Source of the DNA: Bugula neritina
Lineage: Eukaryota > Animalia > Bryozoa
Assembly: GCA_964035545.1 (NCBI GenBank)
Contig: OZ037765.1
Coordinates: forward strand, 1,178,001 to 1,242,000
DNA: 64,000 nt
Direction: 5' to 3'
Shown here: positions 1 to 64,000 of the stretch, piece after piece
How the letters are laid out: each line of letters starts with the position of its first letter
Numbering within the stretch: position 1 is the stretch's first letter
The notes under the pieces: generated by a model
The model's input: only the letters and a program-made list of their open reading frames with translations
The model's database searches: none
What the model was told of the DNA's origin: nothing
Translations under genes and position numbers: made by a program

Positions 1-383
1 ATATACACCTTGATATACACACCTTGATATACACACCTTGATATATACACCTTGATATATACACCTTGATATATACACCTTGATATACACACCTTGATAT
101 ACACACCTTGATATACACACCTTGATATACACACCTTGATATACACACCTTGATATATACACCTTGATATATACACCTTGATATACACACCTTGATATAC
201 ACACCTTGATATACACACCTTGATATATACACCTTGATATACACACCTTGATATATACACCTTGATATATACACCTTGATATATACACCTTGATATATAC
301 ACCTTGATATACACACCTTGATATACACACCTTGATATATACACCTTGATATATACACCTTGATATATACACCTTGATATATA
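1..383. repeat. 14-bp minisatellite ATATAYACACCTTG (SHC intron)
   Basis: About 27 near-perfect copies. Confidence 0.97.
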
Positions 384-1028
384 CTAGTAACTAACCACAG
401 GCAAGCTATATCTTAGCTCCACCCTGCCTTATCTCAACGTCTTCCTATATTATACATACAATAATTATTCATAGCACCTCCTAATTACCTCAGTATACTA
501 TACCTCATGCTTGTCTATACTTTATACTAAATTAATTAACATTTCTAAAGGTTCCATTCAGTAAAACTATTTATCTAAACAGATGTGCTACGCCCTTGAT
601 GACTGTGTGAAAATATAACATCATCACATGTGTGCAGCTGAAATACTAGTTTATGTTTCGTCTTATTGATAGACAAACAGACAGACTTCCTTTCTCCTGA
701 TTCCCAAACAACAAGTTGAGAGAATTGCTGAAGCAATGTTCAGTCAATGTTTCTTCTCTCGAGTTATGAAGAAATTTTTGTAATTTTGCTGGAAATGACT
801 CAACAAAATTATTTGGCAAACTTTTGTAATCACAATATTTTGTAATTCTATTTCAAGTCAACTTATATAAAGGCGTAGAACTGATATTTCTCTACCCATA
901 TAGAGTTGTGTTATATGAACTTGTCTTGAATTATTGTATACCTGCTATCAACTTGTGCTATTAATATCTGTTAGCCAATCAAATACCTGCTAGAGTTTCG
1001 TACAGGAAGTAACGTGTGTACATTACAG

Positions 1029-2613
1029 GAAACAGCTGACTTTGTGGCGTACGTAGCGAAAGATGCAACCAATAAAAGAGCTTGTCATGTGATCGAGTGT
1101 GACGGAGGTATTGCCTCTGATGTCATCATAACTATCGGTAAGGGAATATAACTTCCTCCCACATTAGAGAACACCTCAGCTCTGTTTCAGTGTTTCCTCA
1201 CACAAGAGCTACTCTATAATTCGTCTGCTTTTGGTATTTTCAGCGCAAGCCTTCGAGCTTCGATACAAACAGATGTTGAAGAGAAAGCAGCACCCAGTGG
1301 TTGTACCTGACAGGTGTGTAGATGCTACAGTTTGTCTGTTAGTCTGTCTGTTAGTCCCTCTTAGTATTCTCACAAGTTAGAGGATACAGTGTAGCCTCAG
1401 TTCTCTGTTGCAGGCAGGTGAATGTAGAGGAGGAGTCAGCATGGGGCGATGAAGAACCGACGTATTACAACGAAGGAGTGGATATAGAAACCATCCGACA
1501 AGAGAGGGACTCTCAGATACCCCCGCCTATTCCGCCCCTGCCAGACCACTACTCCTCCCGTCCCTCCAACCTGCCGGTGGCGGTGCCGGCGCCACCCGGC
1601 TCGCCCGCCCCTGTCACCGCGGCGACCAACAAGTCCAGCCCACTGTACGAGAACACCGAAACTGTGCCCACTGAGAACGCCTACTCTTTAGCTGAAGAGA
1701 TAAAATCAGATGACAACTCTCCCAGACACGAGCCCTGGTTCCACGGGAAACTAACCCGGCACGATGTGAGTGCAGCTGTTTTCTCTCTGTAGACATCAGT
1801 GTTTGTAACTGCAAGACACGTGCTCCATTATTTCTATTTTTTACCTCTTTTGAAACTAGTTTAGAAAGTTACTGAATTTACCCAACATAAAGATATATCT
1901 CTCCTGTGATACAGACAAGGTTTGCTCTGTCTGTACACTGAGTTTCTGTTTTCATGTGAAGGCGGAGAAGTTGCTGACTGCTGACGGAGAGTTCCTGGTT
2001 CGGGAGAGTTCTAATAAAGTTGGCCAGTTCGTGTTGAGTGGCATGAAGAACGGCATCGTTGTTCATCTGCTGCTGGTTGACCCCGAGGGCGTGGTGAGTC
2101 ATAGTACTGCTACTCGTATAGTCTGTATATCTCTACTGCTACGTCGTATAGTCTCTATATCTCTACTACTACGTCGTATAGTATGTATTGGTATAGTACT
2201 GTGTTTGACATATAAATATACCAAACACACCAGTAACTAAGTGTTTACATGGTGAGACAATTTCTATTCAATCTATTGAGAGGATAACTCTAAAGGATAC
2301 TTTGTAGCTATAACCACTTTGGACTATATTCTTATTTTAATGTCAGTTTTAGACTGAAAAATCTTTTTTAAATGGAGTTAAATATAAAATTGTTATTAAG
2401 TTTTGTATGTCAACTTTAATGCTAGCTAATAAATAGTTTTTACTGTTTATTATCTCAAGCTAATTTTTAGCCTGGGTTCTCACTTTGCAGGTGCGCACTA
2501 AAGACAGGACGTTTGACAACGTGTCCCACCTCATATCCTATCATAAGGACAATCTGGTGCCGATTCTATCACAGGAGATAGAGTTGTACCTCAGCTCCCC
2601 AATACTCAAGTAG
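1029..2613 (+). CDS. SHC1: SHC-family adaptor protein (PTB-CH1-SH2), 3' part; the 5' exons lie upstream of the window
   Basis: Exons ~1029-1137, 1244-1313, 1414-1765, 1962-2093, 2491-2613 (TAG). PTB C-terminus [24 protein letters not shown]...[11 protein letters not shown]1 motifs YYNE and YEN, SH2 domain [10 protein letters not shown]...GEFLVRES...[18 protein letters not shown]. Confidence 0.93.
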
Positions 2614-3453
2614 TCGGGTGCTCAGGCTATGATGTGTATAGTGTGAGTCACTCACTCTGCCAACAACCATATATTCTATCTACTGCTACTTTCTTATGCT
2701 CTGTGACGACTACTTACAGAATACAACAGGCTGAGCTTCTCAGTCTAAATGTTGTTTCAATGTAGTCTTTTTGTAGAAAGAACAACCACTGGTTTGAAAT
2801 AAATTCTTGACCTGTTATTATGAAAGAATTATTTTAGAAATCGTGTAATTTATAAGTATTATAAATGTTATGCAGTTTATTAGTATATTTCATCATTCAA
2901 CTTGTTATCATTATTATTTTGTTATTTTTAGCATAGCCAAACTATCTATGCATTATATTGATAATCATTTTGGTAAATTTTTATTCTAGTATTACATGCC
3001 TGATTTTACTATAAATATTATGTCAAATAATCGGTAATTCTGTCTTTTTAATTATTATATTTTCATCCATTTTTCCTTCTCCAATTTTGTAATATTGTGG
3101 ATGCATTAAATAACCAAAGATCTGAAATTTGTGGGTGTTGCATACAATTTTAACTTTTATATCGCGTTCAGGATTGTCTTTTTCTACCGTTTATATGCTT
3201 TAATAAATTATTTGCACTACATTCTCTCCCTGTCTATTCAATTTCATTGGCTATATACGTGGTTTGATTAGCACTTTTGTACAAGGAAAGATAATTCTCA
3301 ATAAAGTAGTAAAGTCGTGACCTGGCAATAGCCTAAATTCTTGTACAAACGAACGCAGCTCTTTTTGAGCGAGTATCACTGACCTCCTTGCTTGAGTAGG
3401 GATTCAGTCTTGAACCGCGTAAACATAAAGGGCCGAAAGGTCAAAGGACGGTA

Positions 3454-5153
3454 ATGGCTTCCAAAGGCGTTTCTAGGTTTGTCGAAGTGGGAAAGAAAAT
3501 AGTGGCTGTTGGACGAAATTACAGGTTTGTAGAACTACATAAATGAAACTGTTTGGCACACTATTTTAAATTTATTTGTTTTAAGCTCAGATATATATAT
3601 TTCACTATCACGTATTAACTATTATCATTGTGAATATGATAAATATTATTATTAATTATCACTTGACTTTGTCAGTTTGTGTGTTCAATCCGAGTGTCAC
3701 GTATACTTATTACTTATTAATTATTACTATAATGCAAATACTAATTAATCCTACATATTTATTATTGTTATATTTAAATAAATTTTTTGCTTGTTCAATT
3801 TTATGCTGAAAATATATGTTGATGAATAAGTCATTAATTTATAATTCAATAGCACACTTTTTTGTTGAACTGCAACTATGCCTTAGAGTTGGGAAGTTTC
3901 TTTCCCCACTAGTTGAACTTTTAGTTTTGTTCAGTATATTAATATTTATATCAACATTAGAGCAAGTACATAAATTTATTTGTTCGAAGTCAAAATAGTT
4001 CACAATGTTGAGAAATTGAGTTGGCATCACTTCAAATCATAATGTCAATCAGTCTGTGCTAATGGCAGTTTAGTCAACTTTTCTAATGATAATTTGGTTT
4101 AATAGCTAAACAAATTTCAGTAATCAATGTAAATTTTATTATGCTTGTTTATTGCATTTTTGTATTAGAAATTATATAAGCAACATTTTTTGCAGTGAAC
4201 ATGCAAAGGAGCTTGGAAACGCCGTACCTTCTGAGCCAATTCTGTTTTTAAAGCCAACAACTTCGTACATAACAGCTGGCAGAAAAATTGAGGTATGAAT
4301 CATAATTATATACATTGAATAATTTACTATGAGCAGCTTATATAGAGGTACAAGTCTCAAATACGAAGTCCTGGGCAGCCAAAGAACTGCGGAGACAGTT
4401 CCCTCTGAGACTATAGCAGTAAAATTGTGAGTCTGGTGATTTGAATTTGCCAGATCTCTATAATTATATTTAGTTAGTCAAAAAGTTATTGCATCGATCT
4501 GAAAAAATTTGTAATTTATTTTGTTTGAGAATTGACTATAACTTACAAGTTACAATTTGGGACTTGCGTTTGTTTGGAATCTATTAGTTAAATTGAGTGA
4601 AAATGTGCATATAATCTTGAATTTGTTGAGGTTTCTGTAGAATGCAATGTGTAATTTTATTGCTTAGCTACCCAAAGGCGCCACAGAACTGCACCATGAA
4701 GTAGAGCTAGGGGTGGTGATCGGTAAGAAGTGTAAAGACATATCACCATCAGCTGTGACTGACCACATTGCCGGATATACGGTCGCTCTTGACATGACTG
4801 ATCGAGAAAAGCAGACGGAGTTGAAGGACAAAAAGTTGCCGTGGGCCGTCTCCAAGGGGTTTGACACATCTTGCCCCGTAGGGGAGTTTGTGCCAAAGTC
4901 AGATTTGACAAAAGATGTGCAGGAATTAGGAATATGGCTGAAGGTAAATGGCGAGCTGAAACAGAATGGCAATACTAAAGACATGCTGTTTTCTGTGGCC
5001 GATTTAATTAGTCATATTAGTGGTATATTCACTCTAGAGCCTGGGGACCTGGTGTTGACAGGAACGCCTTCAGGGGTGGGTCCCGTCACATCCGGAGATG
5101 TGATTACAGCTGGAGTCGAAGGTTGCCCTGATATTGAGTTTACTGTCCAATAG
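3454..5153 (+). CDS. FAHD1: Fumarylacetoacetate hydrolase domain-containing protein 1 (acylpyruvase/oxaloacetate decarboxylase)
   Basis: Exons 3454-3524, 4196-4292, 4668-5153 join in frame. Motifs GKKIVAVGRNY, HAKELGN, PILFLKP, LHHEVELGVVIGK, LPWAVSKGFDTSCP, TLEPGDLVLTGTPSGVG. Confidence 0.95.
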
Positions 5154-5741
5154 AGGGCTTCAACTGAAGTAGAGTATCAGCTATTCTTTCATATTGTTAC
5201 TATGGTTACTATCTATAATGCAGTTTTTATTTACTTTTTGAAATAAAGATTTATTTTAAAACTTTCTTAAAAAAACAACTACTTTGACTTCTGAAATAAA
5301 ACATTAGATTCTACCAAAAAGACAATAGTAAAGTTTATTATTGTTGATTAAATGTGGACTACAGACAGTTGAGTTACGAAGACACACATACTATACTATT
5401 ATACTATACATGTATACTATGTTTACTAATATTTCATTTTATTATTCAATAGTTGAAAAGATAAAAGTCAAATAAAATAAAAATAGATAAAAGGAATAAA
5501 ATTAGCTAGATTGTCTATAATTGTAAGTATATTAAAGTATAGCATCATATTATAGTTTAGAAGTAAAATGTGCAACACTAAAAGAAACTAGAATAGTAAA
5601 ACAGGACATGAAACTTCAATTTTTGTAAACATAAAAGGTAGACATTCAGTATAAAATGGAATGCTGAAGAGAAAGGTAAACACTTGTCTATATAAAATGC
5701 AGTGTTTGCTGTAAAACATGTTTCATAGATACTTTTATGCT

Positions 5742-8700
5742 TCATATTCCTTGTAAAAGGTCATCAATAAGTGAGTCATCAACAGAGCTAGGAGTTGCCT
5801 TCTGCTTTCTAGTAGGTCTAGCCTTAGGTACTACATCTGGTGGGGCTGCCTTCACTGTGCTTCTCCTACAACAGATTTGGTGTAGTTTGTAATAGTAAAA
5901 GAATATTGCTGAATCCTATGCTATGTGTAGAGGTCGTGAATGCACAGAGGGGTGACACATTCAAACTTAGACTAAAACTCACACAATATTATAATAACGA
6001 TTCAACGAAGCTTTACTGTCTATTAGAAATTATTGACTTACAAAACTAAAAGCAATAAACAAAGTAAGAAGTTAAGTTTTAAAAAAGATTAACAGATACT
6101 CAACTAGACTCGAACCTTTTAACTGGACTCTTTTGTTTAGCAGACGCTGCTGCAGTGGGCGTGGCCCCGGTAAGTAGGTCATCTAACAGGGCTTCTGTGT
6201 CAATCTTCTTAATGGGCGTGGTCAACACGTCTCTACTCTTTATGGGCGGAGAGTCAGTGCTAAGCTCTTTGCTAGCTGATACCATAGCGTGTGAAACCTC
6301 TGCACCAGGTGAAGGTTCAGCTGCACCGTCAGTTTCCTTCTGTTCTTTATTCAGAACCTAAGCCAATGCCAAAGATGAGATTTAGCAATTAACATGCAGG
6401 TAAAACATTTCAAGCTTGCACACAAAATTTACTAATTTTTCATCAATACATCAGAATACTATGGGTAGGTTAATGCTACGCTCTTGATTGGTGCGGTTTT
6501 CATTTGCATTAGAGGTTGAAAATTTGCCAGCAAAAAGTTGTAAAATCAACTAAACATAACACTATGCTCTAATAATAGTCATAACAAAACCTTGGACAAT
6601 AGAAAACATGATCAAATTAAAAACGACTATCCATATGCAATAAAAAATTATAAAAATTAATCTCAACAATACATGGCTATGATTTGTTGTAAACAACTTA
6701 CTAATTGTGGAGTTGTCTCATCAACATCAGTTGCCTCATCATCTGAGCTTCTACAACAGGAGTACATGAGAAAATAACTCCATGTATATTGTTCTTTTGA
6801 TCAGGAAATTTATGTTTATTCGAGTCATTTTAAGGAAAGAGTTGGTATGCTAAAGACTTAAAGTATTCTAAAGTTAGAGGAACTTGTAGCTTTAATAGAA
6901 CTCAAGATTCAAAGTATTTTAGATGTAAGAGAAAAACTGGCATTCAGCTAAACTCCTAAGACGTGAGCAACAGAAGCAGACGACAATGTATGAAGCAGAA
7001 GACAATGAATGAAGCAGAAGACAATGAATGAAGCAGAAGGTGAATGAGCCACACAACTACTCACTGACTGAGTATTTTACTACGTTTCCTGGTTGGTACA
7101 GAGTTGTCTTCTATGTCGGTGCTGCCTCCTGAGTCATACTTCACTTCAGTGGGTTTCTGCTGCCGCCGCTTGGCAGCTACGCAGGCAGAGACCGGCGACT
7201 TGGCAGCGCGTCTTGACGCTGCTTTACCGCCCCGACCTCGTCTAGCCGGAGCTTGGCTCGTTTCTTTCACTTCCTGTGTGGGTACCGCTGATTCTGAGGC
7301 TAAACTTAGCTTGAGATTCTCACCTGCAGATACAAATGACTTGAGGTGACAATTTACCTGAGTGCTGACTCTATAGGTACAGCTGGCTAGACTATATATA
7401 CTGATATATATATTAAATGAAACATTTGCTCTCTGAAGAATGAGAGTAGATCCTTACATTGATCTTGAAGCTCTCGGATTTTTCTTTTCTTCTCGTTCAA
7501 AACAGCCACAAACTAAAAAGTTGAGTTAAAGAGTAGAGTTGATATGCAGATATTGACAAGAAGGAGAAGTACATTCAACATTTAACTGAGAGGTAAGTAA
7601 AACAGTTTAGCTTACATTAGTGTAGAGGACCTTCTCACATTGTTCCTGTACAGTGACAAACTTGTCCAGTTTCTGTAACAAAATATTTCCATTATAGTTT
7701 ACTACTAGCTGTATATTTACTACTAGCTGTATATTCACTACTACTAGCTGTATATTTACTACTACTAGCTGTATATTTACTACTACTAGCTGTATATTTA
7801 CTACTACTAGTTGTATATTCACTACTACTAGCTGTATATTTACTACTACTAGCTGTATATTTACTACTAGATGTATATTCACTACTACTAGCTGTATATT
7901 TACTACTACTAGCTGTATATTTACTACTACTAGCTGTATATTTACTACTACTAGCTGTATATTTACTACTAGATGTATATTTACTACTAGCTGTATATTC
8001 ACTACTACTAGCTGTATATTTACTACTACTAGCTGTATATTTACTACTACTAGCTGTATATTTACTACTACTAGTTGTATATTCACTACTACTAGCTGTA
8101 TATTTACTACTACTAGCTGTATATTTACTACTAGATGTATATTTACTACTACTAGCTGTATATTTACTACTACTAGCTGTATATTTACTACTAGCTGTAT
8201 ATTTACTAATAGCTGTATACTTACTACTACTAACTCTATATTTACTACTAGCTGTATATTCACTACTACTACTACTGTATATTCACTACTACTAGCTGTA
8301 TATTCACTACTACTAGCTGTATATTTACTACTACTAGCTGTATATTCACTACTACTACTACTGTATATTCACTACTACTAGCTGTATATTCACTACTACT
8401 AGCTGTATATTTACTACTACTAGCTGTATATTCACTACTACTGTATATTTACTACTACTAGCTGTATATTTACTACTACTAGCTGTATATTTACTACTAC
8501 TGTATATTCACTACTACTAGCTGTATATTTAATACTAGCTGTATATTCACTACTACTAGCTGTATATTCACTACTACTAGCTGTATATTCACTACTACTA
8601 GTTGTATATTCACTACTACTAGCTGTATACTTACTACTAGCTGTATATTCGCTCACCTGACAAGCCAGCTTTGCACATTTCTTGTCTTCTTCACTCTGCA

Positions 8701-10036
8701 GATAGCACTTATCTGCTTCCTGTTTACTCTTTCTAGTCACAGATAACAGCGAGTCAAACATCCTGCAATAGACTGGGGCTCTTTCAGACTCCGGAAGGGG
8801 ACGCATCTCAAGGGTCCCGAGTCTAAACTTCAACATTTAGAATAAAAATTAAAGTTTTGTCAACAAACATTAAAACTAGTTATTATCAAATGTATTGTCC
8901 CAGTGCTCTTGTTTATATAAATTCCACTATTTCAAAACATAACAAATTAAACATTTGTCTGATACACTGAGAGATATACCACAGCAGTATGTTTAGTGTG
9001 GTGAGGATGTATTGATATACAAAGATCAAGTAGAACGTATCATTACTAAATACCGGAATTTACAAATCAACAAAATAATTTGAAATACTAAAACTAGTTT
9101 GGTGAAGTTTAAACCAAAAGGTTTCGAAACAGCATTTCATAATTTCAAACTGCATTTAAAAAGTTATTGAAACTCAATAAACATTTTAATATGTTTTGCC
9201 GAATTTATTTTCTCAAGCCTTGCAAGCTTATTTAAAAATTAAACAATTTTTCATTGTTGATCTGTTAGCCTACTAGATACAAATATACCCATATCATGGT
9301 GACTCATATCATGATGACTCATATCATGATGACTCACAGTCTTATTATCATTCGGTAGATACTCGCTCCAGAAAAAACAGTCCTTGCCTTTAGAACTCGC
9401 TGTCAATGTGTACTTCAATATTTTACTATCGTCTGCTTTCTGAAGGTTGAACGCCATTTTAAACAAATCTAAAAACTCTTGAGGAGAATATGAAGAGCCG
9501 ACGGCCATATCTGTCAGGAGATCTTCACTGACTGAAAGCAAACAGCAGTTTCTGGGTGTCTTAATGTGTAAAATTTGCAAATGAAAAATCTAAATATCTC
9601 AGCAAGCTAAAAAGTTCGATATTTAAATAATATCTAGCTTTTTTAGTACTCAATTTTTAGAACAGTTACTCGAAAGACCAAACCTGTCATTTGTGAAAAA
9701 GCAAAAATAATAAAATTACAAACAGATATGACTAGACTAAACTAGACTCCACTACAAAAACATATGCTATAAAATAGATTGCTAAATTTTTAAATTATAT
9801 AGACAAGCTTGAAGAATTCTTTAGTAGAAAAATGTTGCGAAATTGATAGTTGAGATGACAACTAGCCAAACAAAGCTCTTAACATATTCCATATTCTCAC
9901 CTTCTGCATCGTATACTGTGACTCCATCAGTAAGAATTAGACTCCAGCCTGATTTGCTTTCCAACTCAACACCTTTAATCGAGAAATATAAACTCCGGCC
10001 ATCTTCTAGTTCAATCTTTGAACAACATTCTTCCAT
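5742..10036 (-). CDS. XRCC4: DNA repair protein XRCC4 (non-homologous end joining)
   Basis: Exons ~10036-9901, 9531-9338, 8827-8657, 7672-7616, 7512-7458, then ~7327-7066, ~6750-6700, ~6358-6115, 5865-5742. Head-domain motifs WSLILTDG and FRLG, stalk motif LYTNFVAVLNEKKRKIREL, and a disordered basic/acidic tail. The 3' exon boundaries are less certain. Confidence 0.88.
7699..8650. repeat. 18/21-bp minisatellite (ACT)ACTACTAGCTGTATATTY filling an XRCC4 intron
   Basis: Runs almost from the donor to the acceptor. Confidence 0.97.
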
Positions 10037-10199
10037 TCCTGTCAAAATAAAACATGTAAATAGTGAAATACATACATATTGTTCTAAAATATAATTCATT
10101 AACTGTAATTACATGCTAATGATTATAAAATACTAGTTTTCAAGCTGAGAATAAAAGATTTTTTCTGCTTTTCATATTCATAATCATTTTAGACGAGCG

Positions 10200-10788
10200 A
10201 GACTCAGACTGGGTAGTCCATTGGGCTTGGCATTACACTTTACAGTTTAAGTTACTAATAGTAATAGTAATTATTAATTGCGAAATTGTAAAAGAGTATA
10301 ATACAGTTTCAAACTTCACATTAAACTAAACAAAATGATAAACGGCAAATCAGCCTAACCTTCAAAAAGCCTGAAAAACAGCAGGAGCTTTTGAAAAAAA
10401 CTAAAAAAACTAAACCCACTATAAAACTTTGGGCTTGGCAGAAATTGTTTTGGGAGAAACGGAAATAAATTTTACAAAGAATATTGCGGCATTTTGTTTT
10501 TAATTTATCATAATAATTTAAATAATGTTTAAATTTATTTAATTTTTTAATTTTAAATTATGTTTACAATAAAAATTAATAATGTTACAAATAACGTAGA
10601 AATAATGCTTTGTCGTACCTGACAACAGCATTATGTTCCTTAGAGTTCCGGTTTACAAGACGATGAGCACAAATGAGAAAGATATTTTTCAAGGCATCAT
10701 TGCTTGCAACTACCTCGGTGCCTATATTTTATCGTTGACTGTGTTGTTGTTATGAGCACATGAGTTGAAAATTAAAAACACTGTCTTC
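10200..10788. promoter_or_regulatory. Divergent promoter region XRCC4/ZSWIM2
   Basis: The ATGs are ~750 bp apart, head to head. The XRCC4 ATG sits directly behind an acceptor, implying a non-coding first exon within this interval. Confidence 0.5.
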
Positions 10789-13700
10789 ATGGCTAGAAGT
10801 GTTCAGTGGCGCAGAACTGTCAGTGATACTACCTCTTGGAGACAAGATCAAGGTCTTGCTGCTACAATTTTTATCGTCAGGGAAATTGGTCCAACTGGAT
10901 TTCTTTTAAAGGAAGAAGGATTTAAGCCGTGCAGGGTGAGTGTCAATTTATTATCAATTTAATGAATTCATAGTTTATAAAGCTATAATGCCTAAATGTT
11001 ATATAAATATATGCATTTGATTTTTAAAATGCCAATCACTAGGTTGAATTTGAGTGATTTCTACCACTAGTATTTAAATTTCATTTTAGTATTTAAAAAT
11101 AAAACTAATTGTATTATGGTTGCTACAATATTGTATTTATATAATATCATTATAAATTTTTTTTAATTTTAAAAAGTTAATTCTTTTATATTTTTGATGT
11201 TGTTTAGCATTCAATTTTCATTAAACAAAATTAGCTGTCAGTGTGCTGAAAATTCAATTTGAGCATGACTTCTTGGGCATGTACTTGACTACTAATTGCA
11301 TATTTACTCTTAGAACGAGTACAAGCTCAATTTGTAAATTTCATTTCTTGAGCAGGTATAAAATAATGTTCTAGAGTCTAGCTAGTATTAGGCTTATGTG
11401 GTGATTGTTTAAAGGGTATATTTTAGCCTTTATTTGTTTCACAAACAAACCCAAACTTGCAGAAACTCTGTTATATATTAAGCCTAAAGTATGTTTTTAA
11501 TATTAGAATAAAAAGCACTGATATCTATATTGGTTGCTCTTACAATTATGCAAATACTTTTTAGGTTCTTCTTGGAGATCCTCATTCTTGCACATGTTCA
11601 GGGTTTAGAAGTGAGCAAAATGAACTCTGTAAGCATATTTGTTGGGTTTTATTAAAGAAGTTTCGAGTTCCACGAGAGGATGCAACGAGTTGGCAGTTAG
11701 GTCTAGTAGAGCGAGAGATAAACACTCTTTTACAGGGAGAACAGAAACGGCGTAATGCTATCAGGTATTTGGGCTAAAGTTTCATCAATACATTTTGACG
11801 CAACCTGTCATATCTTGGTATGTCATGTAATGTATATCTATCTTTAGAAATCGGCCGGAAACCCCTAGACAAGCGGTGAGTAATTTACCGTCTAAAGATG
11901 GCCGCCCAGCCTTGGAGCAAAGAGAGATTTCTGAGGAAGACACATGCCCGATCTGTATGGAGGAACTCTTAGCTAAACGTGAACCTGTCACTTACTGCAA
12001 GTATGACTTTTTCATCCAATCCAAGTCTGTTTTGAGTTTAGAGTTTCATAAATGATATACGTTTTATTTATATTTTTAATTATTCATGTTTTGCAATTCC
12101 CGAAAAGAGCTGTACTTGTCGTCAATATATGAGAACTAAAATCTCTACCTTCATTATTTTGAAATTAAAACATCTAGCTAATATGAACATTGAGCTAGTT
12201 TTTACCTTATTACTAACAGATACAGCTGTGCCAATAGCATTCACATAAAGTGTATGAAAGTGTGGGCAGAGCATCAAACGTCTGCTGGAGAAAAAGCTAT
12301 CAAGTGTCCATATTGTCGGGAAGATTTTGGCCCCCTGGAGTATTTACGGGAAGAATATAAAAACACTGTAGTTCCTGGTTTGCGTAGACCTAGAGTTGTT
12401 GAACATAATGGTACGCTATGTCGGGGGTGCAATCAAAGTCCCATACAAGGGAAATGTTATAGGTAAGTGTGCAGCACTGCAACTTTGAGATTTCATAATT
12501 ATGGTTAAATGTAGATTAACTTTAAAAAAAAACTGTAAATTTATTTTGAATTTTTTAAATTTAATTTAATGAAAGAATTTAAAGTGGTTATGAAACTAAG
12601 TTATTTTATAGTTTCAAAGTACAAATTAATTTTCTTAATTGGAAAATTATTATTCAAAAAGACTTTTGATTTTTATTCTGTATTTTCTTGTTTCCCTATT
12701 TTTTACTACAGGTGTACACGATGCAATGAATATCATTTGTGCCAGAAATGTTTCAACTCATCAATTCATCCCGACCACTCTTTCGAATTTCGATCTGTAA
12801 GTGAATATATAATTAAGAATTAGTTTATTATTGCTTTTCAATACTAGAATTTTCTAATTGAGTACGTGATTTCAGTTGGCAGGTCAAAGATGGAGGGTAG
12901 CTCAGCGAGTCATAACTAATGGACTTCCTGTCCCACCAGCTCTCGTTGATAATCTGCTAAGTAGAGACATCGGGGACGGCGACTACGACTTACTTCTTCA
13001 GTTAGACAAGTAAGTCAAATGTCAAGGTTATATCTTGTACTCATCTACTACCTGACATGATTGCATCAGCTAGTAATATAATTATAGACAGGCTAATTTT
13101 TTTTTAAATTTTATAGATCAAAAAAATATATTGAATTTGTTGTCAGATTGTATATTCTATTTTTCTTTTAAATTAATAGATTCTATCAAATTTAGTCAAT
13201 TATAAAAGCAAAAACTGAATTCAACTAAATTTGCATTCATTCCACATATTTGTTTTCTCACAACGAAATCATGATCTTATTATGGGTGCCTCATATGACG
13301 TCACATCATATGCCGTGTCACATGGTGTGTCACATGACATGTTATTCTGCAGTCCATCAGCCGCACAGCTGAGTGAGGTACCAGAGTCAGTTATAAAGAA
13401 GTTCCCACTAGAGAGAGTGAGAGTTGGGAGCAGATATCTGGCACCTGGGGAGCAGTGCTGTGTCTGCCTCAGGTCCTACCAGATTGGTGACTACATTCGG
13501 AAACTGCCATGTCGACACAAAGTAAGTTTCTACATTTCAACTTAGGTTCTCAGTCAATCTTAATGAATAGTTCTTTTTGAAGAATAAAATTTCTTCAAGT
13601 TGCATCATATTCCTATGCCTGACTGTATATAAAAAATGCAGCTAAGTGAAATTATCAAGTACATATATAAAAATATAGAGAAAAACTTAAACATTGTAAG

Positions 13701-16252
13701 TGCTCAAGCTGACTAGTAAGGCAAGTAATGACTAAACAGGAAGTAGTATGTCTGCGTTTTCTGGTATCATAACTGTAGTGAGAAAATTCTATCAGCTTTG
13801 CGCCATTCTCTGTGTATTTGAGTTATCCTCCAACTTCAAACACAATTCAGCTGTTTGATACAGACACTGTTGACTTTCCTGTTAACATGAAACATGTTCC
13901 TCACTGTAGAACTCGCTGTTGTAGTTCCACAGAGACTGTATAGACAACTGGCTGCTACACCAACACCCCACGTGTCCAGTAGATGGTCAGATGGTCTGGA
14001 GTAACTTGACTGGTGGTGGAGAGACCTCGAGTGACATCAGACCCAGGAGAGTTCGCAAACAGCAGACTAGACCCAACAATCAAACGAATCAGAACACTGC
14101 TGCCAATAGTGGGCCGTCCTTTGAAATACCTGGCATAGGTGAGTTTAGCCGAAGTATGTGTTATTTGCACACTTTGTTTATAGCAGTTACAGAAAATCAA
14201 ATGTTAATTTGCTCCTAATGTGTGACCTATAGTATTTAGATTGAGCAAATGTTGTAAAAATTGTTTTTTGGCATAATAAATTGAACCATTTCTTCACCTT
14301 CAATGTTGAATCACTCAACTGTGTTGGGAGTTGTTTTTTCATGTCTGAATTTTTTTAACTTTTGGACTTCATGTTGTCATTAGTTGTTGATTGTCAGAAA
14401 AGGATAGTTTTGAGTTGTCAGTCAGTTGTTTAGGTTGAATAAAAGGTAGGAGTAACATGCTAGTAATAGCTACCTTGTACAAACTGCTTGATTTCAGGGA
14501 TTCTACGGAGAGGTTCTGCACCATCAACGAATCTTGACACAACTCAAATTATGTCAGACGTGAGAAGGGCACAATCTAGTGATGTCACTTCGGAACATTC
14601 TAGAAGTATACCTTCTGACACTGCAAACAGGTGTGTGTGTTTCTGTCAGAGCATTCTTTATGTTGTTATTGTTTTTTAAATGTTTCCACTTTATTTATTT
14701 CTTTCTAGTGCTTGTAATGTTGTATTTTGTACTATTTTATATGCAATGAGTTACTATATTTTTATAATATCTTTATATACTTGGATGTAAAATATCATAA
14801 AAAATTACAAAAAATTTTAAGTTTATATTTATATATTTTATCATGCTTTATATTTCTATATTTTTATGATATTTTATACTATTTAAAATAGAGTTTATGG
14901 TAAGCTTTTGGTTTGATCAAGTTAATATTTTAGTTTTTTTGAAAGCCGGTTTCATTTAAACCCAACATATAGTTTGAACCAATGATACTGAAGGATATAA
15001 TTTCTCTATTCCATTAGTTTACAAGCCAGAGATCTCTCCGTTAATCTAGCACAACTATTACTAGCTGATGCTATAGACTTCAATGGACCCTCAGCAGACG
15101 TAGAGCAGAGCTACATAAAATCACAGATCTCTGATTCTCGGCCTCCAGATAGTATTATGGCTGATAGAATAGCCAACAGTAGAACTCAAAGGTTAACCAA
15201 TCACACGACGGTTGAAAGACGCGGCGTCAGCGCTGTCTCAGACTCAGGTGAGTGGTGCATTGTGGTACTGCATTGCATTGTGGTACTGCAATGCATTGTG
15301 GTACTGCACTGCATTGTGGTACTGTACTGCATTGTGGTACTGTACTGCATTGTGGTACTGTATTTTCTAGAATCAGAAAACTTGAGACGCCGACAGAGGA
15401 ACCTGTCGCTGGCTGCCAACACTCGGCTGATGAACAGAAGAATAAAGGAGACAACTTCTACTCCAAGCATCTCTACAGCTCAGGTGTGTTTATTGAATAG
15501 TAGAAGTTTATTCATAAACTTCAAGCTTTTCTATTTTTGCTAGAAGTTTATTGTTTAGTACACAGTTTATATACTTATTATATGTTAACTTTATTCTACC
15601 ATATAATTCTATAACTTTAAATGTTGTCACGGGATATTTTAGCCTGATGGTGCATCTAGTCTATATTTGGGTAGTTTTACCGAAAATAGCCAAAGAATTA
15701 CCGAGCGTCCTTCAAAAGTTGTTAGAGGTCATCGTCATAACAACCACTCCACCAATCACACTCAAGTATGTTTATATCTTAGCTTTGAGAATACATTATA
15801 TACTTTTATAAGGCTCTTTTGGTTTAAGACTAATTTTTTTGTTTTGAATAGTATTAGTTTAATTTTATTTTTGTATTTCAGTTTACTAACTGATGATTCA
15901 TTCATACATTTTGCCAAATTTCATAAGTATTTTTTCTAAACTAAAATTGAACGAAAGAGAGTTTTCTTACCTTTTCAAGCCATGATATTATGATTTATCA
16001 TCTCTTTCATTTCTCAGTTAAAAGTTTCCTATTTCATGTAGAGAAGTTGTGTTCTCACTATCTGCTTCACAGGAATCTCCAGCCCTAGGTCTACATAGCC
16101 TTTCCATTGGTTCAGGAGTTTTAGAGTCTGAAGGAAATAGAGGGACGCGTAGCAGACCTCTCAACACCAAGTCAAAAAAAGTTCACAAGGCTAAGTTACA
16201 TTCACCTAACCTCTCACTACTTGAGCTTACTGGGACAAAGTGTGACGGCTGA
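10789..16252 (+). CDS. ZSWIM2: E3 ubiquitin ligase ZSWIM2/MEX (SWIM-RING-ZZ-RING)
   Basis: Exons from 10789-10935, 11565-11764, 11848-12000, 12220-12462, 12712-12796, 12876-13009, 13352-13521, 13925-14137, then low-complexity exons to ~16252. GPTGFLLKE motif, SWIM finger CTC...CKHICW, RING CPICMEEL...HIKCMKVW...CPYCR, ZZ finger CRGC...CTRC...LCQKC, second RING-H2 CCVCL...LPCRHKFHRDCIDNWL...CPVD. Confidence 0.92.
15256..15362. repeat. 18-bp tandem repeat TGCATTGTGGTACTGYAC filling a ZSWIM2 intron
   Basis: About 6 copies. Confidence 0.95.
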
Positions 16253-17049
16253 CAGCAAGCCCATTTTTTATTTTAATTTTCACATGAATTTCTTGCTCAC
16301 TGGTGCCAATTATTCTTTATTTAGTATTATTTTTGTAATAAATAATAATATTTATTTGTATAATAAACAATTACGTGTGACCGTTATGTTCATGTCTTGG
16401 GAATGACGCAAGATTCACGCCGCAATGGAAATCACAAGAACTCACCCATTATTTTAGATTGGGTATTTAGATTCGATATCTTTTTAGGTTCAAATATCAA
16501 CACAGCATTATTATTTTATGTAATAAGTAACTTTTATATTTCGAAATGCTATAACAAGTATTTGGTGAAATACATTTTGTTACACTTTATTTATATAAGA
16601 CAACTCCACGGTATATGTCGCATTAAAAGAGATTTTGTTAATTATATAAAGTTGACTTTTATTCACAATTGTTTCCCATGCTGCTTTGAACATCTCACCA
16701 TGTCTAGGAGTTCAAAGGAGCAACATAATAAACCACATAATAGGGGGAACACTTATTTGAAAATCCTTTTTTTTCAATTGTCAAAACACACATTGTTTAT
16801 AATTATAGTGATTTTTACAAAATAGGTAAATAAAAACATGACATCAAATTGTATAAATAATTTAAAGCCAATATAAAAATATTTAATATAAAAATTGCAC
16901 AAACTTGCAAATATCAAATTTATAGAAACAATTTCTATAATTCTGAAATAAAAATAATTCTTGGAAACTACTAGTCAATATGAGAATATGAAGAGTAGAA
17001 AACTCCCAACTACAAGAGAAGTAGTATAAGAGAAAACACAAGTGTTGTA

Positions 17050-20000
17050 CTAGTAGTCATGGGAGACTTTATAGGCTCGGAGAATATCGCTGATGGGAGC
17101 TCTGCATACGGGGCAGTTGCCGGAGTCCCCCTTCATCCTCAGGGCACAGGTGTAGCAGGTACAGAGGTGACCACAGCGGTAAAACACTGCATCCGCTTCT
17201 CCCTCCAGACATATGATACACTTTCCCTCATTGGCTCTTCGACTCCTATGTGCCGTGCTATTGGCCGGTGGTGCACTTGTAGCTTGACTAATGGCAGCCG
17301 CCACTTCCTGTCTGATAGATCTCTGGATGTCCATCTGCAAGTCCAGACTCATCTTCAACATTTCCGACAGTTTAGATATCTGCGCCTTCATTGCACACAT
17401 CTCTCTCTGCACGGCTGTGTTACTCTACAATAGAATAGTGAGAATAGTTAGTATAGATATCAACAGTTTAACATGAAATAAAATTAAAATACTTTGAATT
17501 AAACATGACCAACGAAAGTATTAATTATTAATATGAGACATACAAACATACAGGCATATAGATATAGACATAGAGAGACATATAATAAAACATATTATAG
17601 ACATACCTGTGCGTAAGGGATGGAAGCGCTAGCCGTAGCACTGATGACGGACACGGCATCATCCAGCTGCTGGTCGTGAGCTGAGGGTATGCCGAGGTGA
17701 GAGAAGTCGTTGCGTCGTATGTTGCTGACCGGTAAATTGAGAATCTGCTCCTGCACCGCCTGTCCATCAGTACCACTGTCAACCACTCTCGCCTGCAGGA
17801 GATACACCAAAACTTGTAGGGCACAAGTCTAACTGAGAGAAGCAGACGTATAAACTAGAGAAGCAGACGTATAGACTAGAGAAGCAGACGTACAGACTAG
17901 AGAAGCAGACGTACAGACTAGAGAAGCAGACGTATAGACTAGAGATACAGACGTATAAACTAGAGAAACAGACGTATAGACTAGATAAGCAGACGTATAG
18001 ACTAGAGAAGCAGACGTAGAGACTAGAGAAGCAGACGTATAGACTAGAGAAGCAGACGTACAGACTAGAGAAGCAGACGTATAGACTAGAGATACAGACG
18101 TATAGACTAGAAAAGCAGACGTATAGACTAAAAAAGCAGACGTATAGACTAGAGAAGCAGACGTACCATAACATGTCTCTCCAGTCGATTTCTGAAAGGT
18201 GAGTGAAGAGTAGACGAGACGATTTGCCGATGAACCAGCTCACTGATTTCCATTACAAAGTCATCGTGATTCCAATTCTGAATTCTGTCTTCGAGGATGG
18301 AAACAGGAAGTGAGTCATTGTGGGAAGGATCGGGAAGCCTATCGGTTAACATATATTTCAGTTAGTCATCGAAACTTTACATATCACAGCTTCATATTGT
18401 CCCGTACTATTTATCGAGGCAACAAAAAATGACTGATATATGAAACATGATTTGCAAATTTCGTAGATATTATTAATATTATAAAGTTATAATATTCTAC
18501 TTCTAACACCACCCATTACATAACACAGTATTCAAAACTCATTTCACTAGAATTTAGACTTTGAACTACAATGGCTGCTGATAAGGAGATAATTTTTTAT
18601 AATATAACTGATAATGTATAATCTGTATAACTTGCATAAACTACAAACCTTGAGGTGCTTCCACTCTCCACTCTCATAGAGCTCAGTGAAGGCGGTCGGG
18701 GTACTGTAGAGGTCACTGGAGGTGGTGTAGAGGTCACTGGAGGTGGTGGGAGTGCTGCAGAGGTCACTGGAGGTGGTGGTGGTACCACCGAAGGTACGGG
18801 AGCAGCTGTAGATGTTGCTGCTGACAGAGTAGATGTTGCTGCCGATACATTACTTGTAGCCCTAGTTCTCTGAATAGGGGAACTCGAAGAAGACAAGTGA
18901 CTTCTAACGGCACTTTCTAGAGACCTTCTAAAGTGTTGACTCCGCAGCAGTGACGAGACGGACCTACTCTGTAGAAGTCCTTGAACTTCTATGGTGACCT
19001 GCAAAACATAGTCACCTGAACAATAAATTCAATTTCAATATGTCTGCGAATTTCAATCAGCAAAAAACCTTTTAACGAATAAAAGATTTAAATTCACTCC
19101 CACCTAGTAAGATAAATAAGGAAACATAAAGCTGGTGAATAGATAAAATGTTGTATCATTAATTATAAGGGACACTCCATGCTGGTATAACATTTAGTAC
19201 TAATCATTATTCAGAAAATAACAACAAAATTCATAATAAATCAGTAAAGAAATACAAATTATGCAAAAGCTATGATTTTCTGTTAGAAACTATTTATACA
19301 TCAAATAACATGTTCAGCCTACAAGTAAACTGATGAGACAATCACCACAGAATTACAACACAAGTTACTAAACTGCTTGTCTCAATACAAGGAAGTGGCT
19401 TATTCACCATAAAAATGGCACAGAAGTAATTCTAAACACTAATACTATGGTGTCTAGTCAATATTCAATGAATGAACAGCTCATTAAAAGTGTAGAGTGA
19501 CAGCAATTTATCAGCTAAAGCTGTAATTGTTGAAATATCATGCAACACACATTGGTGAGGTGGTCTAAACTCCAAACTGCCCAGCTTTTAATTTGCCCAG
19601 CCAGTGTTAATAGTTTAGCCTAATTTCTATGATTCATATATTTGTAGGATATGATATTTCAGTCCTGCATTCAACTAAACTACTATAATTACTCATGTGA
19701 CATAATAACACTTTGGTGTCACTAAAACAAACTCAAAGTATATATAATATCGCAATAGCTTAGTCATGATGCAGTGTTTGCACTAAGCAAAGCATTGAGA
19801 TATTGCGCAATACAGGTCTATATATTCAACACTGAAAAGGCACTATTCAAATCAATAGGTGGAGTTGGTTATTGACAAAAGATAAGGCTTTACACTAGTG
19901 CCTGCATTGTGAAGGAGATTTCGCAAGAGTAAATCTCTCAGATTTCGCAATATTTTATGACTCAGCTTAGCAACTCATTATTCAAATTGATGCATAATAA

Positions 20001-21035
20001 TTTACTGGTGATAACAAGATTAAGTGTACAGCTGATGGCAGACTAAGTTTGCAGGTGACCACAGACTAAGTTTACAGCTGATCACAGGCTAAGTTTACAG
20101 CAGTATCCTCTAGTGTTATGCTATACTACCTGCTGCGGCCTGTGTTCCTCAACATCGTCTGTGTTGGCTACGGGAGCCGCAGTTTCCTGCAGGTGCAGAC
20201 GTTTACTAAAGAAGTTGTTGACTTTGCCTCTGGAATCTGATCCAGTGACTGGCTTTTCTCCGTGTTCCAAGTTCTTGAGTTCATACATCAACTCACTGCC
20301 AGAAAAACAATGGAAGTTAAAAAATAAAACCATAACTAAAACCTTTCAACTACACATTTAATTACAATATAACACAATTAATTATGGTTTCATAACATGC
20401 ATATTAATTATATATAATACATAGAGGTGAAGCTTCAGTTATCATAAATTTTACTTTAAAAAGTATAAAATTGAGTTGCAGTAAAAATTTAAATGACAAT
20501 AATTAGCATGGAATTGAAGTTGAAATATTTGACACTAAAGCTTATGGTAATCTAGCATACATGTTAATTATAATAAAATAACAATTTCACTTCTAGCTAG
20601 TAGAATTGCTGTGATAATTTGCTGACTAAATATTTACTCCCTTAATGATTAATCAAATGTGCTTCTTTTATCATCTAACAGTAACTTGCATGCACATTCA
20701 GCCATATGTTTATTTTAAATTTGGTGCTACTTGATAAGTAGAAGTAGCACACTCACAGAGACACATGTGACATAACCATTACTAAACTTGAATCACTGTG
20801 AACATCATTATGATTATGATACTAAAAAGTGCCGCTGAAGAAAATGCCTCATGGCAATTTCAGTGTCATGTGAGTGATTCAAACCAAATTTGTTCAGAAC
20901 CAAAAAAAATTCAATTTCATTTTCTTAGTCTTACCATTTTCTTTTTTGTAGCAGAAAATCAACCGGTTCAGGTTGATCTAAAACCGTAGAAAGTTCCTCC
21001 GACGAAGAACTAGAACTACTAGCAATACCAGCCAT
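17050..21035 (-). CDS. Coiled-coil plus C-terminal C3HC4 RING protein (neuralized/MDM2-type RING, no NHR domains), probable E3 ligase
   Basis: Exons ~21035-20935, 20296-20129, ~18998-18650, ~18350-18168, ~17794-17607, ~17426-17050. C-terminus LDLQMDIQRSIRQEVAAA...CIICLEGEADAVFYRCGHLCTCYTCA...CPVCRAPISDILRAY. Internal boundaries approximate. Confidence 0.8.
17836..18165. repeat. 21-bp minisatellite AGAAGCAGACGTATAGACTAG (RING-gene intron)
   Basis: About 16 copies, abutting the donor. Confidence 0.96.
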
Positions 21036-22065
21036 ATTTTAGTATACACTATTGATATTCGAGTTTTCTTTAAAAAATTAGATTAATTATCGCTGCTAGC
21101 TTCCCAACACTTCTGCAGTGACAATGTTAAATGAAAATGACACAGTTGCTGCACCTTTCATACTCTTTTGCACATGTTGCGACATCGATGAGTCATGATT
21201 ACTAATACATACACCATAGCAACCAATCAAATCAAGCCTTTTTTAACAAATTTCCTATTGGATGATTGACGCAATAAAATATCAAAAGTTTATAGCCGCG
21301 CGATAGCAAACCAAGGAAAGACGACTCTTAATAACAGTTACAAACTCAGAAAGCATTTAAAACTCTACACTTGTACTAAATTGACAAATGATATTTGAGA
21401 TAGAACAAAAAGCAAGAGAGAAAGTGGTATATAATCTGTTTGCAACAAGCACTGAGCTTTCAACTTAGACAGTCAAACCCCACTTAAAAAGTTAATAATT
21501 CATTACAAAATGAAGGAAGTAAAAGCCTTTTGAGTGAGGTATTGCTTGGTAACAGTAATAAGAATAGGCTTTCTCCATTTTCTTGGAACAAGACTTTTAG
21601 ATGACTTCAAGCTCAGCAATTAAACAGGGACTCATAAATTGTAAACTGATATTATTATATTTATTGTAGAAAATTTTAGAATTATAAGCACCAGTGTCGG
21701 GAAGAAAGAATTTCATAATTAAAAATTTCTTATATTATTTACAAAATTTGAGCTTGAATATTTCTACTTTAAATTTCAATAAATTATTAAATAATGACTA
21801 AATTAGTTTGTTAACAAAACTTTAAAAAAATTGTCGCTTAAACAATTAAAATATTTTGATAAACTTTACAGTAGTGAGATTATAACATTAATACAAATCA
21901 ACCAACAGACAATCTATATCCTTGAACTCATCTCTTTCTGAGAGATTACAATCTACAAGTCGTCTGCCCCTTGAATCGACCTACATCTACATTATGCTGA
22001 AGTTTGGAAGCTTCTAGAATACGTATGCAGCAGAGTATAGCTTAAAGAGTGTTGCTGACAGAGCA

Positions 22066-25000
22066 TCACGTGTCGTCTAGGAGACTGCTGTCAATACAAG
22101 ATGGCGGAATGAGTCGGAGAGTTAGGTCAGCAGTTGAGAGGAGTTTGTTCCGCCTTCTCTCTGTCTGCTGCCGCCTGAACGCTCCAGCAACTTCCTGAAA
22201 TACCACAATGCATTGCGTATGACTATACAGTACCACAGAGCATTGTAAGCATTTACATGTGATTATAACTACAGCTGCTACACTGTCTATACTCTGTCTA
22301 TACTCTGTCTATATACTGTATATATACACTGTCTATATACAGTCTATATACAGTCTATACACAGTAGTTAACATGCAGTTGCTTACCTGAGAAGCTGGGT
22401 TGTGATTGGTTGAATTTGACACACTATTCATCGCACTGATCTTTCTCTGCAACATAACCTAATGTTATTATTATAATACTGTATTACTATATTATATGGT
22501 ATTACCATATTGTAATATATAGGCCTGTTATATAGATATATAAAACACAATGAAAGTAAAGGGTACAAGCCTTCAACATAGCCTGAGGAACTAACCTGCT
22601 GAGACTGTATTGCGGTGGACTGGGAAGGGTTTGACACACTTTCCCCTCTCTACAAAAGAAAACATAGCTTGACAAAAATCTTTAGACTAAAAACCTGACA
22701 CTCAACACTGAATTGAATCATCAGAATGCCTGATTCCAATATCCAAATATTCTCTATAACGAAGGAAAGCTAAGACCATTCAACTTAACACATGCAATAA
22801 TGAGACACTTTGACTGCTTTATACTGTATATACAACAGAGTTATTTCAGCAAACTTTATGTTGAGAAAGTGGCAATACAGCTATGTATGTAATCCTGATA
22901 ACCAATAGCTTTGATAGGAAGAAAAGATAACTCCACAAAATAAGCAATCAGTTTTCTATTTATAATGTGATGTGATGGATTTGGTTACCTGCAGCCCATG
23001 AGAGGAGGAGGCGGGCCTACTTCTAGTGTGCTCTGATTGGCTACACAAATAGCAGGAGTAGACAACTTCGTCATCCAGTGTGTGAGTATAAGTTCCACTT
23101 CTATCTAGACAGGCTTCATGGAACATGTGACCACATCTGCAATATGTCAGAAGTATTCTACACACACTGGGAGTTGTCTTCTATTTTTATTTATTTAAGC
23201 TCAATTACAATTTTGTTTGATTTTCAGGATTGAAAAAGTGAAAAGCAACAATTGAAATAAATAAGTAATAATTAAAACAAAACAACAACCAGGAGTGAAA
23301 CAGTCAATAGACTGAGCACCTGAAAACTGTGAGCTGAACTCTACTAGGGGTGGACATGACGTGCTTGTTGCAGTATGCACACGTGTCTTTCACAGGAACA
23401 TAGGCTTTGCTATGAAGTGATCTCTTCTCCACTAACTGATTCATTAGATCACCATTCAGCATGCTACTCACTGTAGACATCAGTGTCTGTGAATAAAAAG
23501 CAATATTCATTATAAAACGGCAAAAGAATTCACAGTAATTAGTAAACAGCCGTGGTCTAGGGTTAAATCAGTGATTTAATAAACACAAAGTCATGGGTTT
23601 GAGCCTTAACAAAGGCCATTGGGGATGTTAGGAAGAGCATCCAGTCATAATTGGTCCTGTGCCCCATCTGAATAATGTAAGTCCTTAGCCCGCTTTAACA
23701 AAAACCCATTCCATCAGGGGTTTCCCACAGGGATGACGACTAAAAACTTTCGTGAGTATTTTTCATTATAAAACAGCAGCACAAGAGTTCTCGGTGATTA
23801 GCCTGTGAACTAAAGAGAGCGTTTAGCCTGTGCTCTAGACTCTACCTTCTCGTAGTTATAAGTGCCGAGCATTCCCATCACCAAATCCTTGACGTCTCCG
23901 AATCTCCCCTCACTAAAAGTAAACTCCTTCAGAATCTTAGCCATGATGGCAGGAAGTTCGATGTATCCCATCATGCAGTTCATCACTTGACGGCTGGCAT
24001 CCTTGAACACCGTGACGTGAGAGTTGTCAGACGAGAGTTTGTGTTGAGGTTCTACGACAGCGTCAAGCAGCGGGAACCAGAGAGCCTGCGTTGGTATTTA
24101 TAGTATGTTATATTGAATTATATTATTATAGTATGTTATATTGAATTATATTATTATAGTATGTTATATTGAATTATATTATTATAGTATGTTATATTGC
24201 ATTATATTATTATAATATGTTGTATTGAATTATATTATTATAGTATGTTATATTGAATTATATTATTATAGTATGTTATATTGAATTATATTATTATAGT
24301 ATGTTATATTGAATTATATTATTATAGTATGTTATATTGAATTGTATCATTATTATAGTATGTTATATTGAATTATATTATTATAGTATGTTATATTGCA
24401 TTGTATTATTATAGCATGTTATATTGAATTATATTATTATAATATGTTATATTGAATTATATTATTATAGTATGTTATATTGAATTATATTATTATAGTA
24501 TGTTATATTGAATTATATTATTATAGTATGTTATATTGAATTATATTATTATAGTATGTTATATTGAATTATATTATTATAGTATGTTATATTGAATTAT
24601 ATTATTATAGTATGTTATATTGAATTATATTATTATAATATGTTGTATTGAATTATATTATTATAGTATGTTATATTGCATTGTATTATTATAGCATGTT
24701 ATATTGAATTATATTATTATAATATGTTATATTGAATTATATTATTATAGTATGTTATATTGAATTATATTATTATAGTATGTTATATTGAATTATATTA
24801 TTATAGTATGTTATATTGAATTATATTATTATAGTATGTTATATTGAATTATATTATTATAGTATGTTATATTGAATTATATTATTATAGTATGTTATAT
24901 TGAATTGTATCATTATTATAGTATGTTATATTGAATTATATTATTATAGTATGTTATATTGAATTATATTATTATAGTATGTTATATTGAATTATATTAT

Positions 25001-28000
25001 TATTATAGTATGTTGTATTGTATTATATTATTAAAGTATGTTATATTGAATTATATTGTTATAGTATGTTATATTGAATTATATTATTATAGTATGTTAT
25101 TTTGTATTATACTATTATAGTAAGTTGTATTGAATTACATTATTATAGTATGTTATATTGAATTACATTATTATAGTATGTTGTATTGCATTGTATTATT
25201 ATAGTATGTTGTATTGAATTATATTATTATAGTATGTTATATTGAATTATATTTTTATAGTATGTTATATTGAATTATATTATTATAGTATGTTATATTG
25301 AATTATATTATTATAATATTTTGTATTGAATTATTTTATTATGAGGCATCATGTTATTAAATTATATTTAAATACAGTATATTATGGTACATTACAAGAC
25401 ACCATACTATATAGCATTGTATTGTACTCATATTAAATTGAGATAATTCAAAACTTAGGGTTGTTTTTAACTTCAGTTTTCACTATCAGATTTGAACATC
25501 AAACCTCAAACAGAAAACTTCTTAGAACTCAAACCACAATGCTGGAACAAGCAAGCATTGTGGTTGAAACTGAATTCCACCCAGATGATCTCTAAGCACT
25601 TTTAGTCTACTGGAAAAAAGTGAGAAATGGAAAAAGTGGAGACACTCACCTCACGCTGCTGTTCTGAGAGTCTGCCACAGTTTCTCTGACACAAACCAAT
25701 AGCTTTGAGTAGAAGGCCATCAATTTGCTGACAGAGGAGCGAGATATCTACAGGATATAACATCAGAGAGTGATATCACAGGATATGACATCACAGAATG
25801 ACATGGTAGGATATGACATCACAGAGTGACACAGCAAGTTGTGGCAACACAGAGTGACATCACAGTATATGACATCAGAGAGTGACATGGCGGGATATGA
25901 CATCACAGAGAGACATGGCAGGATATGACATCACAGAAGATAAAACAAGAAAACATGACTCACTGCTAGTGTGTTTTGAGGCTCTTTTATCTGTAATCTG
26001 CTCCATAAATAAGTCAATCTTTTCTTTGAAAGTCTACAGAAAGTATAAAGTTAGAAATTAAAGAAATAAACAAACAAAAATAAGTTGATAAATCAATTAA
26101 ATTTTTAAATCATAGAACCTGAGAAAATAGCTTATATTTTAGTAAAAAACTATTCAAGCCTAACAATTCAGATCTTATAAATTTCACTCCGACAAACACT
26201 TTTGGTCTACTTAGCACGAGATCTAACAAATCTACTTAGCACAAGATCTAACAACTCTACTTAGCACGAGAGTCAACAACTCTACTTAGCACAAGATCTA
26301 ACAACTGGTAGGGGGAACAAAGAGACGTCACCTTCAACATCATATCAAAAGCCTCCTGCACTTTGCCCATTTTCTCCAGAAGGAATGCCATGGAGTCATA
26401 TTGGTGATACTTTTTACAAATCTGAATGTGATAAAATAACCAATGCATAAATTACCTGTTTATTGTAAATTACTCTATGAGAAAATTATCAGGTGAAATA
26501 TGTACATTACTTGTACTAGTAGGTTGAATACTGTATGTTAACAATCAACATAGTAAAGAAGTAGCACTATATTAGTTGTTGTCACTTTCCTAACACCTAC
26601 TTAGTATATGGTATACTGTAAACAAGCATAACACATGACACATGACATGACATGACACATGACAGGGCACATGCCATGACACGTGACATGACATGATACG
26701 TGACATGACATGACACTTGACATGACACATGCCATGACAGGGCACATGACAGGGCAGGTGACAGGGCACGTGACAAGCACCTGGTAGACAGTCTCGTCTG
26801 CATATCCGTGACTCGTTTTCAAGTACATCTCCACCAATGAGCTGTCATATTTGCACATCAACTCGACGTAGATATCGTAGAGCTCAGTGTCGAACATGAT
26901 GGTGTCCCTCGCCTCCCTCTCCGTCACAAGAGCTTGCAACAGCTGGTACTGCGTGCGACCTTCACCTTCCAGTGAGTTGACAACTTGCAGCAGGTTCACT
27001 CTCAGTACGTCAACCAATAGCCTCGCAGTTCTCACTGAGTCACACTCTGTTAGAGGCTAGAGAAACAGATATCACTGGGAGAATAACTCCAATAATATGA
27101 TTGAAGTGAAAATTTCAACCAAATGAGAGCATCACTAGAAAAACTTCAAATAACAAAGGATAAAGCAGACTGCATTAAAACATTAAAACTCCAGTTTACA
27201 GCTATTTTATGGAAAGCTAGATTATTTTCAAAAATAGTACAAAGTAAAGAAAACAAACATATAAAGAGTATATCAGAATCACTACAAGTTTGAGAGTTAT
27301 AAAATCAGAATTTTCCATATTTATGCCAGTTTGTTACTTCTAGCACATTCTATGACCAGGAGACAAACTTTAGTACCTTCAGGTGTGCGAGAGTGACATC
27401 TACGATCTTCTGATGAATAGTGTTAATAAGCTGATCAGTTAGAGTGAGTTCTATGAAGGAGAATGCCTGGTGACAGCGGGTGGGGTCATTGAGATAGGTG
27501 AGTAGGATTTTGTCATGGAGGCCGTATTTCTTGAATATAAACTCACACACCCTGAACCTGTATTACATAGTATACAGTATATAGTATTATATAGTACTTA
27601 GTACACAGTATATAGTATGCAGTGTATACAAGATATAGTAAATAGTATACAGTACATAGTATACAGTATTACACTAAAAGGAAGAAATGAACTCACAGGT
27701 TGGCGTGCTCAGCCATAGCCAATATCTTATCAACATTTATCTGCAGCTCCTTTTCTACAGTTAGCAGTTCAAGGAGAGCTTCCTGTCTCTCTTCCTTGTG
27801 GGAGTCGTCTCCCGGCTTACACAGGAACTCCACAACCTGCAAGGGAAAACCTCTCAGTCACAGCAGAAGGACGTGAGTTTGTGACAGCAGAAAGATGTAA
27901 GTTTGTGACAGCAGAAAGACATGAGTTTGTGACAGGAAGTTGAGCTCACTTCCTGTTTTAGCCGATTCAAATATTTTGCAAAAAATTTTCAGCTTATAAG

Positions 28001-31000
28001 ATAATAAATAGTATTCAATATGCATGTCACTATCTAAATATTCTTACAGCATTTAAAATAATATTAGAAAAATTAAAAATATGTTTTTAAATTCATTAAT
28101 TAACAATATTTAAAATTTTACTATTACTAACTATTACTAACCATTGTTAACTATTACTATTACTAACTATTACTAAATATTACTAACTATTGCTAACTAC
28201 TACTAACTATTACTATCCATTGTTAACTATTACAAGTACTGACAGGCACTGAACCCACCTGCTCAAACAGTCTCTTATTCAGACGTATGGAGCTGTTGTG
28301 TCTAGCCAGTTGTCTAGCGAGGAACGTATACAGCATTCCAGTCTGCTTGGGGGTGTACCCAGTCTCGTCCACCATTATCTGTAGTAATATATCCACCACT
28401 TTCTGCCTCAGGTGTTTCCTGTGTGATACAACAGTTGCTGAAAGCTCTAACAATGTTGAAGATATGCTCTGATCAGTAACCAGTATTTTGTGAGCCTACT
28501 CACTTATCAGAAGAACCAAATTCATCCTCCTCGAAAGCTAACGCCATCACATTCAGGAACTCTCGTGTGTCAAAGTCCAGAAAAGTTCTCATGTACGGAT
28601 ACGGCTTTTCAGCTGCAATTCAATAAGTTGATAATTTAAGTAAAAAGTGAATAATTATATACGAAAAGTTTCATCTATTAAATCATTTACAACAGTTGCA
28701 TGTCTCTGGCTAACAATACAGCTTTACACAGCACTAATGAATAAAACCAGTTAAAGTTTATAACAGCACTGTACTACATGATGCACACACATTCTTTGTA
28801 TAAAACATATACACCTACCATGTGATGCCTCAGTCTTTCAAAGTCACACTTTCATCAAAAATAATTTTCAAATTATAAAAACTAATTAATGTTATATAAA
28901 AGCTTTTCAAAGTTCAAAATAACTAACATGGATTGGCCGAATTAGAGTGAAGAGAAGTCAGAGTAGTAAACATGGCCGCCTTGACGTCTGCAGCTGTTTC
29001 GACGTCCAATGAGCCGATGGGATAGGCTAAGCCAGCCAATGAGTTGCTGATATACACAAGTAGCTTGTTGCCCAGCTTCACGTGCGTGTCTAAAGAAAAC
29101 AACAAAATACATTAGAAACAGTAGCTGGTGAACTAGATGACTAGCATAGACTCAGTACCAGATGACTAGCATAGACTCAGTACCTGATGACTAGTATAGA
29201 CTCAGTACCAGATGACTAGCATAGACTCAGTACCAGATGACTAGCATAGACTCAGTACCAGGTGACTAGTATAGATTGAGTACCTGATGACTAGCATAGA
29301 CTCAGTACCAGGTGACTAGCATAGACTCAGTACCAGATGACTAGTATAGACTCAGTACCTGATGACTAGCATAGACTCAGTACCAGATGACTAGCATAGA
29401 CCGAGTACCAGATGACTAGCATAGACTGAGTACCTGAGAGCTGTTTGCCGGAGTTGATGGCGTCTCGCAGCACTTGCGTGAGGTCCAGCAAAGGTGTGAT
29501 ATAGTCCTGCATGCCCTGATTACTGATGTATATGATGGCATCGTACATTCCATTCTCCCAGCATAGCTTCACCGTCTGCAAAATACTAGCCAATAAACAG
29601 TTTGCTTACAAGTTATTATCAGTGAGATCAGCCAATCACACGCCACACACAACACAAACCAGCCAATGACAACCGACCTCGTGTATGTCTAAGCTGATGA
29701 TGTTGAGATGTACTATACAAGCTTCCACTCTGCTCAGCATGTCCTTCCCCTGGAAGTGACTCGTCAAGTCCTTTATTATCTCCGGGGAAACAGCCTTGAG
29801 CTGGTCGTCGAGGATAAACGGCTCTAGACACTCGAGGAAAGCCCCGTGAGCGATAACATCTTGTCTAAACCTCTCGTACAGCCGTCCAAACAACACGTCA
29901 CTGGGAACAAGCAGCAGCCAATCAACAGTGAGATTTCATACAGAGTGACAAAATTAACTTGATTCAGGGTTCAAGTAGATATAGTTGGCTGTTGGGTTTC
30001 TACTATTTATCTTTCAGAAAAAAATATTCTTAAGAGATTGCAATTAATTTGTATGTAACAAAGTTCTGAAACACTAGGGTTCAGATAAGTTATTTAATTT
30101 TAATTCTATTTATTCACACCATAAACCATATTGTAAAGCTTTAGTTCTACTTATTTTCATTTCTAAATTGTCTTTATACTCACATTCTGTTGAGTCTGAG
30201 ACAATACTCCACACAAATAGGGACCACATTCTACAAGAGTGAAACCCCAGGCTACATTCTTACAGCTATAACTTTATAAACATGCATGGATCCCACAGCT
30301 ATGAAAAGCTAAATATTGAAAACCAAATTTAATTAAATTGAATTTAAAGATTCATAACAGACTAAATTTTAAATTTAGAAGAATAAAAAATCATTTTGTC
30401 TACAACCTACAGATAATCATGTCTCACTAGTAAAAATAATAGTTAAAAACACAAATATTTCAATATTCATTGAAAAAAACAATGGAAGCAGTTTAATATT
30501 CATTAAAAAATAAATAAAATAAAAATAATGAAAGTATTTTAAGACACATAAAATAGTATATAGTGCGTTACCTCGTAGTGGTTTATGAGTTCATCAATTC
30601 TACCGAATACTGGACACAGTTTAGTCATAGATAAGTCCACGTAAATATACAGGATGTCCAACAGCTAGAGAATACAAAGATTAGATACAAACTACTAACA
30701 ACTTTTCATTTATCATATAGGAAATAACAAACACCTGGATGGTAACTGCTTGCCTATTAGATCAAAGGATAGTTACTGAAAACATGGCTGCATAACAAAT
30801 AAACAGGTTGACATCACGAAAAGTAACAATCACTGCAGTCAATACAGTCTTAGTGATTGCACTGGCAGGTTTTAGTGAATATCTGTCGGATTATTTTTAT
30901 TTTCTAGTAAATTTTATTGCAGTCCATTTTGTTAGAATGAATCATGCTCAGCTATTTGAGCCAATCACAGTCAAGTATTTCACTGCTGCTGTTTAGACTA

Positions 31001-34000
31001 AACCATTCAAATCATCCTTGCATTAGTAAGTATTTCAACAACTGCTGATATTGTACCACTTCTCTGATACCCTACGGGGTTCTACTGATAGAAAAGGGAT
31101 TTACTTTGTCAGCTACTATCTTCTGTCTCCTCTCGGGTCTGGAAGGGAGACCAATGACAGACTTGGCGGTTCCTTCGTAGAATGTGAGAGCTAGGGCTAT
31201 AGCGTCCTGGTGTCTATTCTCTCGTAGCAACACATCCAGCCTCTGAAAAAAGAGAGTTTGCTGTTTATAAAATTTAGAGATAATATGTTAGAGTAAACAT
31301 CACATAAACATGGAATAATGTGGTTAATAACATGACATGGAATAATAAATCATGAATGAACTATTATAATAACACTTTATATTAAAATAGAGAAAGTATC
31401 ACTAAACTATAAGATGCACGTACTGACCTATGACCTAATACATTATGTATAGTACATAGATTGACCTTTGACCTCAAACAACACACTCTATATAGACTGA
31501 CCTCTTGCCATGTTCGAGTTGTCATGACATGCACTGATTTCTTTCCCAGTACGAAAAGTTGAGATTTAAATGTCATCATTGAGTAGTAACAGGCGTGATC
31601 ACCAGCATACGACTGTAATATATATGTCATGTGTTGGCTATACACCAGCATACGACTGTAATATATATGACATGTGTTAACTATCCACCAGCATACGACT
31701 GTAATATATATGACATGTGTTAACTATAAACCAGCATAAGACTGTAATATATATGACACACTGTAATATATGCAACATTTTCAAATATTTTATTCACTTT
31801 TGTAACTTTTGAGCGTAAAACACTTGAGTGAATGAGTAGAGAGTGACTTGCTAAAACCCTTTATTCTCAAATTAACTTGCAACACTAAAAGTTGTCTGAT
31901 AAAATATCCATTCTAGATGCTGAGTTTGTATCTCTAAATTCTAGTACGTTGAATTCATACCAGAGCCGGGCTGACGTTGCCCCCAGTGGCCAGGCCCTTG
32001 AAGAAGCTGGTGCTGTATACGAACTGCATGTCACACATGTCCAGCACCTCTAGCTCCTCCCACGAGCGCACGTCCACCAGATGGATCTTCTCAGACGTGT
32101 CCATCACTGCCAAGGTCATCGAGTTGATCCACTAAACGAGTTTCACTTTTCTAATGAGTTCTTAGATTTTAATAAAAACTAGTCATAAATTTGATATAAC
32201 TAAATACTCATTGAAAAGGCAAATAAAAACTGGTTTATGTTTGCTATCTTACGATTGGTTAATAAATCAACCGTTGACAAGCTCTGTAAGATACAAGTGA
32301 ATACTCGAAATCCCTGATTCATCATAAATTCTTTTTTTCTAAATCCTTAACAGTTGATATCAGCTTGTATAATATTATATAATAATTCCATATTGAAATT
32401 ATTATATAATATTCTAGCCTAAATTTATTTTGTTCATAAATTTTAACAAACCTACTCCTAATTTATCTTTCATATAAAATTACTATTTTACCTATAACAA
32501 GAGTTTTATAAAATAGTGATAACAATGAGCCAACAACTGTAAACAAAACATCAATGTAATATAATATAATGCAATAATATTACAATGATATAATATAATA
32601 ATATAATAAAGACTCACACAGAAAGCACCAACTTTATAAGAGACTTCACTAGTCTGTAGTCTTTGAAACTCTACAGTCTTTGCACTCCGAATGATTGCCT
32701 GGAATACAGATAATTATCATATTATCTATAAAAGTTATTTTGTATTCTTATAAATTATTGAAATAATTATATTTGTACAATAATATGCATAATAAAACTT
32801 GAGTGTTTTAGATAAAAATACCAACTCAAGTCAAGAGAAAATTAGTTGAAATTATAATATATGATTTTGTGTAAAACAGTTGGAATTATCTTTCCTTTGT
32901 CTAAGAAACTACTAGGAAGCTATTAAAAAGCAATAAACTGAATATAGGCGTTATAATCTCGAATAACAATTGCACTGCTTATATATCCTAATACTAGTAA
33001 CACGTGTAACTAAGGTTGAAGTGAAAGGTTAAGATTCTAATGACATATATTTTCTATTGAACTTCCTATAAAATAGCAATACTGATAACTGAGCCACTAA
33101 TAGCCAATGATGCAACTTGACAAGGTACTAAGTTAGTTATACATTGATTTTTTAGATTGATTTAGATAGAATTATTCTTACTTGAAAAAAATGAAAAGTG
33201 GATTCTCTAGCCACAGCTAAAACTGGGTCAAACAGGGCGTCTTTTCCAGATATTTTGATTCCAGCATATATCCATGACAACAGAGGTAAACAATCTGCTT
33301 GCCCAGGCAACGGGAAAGAGAAGACAATCTTTACTTCTGGCCGTAAGTTGATCACAACTACCTAAAATTAAAGACATTAATATTTTTCAAATTTAATTCT
33401 AAAACAGCTACTAATCATTATATTAACTATAAAAGCAATTAAAATAGTATATATTTATTATGCAGAGTTTTTTAAGACTAGTAAATTATTAAGTCAACAG
33501 CCAACAAGACCTTGACTTTCAAAACATGTCAGCCAATGAGCATGATAGTTTTTTTGACCTATAAACAACTTTGGCCCACTGCTAAAATTGACCTACCCTA
33601 AAATTGGTTGAAGTGACCAAAATCTATACAGAAGGCGATTATGATCAACAAACGACCTTAACCTCTGACTGACCTTTGTGAAGGTTATCATTGCCACCAG
33701 CATTGTCTGGGCGTTGGTTGCATTCCTCGCATGTTCTGGTATGTGCAGAGGTTCTGCTACACACACTTCCCCTCGGCTACCCGAGAATAGACAGCGGGAT
33801 ACGCAGCCCCGCCCACTCACACTCCGACTAAAACACACCAGTCGTCAACCTCACTTAGCGACAAAACATTGGACGACATTCTTCATAACAGCCAAAGTGT
33901 GTTACATTTAAAGAAGTACAGTGAGCATATAAGGTTTAGGTAAAATAATTTTCATAAATTAAGCAAACTTTAGGAACCGATTCTATATTTTAATCAAATT

Positions 34001-37000
34001 AATGTGATATTTGACTTTTATCACCAGTCCTGCAGAAACTCAGAAGGGAGAGTGACAACTCACTTGAACTCCATGTCAAACACCGACCCGCCACTGTCCG
34101 CGCACACGGCCACCTTGCGATTGTCCGTAAACTTGACGTGAAGGACGGCCTGCCCCATGGGGTGGACGTCTGTGATGGTACGCAGCAGTTTGCCGGTGTC
34201 AAGGTCCCACATGGTGATCTGCCCCTTGGCGTACCCGGCGAGCAGACGGTTGCAGTCGACATTGAACGCCAGGCAGGAAACAGAGCCATATTGGACACCG
34301 GTGTTTGTCGTGCCTAGACTCCACTTCATGGCTTGTGATGGGTCTAAGCAGGTGAATTATACTGTATACTATGCTATACATTATACTATACCGTACTATA
34401 CTATATACTATATACTATACATCATACTATATACTATAGCTTATACTAAGCTATATCATATACTTTGCTATACATTATACTATATGCTATAGCTTATACT
34501 ATGCTATTCTTTATACTAAGCTATTCTTTATACTAAGCTATAACCTATACTATACATTATACTATATACTATAGCTTATACTATACTATAACCTATACTA
34601 TGCTATAGCTTATACTATGCTATACTTTATACTATGCTATACAGCCTCAATGGTGTAAGCAATAAGAGGAGCTACTTACCAAAAATATAGACAATTCCGT
34701 GAGCAGTGCCGATAGCTATGAGTACATCAACGACCATGGCGGTGGGAGACCCGGCATTTATCCTAGTCTGTCAACACACACATACAATATACCTTATACA
34801 ATACAATACAATATTAGTACATAACCCTATACTACAGTGTAGTATTTATACTACACTAAGGCACACTGTACTATGTTTTACCAAAGAATTTCATACTAAA
34901 TAAACAGCCATACAAATCTCAGGACTGCCAGAATATAGATATATTATGACTCATGTCATATTTACAGTGAGTAAGTGATTCCCTTTTTCTGAACATAGCA
35001 TAAAATTTTGTTAAATAAAAGTAAATATAAAAATAAAGTATAAATAAACTAGTAATACTATTTTAAACAACATATAGCAGTATATATTATATTATATTTT
35101 TATACATTTCACATTGTGGTATATTCTAGAGATTATTAGATTATTACATTTCATTACAATATATCAGTTTATCACACTTTCTGTCATATCAGTACATTAA
35201 AAGACTCTTCTCCCTAAAGCTTGAGCCTAAATAAAAATAAAATTCTAAATCCAAGATTTAAAGATTGATATGCTGAATTATAATTACAAACACAATCTGA
35301 ATAAACAAAGTCAACGACATAGTCCATTATATTCATGTGATTTTATCAACAACAAACAAAAGCCCTGCTACTTGAGTAAAAAGTTTACTGAACAGCCATG
35401 TTAGGGGTGGGTGAACCCCCCCCCAACCCTGTGTATAGACAAACCTGGGCAGAGATTATCTGGGAAGAGATCCCTTTCAGTACTGTGTGTTTCAGCACAG
35501 AGCCATGCCCTTCGTACACTCTCCTCTTCCTGTGTACAGAGTAAATATAACACAGTCGGAGATTGGAATTGAGTTAGTTGAAGTGTGACAACACAGCAAT
35601 ACACAACCAATAGTCAATGTACTTGTTAGTACAGTTGAAGATAAACTCTTAATGATCGACTAAACACGGTTATAAAACACAACTAAATACACTTTTCCTT
35701 CTCTGTACATAATTCATAAAATACTCTCAACAGCTAAAAGTCTTATTTTCAATTGTTTATTACTAAGAAACACAAAATAAATAAACAGTAATTTTAGTTT
35801 CTAAACAACTTTGCACACACTAGTGCTAGAAAAATTATGTAACTAAATTTAGAATTTTATTTCACAATTAGCAGAGTTTCTCTTCCTTGTTAAGTGAGCA
35901 TTAGCCTAACTTGAAAACTAAATCTATAAGTTTACCTGCGTCTGTCTGGGTCATCAAAACTGACTAGCGACTCGGTGTCAAAGGTCCCGAGCAGACGACC
36001 AAACTCGTTATCTTCCGAGTTGGACACGACATCGTCATCCTCGTGAGCCGTCTAAATGTGAACAACTCAGAGTAAATTCTTACACATCTCAGTTTATTCT
36101 AACTTAATAAATACAAAGGTAGTCTTCCAGTGATGTAAAGACAAGCATGCCTTACCTCATTTAGTATACTTTCTAATGTAGGAGCAGACACATTGGGAAG
36201 GTCATACTCTGCTTCATCAAGCTATAAACAGAATATGATTATGTAACAAAACAAAATACAATGTAAATAATTCATTACAAAATTATAAATAATTATTCCA
36301 TGCCACTGATAGCATTGAATGATTAATACTTATGACTATAGTATAGGCAAAAAGTTAAAATCCTCCAAAATATAACAGTTGCTACGTCTAATTACTAAAT
36401 CATGATTATCACCTGCACTTTTTACACTTATACTATAGACTTAATGCACCATATCTGTTTTCCATTTATTAACTACTACTTTTGTTACTACAGTCATGGT
36501 TTGAATAGAAAAAAAAGTAACTAAAACTAACCCCTACGACTTTTAGTACTACTACTAGTAGTATTCCGCTATCACTATGCTTCCACCAATTATTAATTTT
36601 GTGACAGACAAAATCATTTGAATTTTTACTTTGCTACTTAGACTTACGACTAGTCCTAGTACTTACACTTAGCCTTACTCTTAGTACGTTTTAAATTTAT
36701 TGCATTTAGTTTTACTGAGTCGTAAGCCTATAGTTACATTATTGCTTTTCTTTTTGCTAGTAGACGTAATATTAATATAAATAGCAGCTGTAGAAAAGCT
36801 AGCACTAGTAGCTATAATGATGATCAGTCTGAAATACTAATAGTTAATTTCGTAGTCATAGTGGTAGTGGAACCCAAAGTCAAAGTAAATCCAGAAGTTG
36901 ATTTTGAAAACCTCCAACTCGGATTACATAGGCACTAGTTAATGAATTTTTGATGTTACACACTCGAATTTCGTTGTTATTTCAAACATATATTTTATTA

Positions 37001-37103
37001 TGTTCTAATTATACGAGTTTAAAAGGAAACTTACCTCTTCTAATTGGCTTTCTAGGCCATTTAGAAGGAGCTCAGCACTCAAGTCCTCCCCTTTCTCCTC
37101 CAT
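22066..37103 (-). CDS. VPS8: Vacuolar protein sorting-associated protein 8 (CORVET subunit)
   Basis: About 30 exons. N-terminal YDLPNVSAPTLESILNE, WD-like region AGSPTAM...IAIGTAHG / YGSVSCLAFNVDCNRLLAGYAKGQITMWD, FLECLEPFILDD, LGNKLLVYIS, ALWFPLL, C-terminal RING-like CAYC...FRCGHMFHEAC...CYLC, end LRLIPP. Confidence 0.93.
23548..23750 (+). mobile_element. tRNA-derived SINE copy in a VPS8 intron
   Basis: A-box-like TGGTCTAGGG, B-box-like GGTTTGAGCC, central GATGTTAGGAAGAGCATCCAG and 3' TCAGGGGTTTCCCACAGGG. These segments are shared with the copies at 58405 and 59255. Confidence 0.7.
24098..25340. repeat. 28-bp AT-rich minisatellite TATTATTATAGTATGTTATATTGAATTA (VPS8 intron)
   Basis: More than 40 copies. 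Confidence 0.97.
25745..25937. repeat. Degenerate ~28-bp repeat GGATATGACATCACAGAGTGACA (VPS8 intron)
   Basis: About 6-7 diverged copies abutting the acceptor. Confidence 0.8.
26630..26775. repeat. (CATGA)n-derived repeat (VPS8 intron)
   Basis: Mixed CATGA, CACATGA and CAGGGCACATGA units next to the donor. Confidence 0.85.
29135..29435. repeat. 26-bp tandem repeat GATGACTAGCATAGACTCAGTACCA/T spanning a VPS8 donor
   Basis: About 11.5 copies. Confidence 0.95.
31601..31775. repeat. 43-bp tandem repeat (4 copies) spanning a VPS8 acceptor
   Basis: ACCAGCATA(C/A)GACTGTAATATATAT at 31601, 31644, 31687 and 31730. Confidence 0.92.
34358..34642. repeat. Degenerate (TATAC/TATGC)n repeat (VPS8 intron)
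   Basis: Low-complexity pentamer array. Confidence 0.85.
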
Positions 37104-37571
37104 TACAAATGGAAAATGTTGACTCAGTTACAAATTTGAGATATTGAGTAGGCAACTCCACAAATCAAATACTGTTAGCTTATTTTATACCTGTGCCATT
37201 CTCAACTCGCTCAAACTTATTGGAGATTCAATAATAAATAAAAGTGCTCTGTTTTGAACTTCTTTCAGCTTTTTGATACAATAATTGTTTTACAAGATTC
37301 TTTGAGTAAACCTTTACTTAGAGTAAGTATAAATTTATTTATTTTATTTTAAAAATATTCTTTATATTACAACAATACTATATGCCAACACAAAATATAA
37401 AGTTCAAAAGCATTTAGCATGGCTAGGCTAGTTGGGAATATTAAAAATATATAATATTTACATGATTATATCAATAAAGTATTTACACATATGTAATAGC
37501 AGACAATCATATATTGACTGTAAACTGTGACAAAAGGTGTAATCTGTAGTGATTAGAGTGAGTGATCAGTT

Positions 37572-40500
37572 TCACGTGTCCGAGTAGCCATCGTCATCAT
37601 CTGCCATACCGCCATCCCGACCATCCTGGAAAGAGTTATTAGTCAATACTGAGAACCAACTGCTATACAATTGAGACTTTAAATAAAATTAAAAAGAAAT
37701 TCTTTTCTATAATAAATAGGCCACCACAAATGATAAAATCTAAATTGATTAAAAATTTAGAGCTGAAAATCAGAGTTTTAATAAGCTATTTTTACTGAAA
37801 ATATAATAAATAGTAATATATATACAATTTATTACACTAAAATAAAGAGAAGACAAATCTTACAGGATCATCAGGTTCAAGATCCTCTCCATACTGAATG
37901 GCAAGATCAATCTGCAGAAGGACATCCGTTATAGAGTCCTCATCTGATTGGTCAAGAGGGAAAAACTTGACCAATCCGTAGTTATCTATCTAAAACATGT
38001 CAGTAAACTAGTGCGTGATATTCCATTTACTTGTTCACTTCACTTGGTTAAATAAACAATACGTATCCAAAATGAGAGACTATGAGTCCGAAAACAGTAC
38101 AACAAATCAAATAATTCTCTAACAGCCTAAGCATGCATGCATTAGATCTAATAAGAGTGAAATACAAGCACCTTACAGACATATCAGATATATACATTAC
38201 TATGAAAAAGTGACAGCAGGAGCAAATAGTGTTTACTGTTATAATAACAAACAGGAATTAGCGGTTGCCGTGGTAACAGAAGAGTGAGTCGTACTAACCA
38301 TAGAGGCAATACAAGCATTTAGTTTTGAGAACTTGGAGCTGCCTGGCATCTTTTCATTGGCTAGCAACACCTGAAGGTCGGGATCCAAGTACCTGTAATA
38401 GGGTGACAAGTACCTGTAGCATGGTGACAAGTACCTGTAGTATGATACGTATAAAGCAGGTAACATAGGTATAAAGCAGACTCACTCGTCTAGACGTCTG
38501 CGAGCTGATTTGCTGAGTATATCCAGTTTAGTCATGACGTTGACGTGAGAAATCTCTAGAGTGACCATCGCCGAGAGAGCGGAGAGCAAACCCGACACGT
38601 ACTTTGACGGCTCCACCATAAACTGCGAGTCTATGATGAAGACGCCACAAATTCGAAAGTCTCTGTTTTGCAGGTGATCTACTAACTGTCTCATCACCGG
38701 GATGTGAGTGTACAACTCAATCTGCCCTGCAGCGGGGAGAAACAGGAGTTGTGTACTCTATGTGATAGTATATAGGAGTTGTGTACTCTATGTGATAGTA
38801 TATAGGAGTTGTGTACTCTATGTGATAGTATATAGGAGTTGTGTACTCTATGTGATAGTATATAGGAGTTGTGTACTCTATGTGATAGTATATAGGAGTT
38901 GTGTACTCTATGTGATAGTATATAGGAGTTGTGTACTCTATGTGATAGTATACAGGAGTTGTGTACTCTATGTGATAGTATACAGGAGTTGTGTACTCTA
39001 TGTGATAGTATACAGGAGTTGTGTACTCTATGTGATAGTATACAGGAGTTGTGTACTCTATGTGATAGTATACAGGAGTTGTGTACTCTATGTGATAGTA
39101 TACAGGAGTTGTGTACTCTATGTGATAGTATACAGGAGTCGTGTACTCTATGTGATAGTATATAGGAGTTGTGTACTCTATGTGATAGTATACAAGAGTT
39201 GTGTACTCTATGCCACAGTGAAGGAAACGGCAAATTTGTGCAGTTTTGTTGCAGTATAACCGGAGTTATCGGCTCTCTACAACTCTACTACATGCTATAC
39301 TACATGCTATACTAAAAGCTATATTACATGCTATACTACAGCTATACTACATGCTATACTGCATGCTATACTACATGCTATACTACATGCTATATTACAT
39401 GCTATACTACATGCTATACTACATACTATACTACATGCTATACTATATGCTATACTACATGCTATACTACATGCTATACTACATGCTATACTACATGCTA
39501 TACTACATACTATACTACATGCTATACTATATACTATACTACATGCTATACTAGATGCTATACTATTGCTAGAGCTTCAGCTGTAACAAGTGCGTAGTTG
39601 TCTCACCCGGACAGTCGAACACGAAGTAGTCGTCATCAACATCATCCAGCTGTTCATCCAACCAATCAAAGTTCTGTGCAAAGTATCTTCAAACATTTGA
39701 TTCACATTAAAATTATCCGATTTAAACCGAATCTTTCTAGGAAATTATAGAGTATATCAACAGTATGTTGGGGCAAGCAAATCTCTTCTTCAATTTGATT
39801 ATAGAAAGAAATTTAAGTCATTCTGATATCTTGAAACAAAAAACTCAAATAAAAAGTATCTCTGAAGTCTAGAGCAGTGCACGCAGAGTACACAAGTAGT
39901 ACTTGACATTGCTCACAGAGTAGACAAGTAGTATTTGACAATGCTCACACAGTACACAAGTAGAACTTACTCCATGCAAAAGACAAGTCCTCCATTTGGA
40001 CCGTATCGCAAATCTTCATCCTCCATGACATCATCAACACAAATGAGCTCTCTCACATCTGTTTCAAATAGTCACATCTACATACTTACTCTAACACAAT
40101 AACTGTGCTGATGATTGTAATTTAAATGACAGCAAAAGTAGTAATTATTTCTTTAATCAAATTTTTGCAAGCTACTAAATGAAACATTAACTTCCAATTT
40201 ATCACTAGATATAAATTTCACTCATCAACAATAACTCTATCAGCTCTCAGCCTTTACAATTACATGAAACCAGTCTCCCGCCATAGACTGTGAACTTACA
40301 CAGTCCAGGTCTATGTTGGGAGCTATGTACTCACCCCCATAAACATCGTAATCAAACGCTTCTGCCGCAGGGTCTAAGTTGAATACTTTAGCTGTTCGTC
40401 GAGAGGCCTGGCAGTGCTTTTGAATTGTACTGCAGTAGGTGGACTAGAAATCAAGTAGGTATTTTTTATTGATAGATTGTTGACACATGGAAAGCCTAAA

Positions 40501-41596
40501 TTTTATGCTTAGCACAATTTGAAGACAGGTTGACCTGTTGTAATTAATTAGGAAAAACAATGCAAATTTGATCTAATTACTTACGTAAAACATGTACATA
40601 TCAAAGCGATACATTTTTATTAAATGAAACAATATAGTAAGAAAATTCAAATTTAATTTTGCAAATGACTTTGGATTAATGAGCACAACCATTACATTAT
40701 TTGGCATGACTTCCTATTTAGGAAACAAAGGCAACCATCTGGTATTATATATCAAATTGTATTACCTTTATGAATAGCAATAGCTGGAATAGCAATAATT
40801 TATAATAACATTAATAATATTTGTAGGCTTGAGGAACTATAACTAAAATTAATATTAAACATCACTTTAATTTTAGTTTATGGCCTAAAAAAATTGTTTA
40901 CTTTTAGTTTGGACATAAGAGAAAAACCAAATTATTTTATAATCATATAATCATTATTGTCGGCATACTGCAACTAGGAATTAGCAGAAACTATAATATT
41001 AAGTTGATTTAATATATAAGTCAGTATAACTATAAGTATAAGTGATATCGAAGCTGTAACAATAACTCCATACACGATATACACACTTACAGTAACAGCC
41101 AATATCATAAAAGTGAATCATAATGGTAAACTGGTATTCTTAATTATAATAGTAATAATCATAATGAGATCAAATAACCTATCACAATCTCAATGACAGT
41201 ACCCGGTACGAACTACATGAGACGCATCAGCATGTTTACTACCATTATCCTTATCTCAATCATTATCATTATGTTTATATCACAATGATAATCATAATCA
41301 TAATGATAATGTCTGATTAATAATGATAATGTATGAAATATGAATATAATATTAATTACTAATTAATTATAAGTAAAAGAAAATTTGAATAACCATTAGT
41401 TAATTACAATTACATTAAAATTAATATGATCAATAAATATTATTAAACATGGAAATAAAAGTTGAAGATCAAGTTGAAGATTAACTTTAACTTTAAGTTC
41501 AAGATGAAGATCAAGATGAAGATCAAGATGTGAATTTTAAAACGTCACCTTTCCACTGCCTGCTGGTCCCATGACAAGTTGAGCATATTTTGGCAT
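37572..41596 (-). CDS. GPN3: GPN-loop GTPase 3
   Basis: [78 protein letters not shown]. Exons ~41596-41549, 40443-40336, 40057-39971, 39686-39607, 38726-38486, 38392-38299, 37989-37864, 37626-37572. Confidence 0.95.
38742..39212. repeat. 30-bp minisatellite TAYAGGAGTTGTGTACTCTATGTGATAGTA (GPN3 intron)
   Basis: About 15.5 near-identical head-to-tail copies, no spacers. Confidence 0.97.
39287..39565. repeat. 12-bp minisatellite TACATGCTATAC (GPN3 intron)
   Basis: More than 20 copies. Confidence 0.95.
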
Positions 41597-42137
41597 TTTG
41601 ACAAAAAAAACAGAATTTTCTAAAGATAAAGTTCTATAGTAGGTTGAGCAGCAAAATTATCTCTCCTTTCAAGTTGTTCTAATTAAATTAAAATCATAAC
41701 TAAATCACTAATAAAATATAAGAACCACACAAAATTGTGCATGCATTAAAATATGATCACTGAGAGATATAACGAGTGCAAATGTAACCGCTAGAAATAT
41801 ACATAAAGTAATCATAGAATAATTATGGATGCGCGATTGTCGATTTCTATGAGTTCTAGACCCAAATCATCAGAAACTAATCAGTCACAGACCGGCTGAC
41901 AAAATTATCACACCGTACGACACTAAGATAGATTTTACGCTAATTTAAATAAGGAACTCCTTTTAGCCAATATTCGCGAAGAGAATCTCTACCAGGAGAG
42001 TGCCGACACTTGATTGATATTTACTAAATTTAAATTACCTACCATTTAATTCATCATTGTGATATTTAATGGTTGAAGATTATAGCAGCTTATATTGATA
42101 TTTGTTAAACTACCATATAAAAGGCAATAGTATCAAC
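41597..42137. promoter_or_regulatory. Bidirectional promoter GPN3/ARPC3
   Basis: About 540 bp separates the divergent ATGs. CCAAT at ~41967; locally CpG-enriched. Confidence 0.6.
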
Positions 42138-45100
42138 ATGCCAGTAAGTTCACTCCAACTTCCAAGTTGATTTTAATTTACAATTTCAATTTGAATTTGA
42201 ATTACTATTACTAGTGTTGTGGTGGGTTTTACTGATTTTGAGTATCGTAAACTCACCGAGTAATATATATAATGTGGCCTTGGGGTGAGCTCGGGGTCGG
42301 TGTGCAGTTGCGGGTTAATAGCTTGGCTGCGAGGTAACTCCAGCTCCTGTCCGTCTGGTAGGGGTGAAGTTGAGACTCCGGGTTAGAGTAGTTGGCTGGT
42401 GGTGCTCCTCGGTCTATGGTCCTGAGCTAGCACTCACAAACGTACTCTAACACATTCTAATTAGGTAGCATACATTCTATATAACTATTCTCAATTATTC
42501 CTCAATCAGTCTCAAGTCTCCCCATTCTCCCATTTTCACTAGGTTATATAGCTATCACACTCACACAAGCCACACCCACACTATAAGTAATATTAATGTC
42601 AAACTTAGAGTTGTGCACCCCACACACATGCAACAGCAAGAGATGACAACTACACATATTTATGATACTTATAAATCCAGATATAACATTCTCCGTCACA
42701 ATAAAAATTTACAGTTCCACCTGTAAATACTTGACTAGGGGCATTGCGATTTAAGGATAAATATTGCAGTAACAAGGTTAAACTATTAAATATGTAATTA
42801 CTTTAGGATTACTGGACATATTAGAACTTGCAATATATTAGACATTGGGTATAATTGATATTAATAGACGTATTGGAAATTACTACATACATAGTAACCT
42901 TTATATAATAGCTGTGAGTGTCTACTAGCCTCACAACTGTTTAATAGGGCTGTGAGATTTACTACTACTATTGACCAAGTTATAGAATAGGTAACATACG
43001 AGAAAACAGCACAGCAAGAATAAGTTCAACTTCTGTCTATTGAAAGTTGCAAATTTCCTTTTGTTACCTTTTATAAAATAGAGCCTATCAGATAAAATGC
43101 TATAGATGCATGTATGCTATATATGTATGTATATGTATATGTATATGTATATATATATATATATTTTTTTTTTTTAATCACCTTGTGGATCACTTTATGT
43201 TCTATTGGAAGAAATTAGTATATTAAATATTAGTCTGTACTATACCTACACTGTTACTATACCTACACTGTTACTATACCTACACTTGAAAAAATTAAAA
43301 ACGTTTATCCAGTAAATATAACCATAATATGTTAGTGCACGTAGCATGTAGCATGCAAGATCTGAACGATGAAACTTGAACAAGCCAAGACCTAGGTAGA
43401 AAGTAGCTTCATCAGTCAGCGTTTATTTATTTTTTTGCAGTGATTGCATCAATTTCTATTTTTTTTTTTTAAACTAAATGAGTTAGCACGACTTAAATCT
43501 GAATTTTATAGTTAACTAAGCATTATAAATTAAATCTTAAAATTAAAAATTATGCAGGGTATTTGTAAATGAGTTGTGGCTGTGTAGCCCTATCTTCAAA
43601 GAAAGTATCAATTACTATTTTTCTAGATTATGAGATATTATGAGACATATGCAATTTAATTATAAGCTTACTTCCACATTAAATATAATAACCTTTTAAT
43701 CTGACAGATGTTGCCAGACCAATTATTTTGATTAATGACTTATCTAATTCTAAGTAGCCCCTCTTATTAGTATAAAATCGGCAAGGATTAGCATAATTAG
43801 TATAATTTATTCTATATACCATCTTTGTAACTATAGTGGAAAAACTGTAGTCTGCAATGTTATACACACAGTAATAGCAATGGCCTTGTATTATATTCTG
43901 TTTATGTAGCACTAAACTCATATCAGCGGTTACTCTAATCTGTGGGACTTGAACTAAGGAATTATAATTAATTACTCCTGACTTTTGATATTAGCTGTGG
44001 TGACTTACATTTATAAGCTTGTATTCAATGGTAATTGCAACTATATACATATCAAGCACATTATATGACGTGGGAAAAGGCTATAGCGGAGATTGGAGTA
44101 TGGTGGTACCAGTCTATACCAATGTAATATGTGATTAAGGATTAGAGGTCTACGTAGATAAGTGTATTTACTGGGGCTAGTATATTTCTTTATAAGGATA
44201 AGGCTAACATAATTAATATAATATGATGACTGCATGAGCCTGCTGCAAACTAAGATGTATATAAATATGAAGAGAATGGCGATTGATCTAGGCAAGAGGC
44301 AGTTAGCCTGTGTATCTTTACCACAATAATATAAATGTCTACAAAGTAAAATCCAGGACCCAAAAGAGAATGGAAACACCTTCATCACACAGAGTTGTGT
44401 AATATAATATCTCAAGCAATAATTTCAAGCTGTCTTGCTGGGTAAGGCTTACAGCTCATTAAAGTTTATGTTTGGTCTACTATTTCCTAAACTGTCTAGT
44501 TTGATTCACTTAGAGCCAGCTATCAGGTTAATTAACAAAACTACTTCCCCTTAGATTATCACCAATTGCTTCCAACCTTCAGAACTCAACTATGTCAACA
44601 TTTTCCTAGAGAATAAAAATTAACCTCTGATTACTGCTCCAGCAGCAAGATGATATCAATTAATAAACACAATGAACCTGTAGATTCACAAGACTATGGT
44701 TGTCATACATATTGAACTTTTCCAGTTCATTGATAATACACATCAGTTAGAGAGTAATAGTGGTATGGTGCAGTAGTCACAGACGATGACTGACTACCAG
44801 CTTGAGTTTGTCAAGGTATATAGGCCTGCGTGGTTGGTAATGAGCTTAATAGATGATTACTTCAAGAGAAAATCTTATAAGGCGATAAGACGTATTATAT
44901 ATTAATTCGATTAGTAGTTTGACTAAATAGTATTGCACTTAGGTATAAGAAGTTTTAATTAAAGTTAACTAGGGCCATAATCTGAACAATACATGGGAGT
45001 GAATGAGACTGCACGGGTGGCAGCTAACACGCCCCATGCGCTGCAGTAACATGTAGCAATGTCAGCCCCCACCGTGCTTGTCTCCACATGTATCCTACTA

Positions 45101-48100
45101 ATAAAAGAGCTTATATTCTATTTTCCTTTTGAAGAAGTAATTGCAAACAACATTGATCCCTGGTAACTCTTATATGAGTTTGGTACACATAACTACAGTA
45201 TAATATTTTATAGCTAGTTTTATTTATGTTTTCAAATAAGTGGATTACTGGATTACTGTCGCGTCATAGCCTACTAAATGAAGTCATATACTGTCGTACG
45301 TGAGGCGCCAGCACAAGTTGTGCTTAAATGTGCGTCGTGGCCAGGCAGCAGCAGCGCTTTATTAATAGAAAATTCACAACATAAAATTATATACATATAC
45401 CCATCACCAACATATAGAAAGTGGTTAGTATTAATTAGCTAGCATGCAGGATAGCAAAATGCATCAGAGTAATGTGCACTCAGTCTATTTCATACGTCTA
45501 TGAAATTTAGTCTAGTCAATGTCAAAGTATAGAGCTCTATGGACGTCCAGTAGTAATTTTTGTTTTATGTAAGGCCTGTAAATTTGTTGTATTTCCGTAC
45601 GGATTTATGCATGCTGTCGGTATACCATTATGAAATTTTATATATTCGATCTGTGTCGGCGTCCCATTTTCTGTAGTGATTCTACGTACGTGTTGCCCTA
45701 CTGACGTGTCGTCATGGCGATATAAATTATACAATTGTTTTTTGATTCGTTTGTTGTTCGGGACAGTTTGTGTTTGAAAGCGCTTTATATAAATATCGTA
45801 TGTAGCCTATTTGTTGAAGTAGCCTATATATTATGACAGTATACTGTGTAGCCCTAATTTTTCGATTGAAGTTTAACGTCATTCTGGACGAGCCCTGTAA
45901 TTCCATAAAATTGTTAGTATATGTGCACATACATTGAATGATGGCCTGCAAGCGTCCAACAGCTCGATAGGCTGGGACTACGGAGTAAATAGTATATCGA
46001 GTTGGGCATTAGTGGCCTGCACATGTCCAACAGCCGGATGGGCTGGGACTACGGAGGAAATAGTATATCAAGTTGGGCATTAATGGCCTGTACATGTCCA
46101 ACAGCCGGATGGGCTGGGACTGTGAGAAACTAATATGGAGATTTATAGAAACTCTTAGGCTGGCTACATAATGGGCTAGTAATTTAATTATATAAATACC
46201 TATCTAGATCTAGGTACTGAGGGCTTGTATTTGGGCTAGGATATTGTTATTGTTCAGACTGCCAGGGGGGAGAGGGTCAAGTCTGACAATAGCTTTTGAG
46301 AAGTATCTCAAAAGCTTGTTGGCCAACCTATAAATGTATTTGGTGTGTGAGCCGAATTTTGGCTTACTCAACTTAGGAAAAATTATTTTGTAATTTCCAA
46401 GTAATAGCACACCGTTATGCCCTTGGGTTTGACATTTAACCCTGCCACTTGAGTAGATGTCTTTACCCAGTTTAAAGATAAAAGTGACACCAAAATAAAT
46501 GCTTGTGATGGTGTACACCAGGTGTTGTAGAGTAGAGAAAAGCATGTATACAAGAAGATATATGGCTGCTGTCACAGGGTGATTGCACACATTAAATACC
46601 TTATCAGAGGCTTTTGAGCTTGAGTGAAGGTTGGTTGTGGCAGTCATCACATCCTGATGAAAGCTTGCAGCTATCTTCTCTTCTGGTGAGACTTTGATAG
46701 TAGGTCGGACTTGCTCTCCAGTAGCTGAACATGGCGGTGCCGAGGAACAGCTGGGGTTCATACCTTCTGCCTCAGTGGTACCGTCTGAGGTTGCAGGTAT
46801 CTTTGTTGCTGGGTTGCAGTGCTGGGTGCTTCCGGCAGGTTGTGAGGTGGAGAATCTGGACTCGGGGGTCCGGATGTTTGATTCTTCATCTGCCGGTCTG
46901 CACTCTGGACCTACTTTAGTAATAATACTGGCGCAGATATGGCATTTGGTAGGTTTCCTACTCGGACTGTCCACACTGTGCTTGTAGCAGAGTGTGAACA
47001 ACTCCTCTATGGTTGGTGGATTTTTAAACCTACCTGCCAGTTGTGGCAGCAAAATGTAACTTAGCTCACGGTTACCTACGCCAGTAGCAAAAGTCTCACC
47101 TATAATTGTAAGTTTTGAGCCACTATCTAGCATATATAGATTATTGCCCTCATTGATAACTCTACATAAAAAGTCTTCTGTAGACTCATGGGCCCTAATA
47201 TGGAGGTCTAGGAACTTTTCCATCTTTGTAGAGTGGTTCTTATTAAACTTTTTGTCAAGAACATTAATCAGGGTGTCAAATGAGATTTGGAAATTTGTAG
47301 ACCTTACAATGTTCTGATAACTTTGTTTTGCATTACCATAGAGACAAAGGCCTAGGAATTTAACACTTTGCTCATCTGTGAGGTTGAGAACTTTTGCTCG
47401 ATAGCTAAAATCAGCTTTGGTTCGATACCAATTGTCAGAAATATCACCAAATTGATGAACAAAAGCCCAACTTTTGGGGCATCTAAATAAGTGGCACCAG
47501 TCACTACATGTGGCCATTGTGTGACAGAAAATGATATATAGGCTATTTATATATGAAATTTGTATGAAATTTGTTTATGTAAACCTATGTATAGTTAATC
47601 ATTTTTGCTTGCACAATAAATGATATAATATTTCCACCCCATATTTAAAACAGACACGTCCTCGTGTCAATTTGTGCACAAATCAACAGTAAGATAAAAA
47701 CAAGCCACATGAAAAAAAACAAATTGGAAAAAACTAACTGTACGGGACTTCTATGGCAGTCTCAACTAATAAAACACACAGATAGACTGAGAAACTGGAG
47801 CGGTGCACGAGATCGAATGGCACCTCCACCAAATGTTGTGGTGGGTTTTACTGATTTTGAGTATCGTAAACTCACCGAGTAATATATATAATGTGGCCTT
47901 GGGGTGAGCTCGGGGTCGGTGTGCAGTTGCGGGTTAATAGCTTGGCTGCGAGGTAACTCCAGCTCCTGTCCGTCTGGTAGGGGTGAAGTTGAGACTCCGG
48001 GTTAGAGTAGTTGGCTGGTGGTGCTCCTCGGTCTATGGTCCTGAGCTAGCACTCACAAACGTACTCTAACACATTCTAATTAGGTAGCATACATTCTATA

Positions 48101-50619
48101 TAACTATTCTCAATTATTCCTCAATCAGTCTCAAGTCTCCCCATTCTCCCATTTTCACTAGGTTATATAGCTATCACACTCACACAAGCCACACCCACAC
48201 TATAAGTAATATTAATGTCAAACTTAGAGTTGTGCACCCCACACACATGCAACAGCAAGAGATGACAACTACACATATTTATGATACTTATAAATCCAGA
48301 TATAACACTAGTACTATTACTTTACTGGTAGTATTAGTATTACATTTACTGTTGTCTGTTGCATTAGTACTTATTATTAGATATTATTAGTAACTAATAA
48401 ATAATGTAAACAATGGTAGCAGACTAGCAGTATTACTAGTAGTTAGTTGTAAGACAGAATTTACGGTTGTTAGGCTATCAACATCATAGTCATAGTGATA
48501 CTGATACTGAAACTCGTACTCTTGTCATACTCGTACTAATATGATGCGCTCTGACTCTATCACTCACGCTGTTTCATTACAGTAGCTCTAAATGGAAGTG
48601 ACTCTTAAGTAGACGTGGCGTAGAATGTTTGTTACTTCAATGTTTATTACTCGAAAGTTTAAGACAAAGCAGTGTTAGAATTAGAATGTCAAGCATTTTT
48701 ACACTTTATTTTGATTTGTGTGACTTCAGATGCTACTGTGCATAAAGTTTGACTGCTTAGCCTACGAATTTTGAGCTATGTAGGGCTAAAGTGATACTTT
48801 CATTTATTGTTGAACAAATTTATTTGATGAATATTTCAGGCGTATCATTCCCAATTTGTCGAGCCACCAAGGTTGGTTGGAAACATGGCATTAGCCCCTC
48901 TTCGAACTCAATTTAACGGACCAGCACCTAAAGATCCTTGTTAGTAGTTAAGCCTTAATTGCATTTATTAAGCAGCATATTGTGTTGTATGCACAACTCA
49001 GACTGCATTACTTGTTTCTTTTGTATAACTTCTCTTTTATTCAGCTTAAAAACAGTAAATTTTTGCTTATTAAATATTCATAGCATATTACAGGTTTATG
49101 TAAGAGCATTTAACGTTTTATTTCCTTAAAATGTGGGCTATAGAATTCACAAAAACAAAAGTTATACTATAGATAGGTAAGAGTATTGTATAAATGCACA
49201 TGATACATCACTCATCAATAACACATGATTTATCCATTTGTTGTCATTCTGTATCTCCAAACATATTCTTGCAATTTATCTTATAGCACTACAATATGAT
49301 GCCATAGACGAAGCTCTGTATTTCTTCAAAGCCAATATTTTCTTCAAAAACTACGAAATTAAAGTGAGTATCACTTGTACAATGGCTTGTCAGATGACAT
49401 CAACAACTATAACATTATTCACATTATTTTATTTGAATAATAAAGTCGCGAACTGTTTTGCTTTTGTTCATAAAATAAACTTAAGTGTATGATGTTTCTT
49501 TGTTAGAATGAGGCTGACAGGACTCTGATATACATAACTCTCTACATCTCCGAGTGCTTGAAAAAGTTACAAAAGGTAAGCCTCTCTCATTACCTGCTAT
49601 TTGTTTGTTTCTGTTTGTATATGTTTGTTCTGTTGGATTTGTTGTTAATCTTTTAATAAAAAGCAATAAAATTAACTGCAGTTTTTAGATACTTCATTCA
49701 GCAAATTATCAGCAATGAATAAGTAGAATAAAAGATAACATGCAGCAAAACTATATGTTTATAGTTTTAGGTTTTTCTGTTTTTTCTGCAGTTTGTTATG
49801 TCTATGTATTATATTTATGTATTGTATTTTATTATGTTTATTCTTACATTATATTATATTTCGTTATATTGTATTTGATGTGTAAAATTTTATTCTGCTG
49901 TATTGTATGATCTACTTTATTGTATTGCATTGTTATTGCATTATATGATCACATTATTTTGTATTTTATTATGTAATTATGCTTTATTATATTATGCAAT
50001 TGCTACACTCTATTGTGTAACATAATTATATTATATTATATAATTGTATTATATTATAATAACAGTGCAGCAGCAAGAACCAAGGTCTCAAGGAGATGCA
50101 CACTCTGGCCGTTAGCCAATGGCCCTTGCCTGGTGACGCGGGCTTTCCCTTGAACGCGATGTACCTGGCACCTTCAGATAGAAATGTGGAAGGTTAGCTC
50201 CGGCAGAACTGAAATACTTTCATTAGTTTGTCATATTTTTAGTTTTGATTTTAGTTTTCAGTCCTTCATATACTTTACAAATAGTCTGCTTTCATTATCT
50301 CTTTGAAAATGCTCTGAAGCTGAATTTATTAGGAGTTTTCTGTCCTCTGTGATTAAGCGGTTTACCTTACAGATACCATGAGGAAGTTCATGCAGCAGTT
50401 GAGACAGGAAATTGGTGTCAGAGTGTGTGAGAAAGTGTTTGATCCAGCTACTGACAAGCCAAGCAAGGTAAGTGGATTTAATACCCTGTATTATATGTTT
50501 ACAGTGGTGGATTGTATTATATATTTACAGTGGTGGATTGTGTTGTATATTTACAGTGGTGGATGTGCTTTGTTAGAAGGAAGTTCATGGACAAGAGCTT
50601 ATCTGCCCGTGGAATGTAA
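42138..50619 (+). CDS. ARPC3: Actin-related protein 2/3 complex subunit 3 (p21-ARC); intron 1 carries the LTR element
   Basis: Exon 1 ATG CCA (42138-42143) then GTAAGT; exons 48840-48939, 49287-49363, 49507-49575, 50065-50191, 50373-50467, 50557-50619. Protein MPAYHSQF...[10 protein letters not shown]...[43 protein letters not shown]...[19 protein letters not shown]. Confidence 0.96.
42215..42688 (-). repeat. 3' LTR of the retroelement
   Basis: Copy of 47834-48307. On the minus strand it is preceded only by a weak purine tract (GACGGAGAA). Confidence 0.95.
45941..46120. repeat. 71-bp tandem repeat (2.5 copies) downstream of gag
   Basis: Units start at 45941, 46012 and 46083 (RTGGCCTG...GTCCAACAGC...GCTGGGAC). 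Confidence 0.9.
46210..47517 (-). CDS. gag: Gag-like capsid protein (435 aa) with degenerate zinc knuckle, S/T/P-rich linker and hydrophobic C-terminal segment
   Basis: Intronless ORF starting ~300 nt after the PBS. The pattern W..F...A.....D....FL...L.G.A...Y, F..L...L...F, F......E....F, F..G.....L...L, PT..E fits Ty3/gypsy capsid. CHIC at ~aa 192; hydrophobic stretch at ~aa 315-348. Confidence 0.8.
   Translation of the reverse strand: MATCSDWCHLFRCPKSWAFVHQFGDISDNWYRTKADFSYRAKVLNLTDEQSVKFLGLCLYGNAKQSYQNIVRSTNFQISFDTLINVLDKKFNKNHSTKMEKFLDLHIRAHESTEDFLCRVINEGNNLYMLDSGSKLTIIGETFATGVGNRELSYILLPQLAGRFKNPPTIEELFTLCYKHSVDSPSRKPTKCHICASIITKVGPECRPADEESNIRTPESRFSTSQPAGSTQHCNPATKIPATSDGTTEAEGMNPSCSSAPPCSATGEQVRPTIKVSPEEKIAASFHQDVMTATTNLHSSSKASDKVFNVCNHPVTAAIYLLVYMLFSTLQHLVYTITSIYFGVTFIFKLGKDIYSSGRVKCQTQGHNGVLLLGNYKIIFPKLSKPKFGSHTKYIYRLANKLLRYFSKAIVRLDPLPPGSLNNNNILAQIQALST
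47819..47831 (-). promoter_or_regulatory. Primer-binding site complementary to the tRNA-Ala 3' end
   Basis: Minus strand TGGTGGAGGTGCC starts 2 nt after the LTR. Its complement GGCACCTCCACCA matches the acceptor end of eukaryotic cytosolic tRNA-Ala as I recall it. Confidence 0.85.
47834..48307 (-). repeat. 5' LTR of the retroelement
   Basis: 474 bp, TG...CA, followed on the minus strand by the PBS. TATA-like CTATATAA lies on the minus strand near 48162-48171. Confidence 0.95.
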
Positions 50620-51296
50620 TCACCCATTTCCTCTCCACTTCTCATAACAAATAAAACTCCCGGATACGTGACTTATTAACCTGTCTAACATGTGGTTATG
50701 GCTCGTAATGTAAACTCCCTGCAGGTTACTGGATGTCAGCCTTTTCCAAACGTAGCTTTTCCAATTAAACTAAATATTTAATACAAACTTCAAACTTAGC
50801 TTGTAATTTATATACATTTTATTTCCTGTCATGATCAATAACGAAATAAATAATTTTCACAGAAAAATAACATATTTTACTGTAATATTTAGTTATAAAA
50901 ATTACAAAAGCATATGACACCAACAGTCTCTGGATTGCAGCCTATGAAAGCTGATACTTATTATGCAGCTCGACCTAATCATAAATTAATATCAAAATTA
51001 TAAATTAATAGAGCTAGTGACTATTATGCGTGGTGAGACAACAACGTCCTGAACTAGAGCTAGTAACTAGTAACACATAGCACCTGTATGATAACACGTA
51101 GTCCTTTTGAGTTGACAATACCAATACATGATTTATAGAAAGCCTCTTAGTTGAACAGCTGCTGAAATAGTATAGTTTCTAGTTCTGGAATATAAAACCA
51201 TAGTATTTGCTGAAATATCAAGTAGGTTAAGTAATATAGCCTCTGGTCCAAGAAAGGCACTGATTGTGTTCACAGTGATTGGAGGTAGAGCAAGAA

Positions 51297-54200
51297 TCAC
51301 AATTTAGTAACTGACGAGCTACCTCCTATGAGGTCAGGGGTCATATCAATGTCTGGTAAAGTTGGAGAGGTTTTGTGAATATCGCCCGAGTTATGACTCA
51401 TTGCAGACGTCCCGACAGCTCCCGCTGACGACGAGCAGGTGGTGTCTGTTGCTCGCTCAGCCACTTCCTGTTTTACGCCAGATATGATCATCTTGGTGAC
51501 TTCCCACGCCATTGCTTCCTGCTCCTTCTCTTTAGCACGCTTCTTTCGGGAGAATCTGTTGCCTGAAATTTAATCCATCAATCAATTTAATGAATCACTG
51601 TAGGCTTAAAACTCACAAGAATACCGTTAGTAGTTGTACTCAACTTTAAAGATATTTTAGTATTTGTTGCTATTTCCAAACATACTCAATTTGCACTAAA
51701 ACTGACGTTTGATTCGGAAAACTCTACTACTACACCAGCACTCTTTAATGAATAAAATGTTGAAAACAATTGAAAGTTATCACTCATATGGATATAAAAT
51801 CAAAACTCATTACGACATTCTTTTCCTTATTTTATAAAAAATTGTCTTTTATATAGAATATTGAAAGTTGCTAATGAAATAAATTTAATTCAAAGCTAAA
51901 GATGCGAGAGTTTGAGAGCCCGGAGTCAACCAATCATGTGTCACGCTGCTCACCCTTATGTTTATCTATGTCAGGTACTTTCTCCAGCTCCAACTCTGAA
52001 ACAAACTGCCCAAACTCACTGAGTTGACCCAAAGACATCGTTTTCCTACAATCAAATCAGCACAAACTTTGCTATTTGAAGGAATAATATTATATAACAC
52101 ATATGATACGTAATAAAACATACTATAGTGCATATAATACCTTATATAGCCTAGTATAAAATATTTGACATGTAACAAAACCGTCTGTTATGGAAATGAA
52201 AATTGTATTACCAAATATTATCTGAAATATATAAATAAAACTACAAAATATAAAAATTATCACATTTCCTAAGTTTCAACACCCCATAAAATTTATTATA
52301 AACTATTATAAATTGGTTTACGCATTATAAAAAGTTACTATAAACACTAATAGGTACTTACTTTTAATAGATGTGAGCTATAAATAAAAGCAAGCTATAA
52401 ATAGATGCGAGCTATAAATAGATGCGAGCTATAAATAGAGAAAATTAACATCACTCTAACCTGTGATGGACTCTCTTCCACAAGGGTGTGTCATCATCAA
52501 GTCCATTCAGTCTGGAGTTATATTCTCCTGCTACATCCCCTTCCGCCATGCTGCCCTCCCCTAAACTCTGAGCATCATAGCTAGAGGCACCGCTACCTGG
52601 GTACATGTCATAAATTATGAGTATAATACTACATCGTCACACCGAATACATATTAGAGGCAGGTTTAAGTGTTGACATTCATTGAAGTGAAAATTTAGTA
52701 GTTTCCATCAAAAATAAAAGCTCAACACTCTTTATTTGATTTTTGACATTAAAAAATTGATTTGCATTAAATTATGAAACAATTTGAATGAAAAAGATCT
52801 TTAAAACTCATGAATAGATTTTAAAAAAACTTTCAAAATGCAAGAATCCAACTATTCTCTACTTCAAATCATGTAATCTGAATTACCTACCTTTACGACT
52901 GTGTGACTTTTTGACCTTGGCCTTTGGAGTCATAGCCTGGGAGTCAACTGACTGGTTTGAGGCAATGAGCTCTGATAGATATCTATAGTAGATCTGACTT
53001 TGGAGGAAGGGCTTGAATAGAGTCTACAGTACAGGGGAGGACAACTCTCAGTATATCTTACAGTACAGTGGAGGACAACTCTTAGTATATCGTATAGTAC
53101 ACAATATTTGGTATGTCATATATTATTTGGTGTATCATATATATTATATTATAATATAAAGCATATTTTGCAAAATTATGATTTGAAAAGAAATATCATT
53201 AAACAAAGCTAAAACATAAAAAACTTTTTTTTCTATAAATGTTCATTTTGACAACCTTGAAATCATATTTCAAGTTAAACAGTCATTTGTGTTGCACCAA
53301 CCTTTTCAATAGTTTCTAGAATAATTATCTTAGGTACAAGAAAGCAGTCGGGGAGGGGCCCTCCCTCCCGACATATGTTCAGTTCAACGTGCATCCTGAC
53401 TTTGTCGTTAAATCCCAGCGGCTCACTCGCTTGGAGTGAGAAATATCTGCAAAATCACCAATTTATAATCAAATATAAATGTAATAACACAATACAATAT
53501 AACAGAATATAAATATAATATAATATAATAAGATAACATAAATATAATAGTAACATGCCCTAAAAATGGTAGACTGTTTAGATTTGTAACAGAGTTTCAT
53601 TAAAGAAACTCATGGAATTGACCTCCAACCAGCTTCTGAAACTCATTTAATTTAAAGAAGAACTCATCAACTTAGACATCAAATTAACATCAAAACACTC
53701 TATAGAGTTGAGTTGATGAGGAACTCAAGCTAAACGTATTAACCTGTGGCTATAAGAATTATTGCAAGGTTAGACGGAGTTGCAATAGAAAAACAGTTAA
53801 TATGAGAACTGATATTCTTCAAAGATTGAATAAATGGAAGGCGGGGTTTATTGAATAAATAGAAGGCGGAGTTTACAGTAGAAACAAACTTTTCATAGAG
53901 GATCATAGCGTCTGCCTGTGCCTCCTTCGCCGTGTACTTGTCATACTCCAGCTGACTCTGGAAGTTGTCCACCGCCATCCAGAACTGCAGGAGAGACGAG
54001 GCGTTCTCCTGCTCCACAAACTACAAGACAGGAAACAGGAAACTTAATAATTTAAATAAAAATAATTCTCCCGTTCGCAAACACTCAAAGTAAAAGGCAT
54101 CATATTTTGAAAACTTTCCAAAATATAGTAATGACGTGGCAACCTTTTTTATACATAATGCATTATTTCCATTTGCATTGACCTCTTATGATGATCAATA

Positions 54201-57200
54201 TCAGGAAACTACATCTTCCTAACAGTTCACATTGATCTCTACACAGCTAGTGCAGTGTATGTAACATGAAGACATGAAGATACCTCAGTGAAGTAGAACA
54301 TGATGGCATCATTATACAGGATATCTATAAGATGCAGTCTACCATCAACTATCATCTGCACTTGATATCTTCTGTAGTAAGAACTTTCTAGAAACTGTTT
54401 GTAGTGTCTGAAGTATAGCAATACAGTTATTCATTTATTATCAGTGATAACTACTCAATAATGACTAATTACTAACGACTAATAATTAAAGGCTACGAAC
54501 TAGTGATTAGTAATTAATTACTACTAACTGATTACTAATAACTGGTAGATACTTAATGACTGTCAACTGGCTACTTATTATTCATTAAGACCTGGCTACT
54601 AGTCACTCACTGATGAGTTAAGACTAATGAATATAAGATCAAGCTAAAGATAATGAGAACTGAACTTCTTATGATGGCTTACAGACAATTAAACTTATGA
54701 GATTGAATTTTTGAACTCTCCAAACATCCTGTTGATATACAGATTTTGAGAGGCAAAATTCGAAAACTTGCAAAGGGAGATGAGAGACATTTTATTGTCT
54801 CTATACGAGATTATTGTGGCAGAAGATAGTTTCGGTCAGAAATGCACTGTTTTTAGCAAGTGGACACAACTTTAACAAATATCAGCAGGAGAGGATAACT
54901 GCTAGTATCAGTTACTTACTCTTTCTTGAACAGTTCCTCCACAAACAGCTGACAATCTTTGAAACACAAGGGATCTACTTTACCATCTTCACTACAGATT
55001 TTACCTAAAATATCCACAATTCAACAAAGATAAACTTACAAACTAAAATACAGTATCTCTTTATATTTTTTTAATAATTTTGCAAACAGCAAGAAAGCTG
55101 CAACCCTACAGGATGTTACAAATTGTAAAATATGTGATAACAGTCTTCTTTCAAATATACAATGAGAAAGTTGAAGATTTACTAACCAACATTGTGTGAT
55201 GGACATTGAAAATACATTACTTAGACAAATGTTCCTTCAAGTTATATAATAAATTCCTAAGAGATTTTATCTTGCTGTATGGTAGGCTTTTGTACACAAA
55301 TACCTACTGCTGTGCAGTTGGTAAAATAAGTCAATCAAGGTAAAGTAACACAGAAATTCTAATAGCCTAGGTTCTTTAATTATCTTTTTAAAAAAAGTTT
55401 TCCAATTTCATGAGAGGACATAACTCTTATTGCTAGGAAACTCCTCATATAAAACCCACACCTGTCCGGGGTTTCTCTATTACTGTACCCAGTAAGTACA
55501 ACTCAAGTCTTTCAAGTACGTAGAAGAGTACTACTTATCTATCCCTCATATATAATTAGTATATCTCAACACACCATCAGTTACATAACCAGCTATACTG
55601 TACACCACCCCACCTTACCATTTGGCCTCAATCATGTGTGAGGTAGTTGAGTTAAATACATGTTTTAATAGGTGTTAGTGAATAAATATATGGAAATATG
55701 CAGATCACTGCTACTAACCAAGTAGAAATATTTTTCTTATCAACAGTTTTATATAATATTATGATATAACATATATATTACTACAGCCTTCTATATGTTA
55801 TAACTATATATGTTTCTACAGTTCCTACATGTTATAACTATATATATTACTACAGTTTCTATATAACTAAACATAATCTATCTTGACTCTAATATGTTTC
55901 ACTGCAATGAACTGAAAACCCGTATGTAATATCAGTAGAACTCATCATTTATACAAACCTTCAACATGTCACCCTTAATTTATAAAATCTGGAGTTCCAC
56001 ACAAATATTTTAGGAATTTAGCTAGATCTATCCCCCTGACTAACTACAGCATAACTTCAGTTGTTGGCAGTTTGACCAGAGAAACAGTGTTGGGAAGCAG
56101 CTAAGTAAATGGTATAATAATAGCACAGAACTCATTAGAAAAATCATCAAATAAATAACCACACTGACAGAAATCAATTAGCAAAGAATTCTCCTCAGGA
56201 AGTCACTGATTAATCCACTGCATTGCCAAATACTAGTAGCCAGAACTGTGTGTATGGAGCAGGATTTCCCAGATGGAAATACTATGACCGGAATAACGTT
56301 GTAATCATGTGTCAAATACTTAGATATTATGAAATAGTTGACATCGAAAAACAACTAGTATTGACAACTAACTGTAGGATTGCAATCATTAGATTATCTG
56401 TACACAACTACATAGTTACTATTCTATAAACAACCCAAACTACAGTAAGTTTTATCACTAGGACTACAATATTTAATAATAGACCCCCAGTTGTCTATAG
56501 TTGTCTATAGTTGAACATCCTTGAATAGAAAATGGTTTTTAGGGGAGGGTGGATCATTGCAATAAACCTCGCCCTGACAGCCTAACTTGAAGGTTATACT
56601 GCTGCAGTACAAACTGTTGACCAGTTGCTGGGTTTGATCCAGTGACCCTACATTACATGTCATGTTCGACCAGCGCCTCTACCACCAGACCATCACTGTT
56701 CTGGGAAATAAGCTGGTCATGTTGGGTGGAATACTAGAATCTTCCACTGGTCTGGATATCAACAGTTCTAGGAAATACCACTAATGACAGATGCAGAGGC
56801 TGTGCAGACAGATATGACTGCATAGTTAACTAACTTTCAACCTCTAAACTCCAAAAATGCACTGGGAGAAGCTGAGGATAGAGGCATAAATATATACCTA
56901 GTCAGAGCTTAAGTGTAGCACAAACAACTTGACCTGCATGTGGAGGTAGTGTTTGCCTAGCAGGTGTTATAATAATTAAAATAACATGAGACAATAAATT
57001 ATAAAGTACTTAGTGATGTTCTCCATTATACTACAGCATGCTGTTAAGGCTATGTAATACAGTTGACATACTGATGGTAGAGTTGTATCTATTTAGAATA
57101 TTCTAGAAGTAAAGTATAGACATACTGATGGTGGAGTTACGGAGCTGCTCTGTAATGCCGATGAAAGACTGACAGTCTAAAGCAATGTACTTTGAGTATA

Positions 57201-60200
57201 TGTTGACAGCATCTCTTTTGATACCTGCAACAGGCATACGATATATTACATACCACGATACGATATATCACATACCATGATACGATATATTACATACCAC
57301 GATACGATATATTACACATGATATATAAGATATATTACACACATCTACATCATGTATAGCATATATTATACTACATATTACAGTTTACACAATATATTAC
57401 ACACAATGAATCACATTCTCCATACTTGGTTGGTTTGAAATTTTAACTTTAAGTTTATTAAAAATTCCTATCCTCCATTTCATCTGGTCGCTTCTACTAA
57501 TACACACTCTAACACTTGCTACTCTAATGTATTCTATATACATATACACAGATACAATTTGTATAGATTAATATCAAACATTCCATTTAACTCATCACAA
57601 AGTGGAAGCAACAAACTATAATTAGAGTACATGTCTGTGTACCGTTAGTTCTACTAGTATTTCTACCTATAGACAGGTAGTTATATCTATAGACAAGTAG
57701 TTATACCTATAGACAGGTATTTCTATAGACAAGTAGCTATACCTATAGACAGATATTTCTATCTATAGACAGGTATTTCTTTAAGTCTGATAAATTGATA
57801 ATTAATCAAGTAAAAAGAAATTCAAATAAATGACAATTGCTGTTGATTTCCATTATACCAATATGTAAAATTATAAAAGAAATATCAATGTGGTACATAA
57901 ATTGGGCGAGTAAATTCAGTAGCTGTGCTTTTAATACATAAAATATAAACTACACTGAAAGTTGCCAATTTTTCAGTCTATGATTTTAAGGAACTGAGTC
58001 TAGGCTGTTGCAAGGTGAAACTCTCTCACACAACTAATACACACACTGCAGTTCGTCTCACATAACTGGCATAGTTTGCTACATGCTGGTCAGAGTGTAT
58101 AATCTACACTAGTGTTGAGTGTACTGACTGCCAGTGGCTAACAGAATAGGAGGTGTGACCCCAGCAGCTGAAGGGCCAAGTGTGCACTTGATTATACAGC
58201 TAGCAGATTGAAGTGAACTGGCCTAGTTATGTAAGTGAGTCCATCCTATCTTATCTCTTCAGATGATAAACTATTAACCTCTCTCAATCACTTATCATTC
58301 GACTTTCCACATCAGCTAATTTTACCTCCCAGAGACAAGTTTTACTAACCCCAGCAACACAAACTTAATCTTTAAAATGTTTAATTTTCAGTTTAAGTAA
58401 AACTTGGGTTGGTTTACAGTCTCCGCCCCTGTGAGAACCCCTGAGGGGTGAAGGAGTGTACACACCGATGCCCTTCCTGACCTCATCAATAGTGCTGCCA
58501 GAAGTTAAACCCTTGACCTAGCGCTTACTATGCCGCATCTGCTCCACAGTTTCTTAGTTTAAATGTAAAACTTAAATTCAAAGTTGTATCTAAACTCAAC
58601 CTAAGTTATGAATTTATAATACTTTCAATTTAGCAGTAACTCAAACTAGAATATTTGCAGTCACCAAAGTTGAAAAACTTAAATGGGTAAAAAAATAGAA
58701 TTAAATAAATTCCAACTTACATTCAAGTGGTAACTCACAGGTTTAATAAATTGCTAAAACACGGACTAAACCTACTTTCTTGTAGTGACTCATCGTCTTT
58801 AGTGTCGCTCTTTGGTGTGGAGGGAGAATTAATTGTCACTGTTTTGTTATTGTTGCTACTAGTATCCGATGAGTTCCCGACGACGGAGTGGATGGACTGA
58901 ACTCGCATACGACTCAGCGATGCGGCCGTGAAATTCTCCGAGTCCAACCAGAACTTGACTAGATGACCTTTATCCTTGGAGGTCATGTACTGTATGAACT
59001 GACCAATGAGATCTTGATCGTGAAGTATGTCAAAAAATGACCTAGATAATATTGACGTACGCCTGCACCACACATCTGCTGTCTGCGATTGACCTATGAG
59101 AGAATAATATTTCACTGTGAGCATAAATACTCAGAGAGAAAGTTAGAAGTTTTGTAATTTACTAAAAGTTAGATAACAAATACCCCCTCCTCTCCCCATT
59201 ATGAATTTGGCACACATTAAAAACTAAATAAAAACTGGTATTTGTTTAAAGTGAGACCCCCTTGGCAGCTAGCAGCCTGGTTTGAGGGCTTTTATAGCTG
59301 CTCTTCCTGACATCACCCTAGAGTTGAACCCATGACCTCTGGCATACAGCGCCTGCACTCTAACCACTAGGCCATGGCAGCTCCATTATGTTAAAAACTA
59401 AATAGTTCGGGTTTACCCTATCTATTTTTACTTATCCAAAATTTATCCGCTCCTAAATGATTTCTGATAAACACAAACTACCAACTCTAAACACCTCTAG
59501 TTACCAGAAAATATTAGTAAATATTCCAAATCTTAAAGCCAGTATATCATACGTTATATTTCACTTTACTAGACCTGATGATTAGAAAATTCTGGAACTA
59601 ATAGTTCTGTGGCAGCATGACTCACCCAAATCACCTTGAGTCTCGAGGCCGATGACCCTCGGCGGCAGCTGATGGGAGGATTTAGAGGTCGAGGAAGTGT
59701 GAGCTGAAATATTGTAGAGGTCAATGCATGAGAAACTGATGACTCATCGGTAAATACAAATCAGTTTCCTTTCAGAATTTACCAACGAGTGTAATAATAT
59801 AATACAATAATATAAAACAATAATACAATACAATAATATAATAACGTAATATAATGTAATGTAACACAATAAAAAGGAAGTAATAAGACTTTAAAGAAAG
59901 ATTTTCAAAAATTTGATTGTAAACTATTTATAAAAGTTTAAAAAAGCATAAATAATAAGTTATTGAAAAACATTTTTAAAAAGCATATTAGTTATAAGAC
60001 ACCGAGTCTCAAAAACTGCTAAAACACCAAATAACTATACCAGAACAGTTCCTTCTGAACACGAGAGTTAGATTCACCATGACAGTCCAACAGTTAGTGG
60101 CCAAGTAACAAAAGCATTTGATAACAATTATAATGATTATGTATCAACATTAAAGTTCCAATTGTCTGATAAGCTTCATTGTTTAGTGAACAGTCTAATT

Positions 60201-62475
60201 GTGAGATCAGTCTGACAACCAATAATTATGCTCCCACAATCTAGCACCTGCTGGCACCTAGCAAGCATGACATCACCAACAAGCACTTGGTGGCACTTGC
60301 CAGGAATAACCAGATAGTATATCAGCAAAAAACTTGATATAAAACAAATAGGTTTTAGCATAACGGTATATGTGCATAAAAATATGAATAGCGTGAAAGG
60401 TTTAATTAAAAATTGTGCATTTAAACTTTAAAGCAACCTTAAAACTATTTTCACAGTCTTTGTTTTTACATTTTGCTCATTGTGCTCTGTCAATTTTATA
60501 TGTAAAACTTGACTAAAAAACTACAATATAAAGTTGCAATAAAAAATGAATTCAGTATTACTACCAGAACAAGCTGGTCTCTCAGAGTTCCCCTTGTTTT
60601 ACTGATAGTACTTACATATTTCAGCTCGTCCTACTGTAGATAATATTACTTACTCTCAGCTACTTACAGTTGATGCTGCCAGAGTTACTTACAGTTGGTG
60701 CTGCCGATGCTAGCTGTATCTAGAGAGTCGGTACTCTTAGTGATAGGTAAATCCTTGTAAAACTTAGACTTGGACTTCCTCTTAGCATTCTCAATTGTCT
60801 CTGCTCCATCTAACTCGTCTGTAGGGTCCGTGTCAAAAAACTGCGACTTTCGTTTTGGTTTACTATTCTTTTCTAAAGTATTTATTAATATAAAATAATA
60901 TAATAGTAATAGTATAATATAATAGTAATAGTATAATATGGTAATAGTATAAAATTGTATAAAATAGTAAAATAAATATAGTCTTTAAATATCCTGTCGA
61001 AAACATTTGTCATAATCAACAAAACATTCATACAAGAGAAGATATTCTACTATCCAAATATTAAATGACAGCCAAAGAAATTTTTCTGCCTCAAATTCTA
61101 GGATTTCTGTTTTAAGGTAAGAATAATGATAACTTCCTACAGGGAGTAAGTCTAAGAAATGATTTGCATTATTTGGCTTTAAACTGCAAAAAAGAACCTA
61201 ATACCTACTCACAAAACAAAGTCAGAATAAAAACACATCTCATTCAAAACTCAAATTCAAATAAATTATTTAACCAAAAAATGTTTAAAAAGTAAAATTG
61301 CTTTCAAATTTGTAAGATGCCGTATTTTAGTAAATGAAGAGAAGCTGGTTGACCCAATTTAGTTTAGTTTTTAAAGTCAAATGCAAAAAAAATCATCTTA
61401 ATTTAGTTCCCAAATCAGCTTCAGTCAAGTGCGGCAATTATATGAAATGTTATTTCCAAATGAACAGTATGAGTATGAGTTTGCACGTTCCTCATTTACT
61501 ACCTTCCTCCAAAATTCGAAACTTATTTTCATTTTTATCAGAATTATAAGCATGCCAATTATTATCATGCTGGAACTAAAAACAGCTGAATTAAAATATT
61601 TACTATTTAAATATAAATATGAGTAGCAGTGTCTATTCACTATTGTGTAAATTACATTGCTCAATTAATTTTAAACTAAAACCTTAACTTACATTATTAT
61701 TTATAAAAACTTTAATATCAATAGACACAGTCATATAATAAGGCATATGTTATCAAAATTCATAGAAAAACATAGGCTTTAATTTAGAGTCAAATAGTAA
61801 TATCCATACTGTTATTAGTAATGTTAATAATATTCATAGAAATGATTATCATTATTACTGTCTTTAAGTTATATAAATATCACTGTGGGTTTTGAATTTT
61901 AATGTGATTTAGATTGTGGTAAATTGTAAGCGTCACAGTAATCATAAACTTGATATTAAAGCTCAACTTAAAGTTGGAGATTCCCTTTAAGTTTTACCTT
62001 AGCCTAGGGCCTAATTTGACACACAGTAAAATTTTCTTTTTTCATTTTAGCTACATTTATGGTTGTGTTACTTTTTGCGTATCAGTATAGTAAATCAAAT
62101 ATTCTAAGCACCAAAAGCAAATTCAAAATCAAACTAATTAAATTTAAAATTCCAAGATGATGATCAAGTTCAACATCAATATCAATATGAATATGAACTG
62201 ATTTTGACAAGGAAGATCATGATAATTGATAAAGATGCTTGCGCTAAACATATTTTTATTTCAGCGATAGCATTAAGCACATCTAGTATTAGTACTACAA
62301 AGTCAACAGTATGTGTAACTCAAACTGTATGAGTATTAGTACCACAATTAGAATTAGTTTTACTATTGGCATGATATTAACTTTGACTTTCAGTTTCAGA
62401 TTGAGTGTTTATAAAATTTGATAACCAACCTGGTTTTGTACCTGAGAGCTTTTTTAACGACGGAAGAAATGGCAT
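51297..62475 (-). CDS. AKAP10: A-kinase anchor protein 10 (D-AKAP2): RGS domains plus PKA-binding helix
   Basis: RGS segments LSRSFFDILHD...FIQYM...LVKFWLDSENF, DAVNIYSKYIA, LLQFWMAVDNF...DAMILYEKYFSLQA, ELNICREGGPLPDCF, and C-terminal PKA helix EQEAMAWEVTKMIISGV. The 5' exons 62475-62442, 60872-60693, 60633-60616, 59703-59626, 59093-58776 are phase-compatible, but the start exon is tentative. Confidence 0.9.
56547..56698 (-). mobile_element. tRNA-headed SINE-like fragment with a different body
   Basis: Minus strand TGGTCTGGTGGTAGAGGCGC (A box / D-arm-like) and GGATCAAACCC (B-box-like). No complete cloverleaf. Confidence 0.5.
58405..58548 (-). mobile_element. Degenerate SINE copy, same family as 23548
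   Basis: Minus strand GGTTTAACTTC...GTCAGGAAGGGCATCGG...TCAGGGGTTCTCACAGGGG. Confidence 0.6.
59255..59384 (-). mobile_element. tRNA-derived SINE copy, same family as 23548
   Basis: Minus strand GCCATGGCCTAGTGGTTAGAG...GGTCATGGGTTCAACTC...GATGTCAGGAAGAGCA. Confidence 0.7.
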
Positions 62476-62766
62476 TTCATTTAAAAATAAACATTTAATA
62501 TTCACACTTGAAAACTAAATTGCACATATACCAAATTTTGTAATTTGAATTTTCATTTTATTTCAATTTTAACAATTCGGTTGACAAGGGTATCAGATCG
62601 TCCCCGGAAATAGTTTGAAAGTAATAAATGCTGGGCATGTTGAAAATATTACAGATTTTTTATAACGTTACGGATATCGGGAAATATCGGTGTCGTGACG
62701 TTGTTAGCACGCATTTTATTTTAAATTTCATAGTTACTCGTTTTAGCGTCAAACTCAATTATCATC
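62476..62766. promoter_or_regulatory. Bidirectional promoter AKAP10/RUVBL2
   Basis: About 290 bp separates the divergent ATGs. Contains ETS-like CCGGAAAT (~62604) and a TGACGT half-site (~62696), and is locally CpG-enriched. Confidence 0.6.
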
Positions 62767-63953
62767 ATGGCAGCGGTAAGTAGCGTGGGTTTTAAAATTT
62801 TCTTCTTTTTTAATAGTTAAAGAGAAGATTTTTGTTGTAATGTGGGCTTGAGCTTTAGTCATGATGCAGTTTTATAATTTTGTTTTGTTTTAAAGCAAAT
62901 AATATCTTGACTACCATACAATAATTCGGGCTACTGTTGTCATTGTGATTTAGATTCAGATTGTTTTCATTTTCATTTTGATTGTAATTTATAAAAATAA
63001 ATTCATAGACCAAGACAGGAGACTAGACCTAAAGTATCCGTATCATAGAGTTCGACATTTCTTATCATTATGAGTATGACTATGACTATTGAATTAAATT
63101 TATTATTTCGTCATATTCATATCGAATATGAATATTTATATTCATATTCTCATAATATTCATATTGTTATTAGTTATAATTATTTTATTACTTATACTTA
63201 TAGTTTATGTTATTACTTATTCATTTTCAATTTCATTTTAATTTTCATTTTGAACTACTTTTACTAGAAGTTTAAGTCTAAGTTTTTTAAAATTAATTTC
63301 AATTTGCTAATCAGAACATCACTTAAGGACTGAGGCTTGGCTTTAAGACTATGGTAATCACCGTAATGTCTAATCGACTAATGATGATGAAATTGATCAC
63401 GATATTCAGCCTGACACTGCTAGTTAGTAGTTATATTCTGATTCATGGTCATGCTGATACACATACTGGCTCATACTGATAGTATTAGTCTAACAGTCAC
63501 CTTCTCAGCCTATAAGTATCAGTATGTAAAGTTGAAAATAAAATTATACAATCACAATGACAATCTTAATCATGGTGGTCATAAACTAAAACTCGTTATT
63601 TATTATTCTCGTACTCGTACTGTTAGACTTTGTTATACTGATAATTCATAGTTATAGTGGTTTATTTTTGTGGTTCTATTGTTATACCTTTTCTTGCTGT
63701 TGTCCATCGATATTTTTTATTTATGGGCTTTTCAATTAAAAACAAAGTAAAGCACATTATAAAATTTAATAATAGAATTTGTAATTAATTCATAAGGTAA
63801 ATGTAGTGCCAAAGAGTTGATTCAATATACTACAGTCTACGCCATGATTAATAGTAGTAGCAGGATTTGTTGAATATATGGACATTATCTACTTGCAGGC
63901 ATCAGCACAGAAAGTCCAGGAGATCCGTGAGGTCACTCGTATTGAGCGAATTG
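62767..63953 (+). CDS. RUVBL2: RuvB-like 2 (Reptin), first two exons; gene continues beyond the window
   Basis: Exon 62767-62775 (MAA, donor GTAAGT) plus exon 63899-63953 ASAQKVQEIREVTRIERIG, the characteristic RUVBL2 N-terminus. Confidence 0.9.
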
Positions 63954-64000
63954 GTATGTCCTTGTGCTCTTACTATTAGCATGATGACTGTTATACTGAA

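Follow-up and report, generated by a model that had tools for sequence, protein, structure and literature searches.

Host genes were read exon by exon in the window, which is the whole 64 kb stretch of DNA that was analysed and to which all positions refer. Stop-free pieces were assigned to Vps8, ARPC3, an RGS domain, SH2, RING fingers, a GPN-loop GTPase and FAHD1. The FAHD1 exon at 4668–5150 is 98% identical to the NCBI entry 'FAHD1 [Bugula neritina]'; the next named relative, from another bryozoan, is 75% identical. The window is thus non-human animal DNA, and its host is Bugula neritina or a close sibling species. No tRNA genes were found by ARAGORN in the window or in any locus of a relative, and Rfam gave no matches in the window.

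Layout of the element and its insertion site

A 6.1 kb LTR element lies between two of these genes. Its left neighbour is the GPN-loop GTPase gene on the minus strand, with a first coding exon that starts near 41596, and its right neighbour is ARPC3 on the plus strand, with a first recognisable coding exon that starts at 48840. The two genes are arranged head to head. Before the insertion their coding starts were only about 1.15 kb apart, and the insertion is therefore placed in a shared promoter region; alternatively, it is possibly located in the first intron of ARPC3.

The element is delimited by a 474 bp direct repeat (42215–42688 and 47834–48307), which was located with a repeat finder, extended base by base and found to be exact, with no mismatches. 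The LTR termini are TG...CA. The tetranucleotide CTAG, read from the sequence, directly abuts both outer LTR ends (42211–42214 on the left and 48308–48311 on the right), giving a target-site duplication of 4 bp; the match stops before the fifth base, which excludes a 5 bp duplication. The lone long ORF between the LTRs is on the minus strand and the element is therefore read on that strand, with the 5' LTR at 47834–48307 and the 3' LTR at 42215–42688. The initial annotation had described the parts of the element correctly (two LTRs without mismatch, a clean CTAG duplication, an intact primer-binding site and one open 435-residue ORF), but its strand had to be corrected to minus.

Read on the minus strand, each LTR starts with TGTTATA and ends with ACAACA, and a TATA-like TATATAA is found in the 5' LTR about 150 nt from its start. 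A TT spacer (47832–47833) separates the 5' LTR from a 13 nt primer-binding site (PBS), TGGTGGAGGTGCC (47819–47831), which is of the tRNA-Ala 3'-end type; this label was taken from the general ...CUCCACCA 3' end that we assume for tRNA-Ala. The LTR-start string and the primer-site string are each confined to element positions within the 64 kb window, with 0 occurrences expected by chance. The 5' leader, from the PBS to the gag ATG (47518–47818), is 84% identical over the overlap to that of a copy from a Bugula-associated metagenome (L002). It is followed by the gag ORF of 435 amino acids plus stop codon (46210–47517) and by a 3.5 kb non-coding interior (42711–46209) without an ORF of more than 127 amino acids or a pol domain. 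The interior contains microsatellites (43097–43164), a 17 bp repeat (43238–43286) and a 71 bp tandem repeat (45941–46121). The last internal block (42689–42710) consists of the polypurine tract (PPT) GACGGAGAA (42689–42697), next to the 3' LTR, and a T-rich block upstream of it; the block is conserved in a distant relative (L008) described below. Paired LTRs with TG..CA ends and a target-site duplication, a PBS beside the 5' LTR and a PPT beside the 3' LTR were thus all found, as in the structure of an LTR retrotransposon.

The identical LTRs, together with the intact target-site duplication, PBS and PPT, indicate recent integration. The absence of any difference over 474 bp caps the LTR–LTR divergence at 0.0063 (95% upper bound), which amounts to no more than 2.5% of the distance at synonymous sites between the element and the nearest other lineage. 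The corresponding bound on the insertion age is about 0.3–3 million years at assumed rates of 1e-8 to 1e-9 substitutions per site per year, which are not specific to bryozoans. Identical LTRs could alternatively result from gene conversion or assembly polishing. From just two features, the identical LTRs and the intact ORF, we infer that the element may be active.

The gag ORF, its predicted fold and the absence of pol

The 435-residue ORF is the sole ORF of more than 127 amino acids in the element, the next longest stop-free piece being 127 amino acids long. The chance probability of an open frame of 435 codons is about 1e-11 at the base composition of the ORF itself. No gag family was recognised in it by Pfam, and a word-indexed protein search matched a single cluster (91% identity). 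An exhaustive search of 1.84 billion representative proteins yielded ten relatives, five of them full-length (348–459 amino acids) and aligning to Gag residues 1–200 at 30–36% identity. Among the ten there was neither a Pfam domain above threshold nor a Gag–Pol fusion.

The alignment of these relatives defines a conserved core comprising DNWYQTK, L.G.AK..Y, F..LI..LD..F and ES...F..RV. The last of these, near residues 110–125, resembles the major homology region (MHR) of retroelement capsids and is followed by a conserved CxxC at residues 193–196. The capsid domain spans about residues 1–185. Residues 200–300 form an S/T/P-rich linker, a hydrophobic helix is located at about residues 314–346, with a similar helix in most relatives, and the C-terminal tail is basic (12% K+R and 2% D+E in residues 300–435).

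A single-sequence AlphaFold prediction of the ORF was uninformative (pLDDT 38). A model of residues 1–200 was then built on a shallow alignment of 11 sequences and is all-helical, with a pLDDT of 70 overall and of >90 for residues 40–90. In a Foldseek search of the PDB with this model the top tier consisted exclusively of retroelement capsids (PNMA2, dArc1, HIV-1/SIV CA, FIV CA and Arc), the best match being PNMA2 (8rb3; E 6.8e-4, TM about 0.5). Against a viral library the matches were mostly retroviral Gag and caulimovirid coat proteins, with weaker scores. The Gag profile gave no meaningful match to PDB sequences. It is thus well supported, but not proven, that the N-terminal half of the ORF adopts the two-lobed retroelement capsid fold, the model being of medium confidence with a TM near 0.5. 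The capsid pattern proposed in the initial annotation is accordingly not one that Pfam recognises, but the predicted fold is in its favour.

PNMA2, dArc1 and retroviral CA resemble the Gag in their two-lobed all-helical fold, as far as it is predicted here, and in the MHR-like ES..F..RV motif. Their identity to it is only 11–19%, with no match at the sequence level, and the C-terminal half of the Gag (linker, hydrophobic helix and basic tail) has no counterpart in them. This Gag is carried by a mobile element with identical LTRs; the proteins compared with it belong to autonomous viruses or are encoded by host genes.

A DSG tripeptide at Gag residues 132–134 was examined as a potential protease motif and discarded. 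The IIG that follows it is only a few residues away, and the tripeptide is neither conserved in the relatives nor outside a predicted capsid helix, so it is not taken as a protease site.

For pol, 36 stop-free pieces of at least 35 amino acids from both strands of 42689–46209 were scanned, and no reverse transcriptase (RT), RNase H, integrase or protease Pfam family was detected at E values up to 1. The initial annotation had reported the lack of these enzymes by motif and had named degraded pol homology in this interval as the observation that would speak against its reading; none was found. An RNase H fragment of Ty3/gypsy type, taken from a Bugula contig, had no tblastn match in the element, and nothing matched in a translated comparison of the interior with that of L008. 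Contig L009 also carries RT_RNaseH and Retrotrans_gag fragments. These were not accepted as evidence of a pol-bearing copy because both are located past the end of the degraded copy, are on different strands and show no similarity to the element. The layouts of other copies, described below, are more telling on the absence of pol than these negative domain scans.

The superfamily cannot be read from the element because it lacks pol. A 4 bp duplication, TG..CA ends and the capsid fold are common to Ty3/gypsy, BEL/Pao and retroviruses, so that the capsid fold and the duplication do not settle the question. The Gag also fails sequence-level tests for Ty3/gypsy: it has no match to Retrotrans_gag (PF03732) and no CCHC zinc knuckle, only the CxxC. 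An hhalign comparison with a PF03732-type fragment from Bugula gave an alignment in register with an E value of 0.017 and a probability of 3%. Membership of Ty3/gypsy, which the initial annotation had suggested from the 4 bp duplication and the capsid pattern, is thus unproven.

Related copies and selection on gag

At least five other copies, 76–97% identical to one another, were found in Bugula-associated metagenomes, the closest being about 9% diverged from the element in the window. Four of the sequences, from independent samples (L001–L004), carry the same 435-residue ORF intact and without indels at 91.5–91.9% nucleotide identity to the window. The 4.3 kb contig L016, also of Bugula-associated metagenomic origin, can be aligned collinearly to the window element at 72–90% identity; the alignment begins just upstream of gag, runs through the interior and the polypurine tract and takes in 107 bp at the beginning of the 3' LTR. 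The interior of L016, about 2.5 kb long, is without pol; numerous indels distinguish it from that of the window element, to which it is 82–89% identical where columns align. Three stops and several frameshifts interrupt the gag of L016. An older copy, represented by L009, L010 and L011, is 76% identical and also broken, with stops and frameshifts. L005 and L017 are further distinct copies, of which L005 carries stops and frameshifts. The gag-only structure is therefore present in several copies and not in one defective copy. A single deletion derivative, the other outcome that the initial annotation had set against its own reading, is not what these data describe, since at least five other copies and L008 have the same layout.

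L008 is a 5.5 kb contig from a marine metagenome, and its Gag is only about 30% identical to that in the window. Its 5' LTR starts with TGTTATA and ends with ACAACA, as in the window element, and is followed by the same TT spacer and by a PBS, TGGTGGAGGCGCCGG, that differs from the window PBS by one base. Its gag encodes 424 amino acids, after which 2467 bp contain no ORF of more than 60 amino acids; TTTTTATTG...purine block then abuts the start of the 3' LTR, again as in the window element. In two further relatives with 30–34% Gag identity (L006 and L007) stops occur in all three frames directly 3' of gag, and related LTR-end and PBS strings are present upstream. Gag lengths of about 350–460 amino acids are kept across lineages that are less than 50% identical. 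The gag-only layout predates the split of these lineages, since it is common to lineages whose sequences remain alignable in the capsid core only. At the level of sequence comparison, this shows the element to be a member of an old, diversified gag-only family, with a lasting lifestyle and not a one-off deletion.

Selection was estimated from the gag genes of the window and L002, which have no indels in 1308 nt at 8% divergence. The values are dS 0.25 and dN 0.045, giving a dN/dS of 0.18, and the synonymous excess has p = 6e-16. By region, dN/dS is 0.10 for residues 1–200, 0.58 for the linker and 0.18 for residues 300–435. The leader and interior flanking gag are 84–86% identical in aligned columns and rich in indels. 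Because of the low dN/dS and the lack of indels, set against these indel-rich flanks, gag is taken to have been maintained by selection end to end, including its odd C-terminal part. Judged from these substitution patterns, the 435-residue ORF is under purifying selection. A dN/dS of 0.18 together with the capsid fold fits an element that requires its own capsid.

These estimates bear on three other explanations of the locus. The best surviving of them, though unlikely, is a LARD-like passenger, for which helper proteins do all of the mobilisation, the Gag of the element itself is dispensable and its ORF has merely not yet decayed. Many non-autonomous LTR elements (TRIM, LARD) require only cis signals, and the Gag–Pol of a helper must enter the particle in any case. 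An unneeded ORF would nevertheless not show the observed dN/dS and absence of indels, its length would not be maintained across such distant lineages, and the adjacent interior, unlike gag, gathers indels freely.

Somewhat less probable still is a domesticated host capsid gene (Arc/PNMA-like) between old LTRs, with the selection on the ORF reflecting a host function. The low dN/dS and the ORF kept intact in four independent samples would agree with such a gene, as would the best structural matches, PNMA2 and dArc1, which are domesticated capsids themselves. What was found at the locus is not a single fixed gene: cis signals of functional type are present, the identical LTRs with intact duplication, PBS and PPT point to recent integration, several copies are broken in other sequence contexts (L009, L016, L005 and L017), and the insertion occupies a promoter gap between two housekeeping genes and not a conserved gene slot.

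The poorest account, and a very improbable one, is a one-off recent internal-deletion derivative of an autonomous LTR element, that is a dead copy with LTRs still identical by chance, which would explain a non-coding interior with simple repeats as in decayed sequence but is largely refuted because the layout is common to diverged copies (collinear in L016 at about 10–20% divergence, and also in the L008 lineage), because gag is under purifying selection and because no pol remnant was detectable in the interior by Pfam scan or tblastn.

Proposed propagation and comparison with known systems

The best explanation of the element, with a probability of roughly 75%, is that it belongs to a non-autonomous, gag-only family of LTR retrotransposons in the Bugula neritina complex and is a young copy. 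Every cis signal that reverse transcription and integration require is in place, the capsid gene is intact and selected, and no enzyme is encoded. As a gag-only young copy, it would propagate as follows. Genome-length RNA would be driven by the 5' LTR and translated into the 435-residue Gag, which would enclose that RNA in particles; in RNA packaging, the place of the missing zinc-knuckle nucleocapsid may be taken by the CxxC and the basic C-terminal tail. Protease, reverse transcriptase/RNase H and integrase would be supplied in trans by an autonomous element of the same cell. The DNA strands would be primed by tRNA-Ala and the PPT, and the integrase of the helper would recognise the TGTTAT..ACAACA ends and make the 4 bp duplication. 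The present copy would in this way have landed in the gap of about 1.15 kb between the head-to-head host genes.

The initial annotation had proposed an element that supplies its own capsid and borrows Pol. The predicted capsid fold, the dN/dS of 0.18 and the lack of pol lend support to the first part, while the helper that would supply Pol is hypothetical. No autonomous partner was found in the 64 kb window, and no Gag–Pol with a related capsid was found in the search of 1.84 billion proteins, in which bryozoan transposons are hardly represented; their near absence from the library makes this negative result weak evidence. Co-assembly with a foreign Gag–Pol is the weakest link of the scheme because no related capsid attached to pol was found. 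JGI metagenomes were also scanned for exact matches to the LTR end, spacer and PBS in combination. The four contigs returned contain the string by chance, inside unrelated coding sequence; genes close to it encode ketopantoate reductase, permease and glycosyltransferase, and no tRNA was found there.

To our knowledge, gag-only non-autonomous LTR elements are documented almost entirely in plants, where they have usually arisen recently from known autonomous families. A limited literature search, which is no proof of absence, found no such elements in animals. The closest comparison is with TR-GAGs, defined as terminal-repeat retrotransposons with a GAG domain, without enzymatic domains and 'semi-autonomous' (as quoted in PMC13570524). 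These plant elements (Coffea, Arabidopsis, Triticaceae and sugar beet) share with the present one the LTRs, PBS, PPT, a retained gag and a presumed dependence on a helper. Here too the gag ORF is kept (as judged by its fold), the pol enzymes are missing and the element is multi-copy. At 6.1 kb it is above the size originally proposed for TR-GAGs. Its strategy is that of the TR-GAGs; it is set apart by the animal host, a bryozoan, an unrecognised Gag family (outside all Pfam gag families, without a zinc knuckle and with no autonomous relative detectable) and an ancient gag-only state. This state is regarded as old and not as a recent derivative because it is common to lineages of only about 30% Gag identity.

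Non-autonomous LTR elements mobilised in trans, as is proposed for the present one, do exist in invertebrates. In the literature searched, those described from animals are a few protein-less TRIMs, namely the ant PbTRIM (PMC3532108) and bivalve TRIMs (PMC6934838). TRIMs and LARDs encode no protein, whereas this element keeps a selected capsid gene. The proposed use of its own capsid with borrowed replication enzymes likens it to satellite viruses, by analogy only, the helper being hypothetical here. Satellite viruses of the satellite tobacco necrosis virus type encode their own coat protein and use the polymerase of a helper; they neither belong to the retroelements nor insert into a genome.

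A broader and distinctly tentative reading is that capsid-only LTR 'satellite' retroelements form an ancient and diversified clade in bryozoans, with no surviving autonomous relative, and that they would be long-term obligate hyperparasites of the Pol of an unrelated helper. The Gag in such a clade would combine a capsid domain, a CxxC, a hydrophobic helix and a basic tail, with no zinc knuckle.

Standard transposon annotation probably misses or mislabels this family, because the ORF is invisible to Pfam. Because two housekeeping genes share the promoter gap that it occupies, the insertion is a candidate for a polymorphic and functionally relevant one. The family provides an animal example with a capsid gene under clear selection. 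Once a helper is identified, it would offer a system in which the recruitment of foreign Gag–Pol into particles by a capsid-only parasite, and the packaging of RNA by a Gag without a zinc knuckle, could be tested. If the reading as an ancient satellite clade is true, these elements would be among retrotransposons what satellite viruses with a coat-protein gene are among viruses.

C-terminal part of Gag

The C-terminal part of the capsid-type Gag (residues 300-435; window 46210-46617, on the minus strand) was compared with the related proteins P0001, P0008, P0010 and P0011. This part of the protein is under selection, with a dN/dS of 0.18. A hydrophobic helix was found near the C-terminus in most relatives (Kyte-Doolittle means over 19 residues of 1.5-2.1), and in the window copy it is followed by a basic tail. 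Such a C-terminal helix with a basic tail is unusual for a Gag protein. In some distant relatives, Gag instead terminates with DEGYCSE, an acidic motif that is conserved.

Element interior and related copies

Directly past the gag stop codon lies a 71-bp tandem repeat (window 45941-46121; 2.5 copies, 90% matches), and related repeats occupy the same position in the copies on the Bugula-associated metagenome contigs L002, L004, L005 and L016. The repeat is possibly one cause of the short-read contigs of this family ending at that point. The ~740 bp of interior adjoining the 3' LTR (window 42738-43474), which contain a TATGTA microsatellite along with a 17-bp repeat, are not matched by any sequence in L016, the collinear copy; this segment was either gained in the window lineage or lost in L016.

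The Bugula-associated metagenome contig L009, which carries the degraded copy, also contains a Ty3/gypsy-type RT_RNaseH fragment (14378-14830, plus strand; E = 6e-25) and, on the opposite strand, a Retrotrans_gag fragment (15266-15583, minus strand). Both are leftovers of other elements, and their sequences are unrelated to the studied element. In the distant relative on the marine metagenome contig L008, a 68-bp tandem array of ~7 copies (111-838) is located just 5' of the 5' LTR. The match of the 3' LTR to the 5' LTR spans only 59 bp, which suggests that this contig is a junction of two different copies.

Insertion site and surrounding sequence

Minisatellite arrays are unusually abundant in the window, with periods of 12, 14, 21, 25, 28 and 30 bp (regions 1-480, 7575-8740, 17758-18219, 23951-25400, 25733-25956, 29072-29471, 34361-34627 and 38622-39604). 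In the array near 24-25 kb, GC content is 0.23 and GC skew is +0.33. The mechanically called ORFs at 7607-8263, 17779-18243 and 38694-39259 consist only of these minisatellite arrays and gave no match in Pfam.

The host genes flanking the element form a head-to-head pair with a gap of ~1.15 kb, inside which the element lies. On the minus strand, the first coding exon of a GPN-loop GTPase starts near 41596 (region 41540-41656), with further exons near 40000 and at 38485-38757. On the plus strand, ARPC3 exons were assigned from 48840, at 49229-49489 and at 50357-50644 (region 48840-50644). No start codon was found for ARPC3, so the element could have inserted either into a promoter common to both genes or into the first intron of ARPC3.
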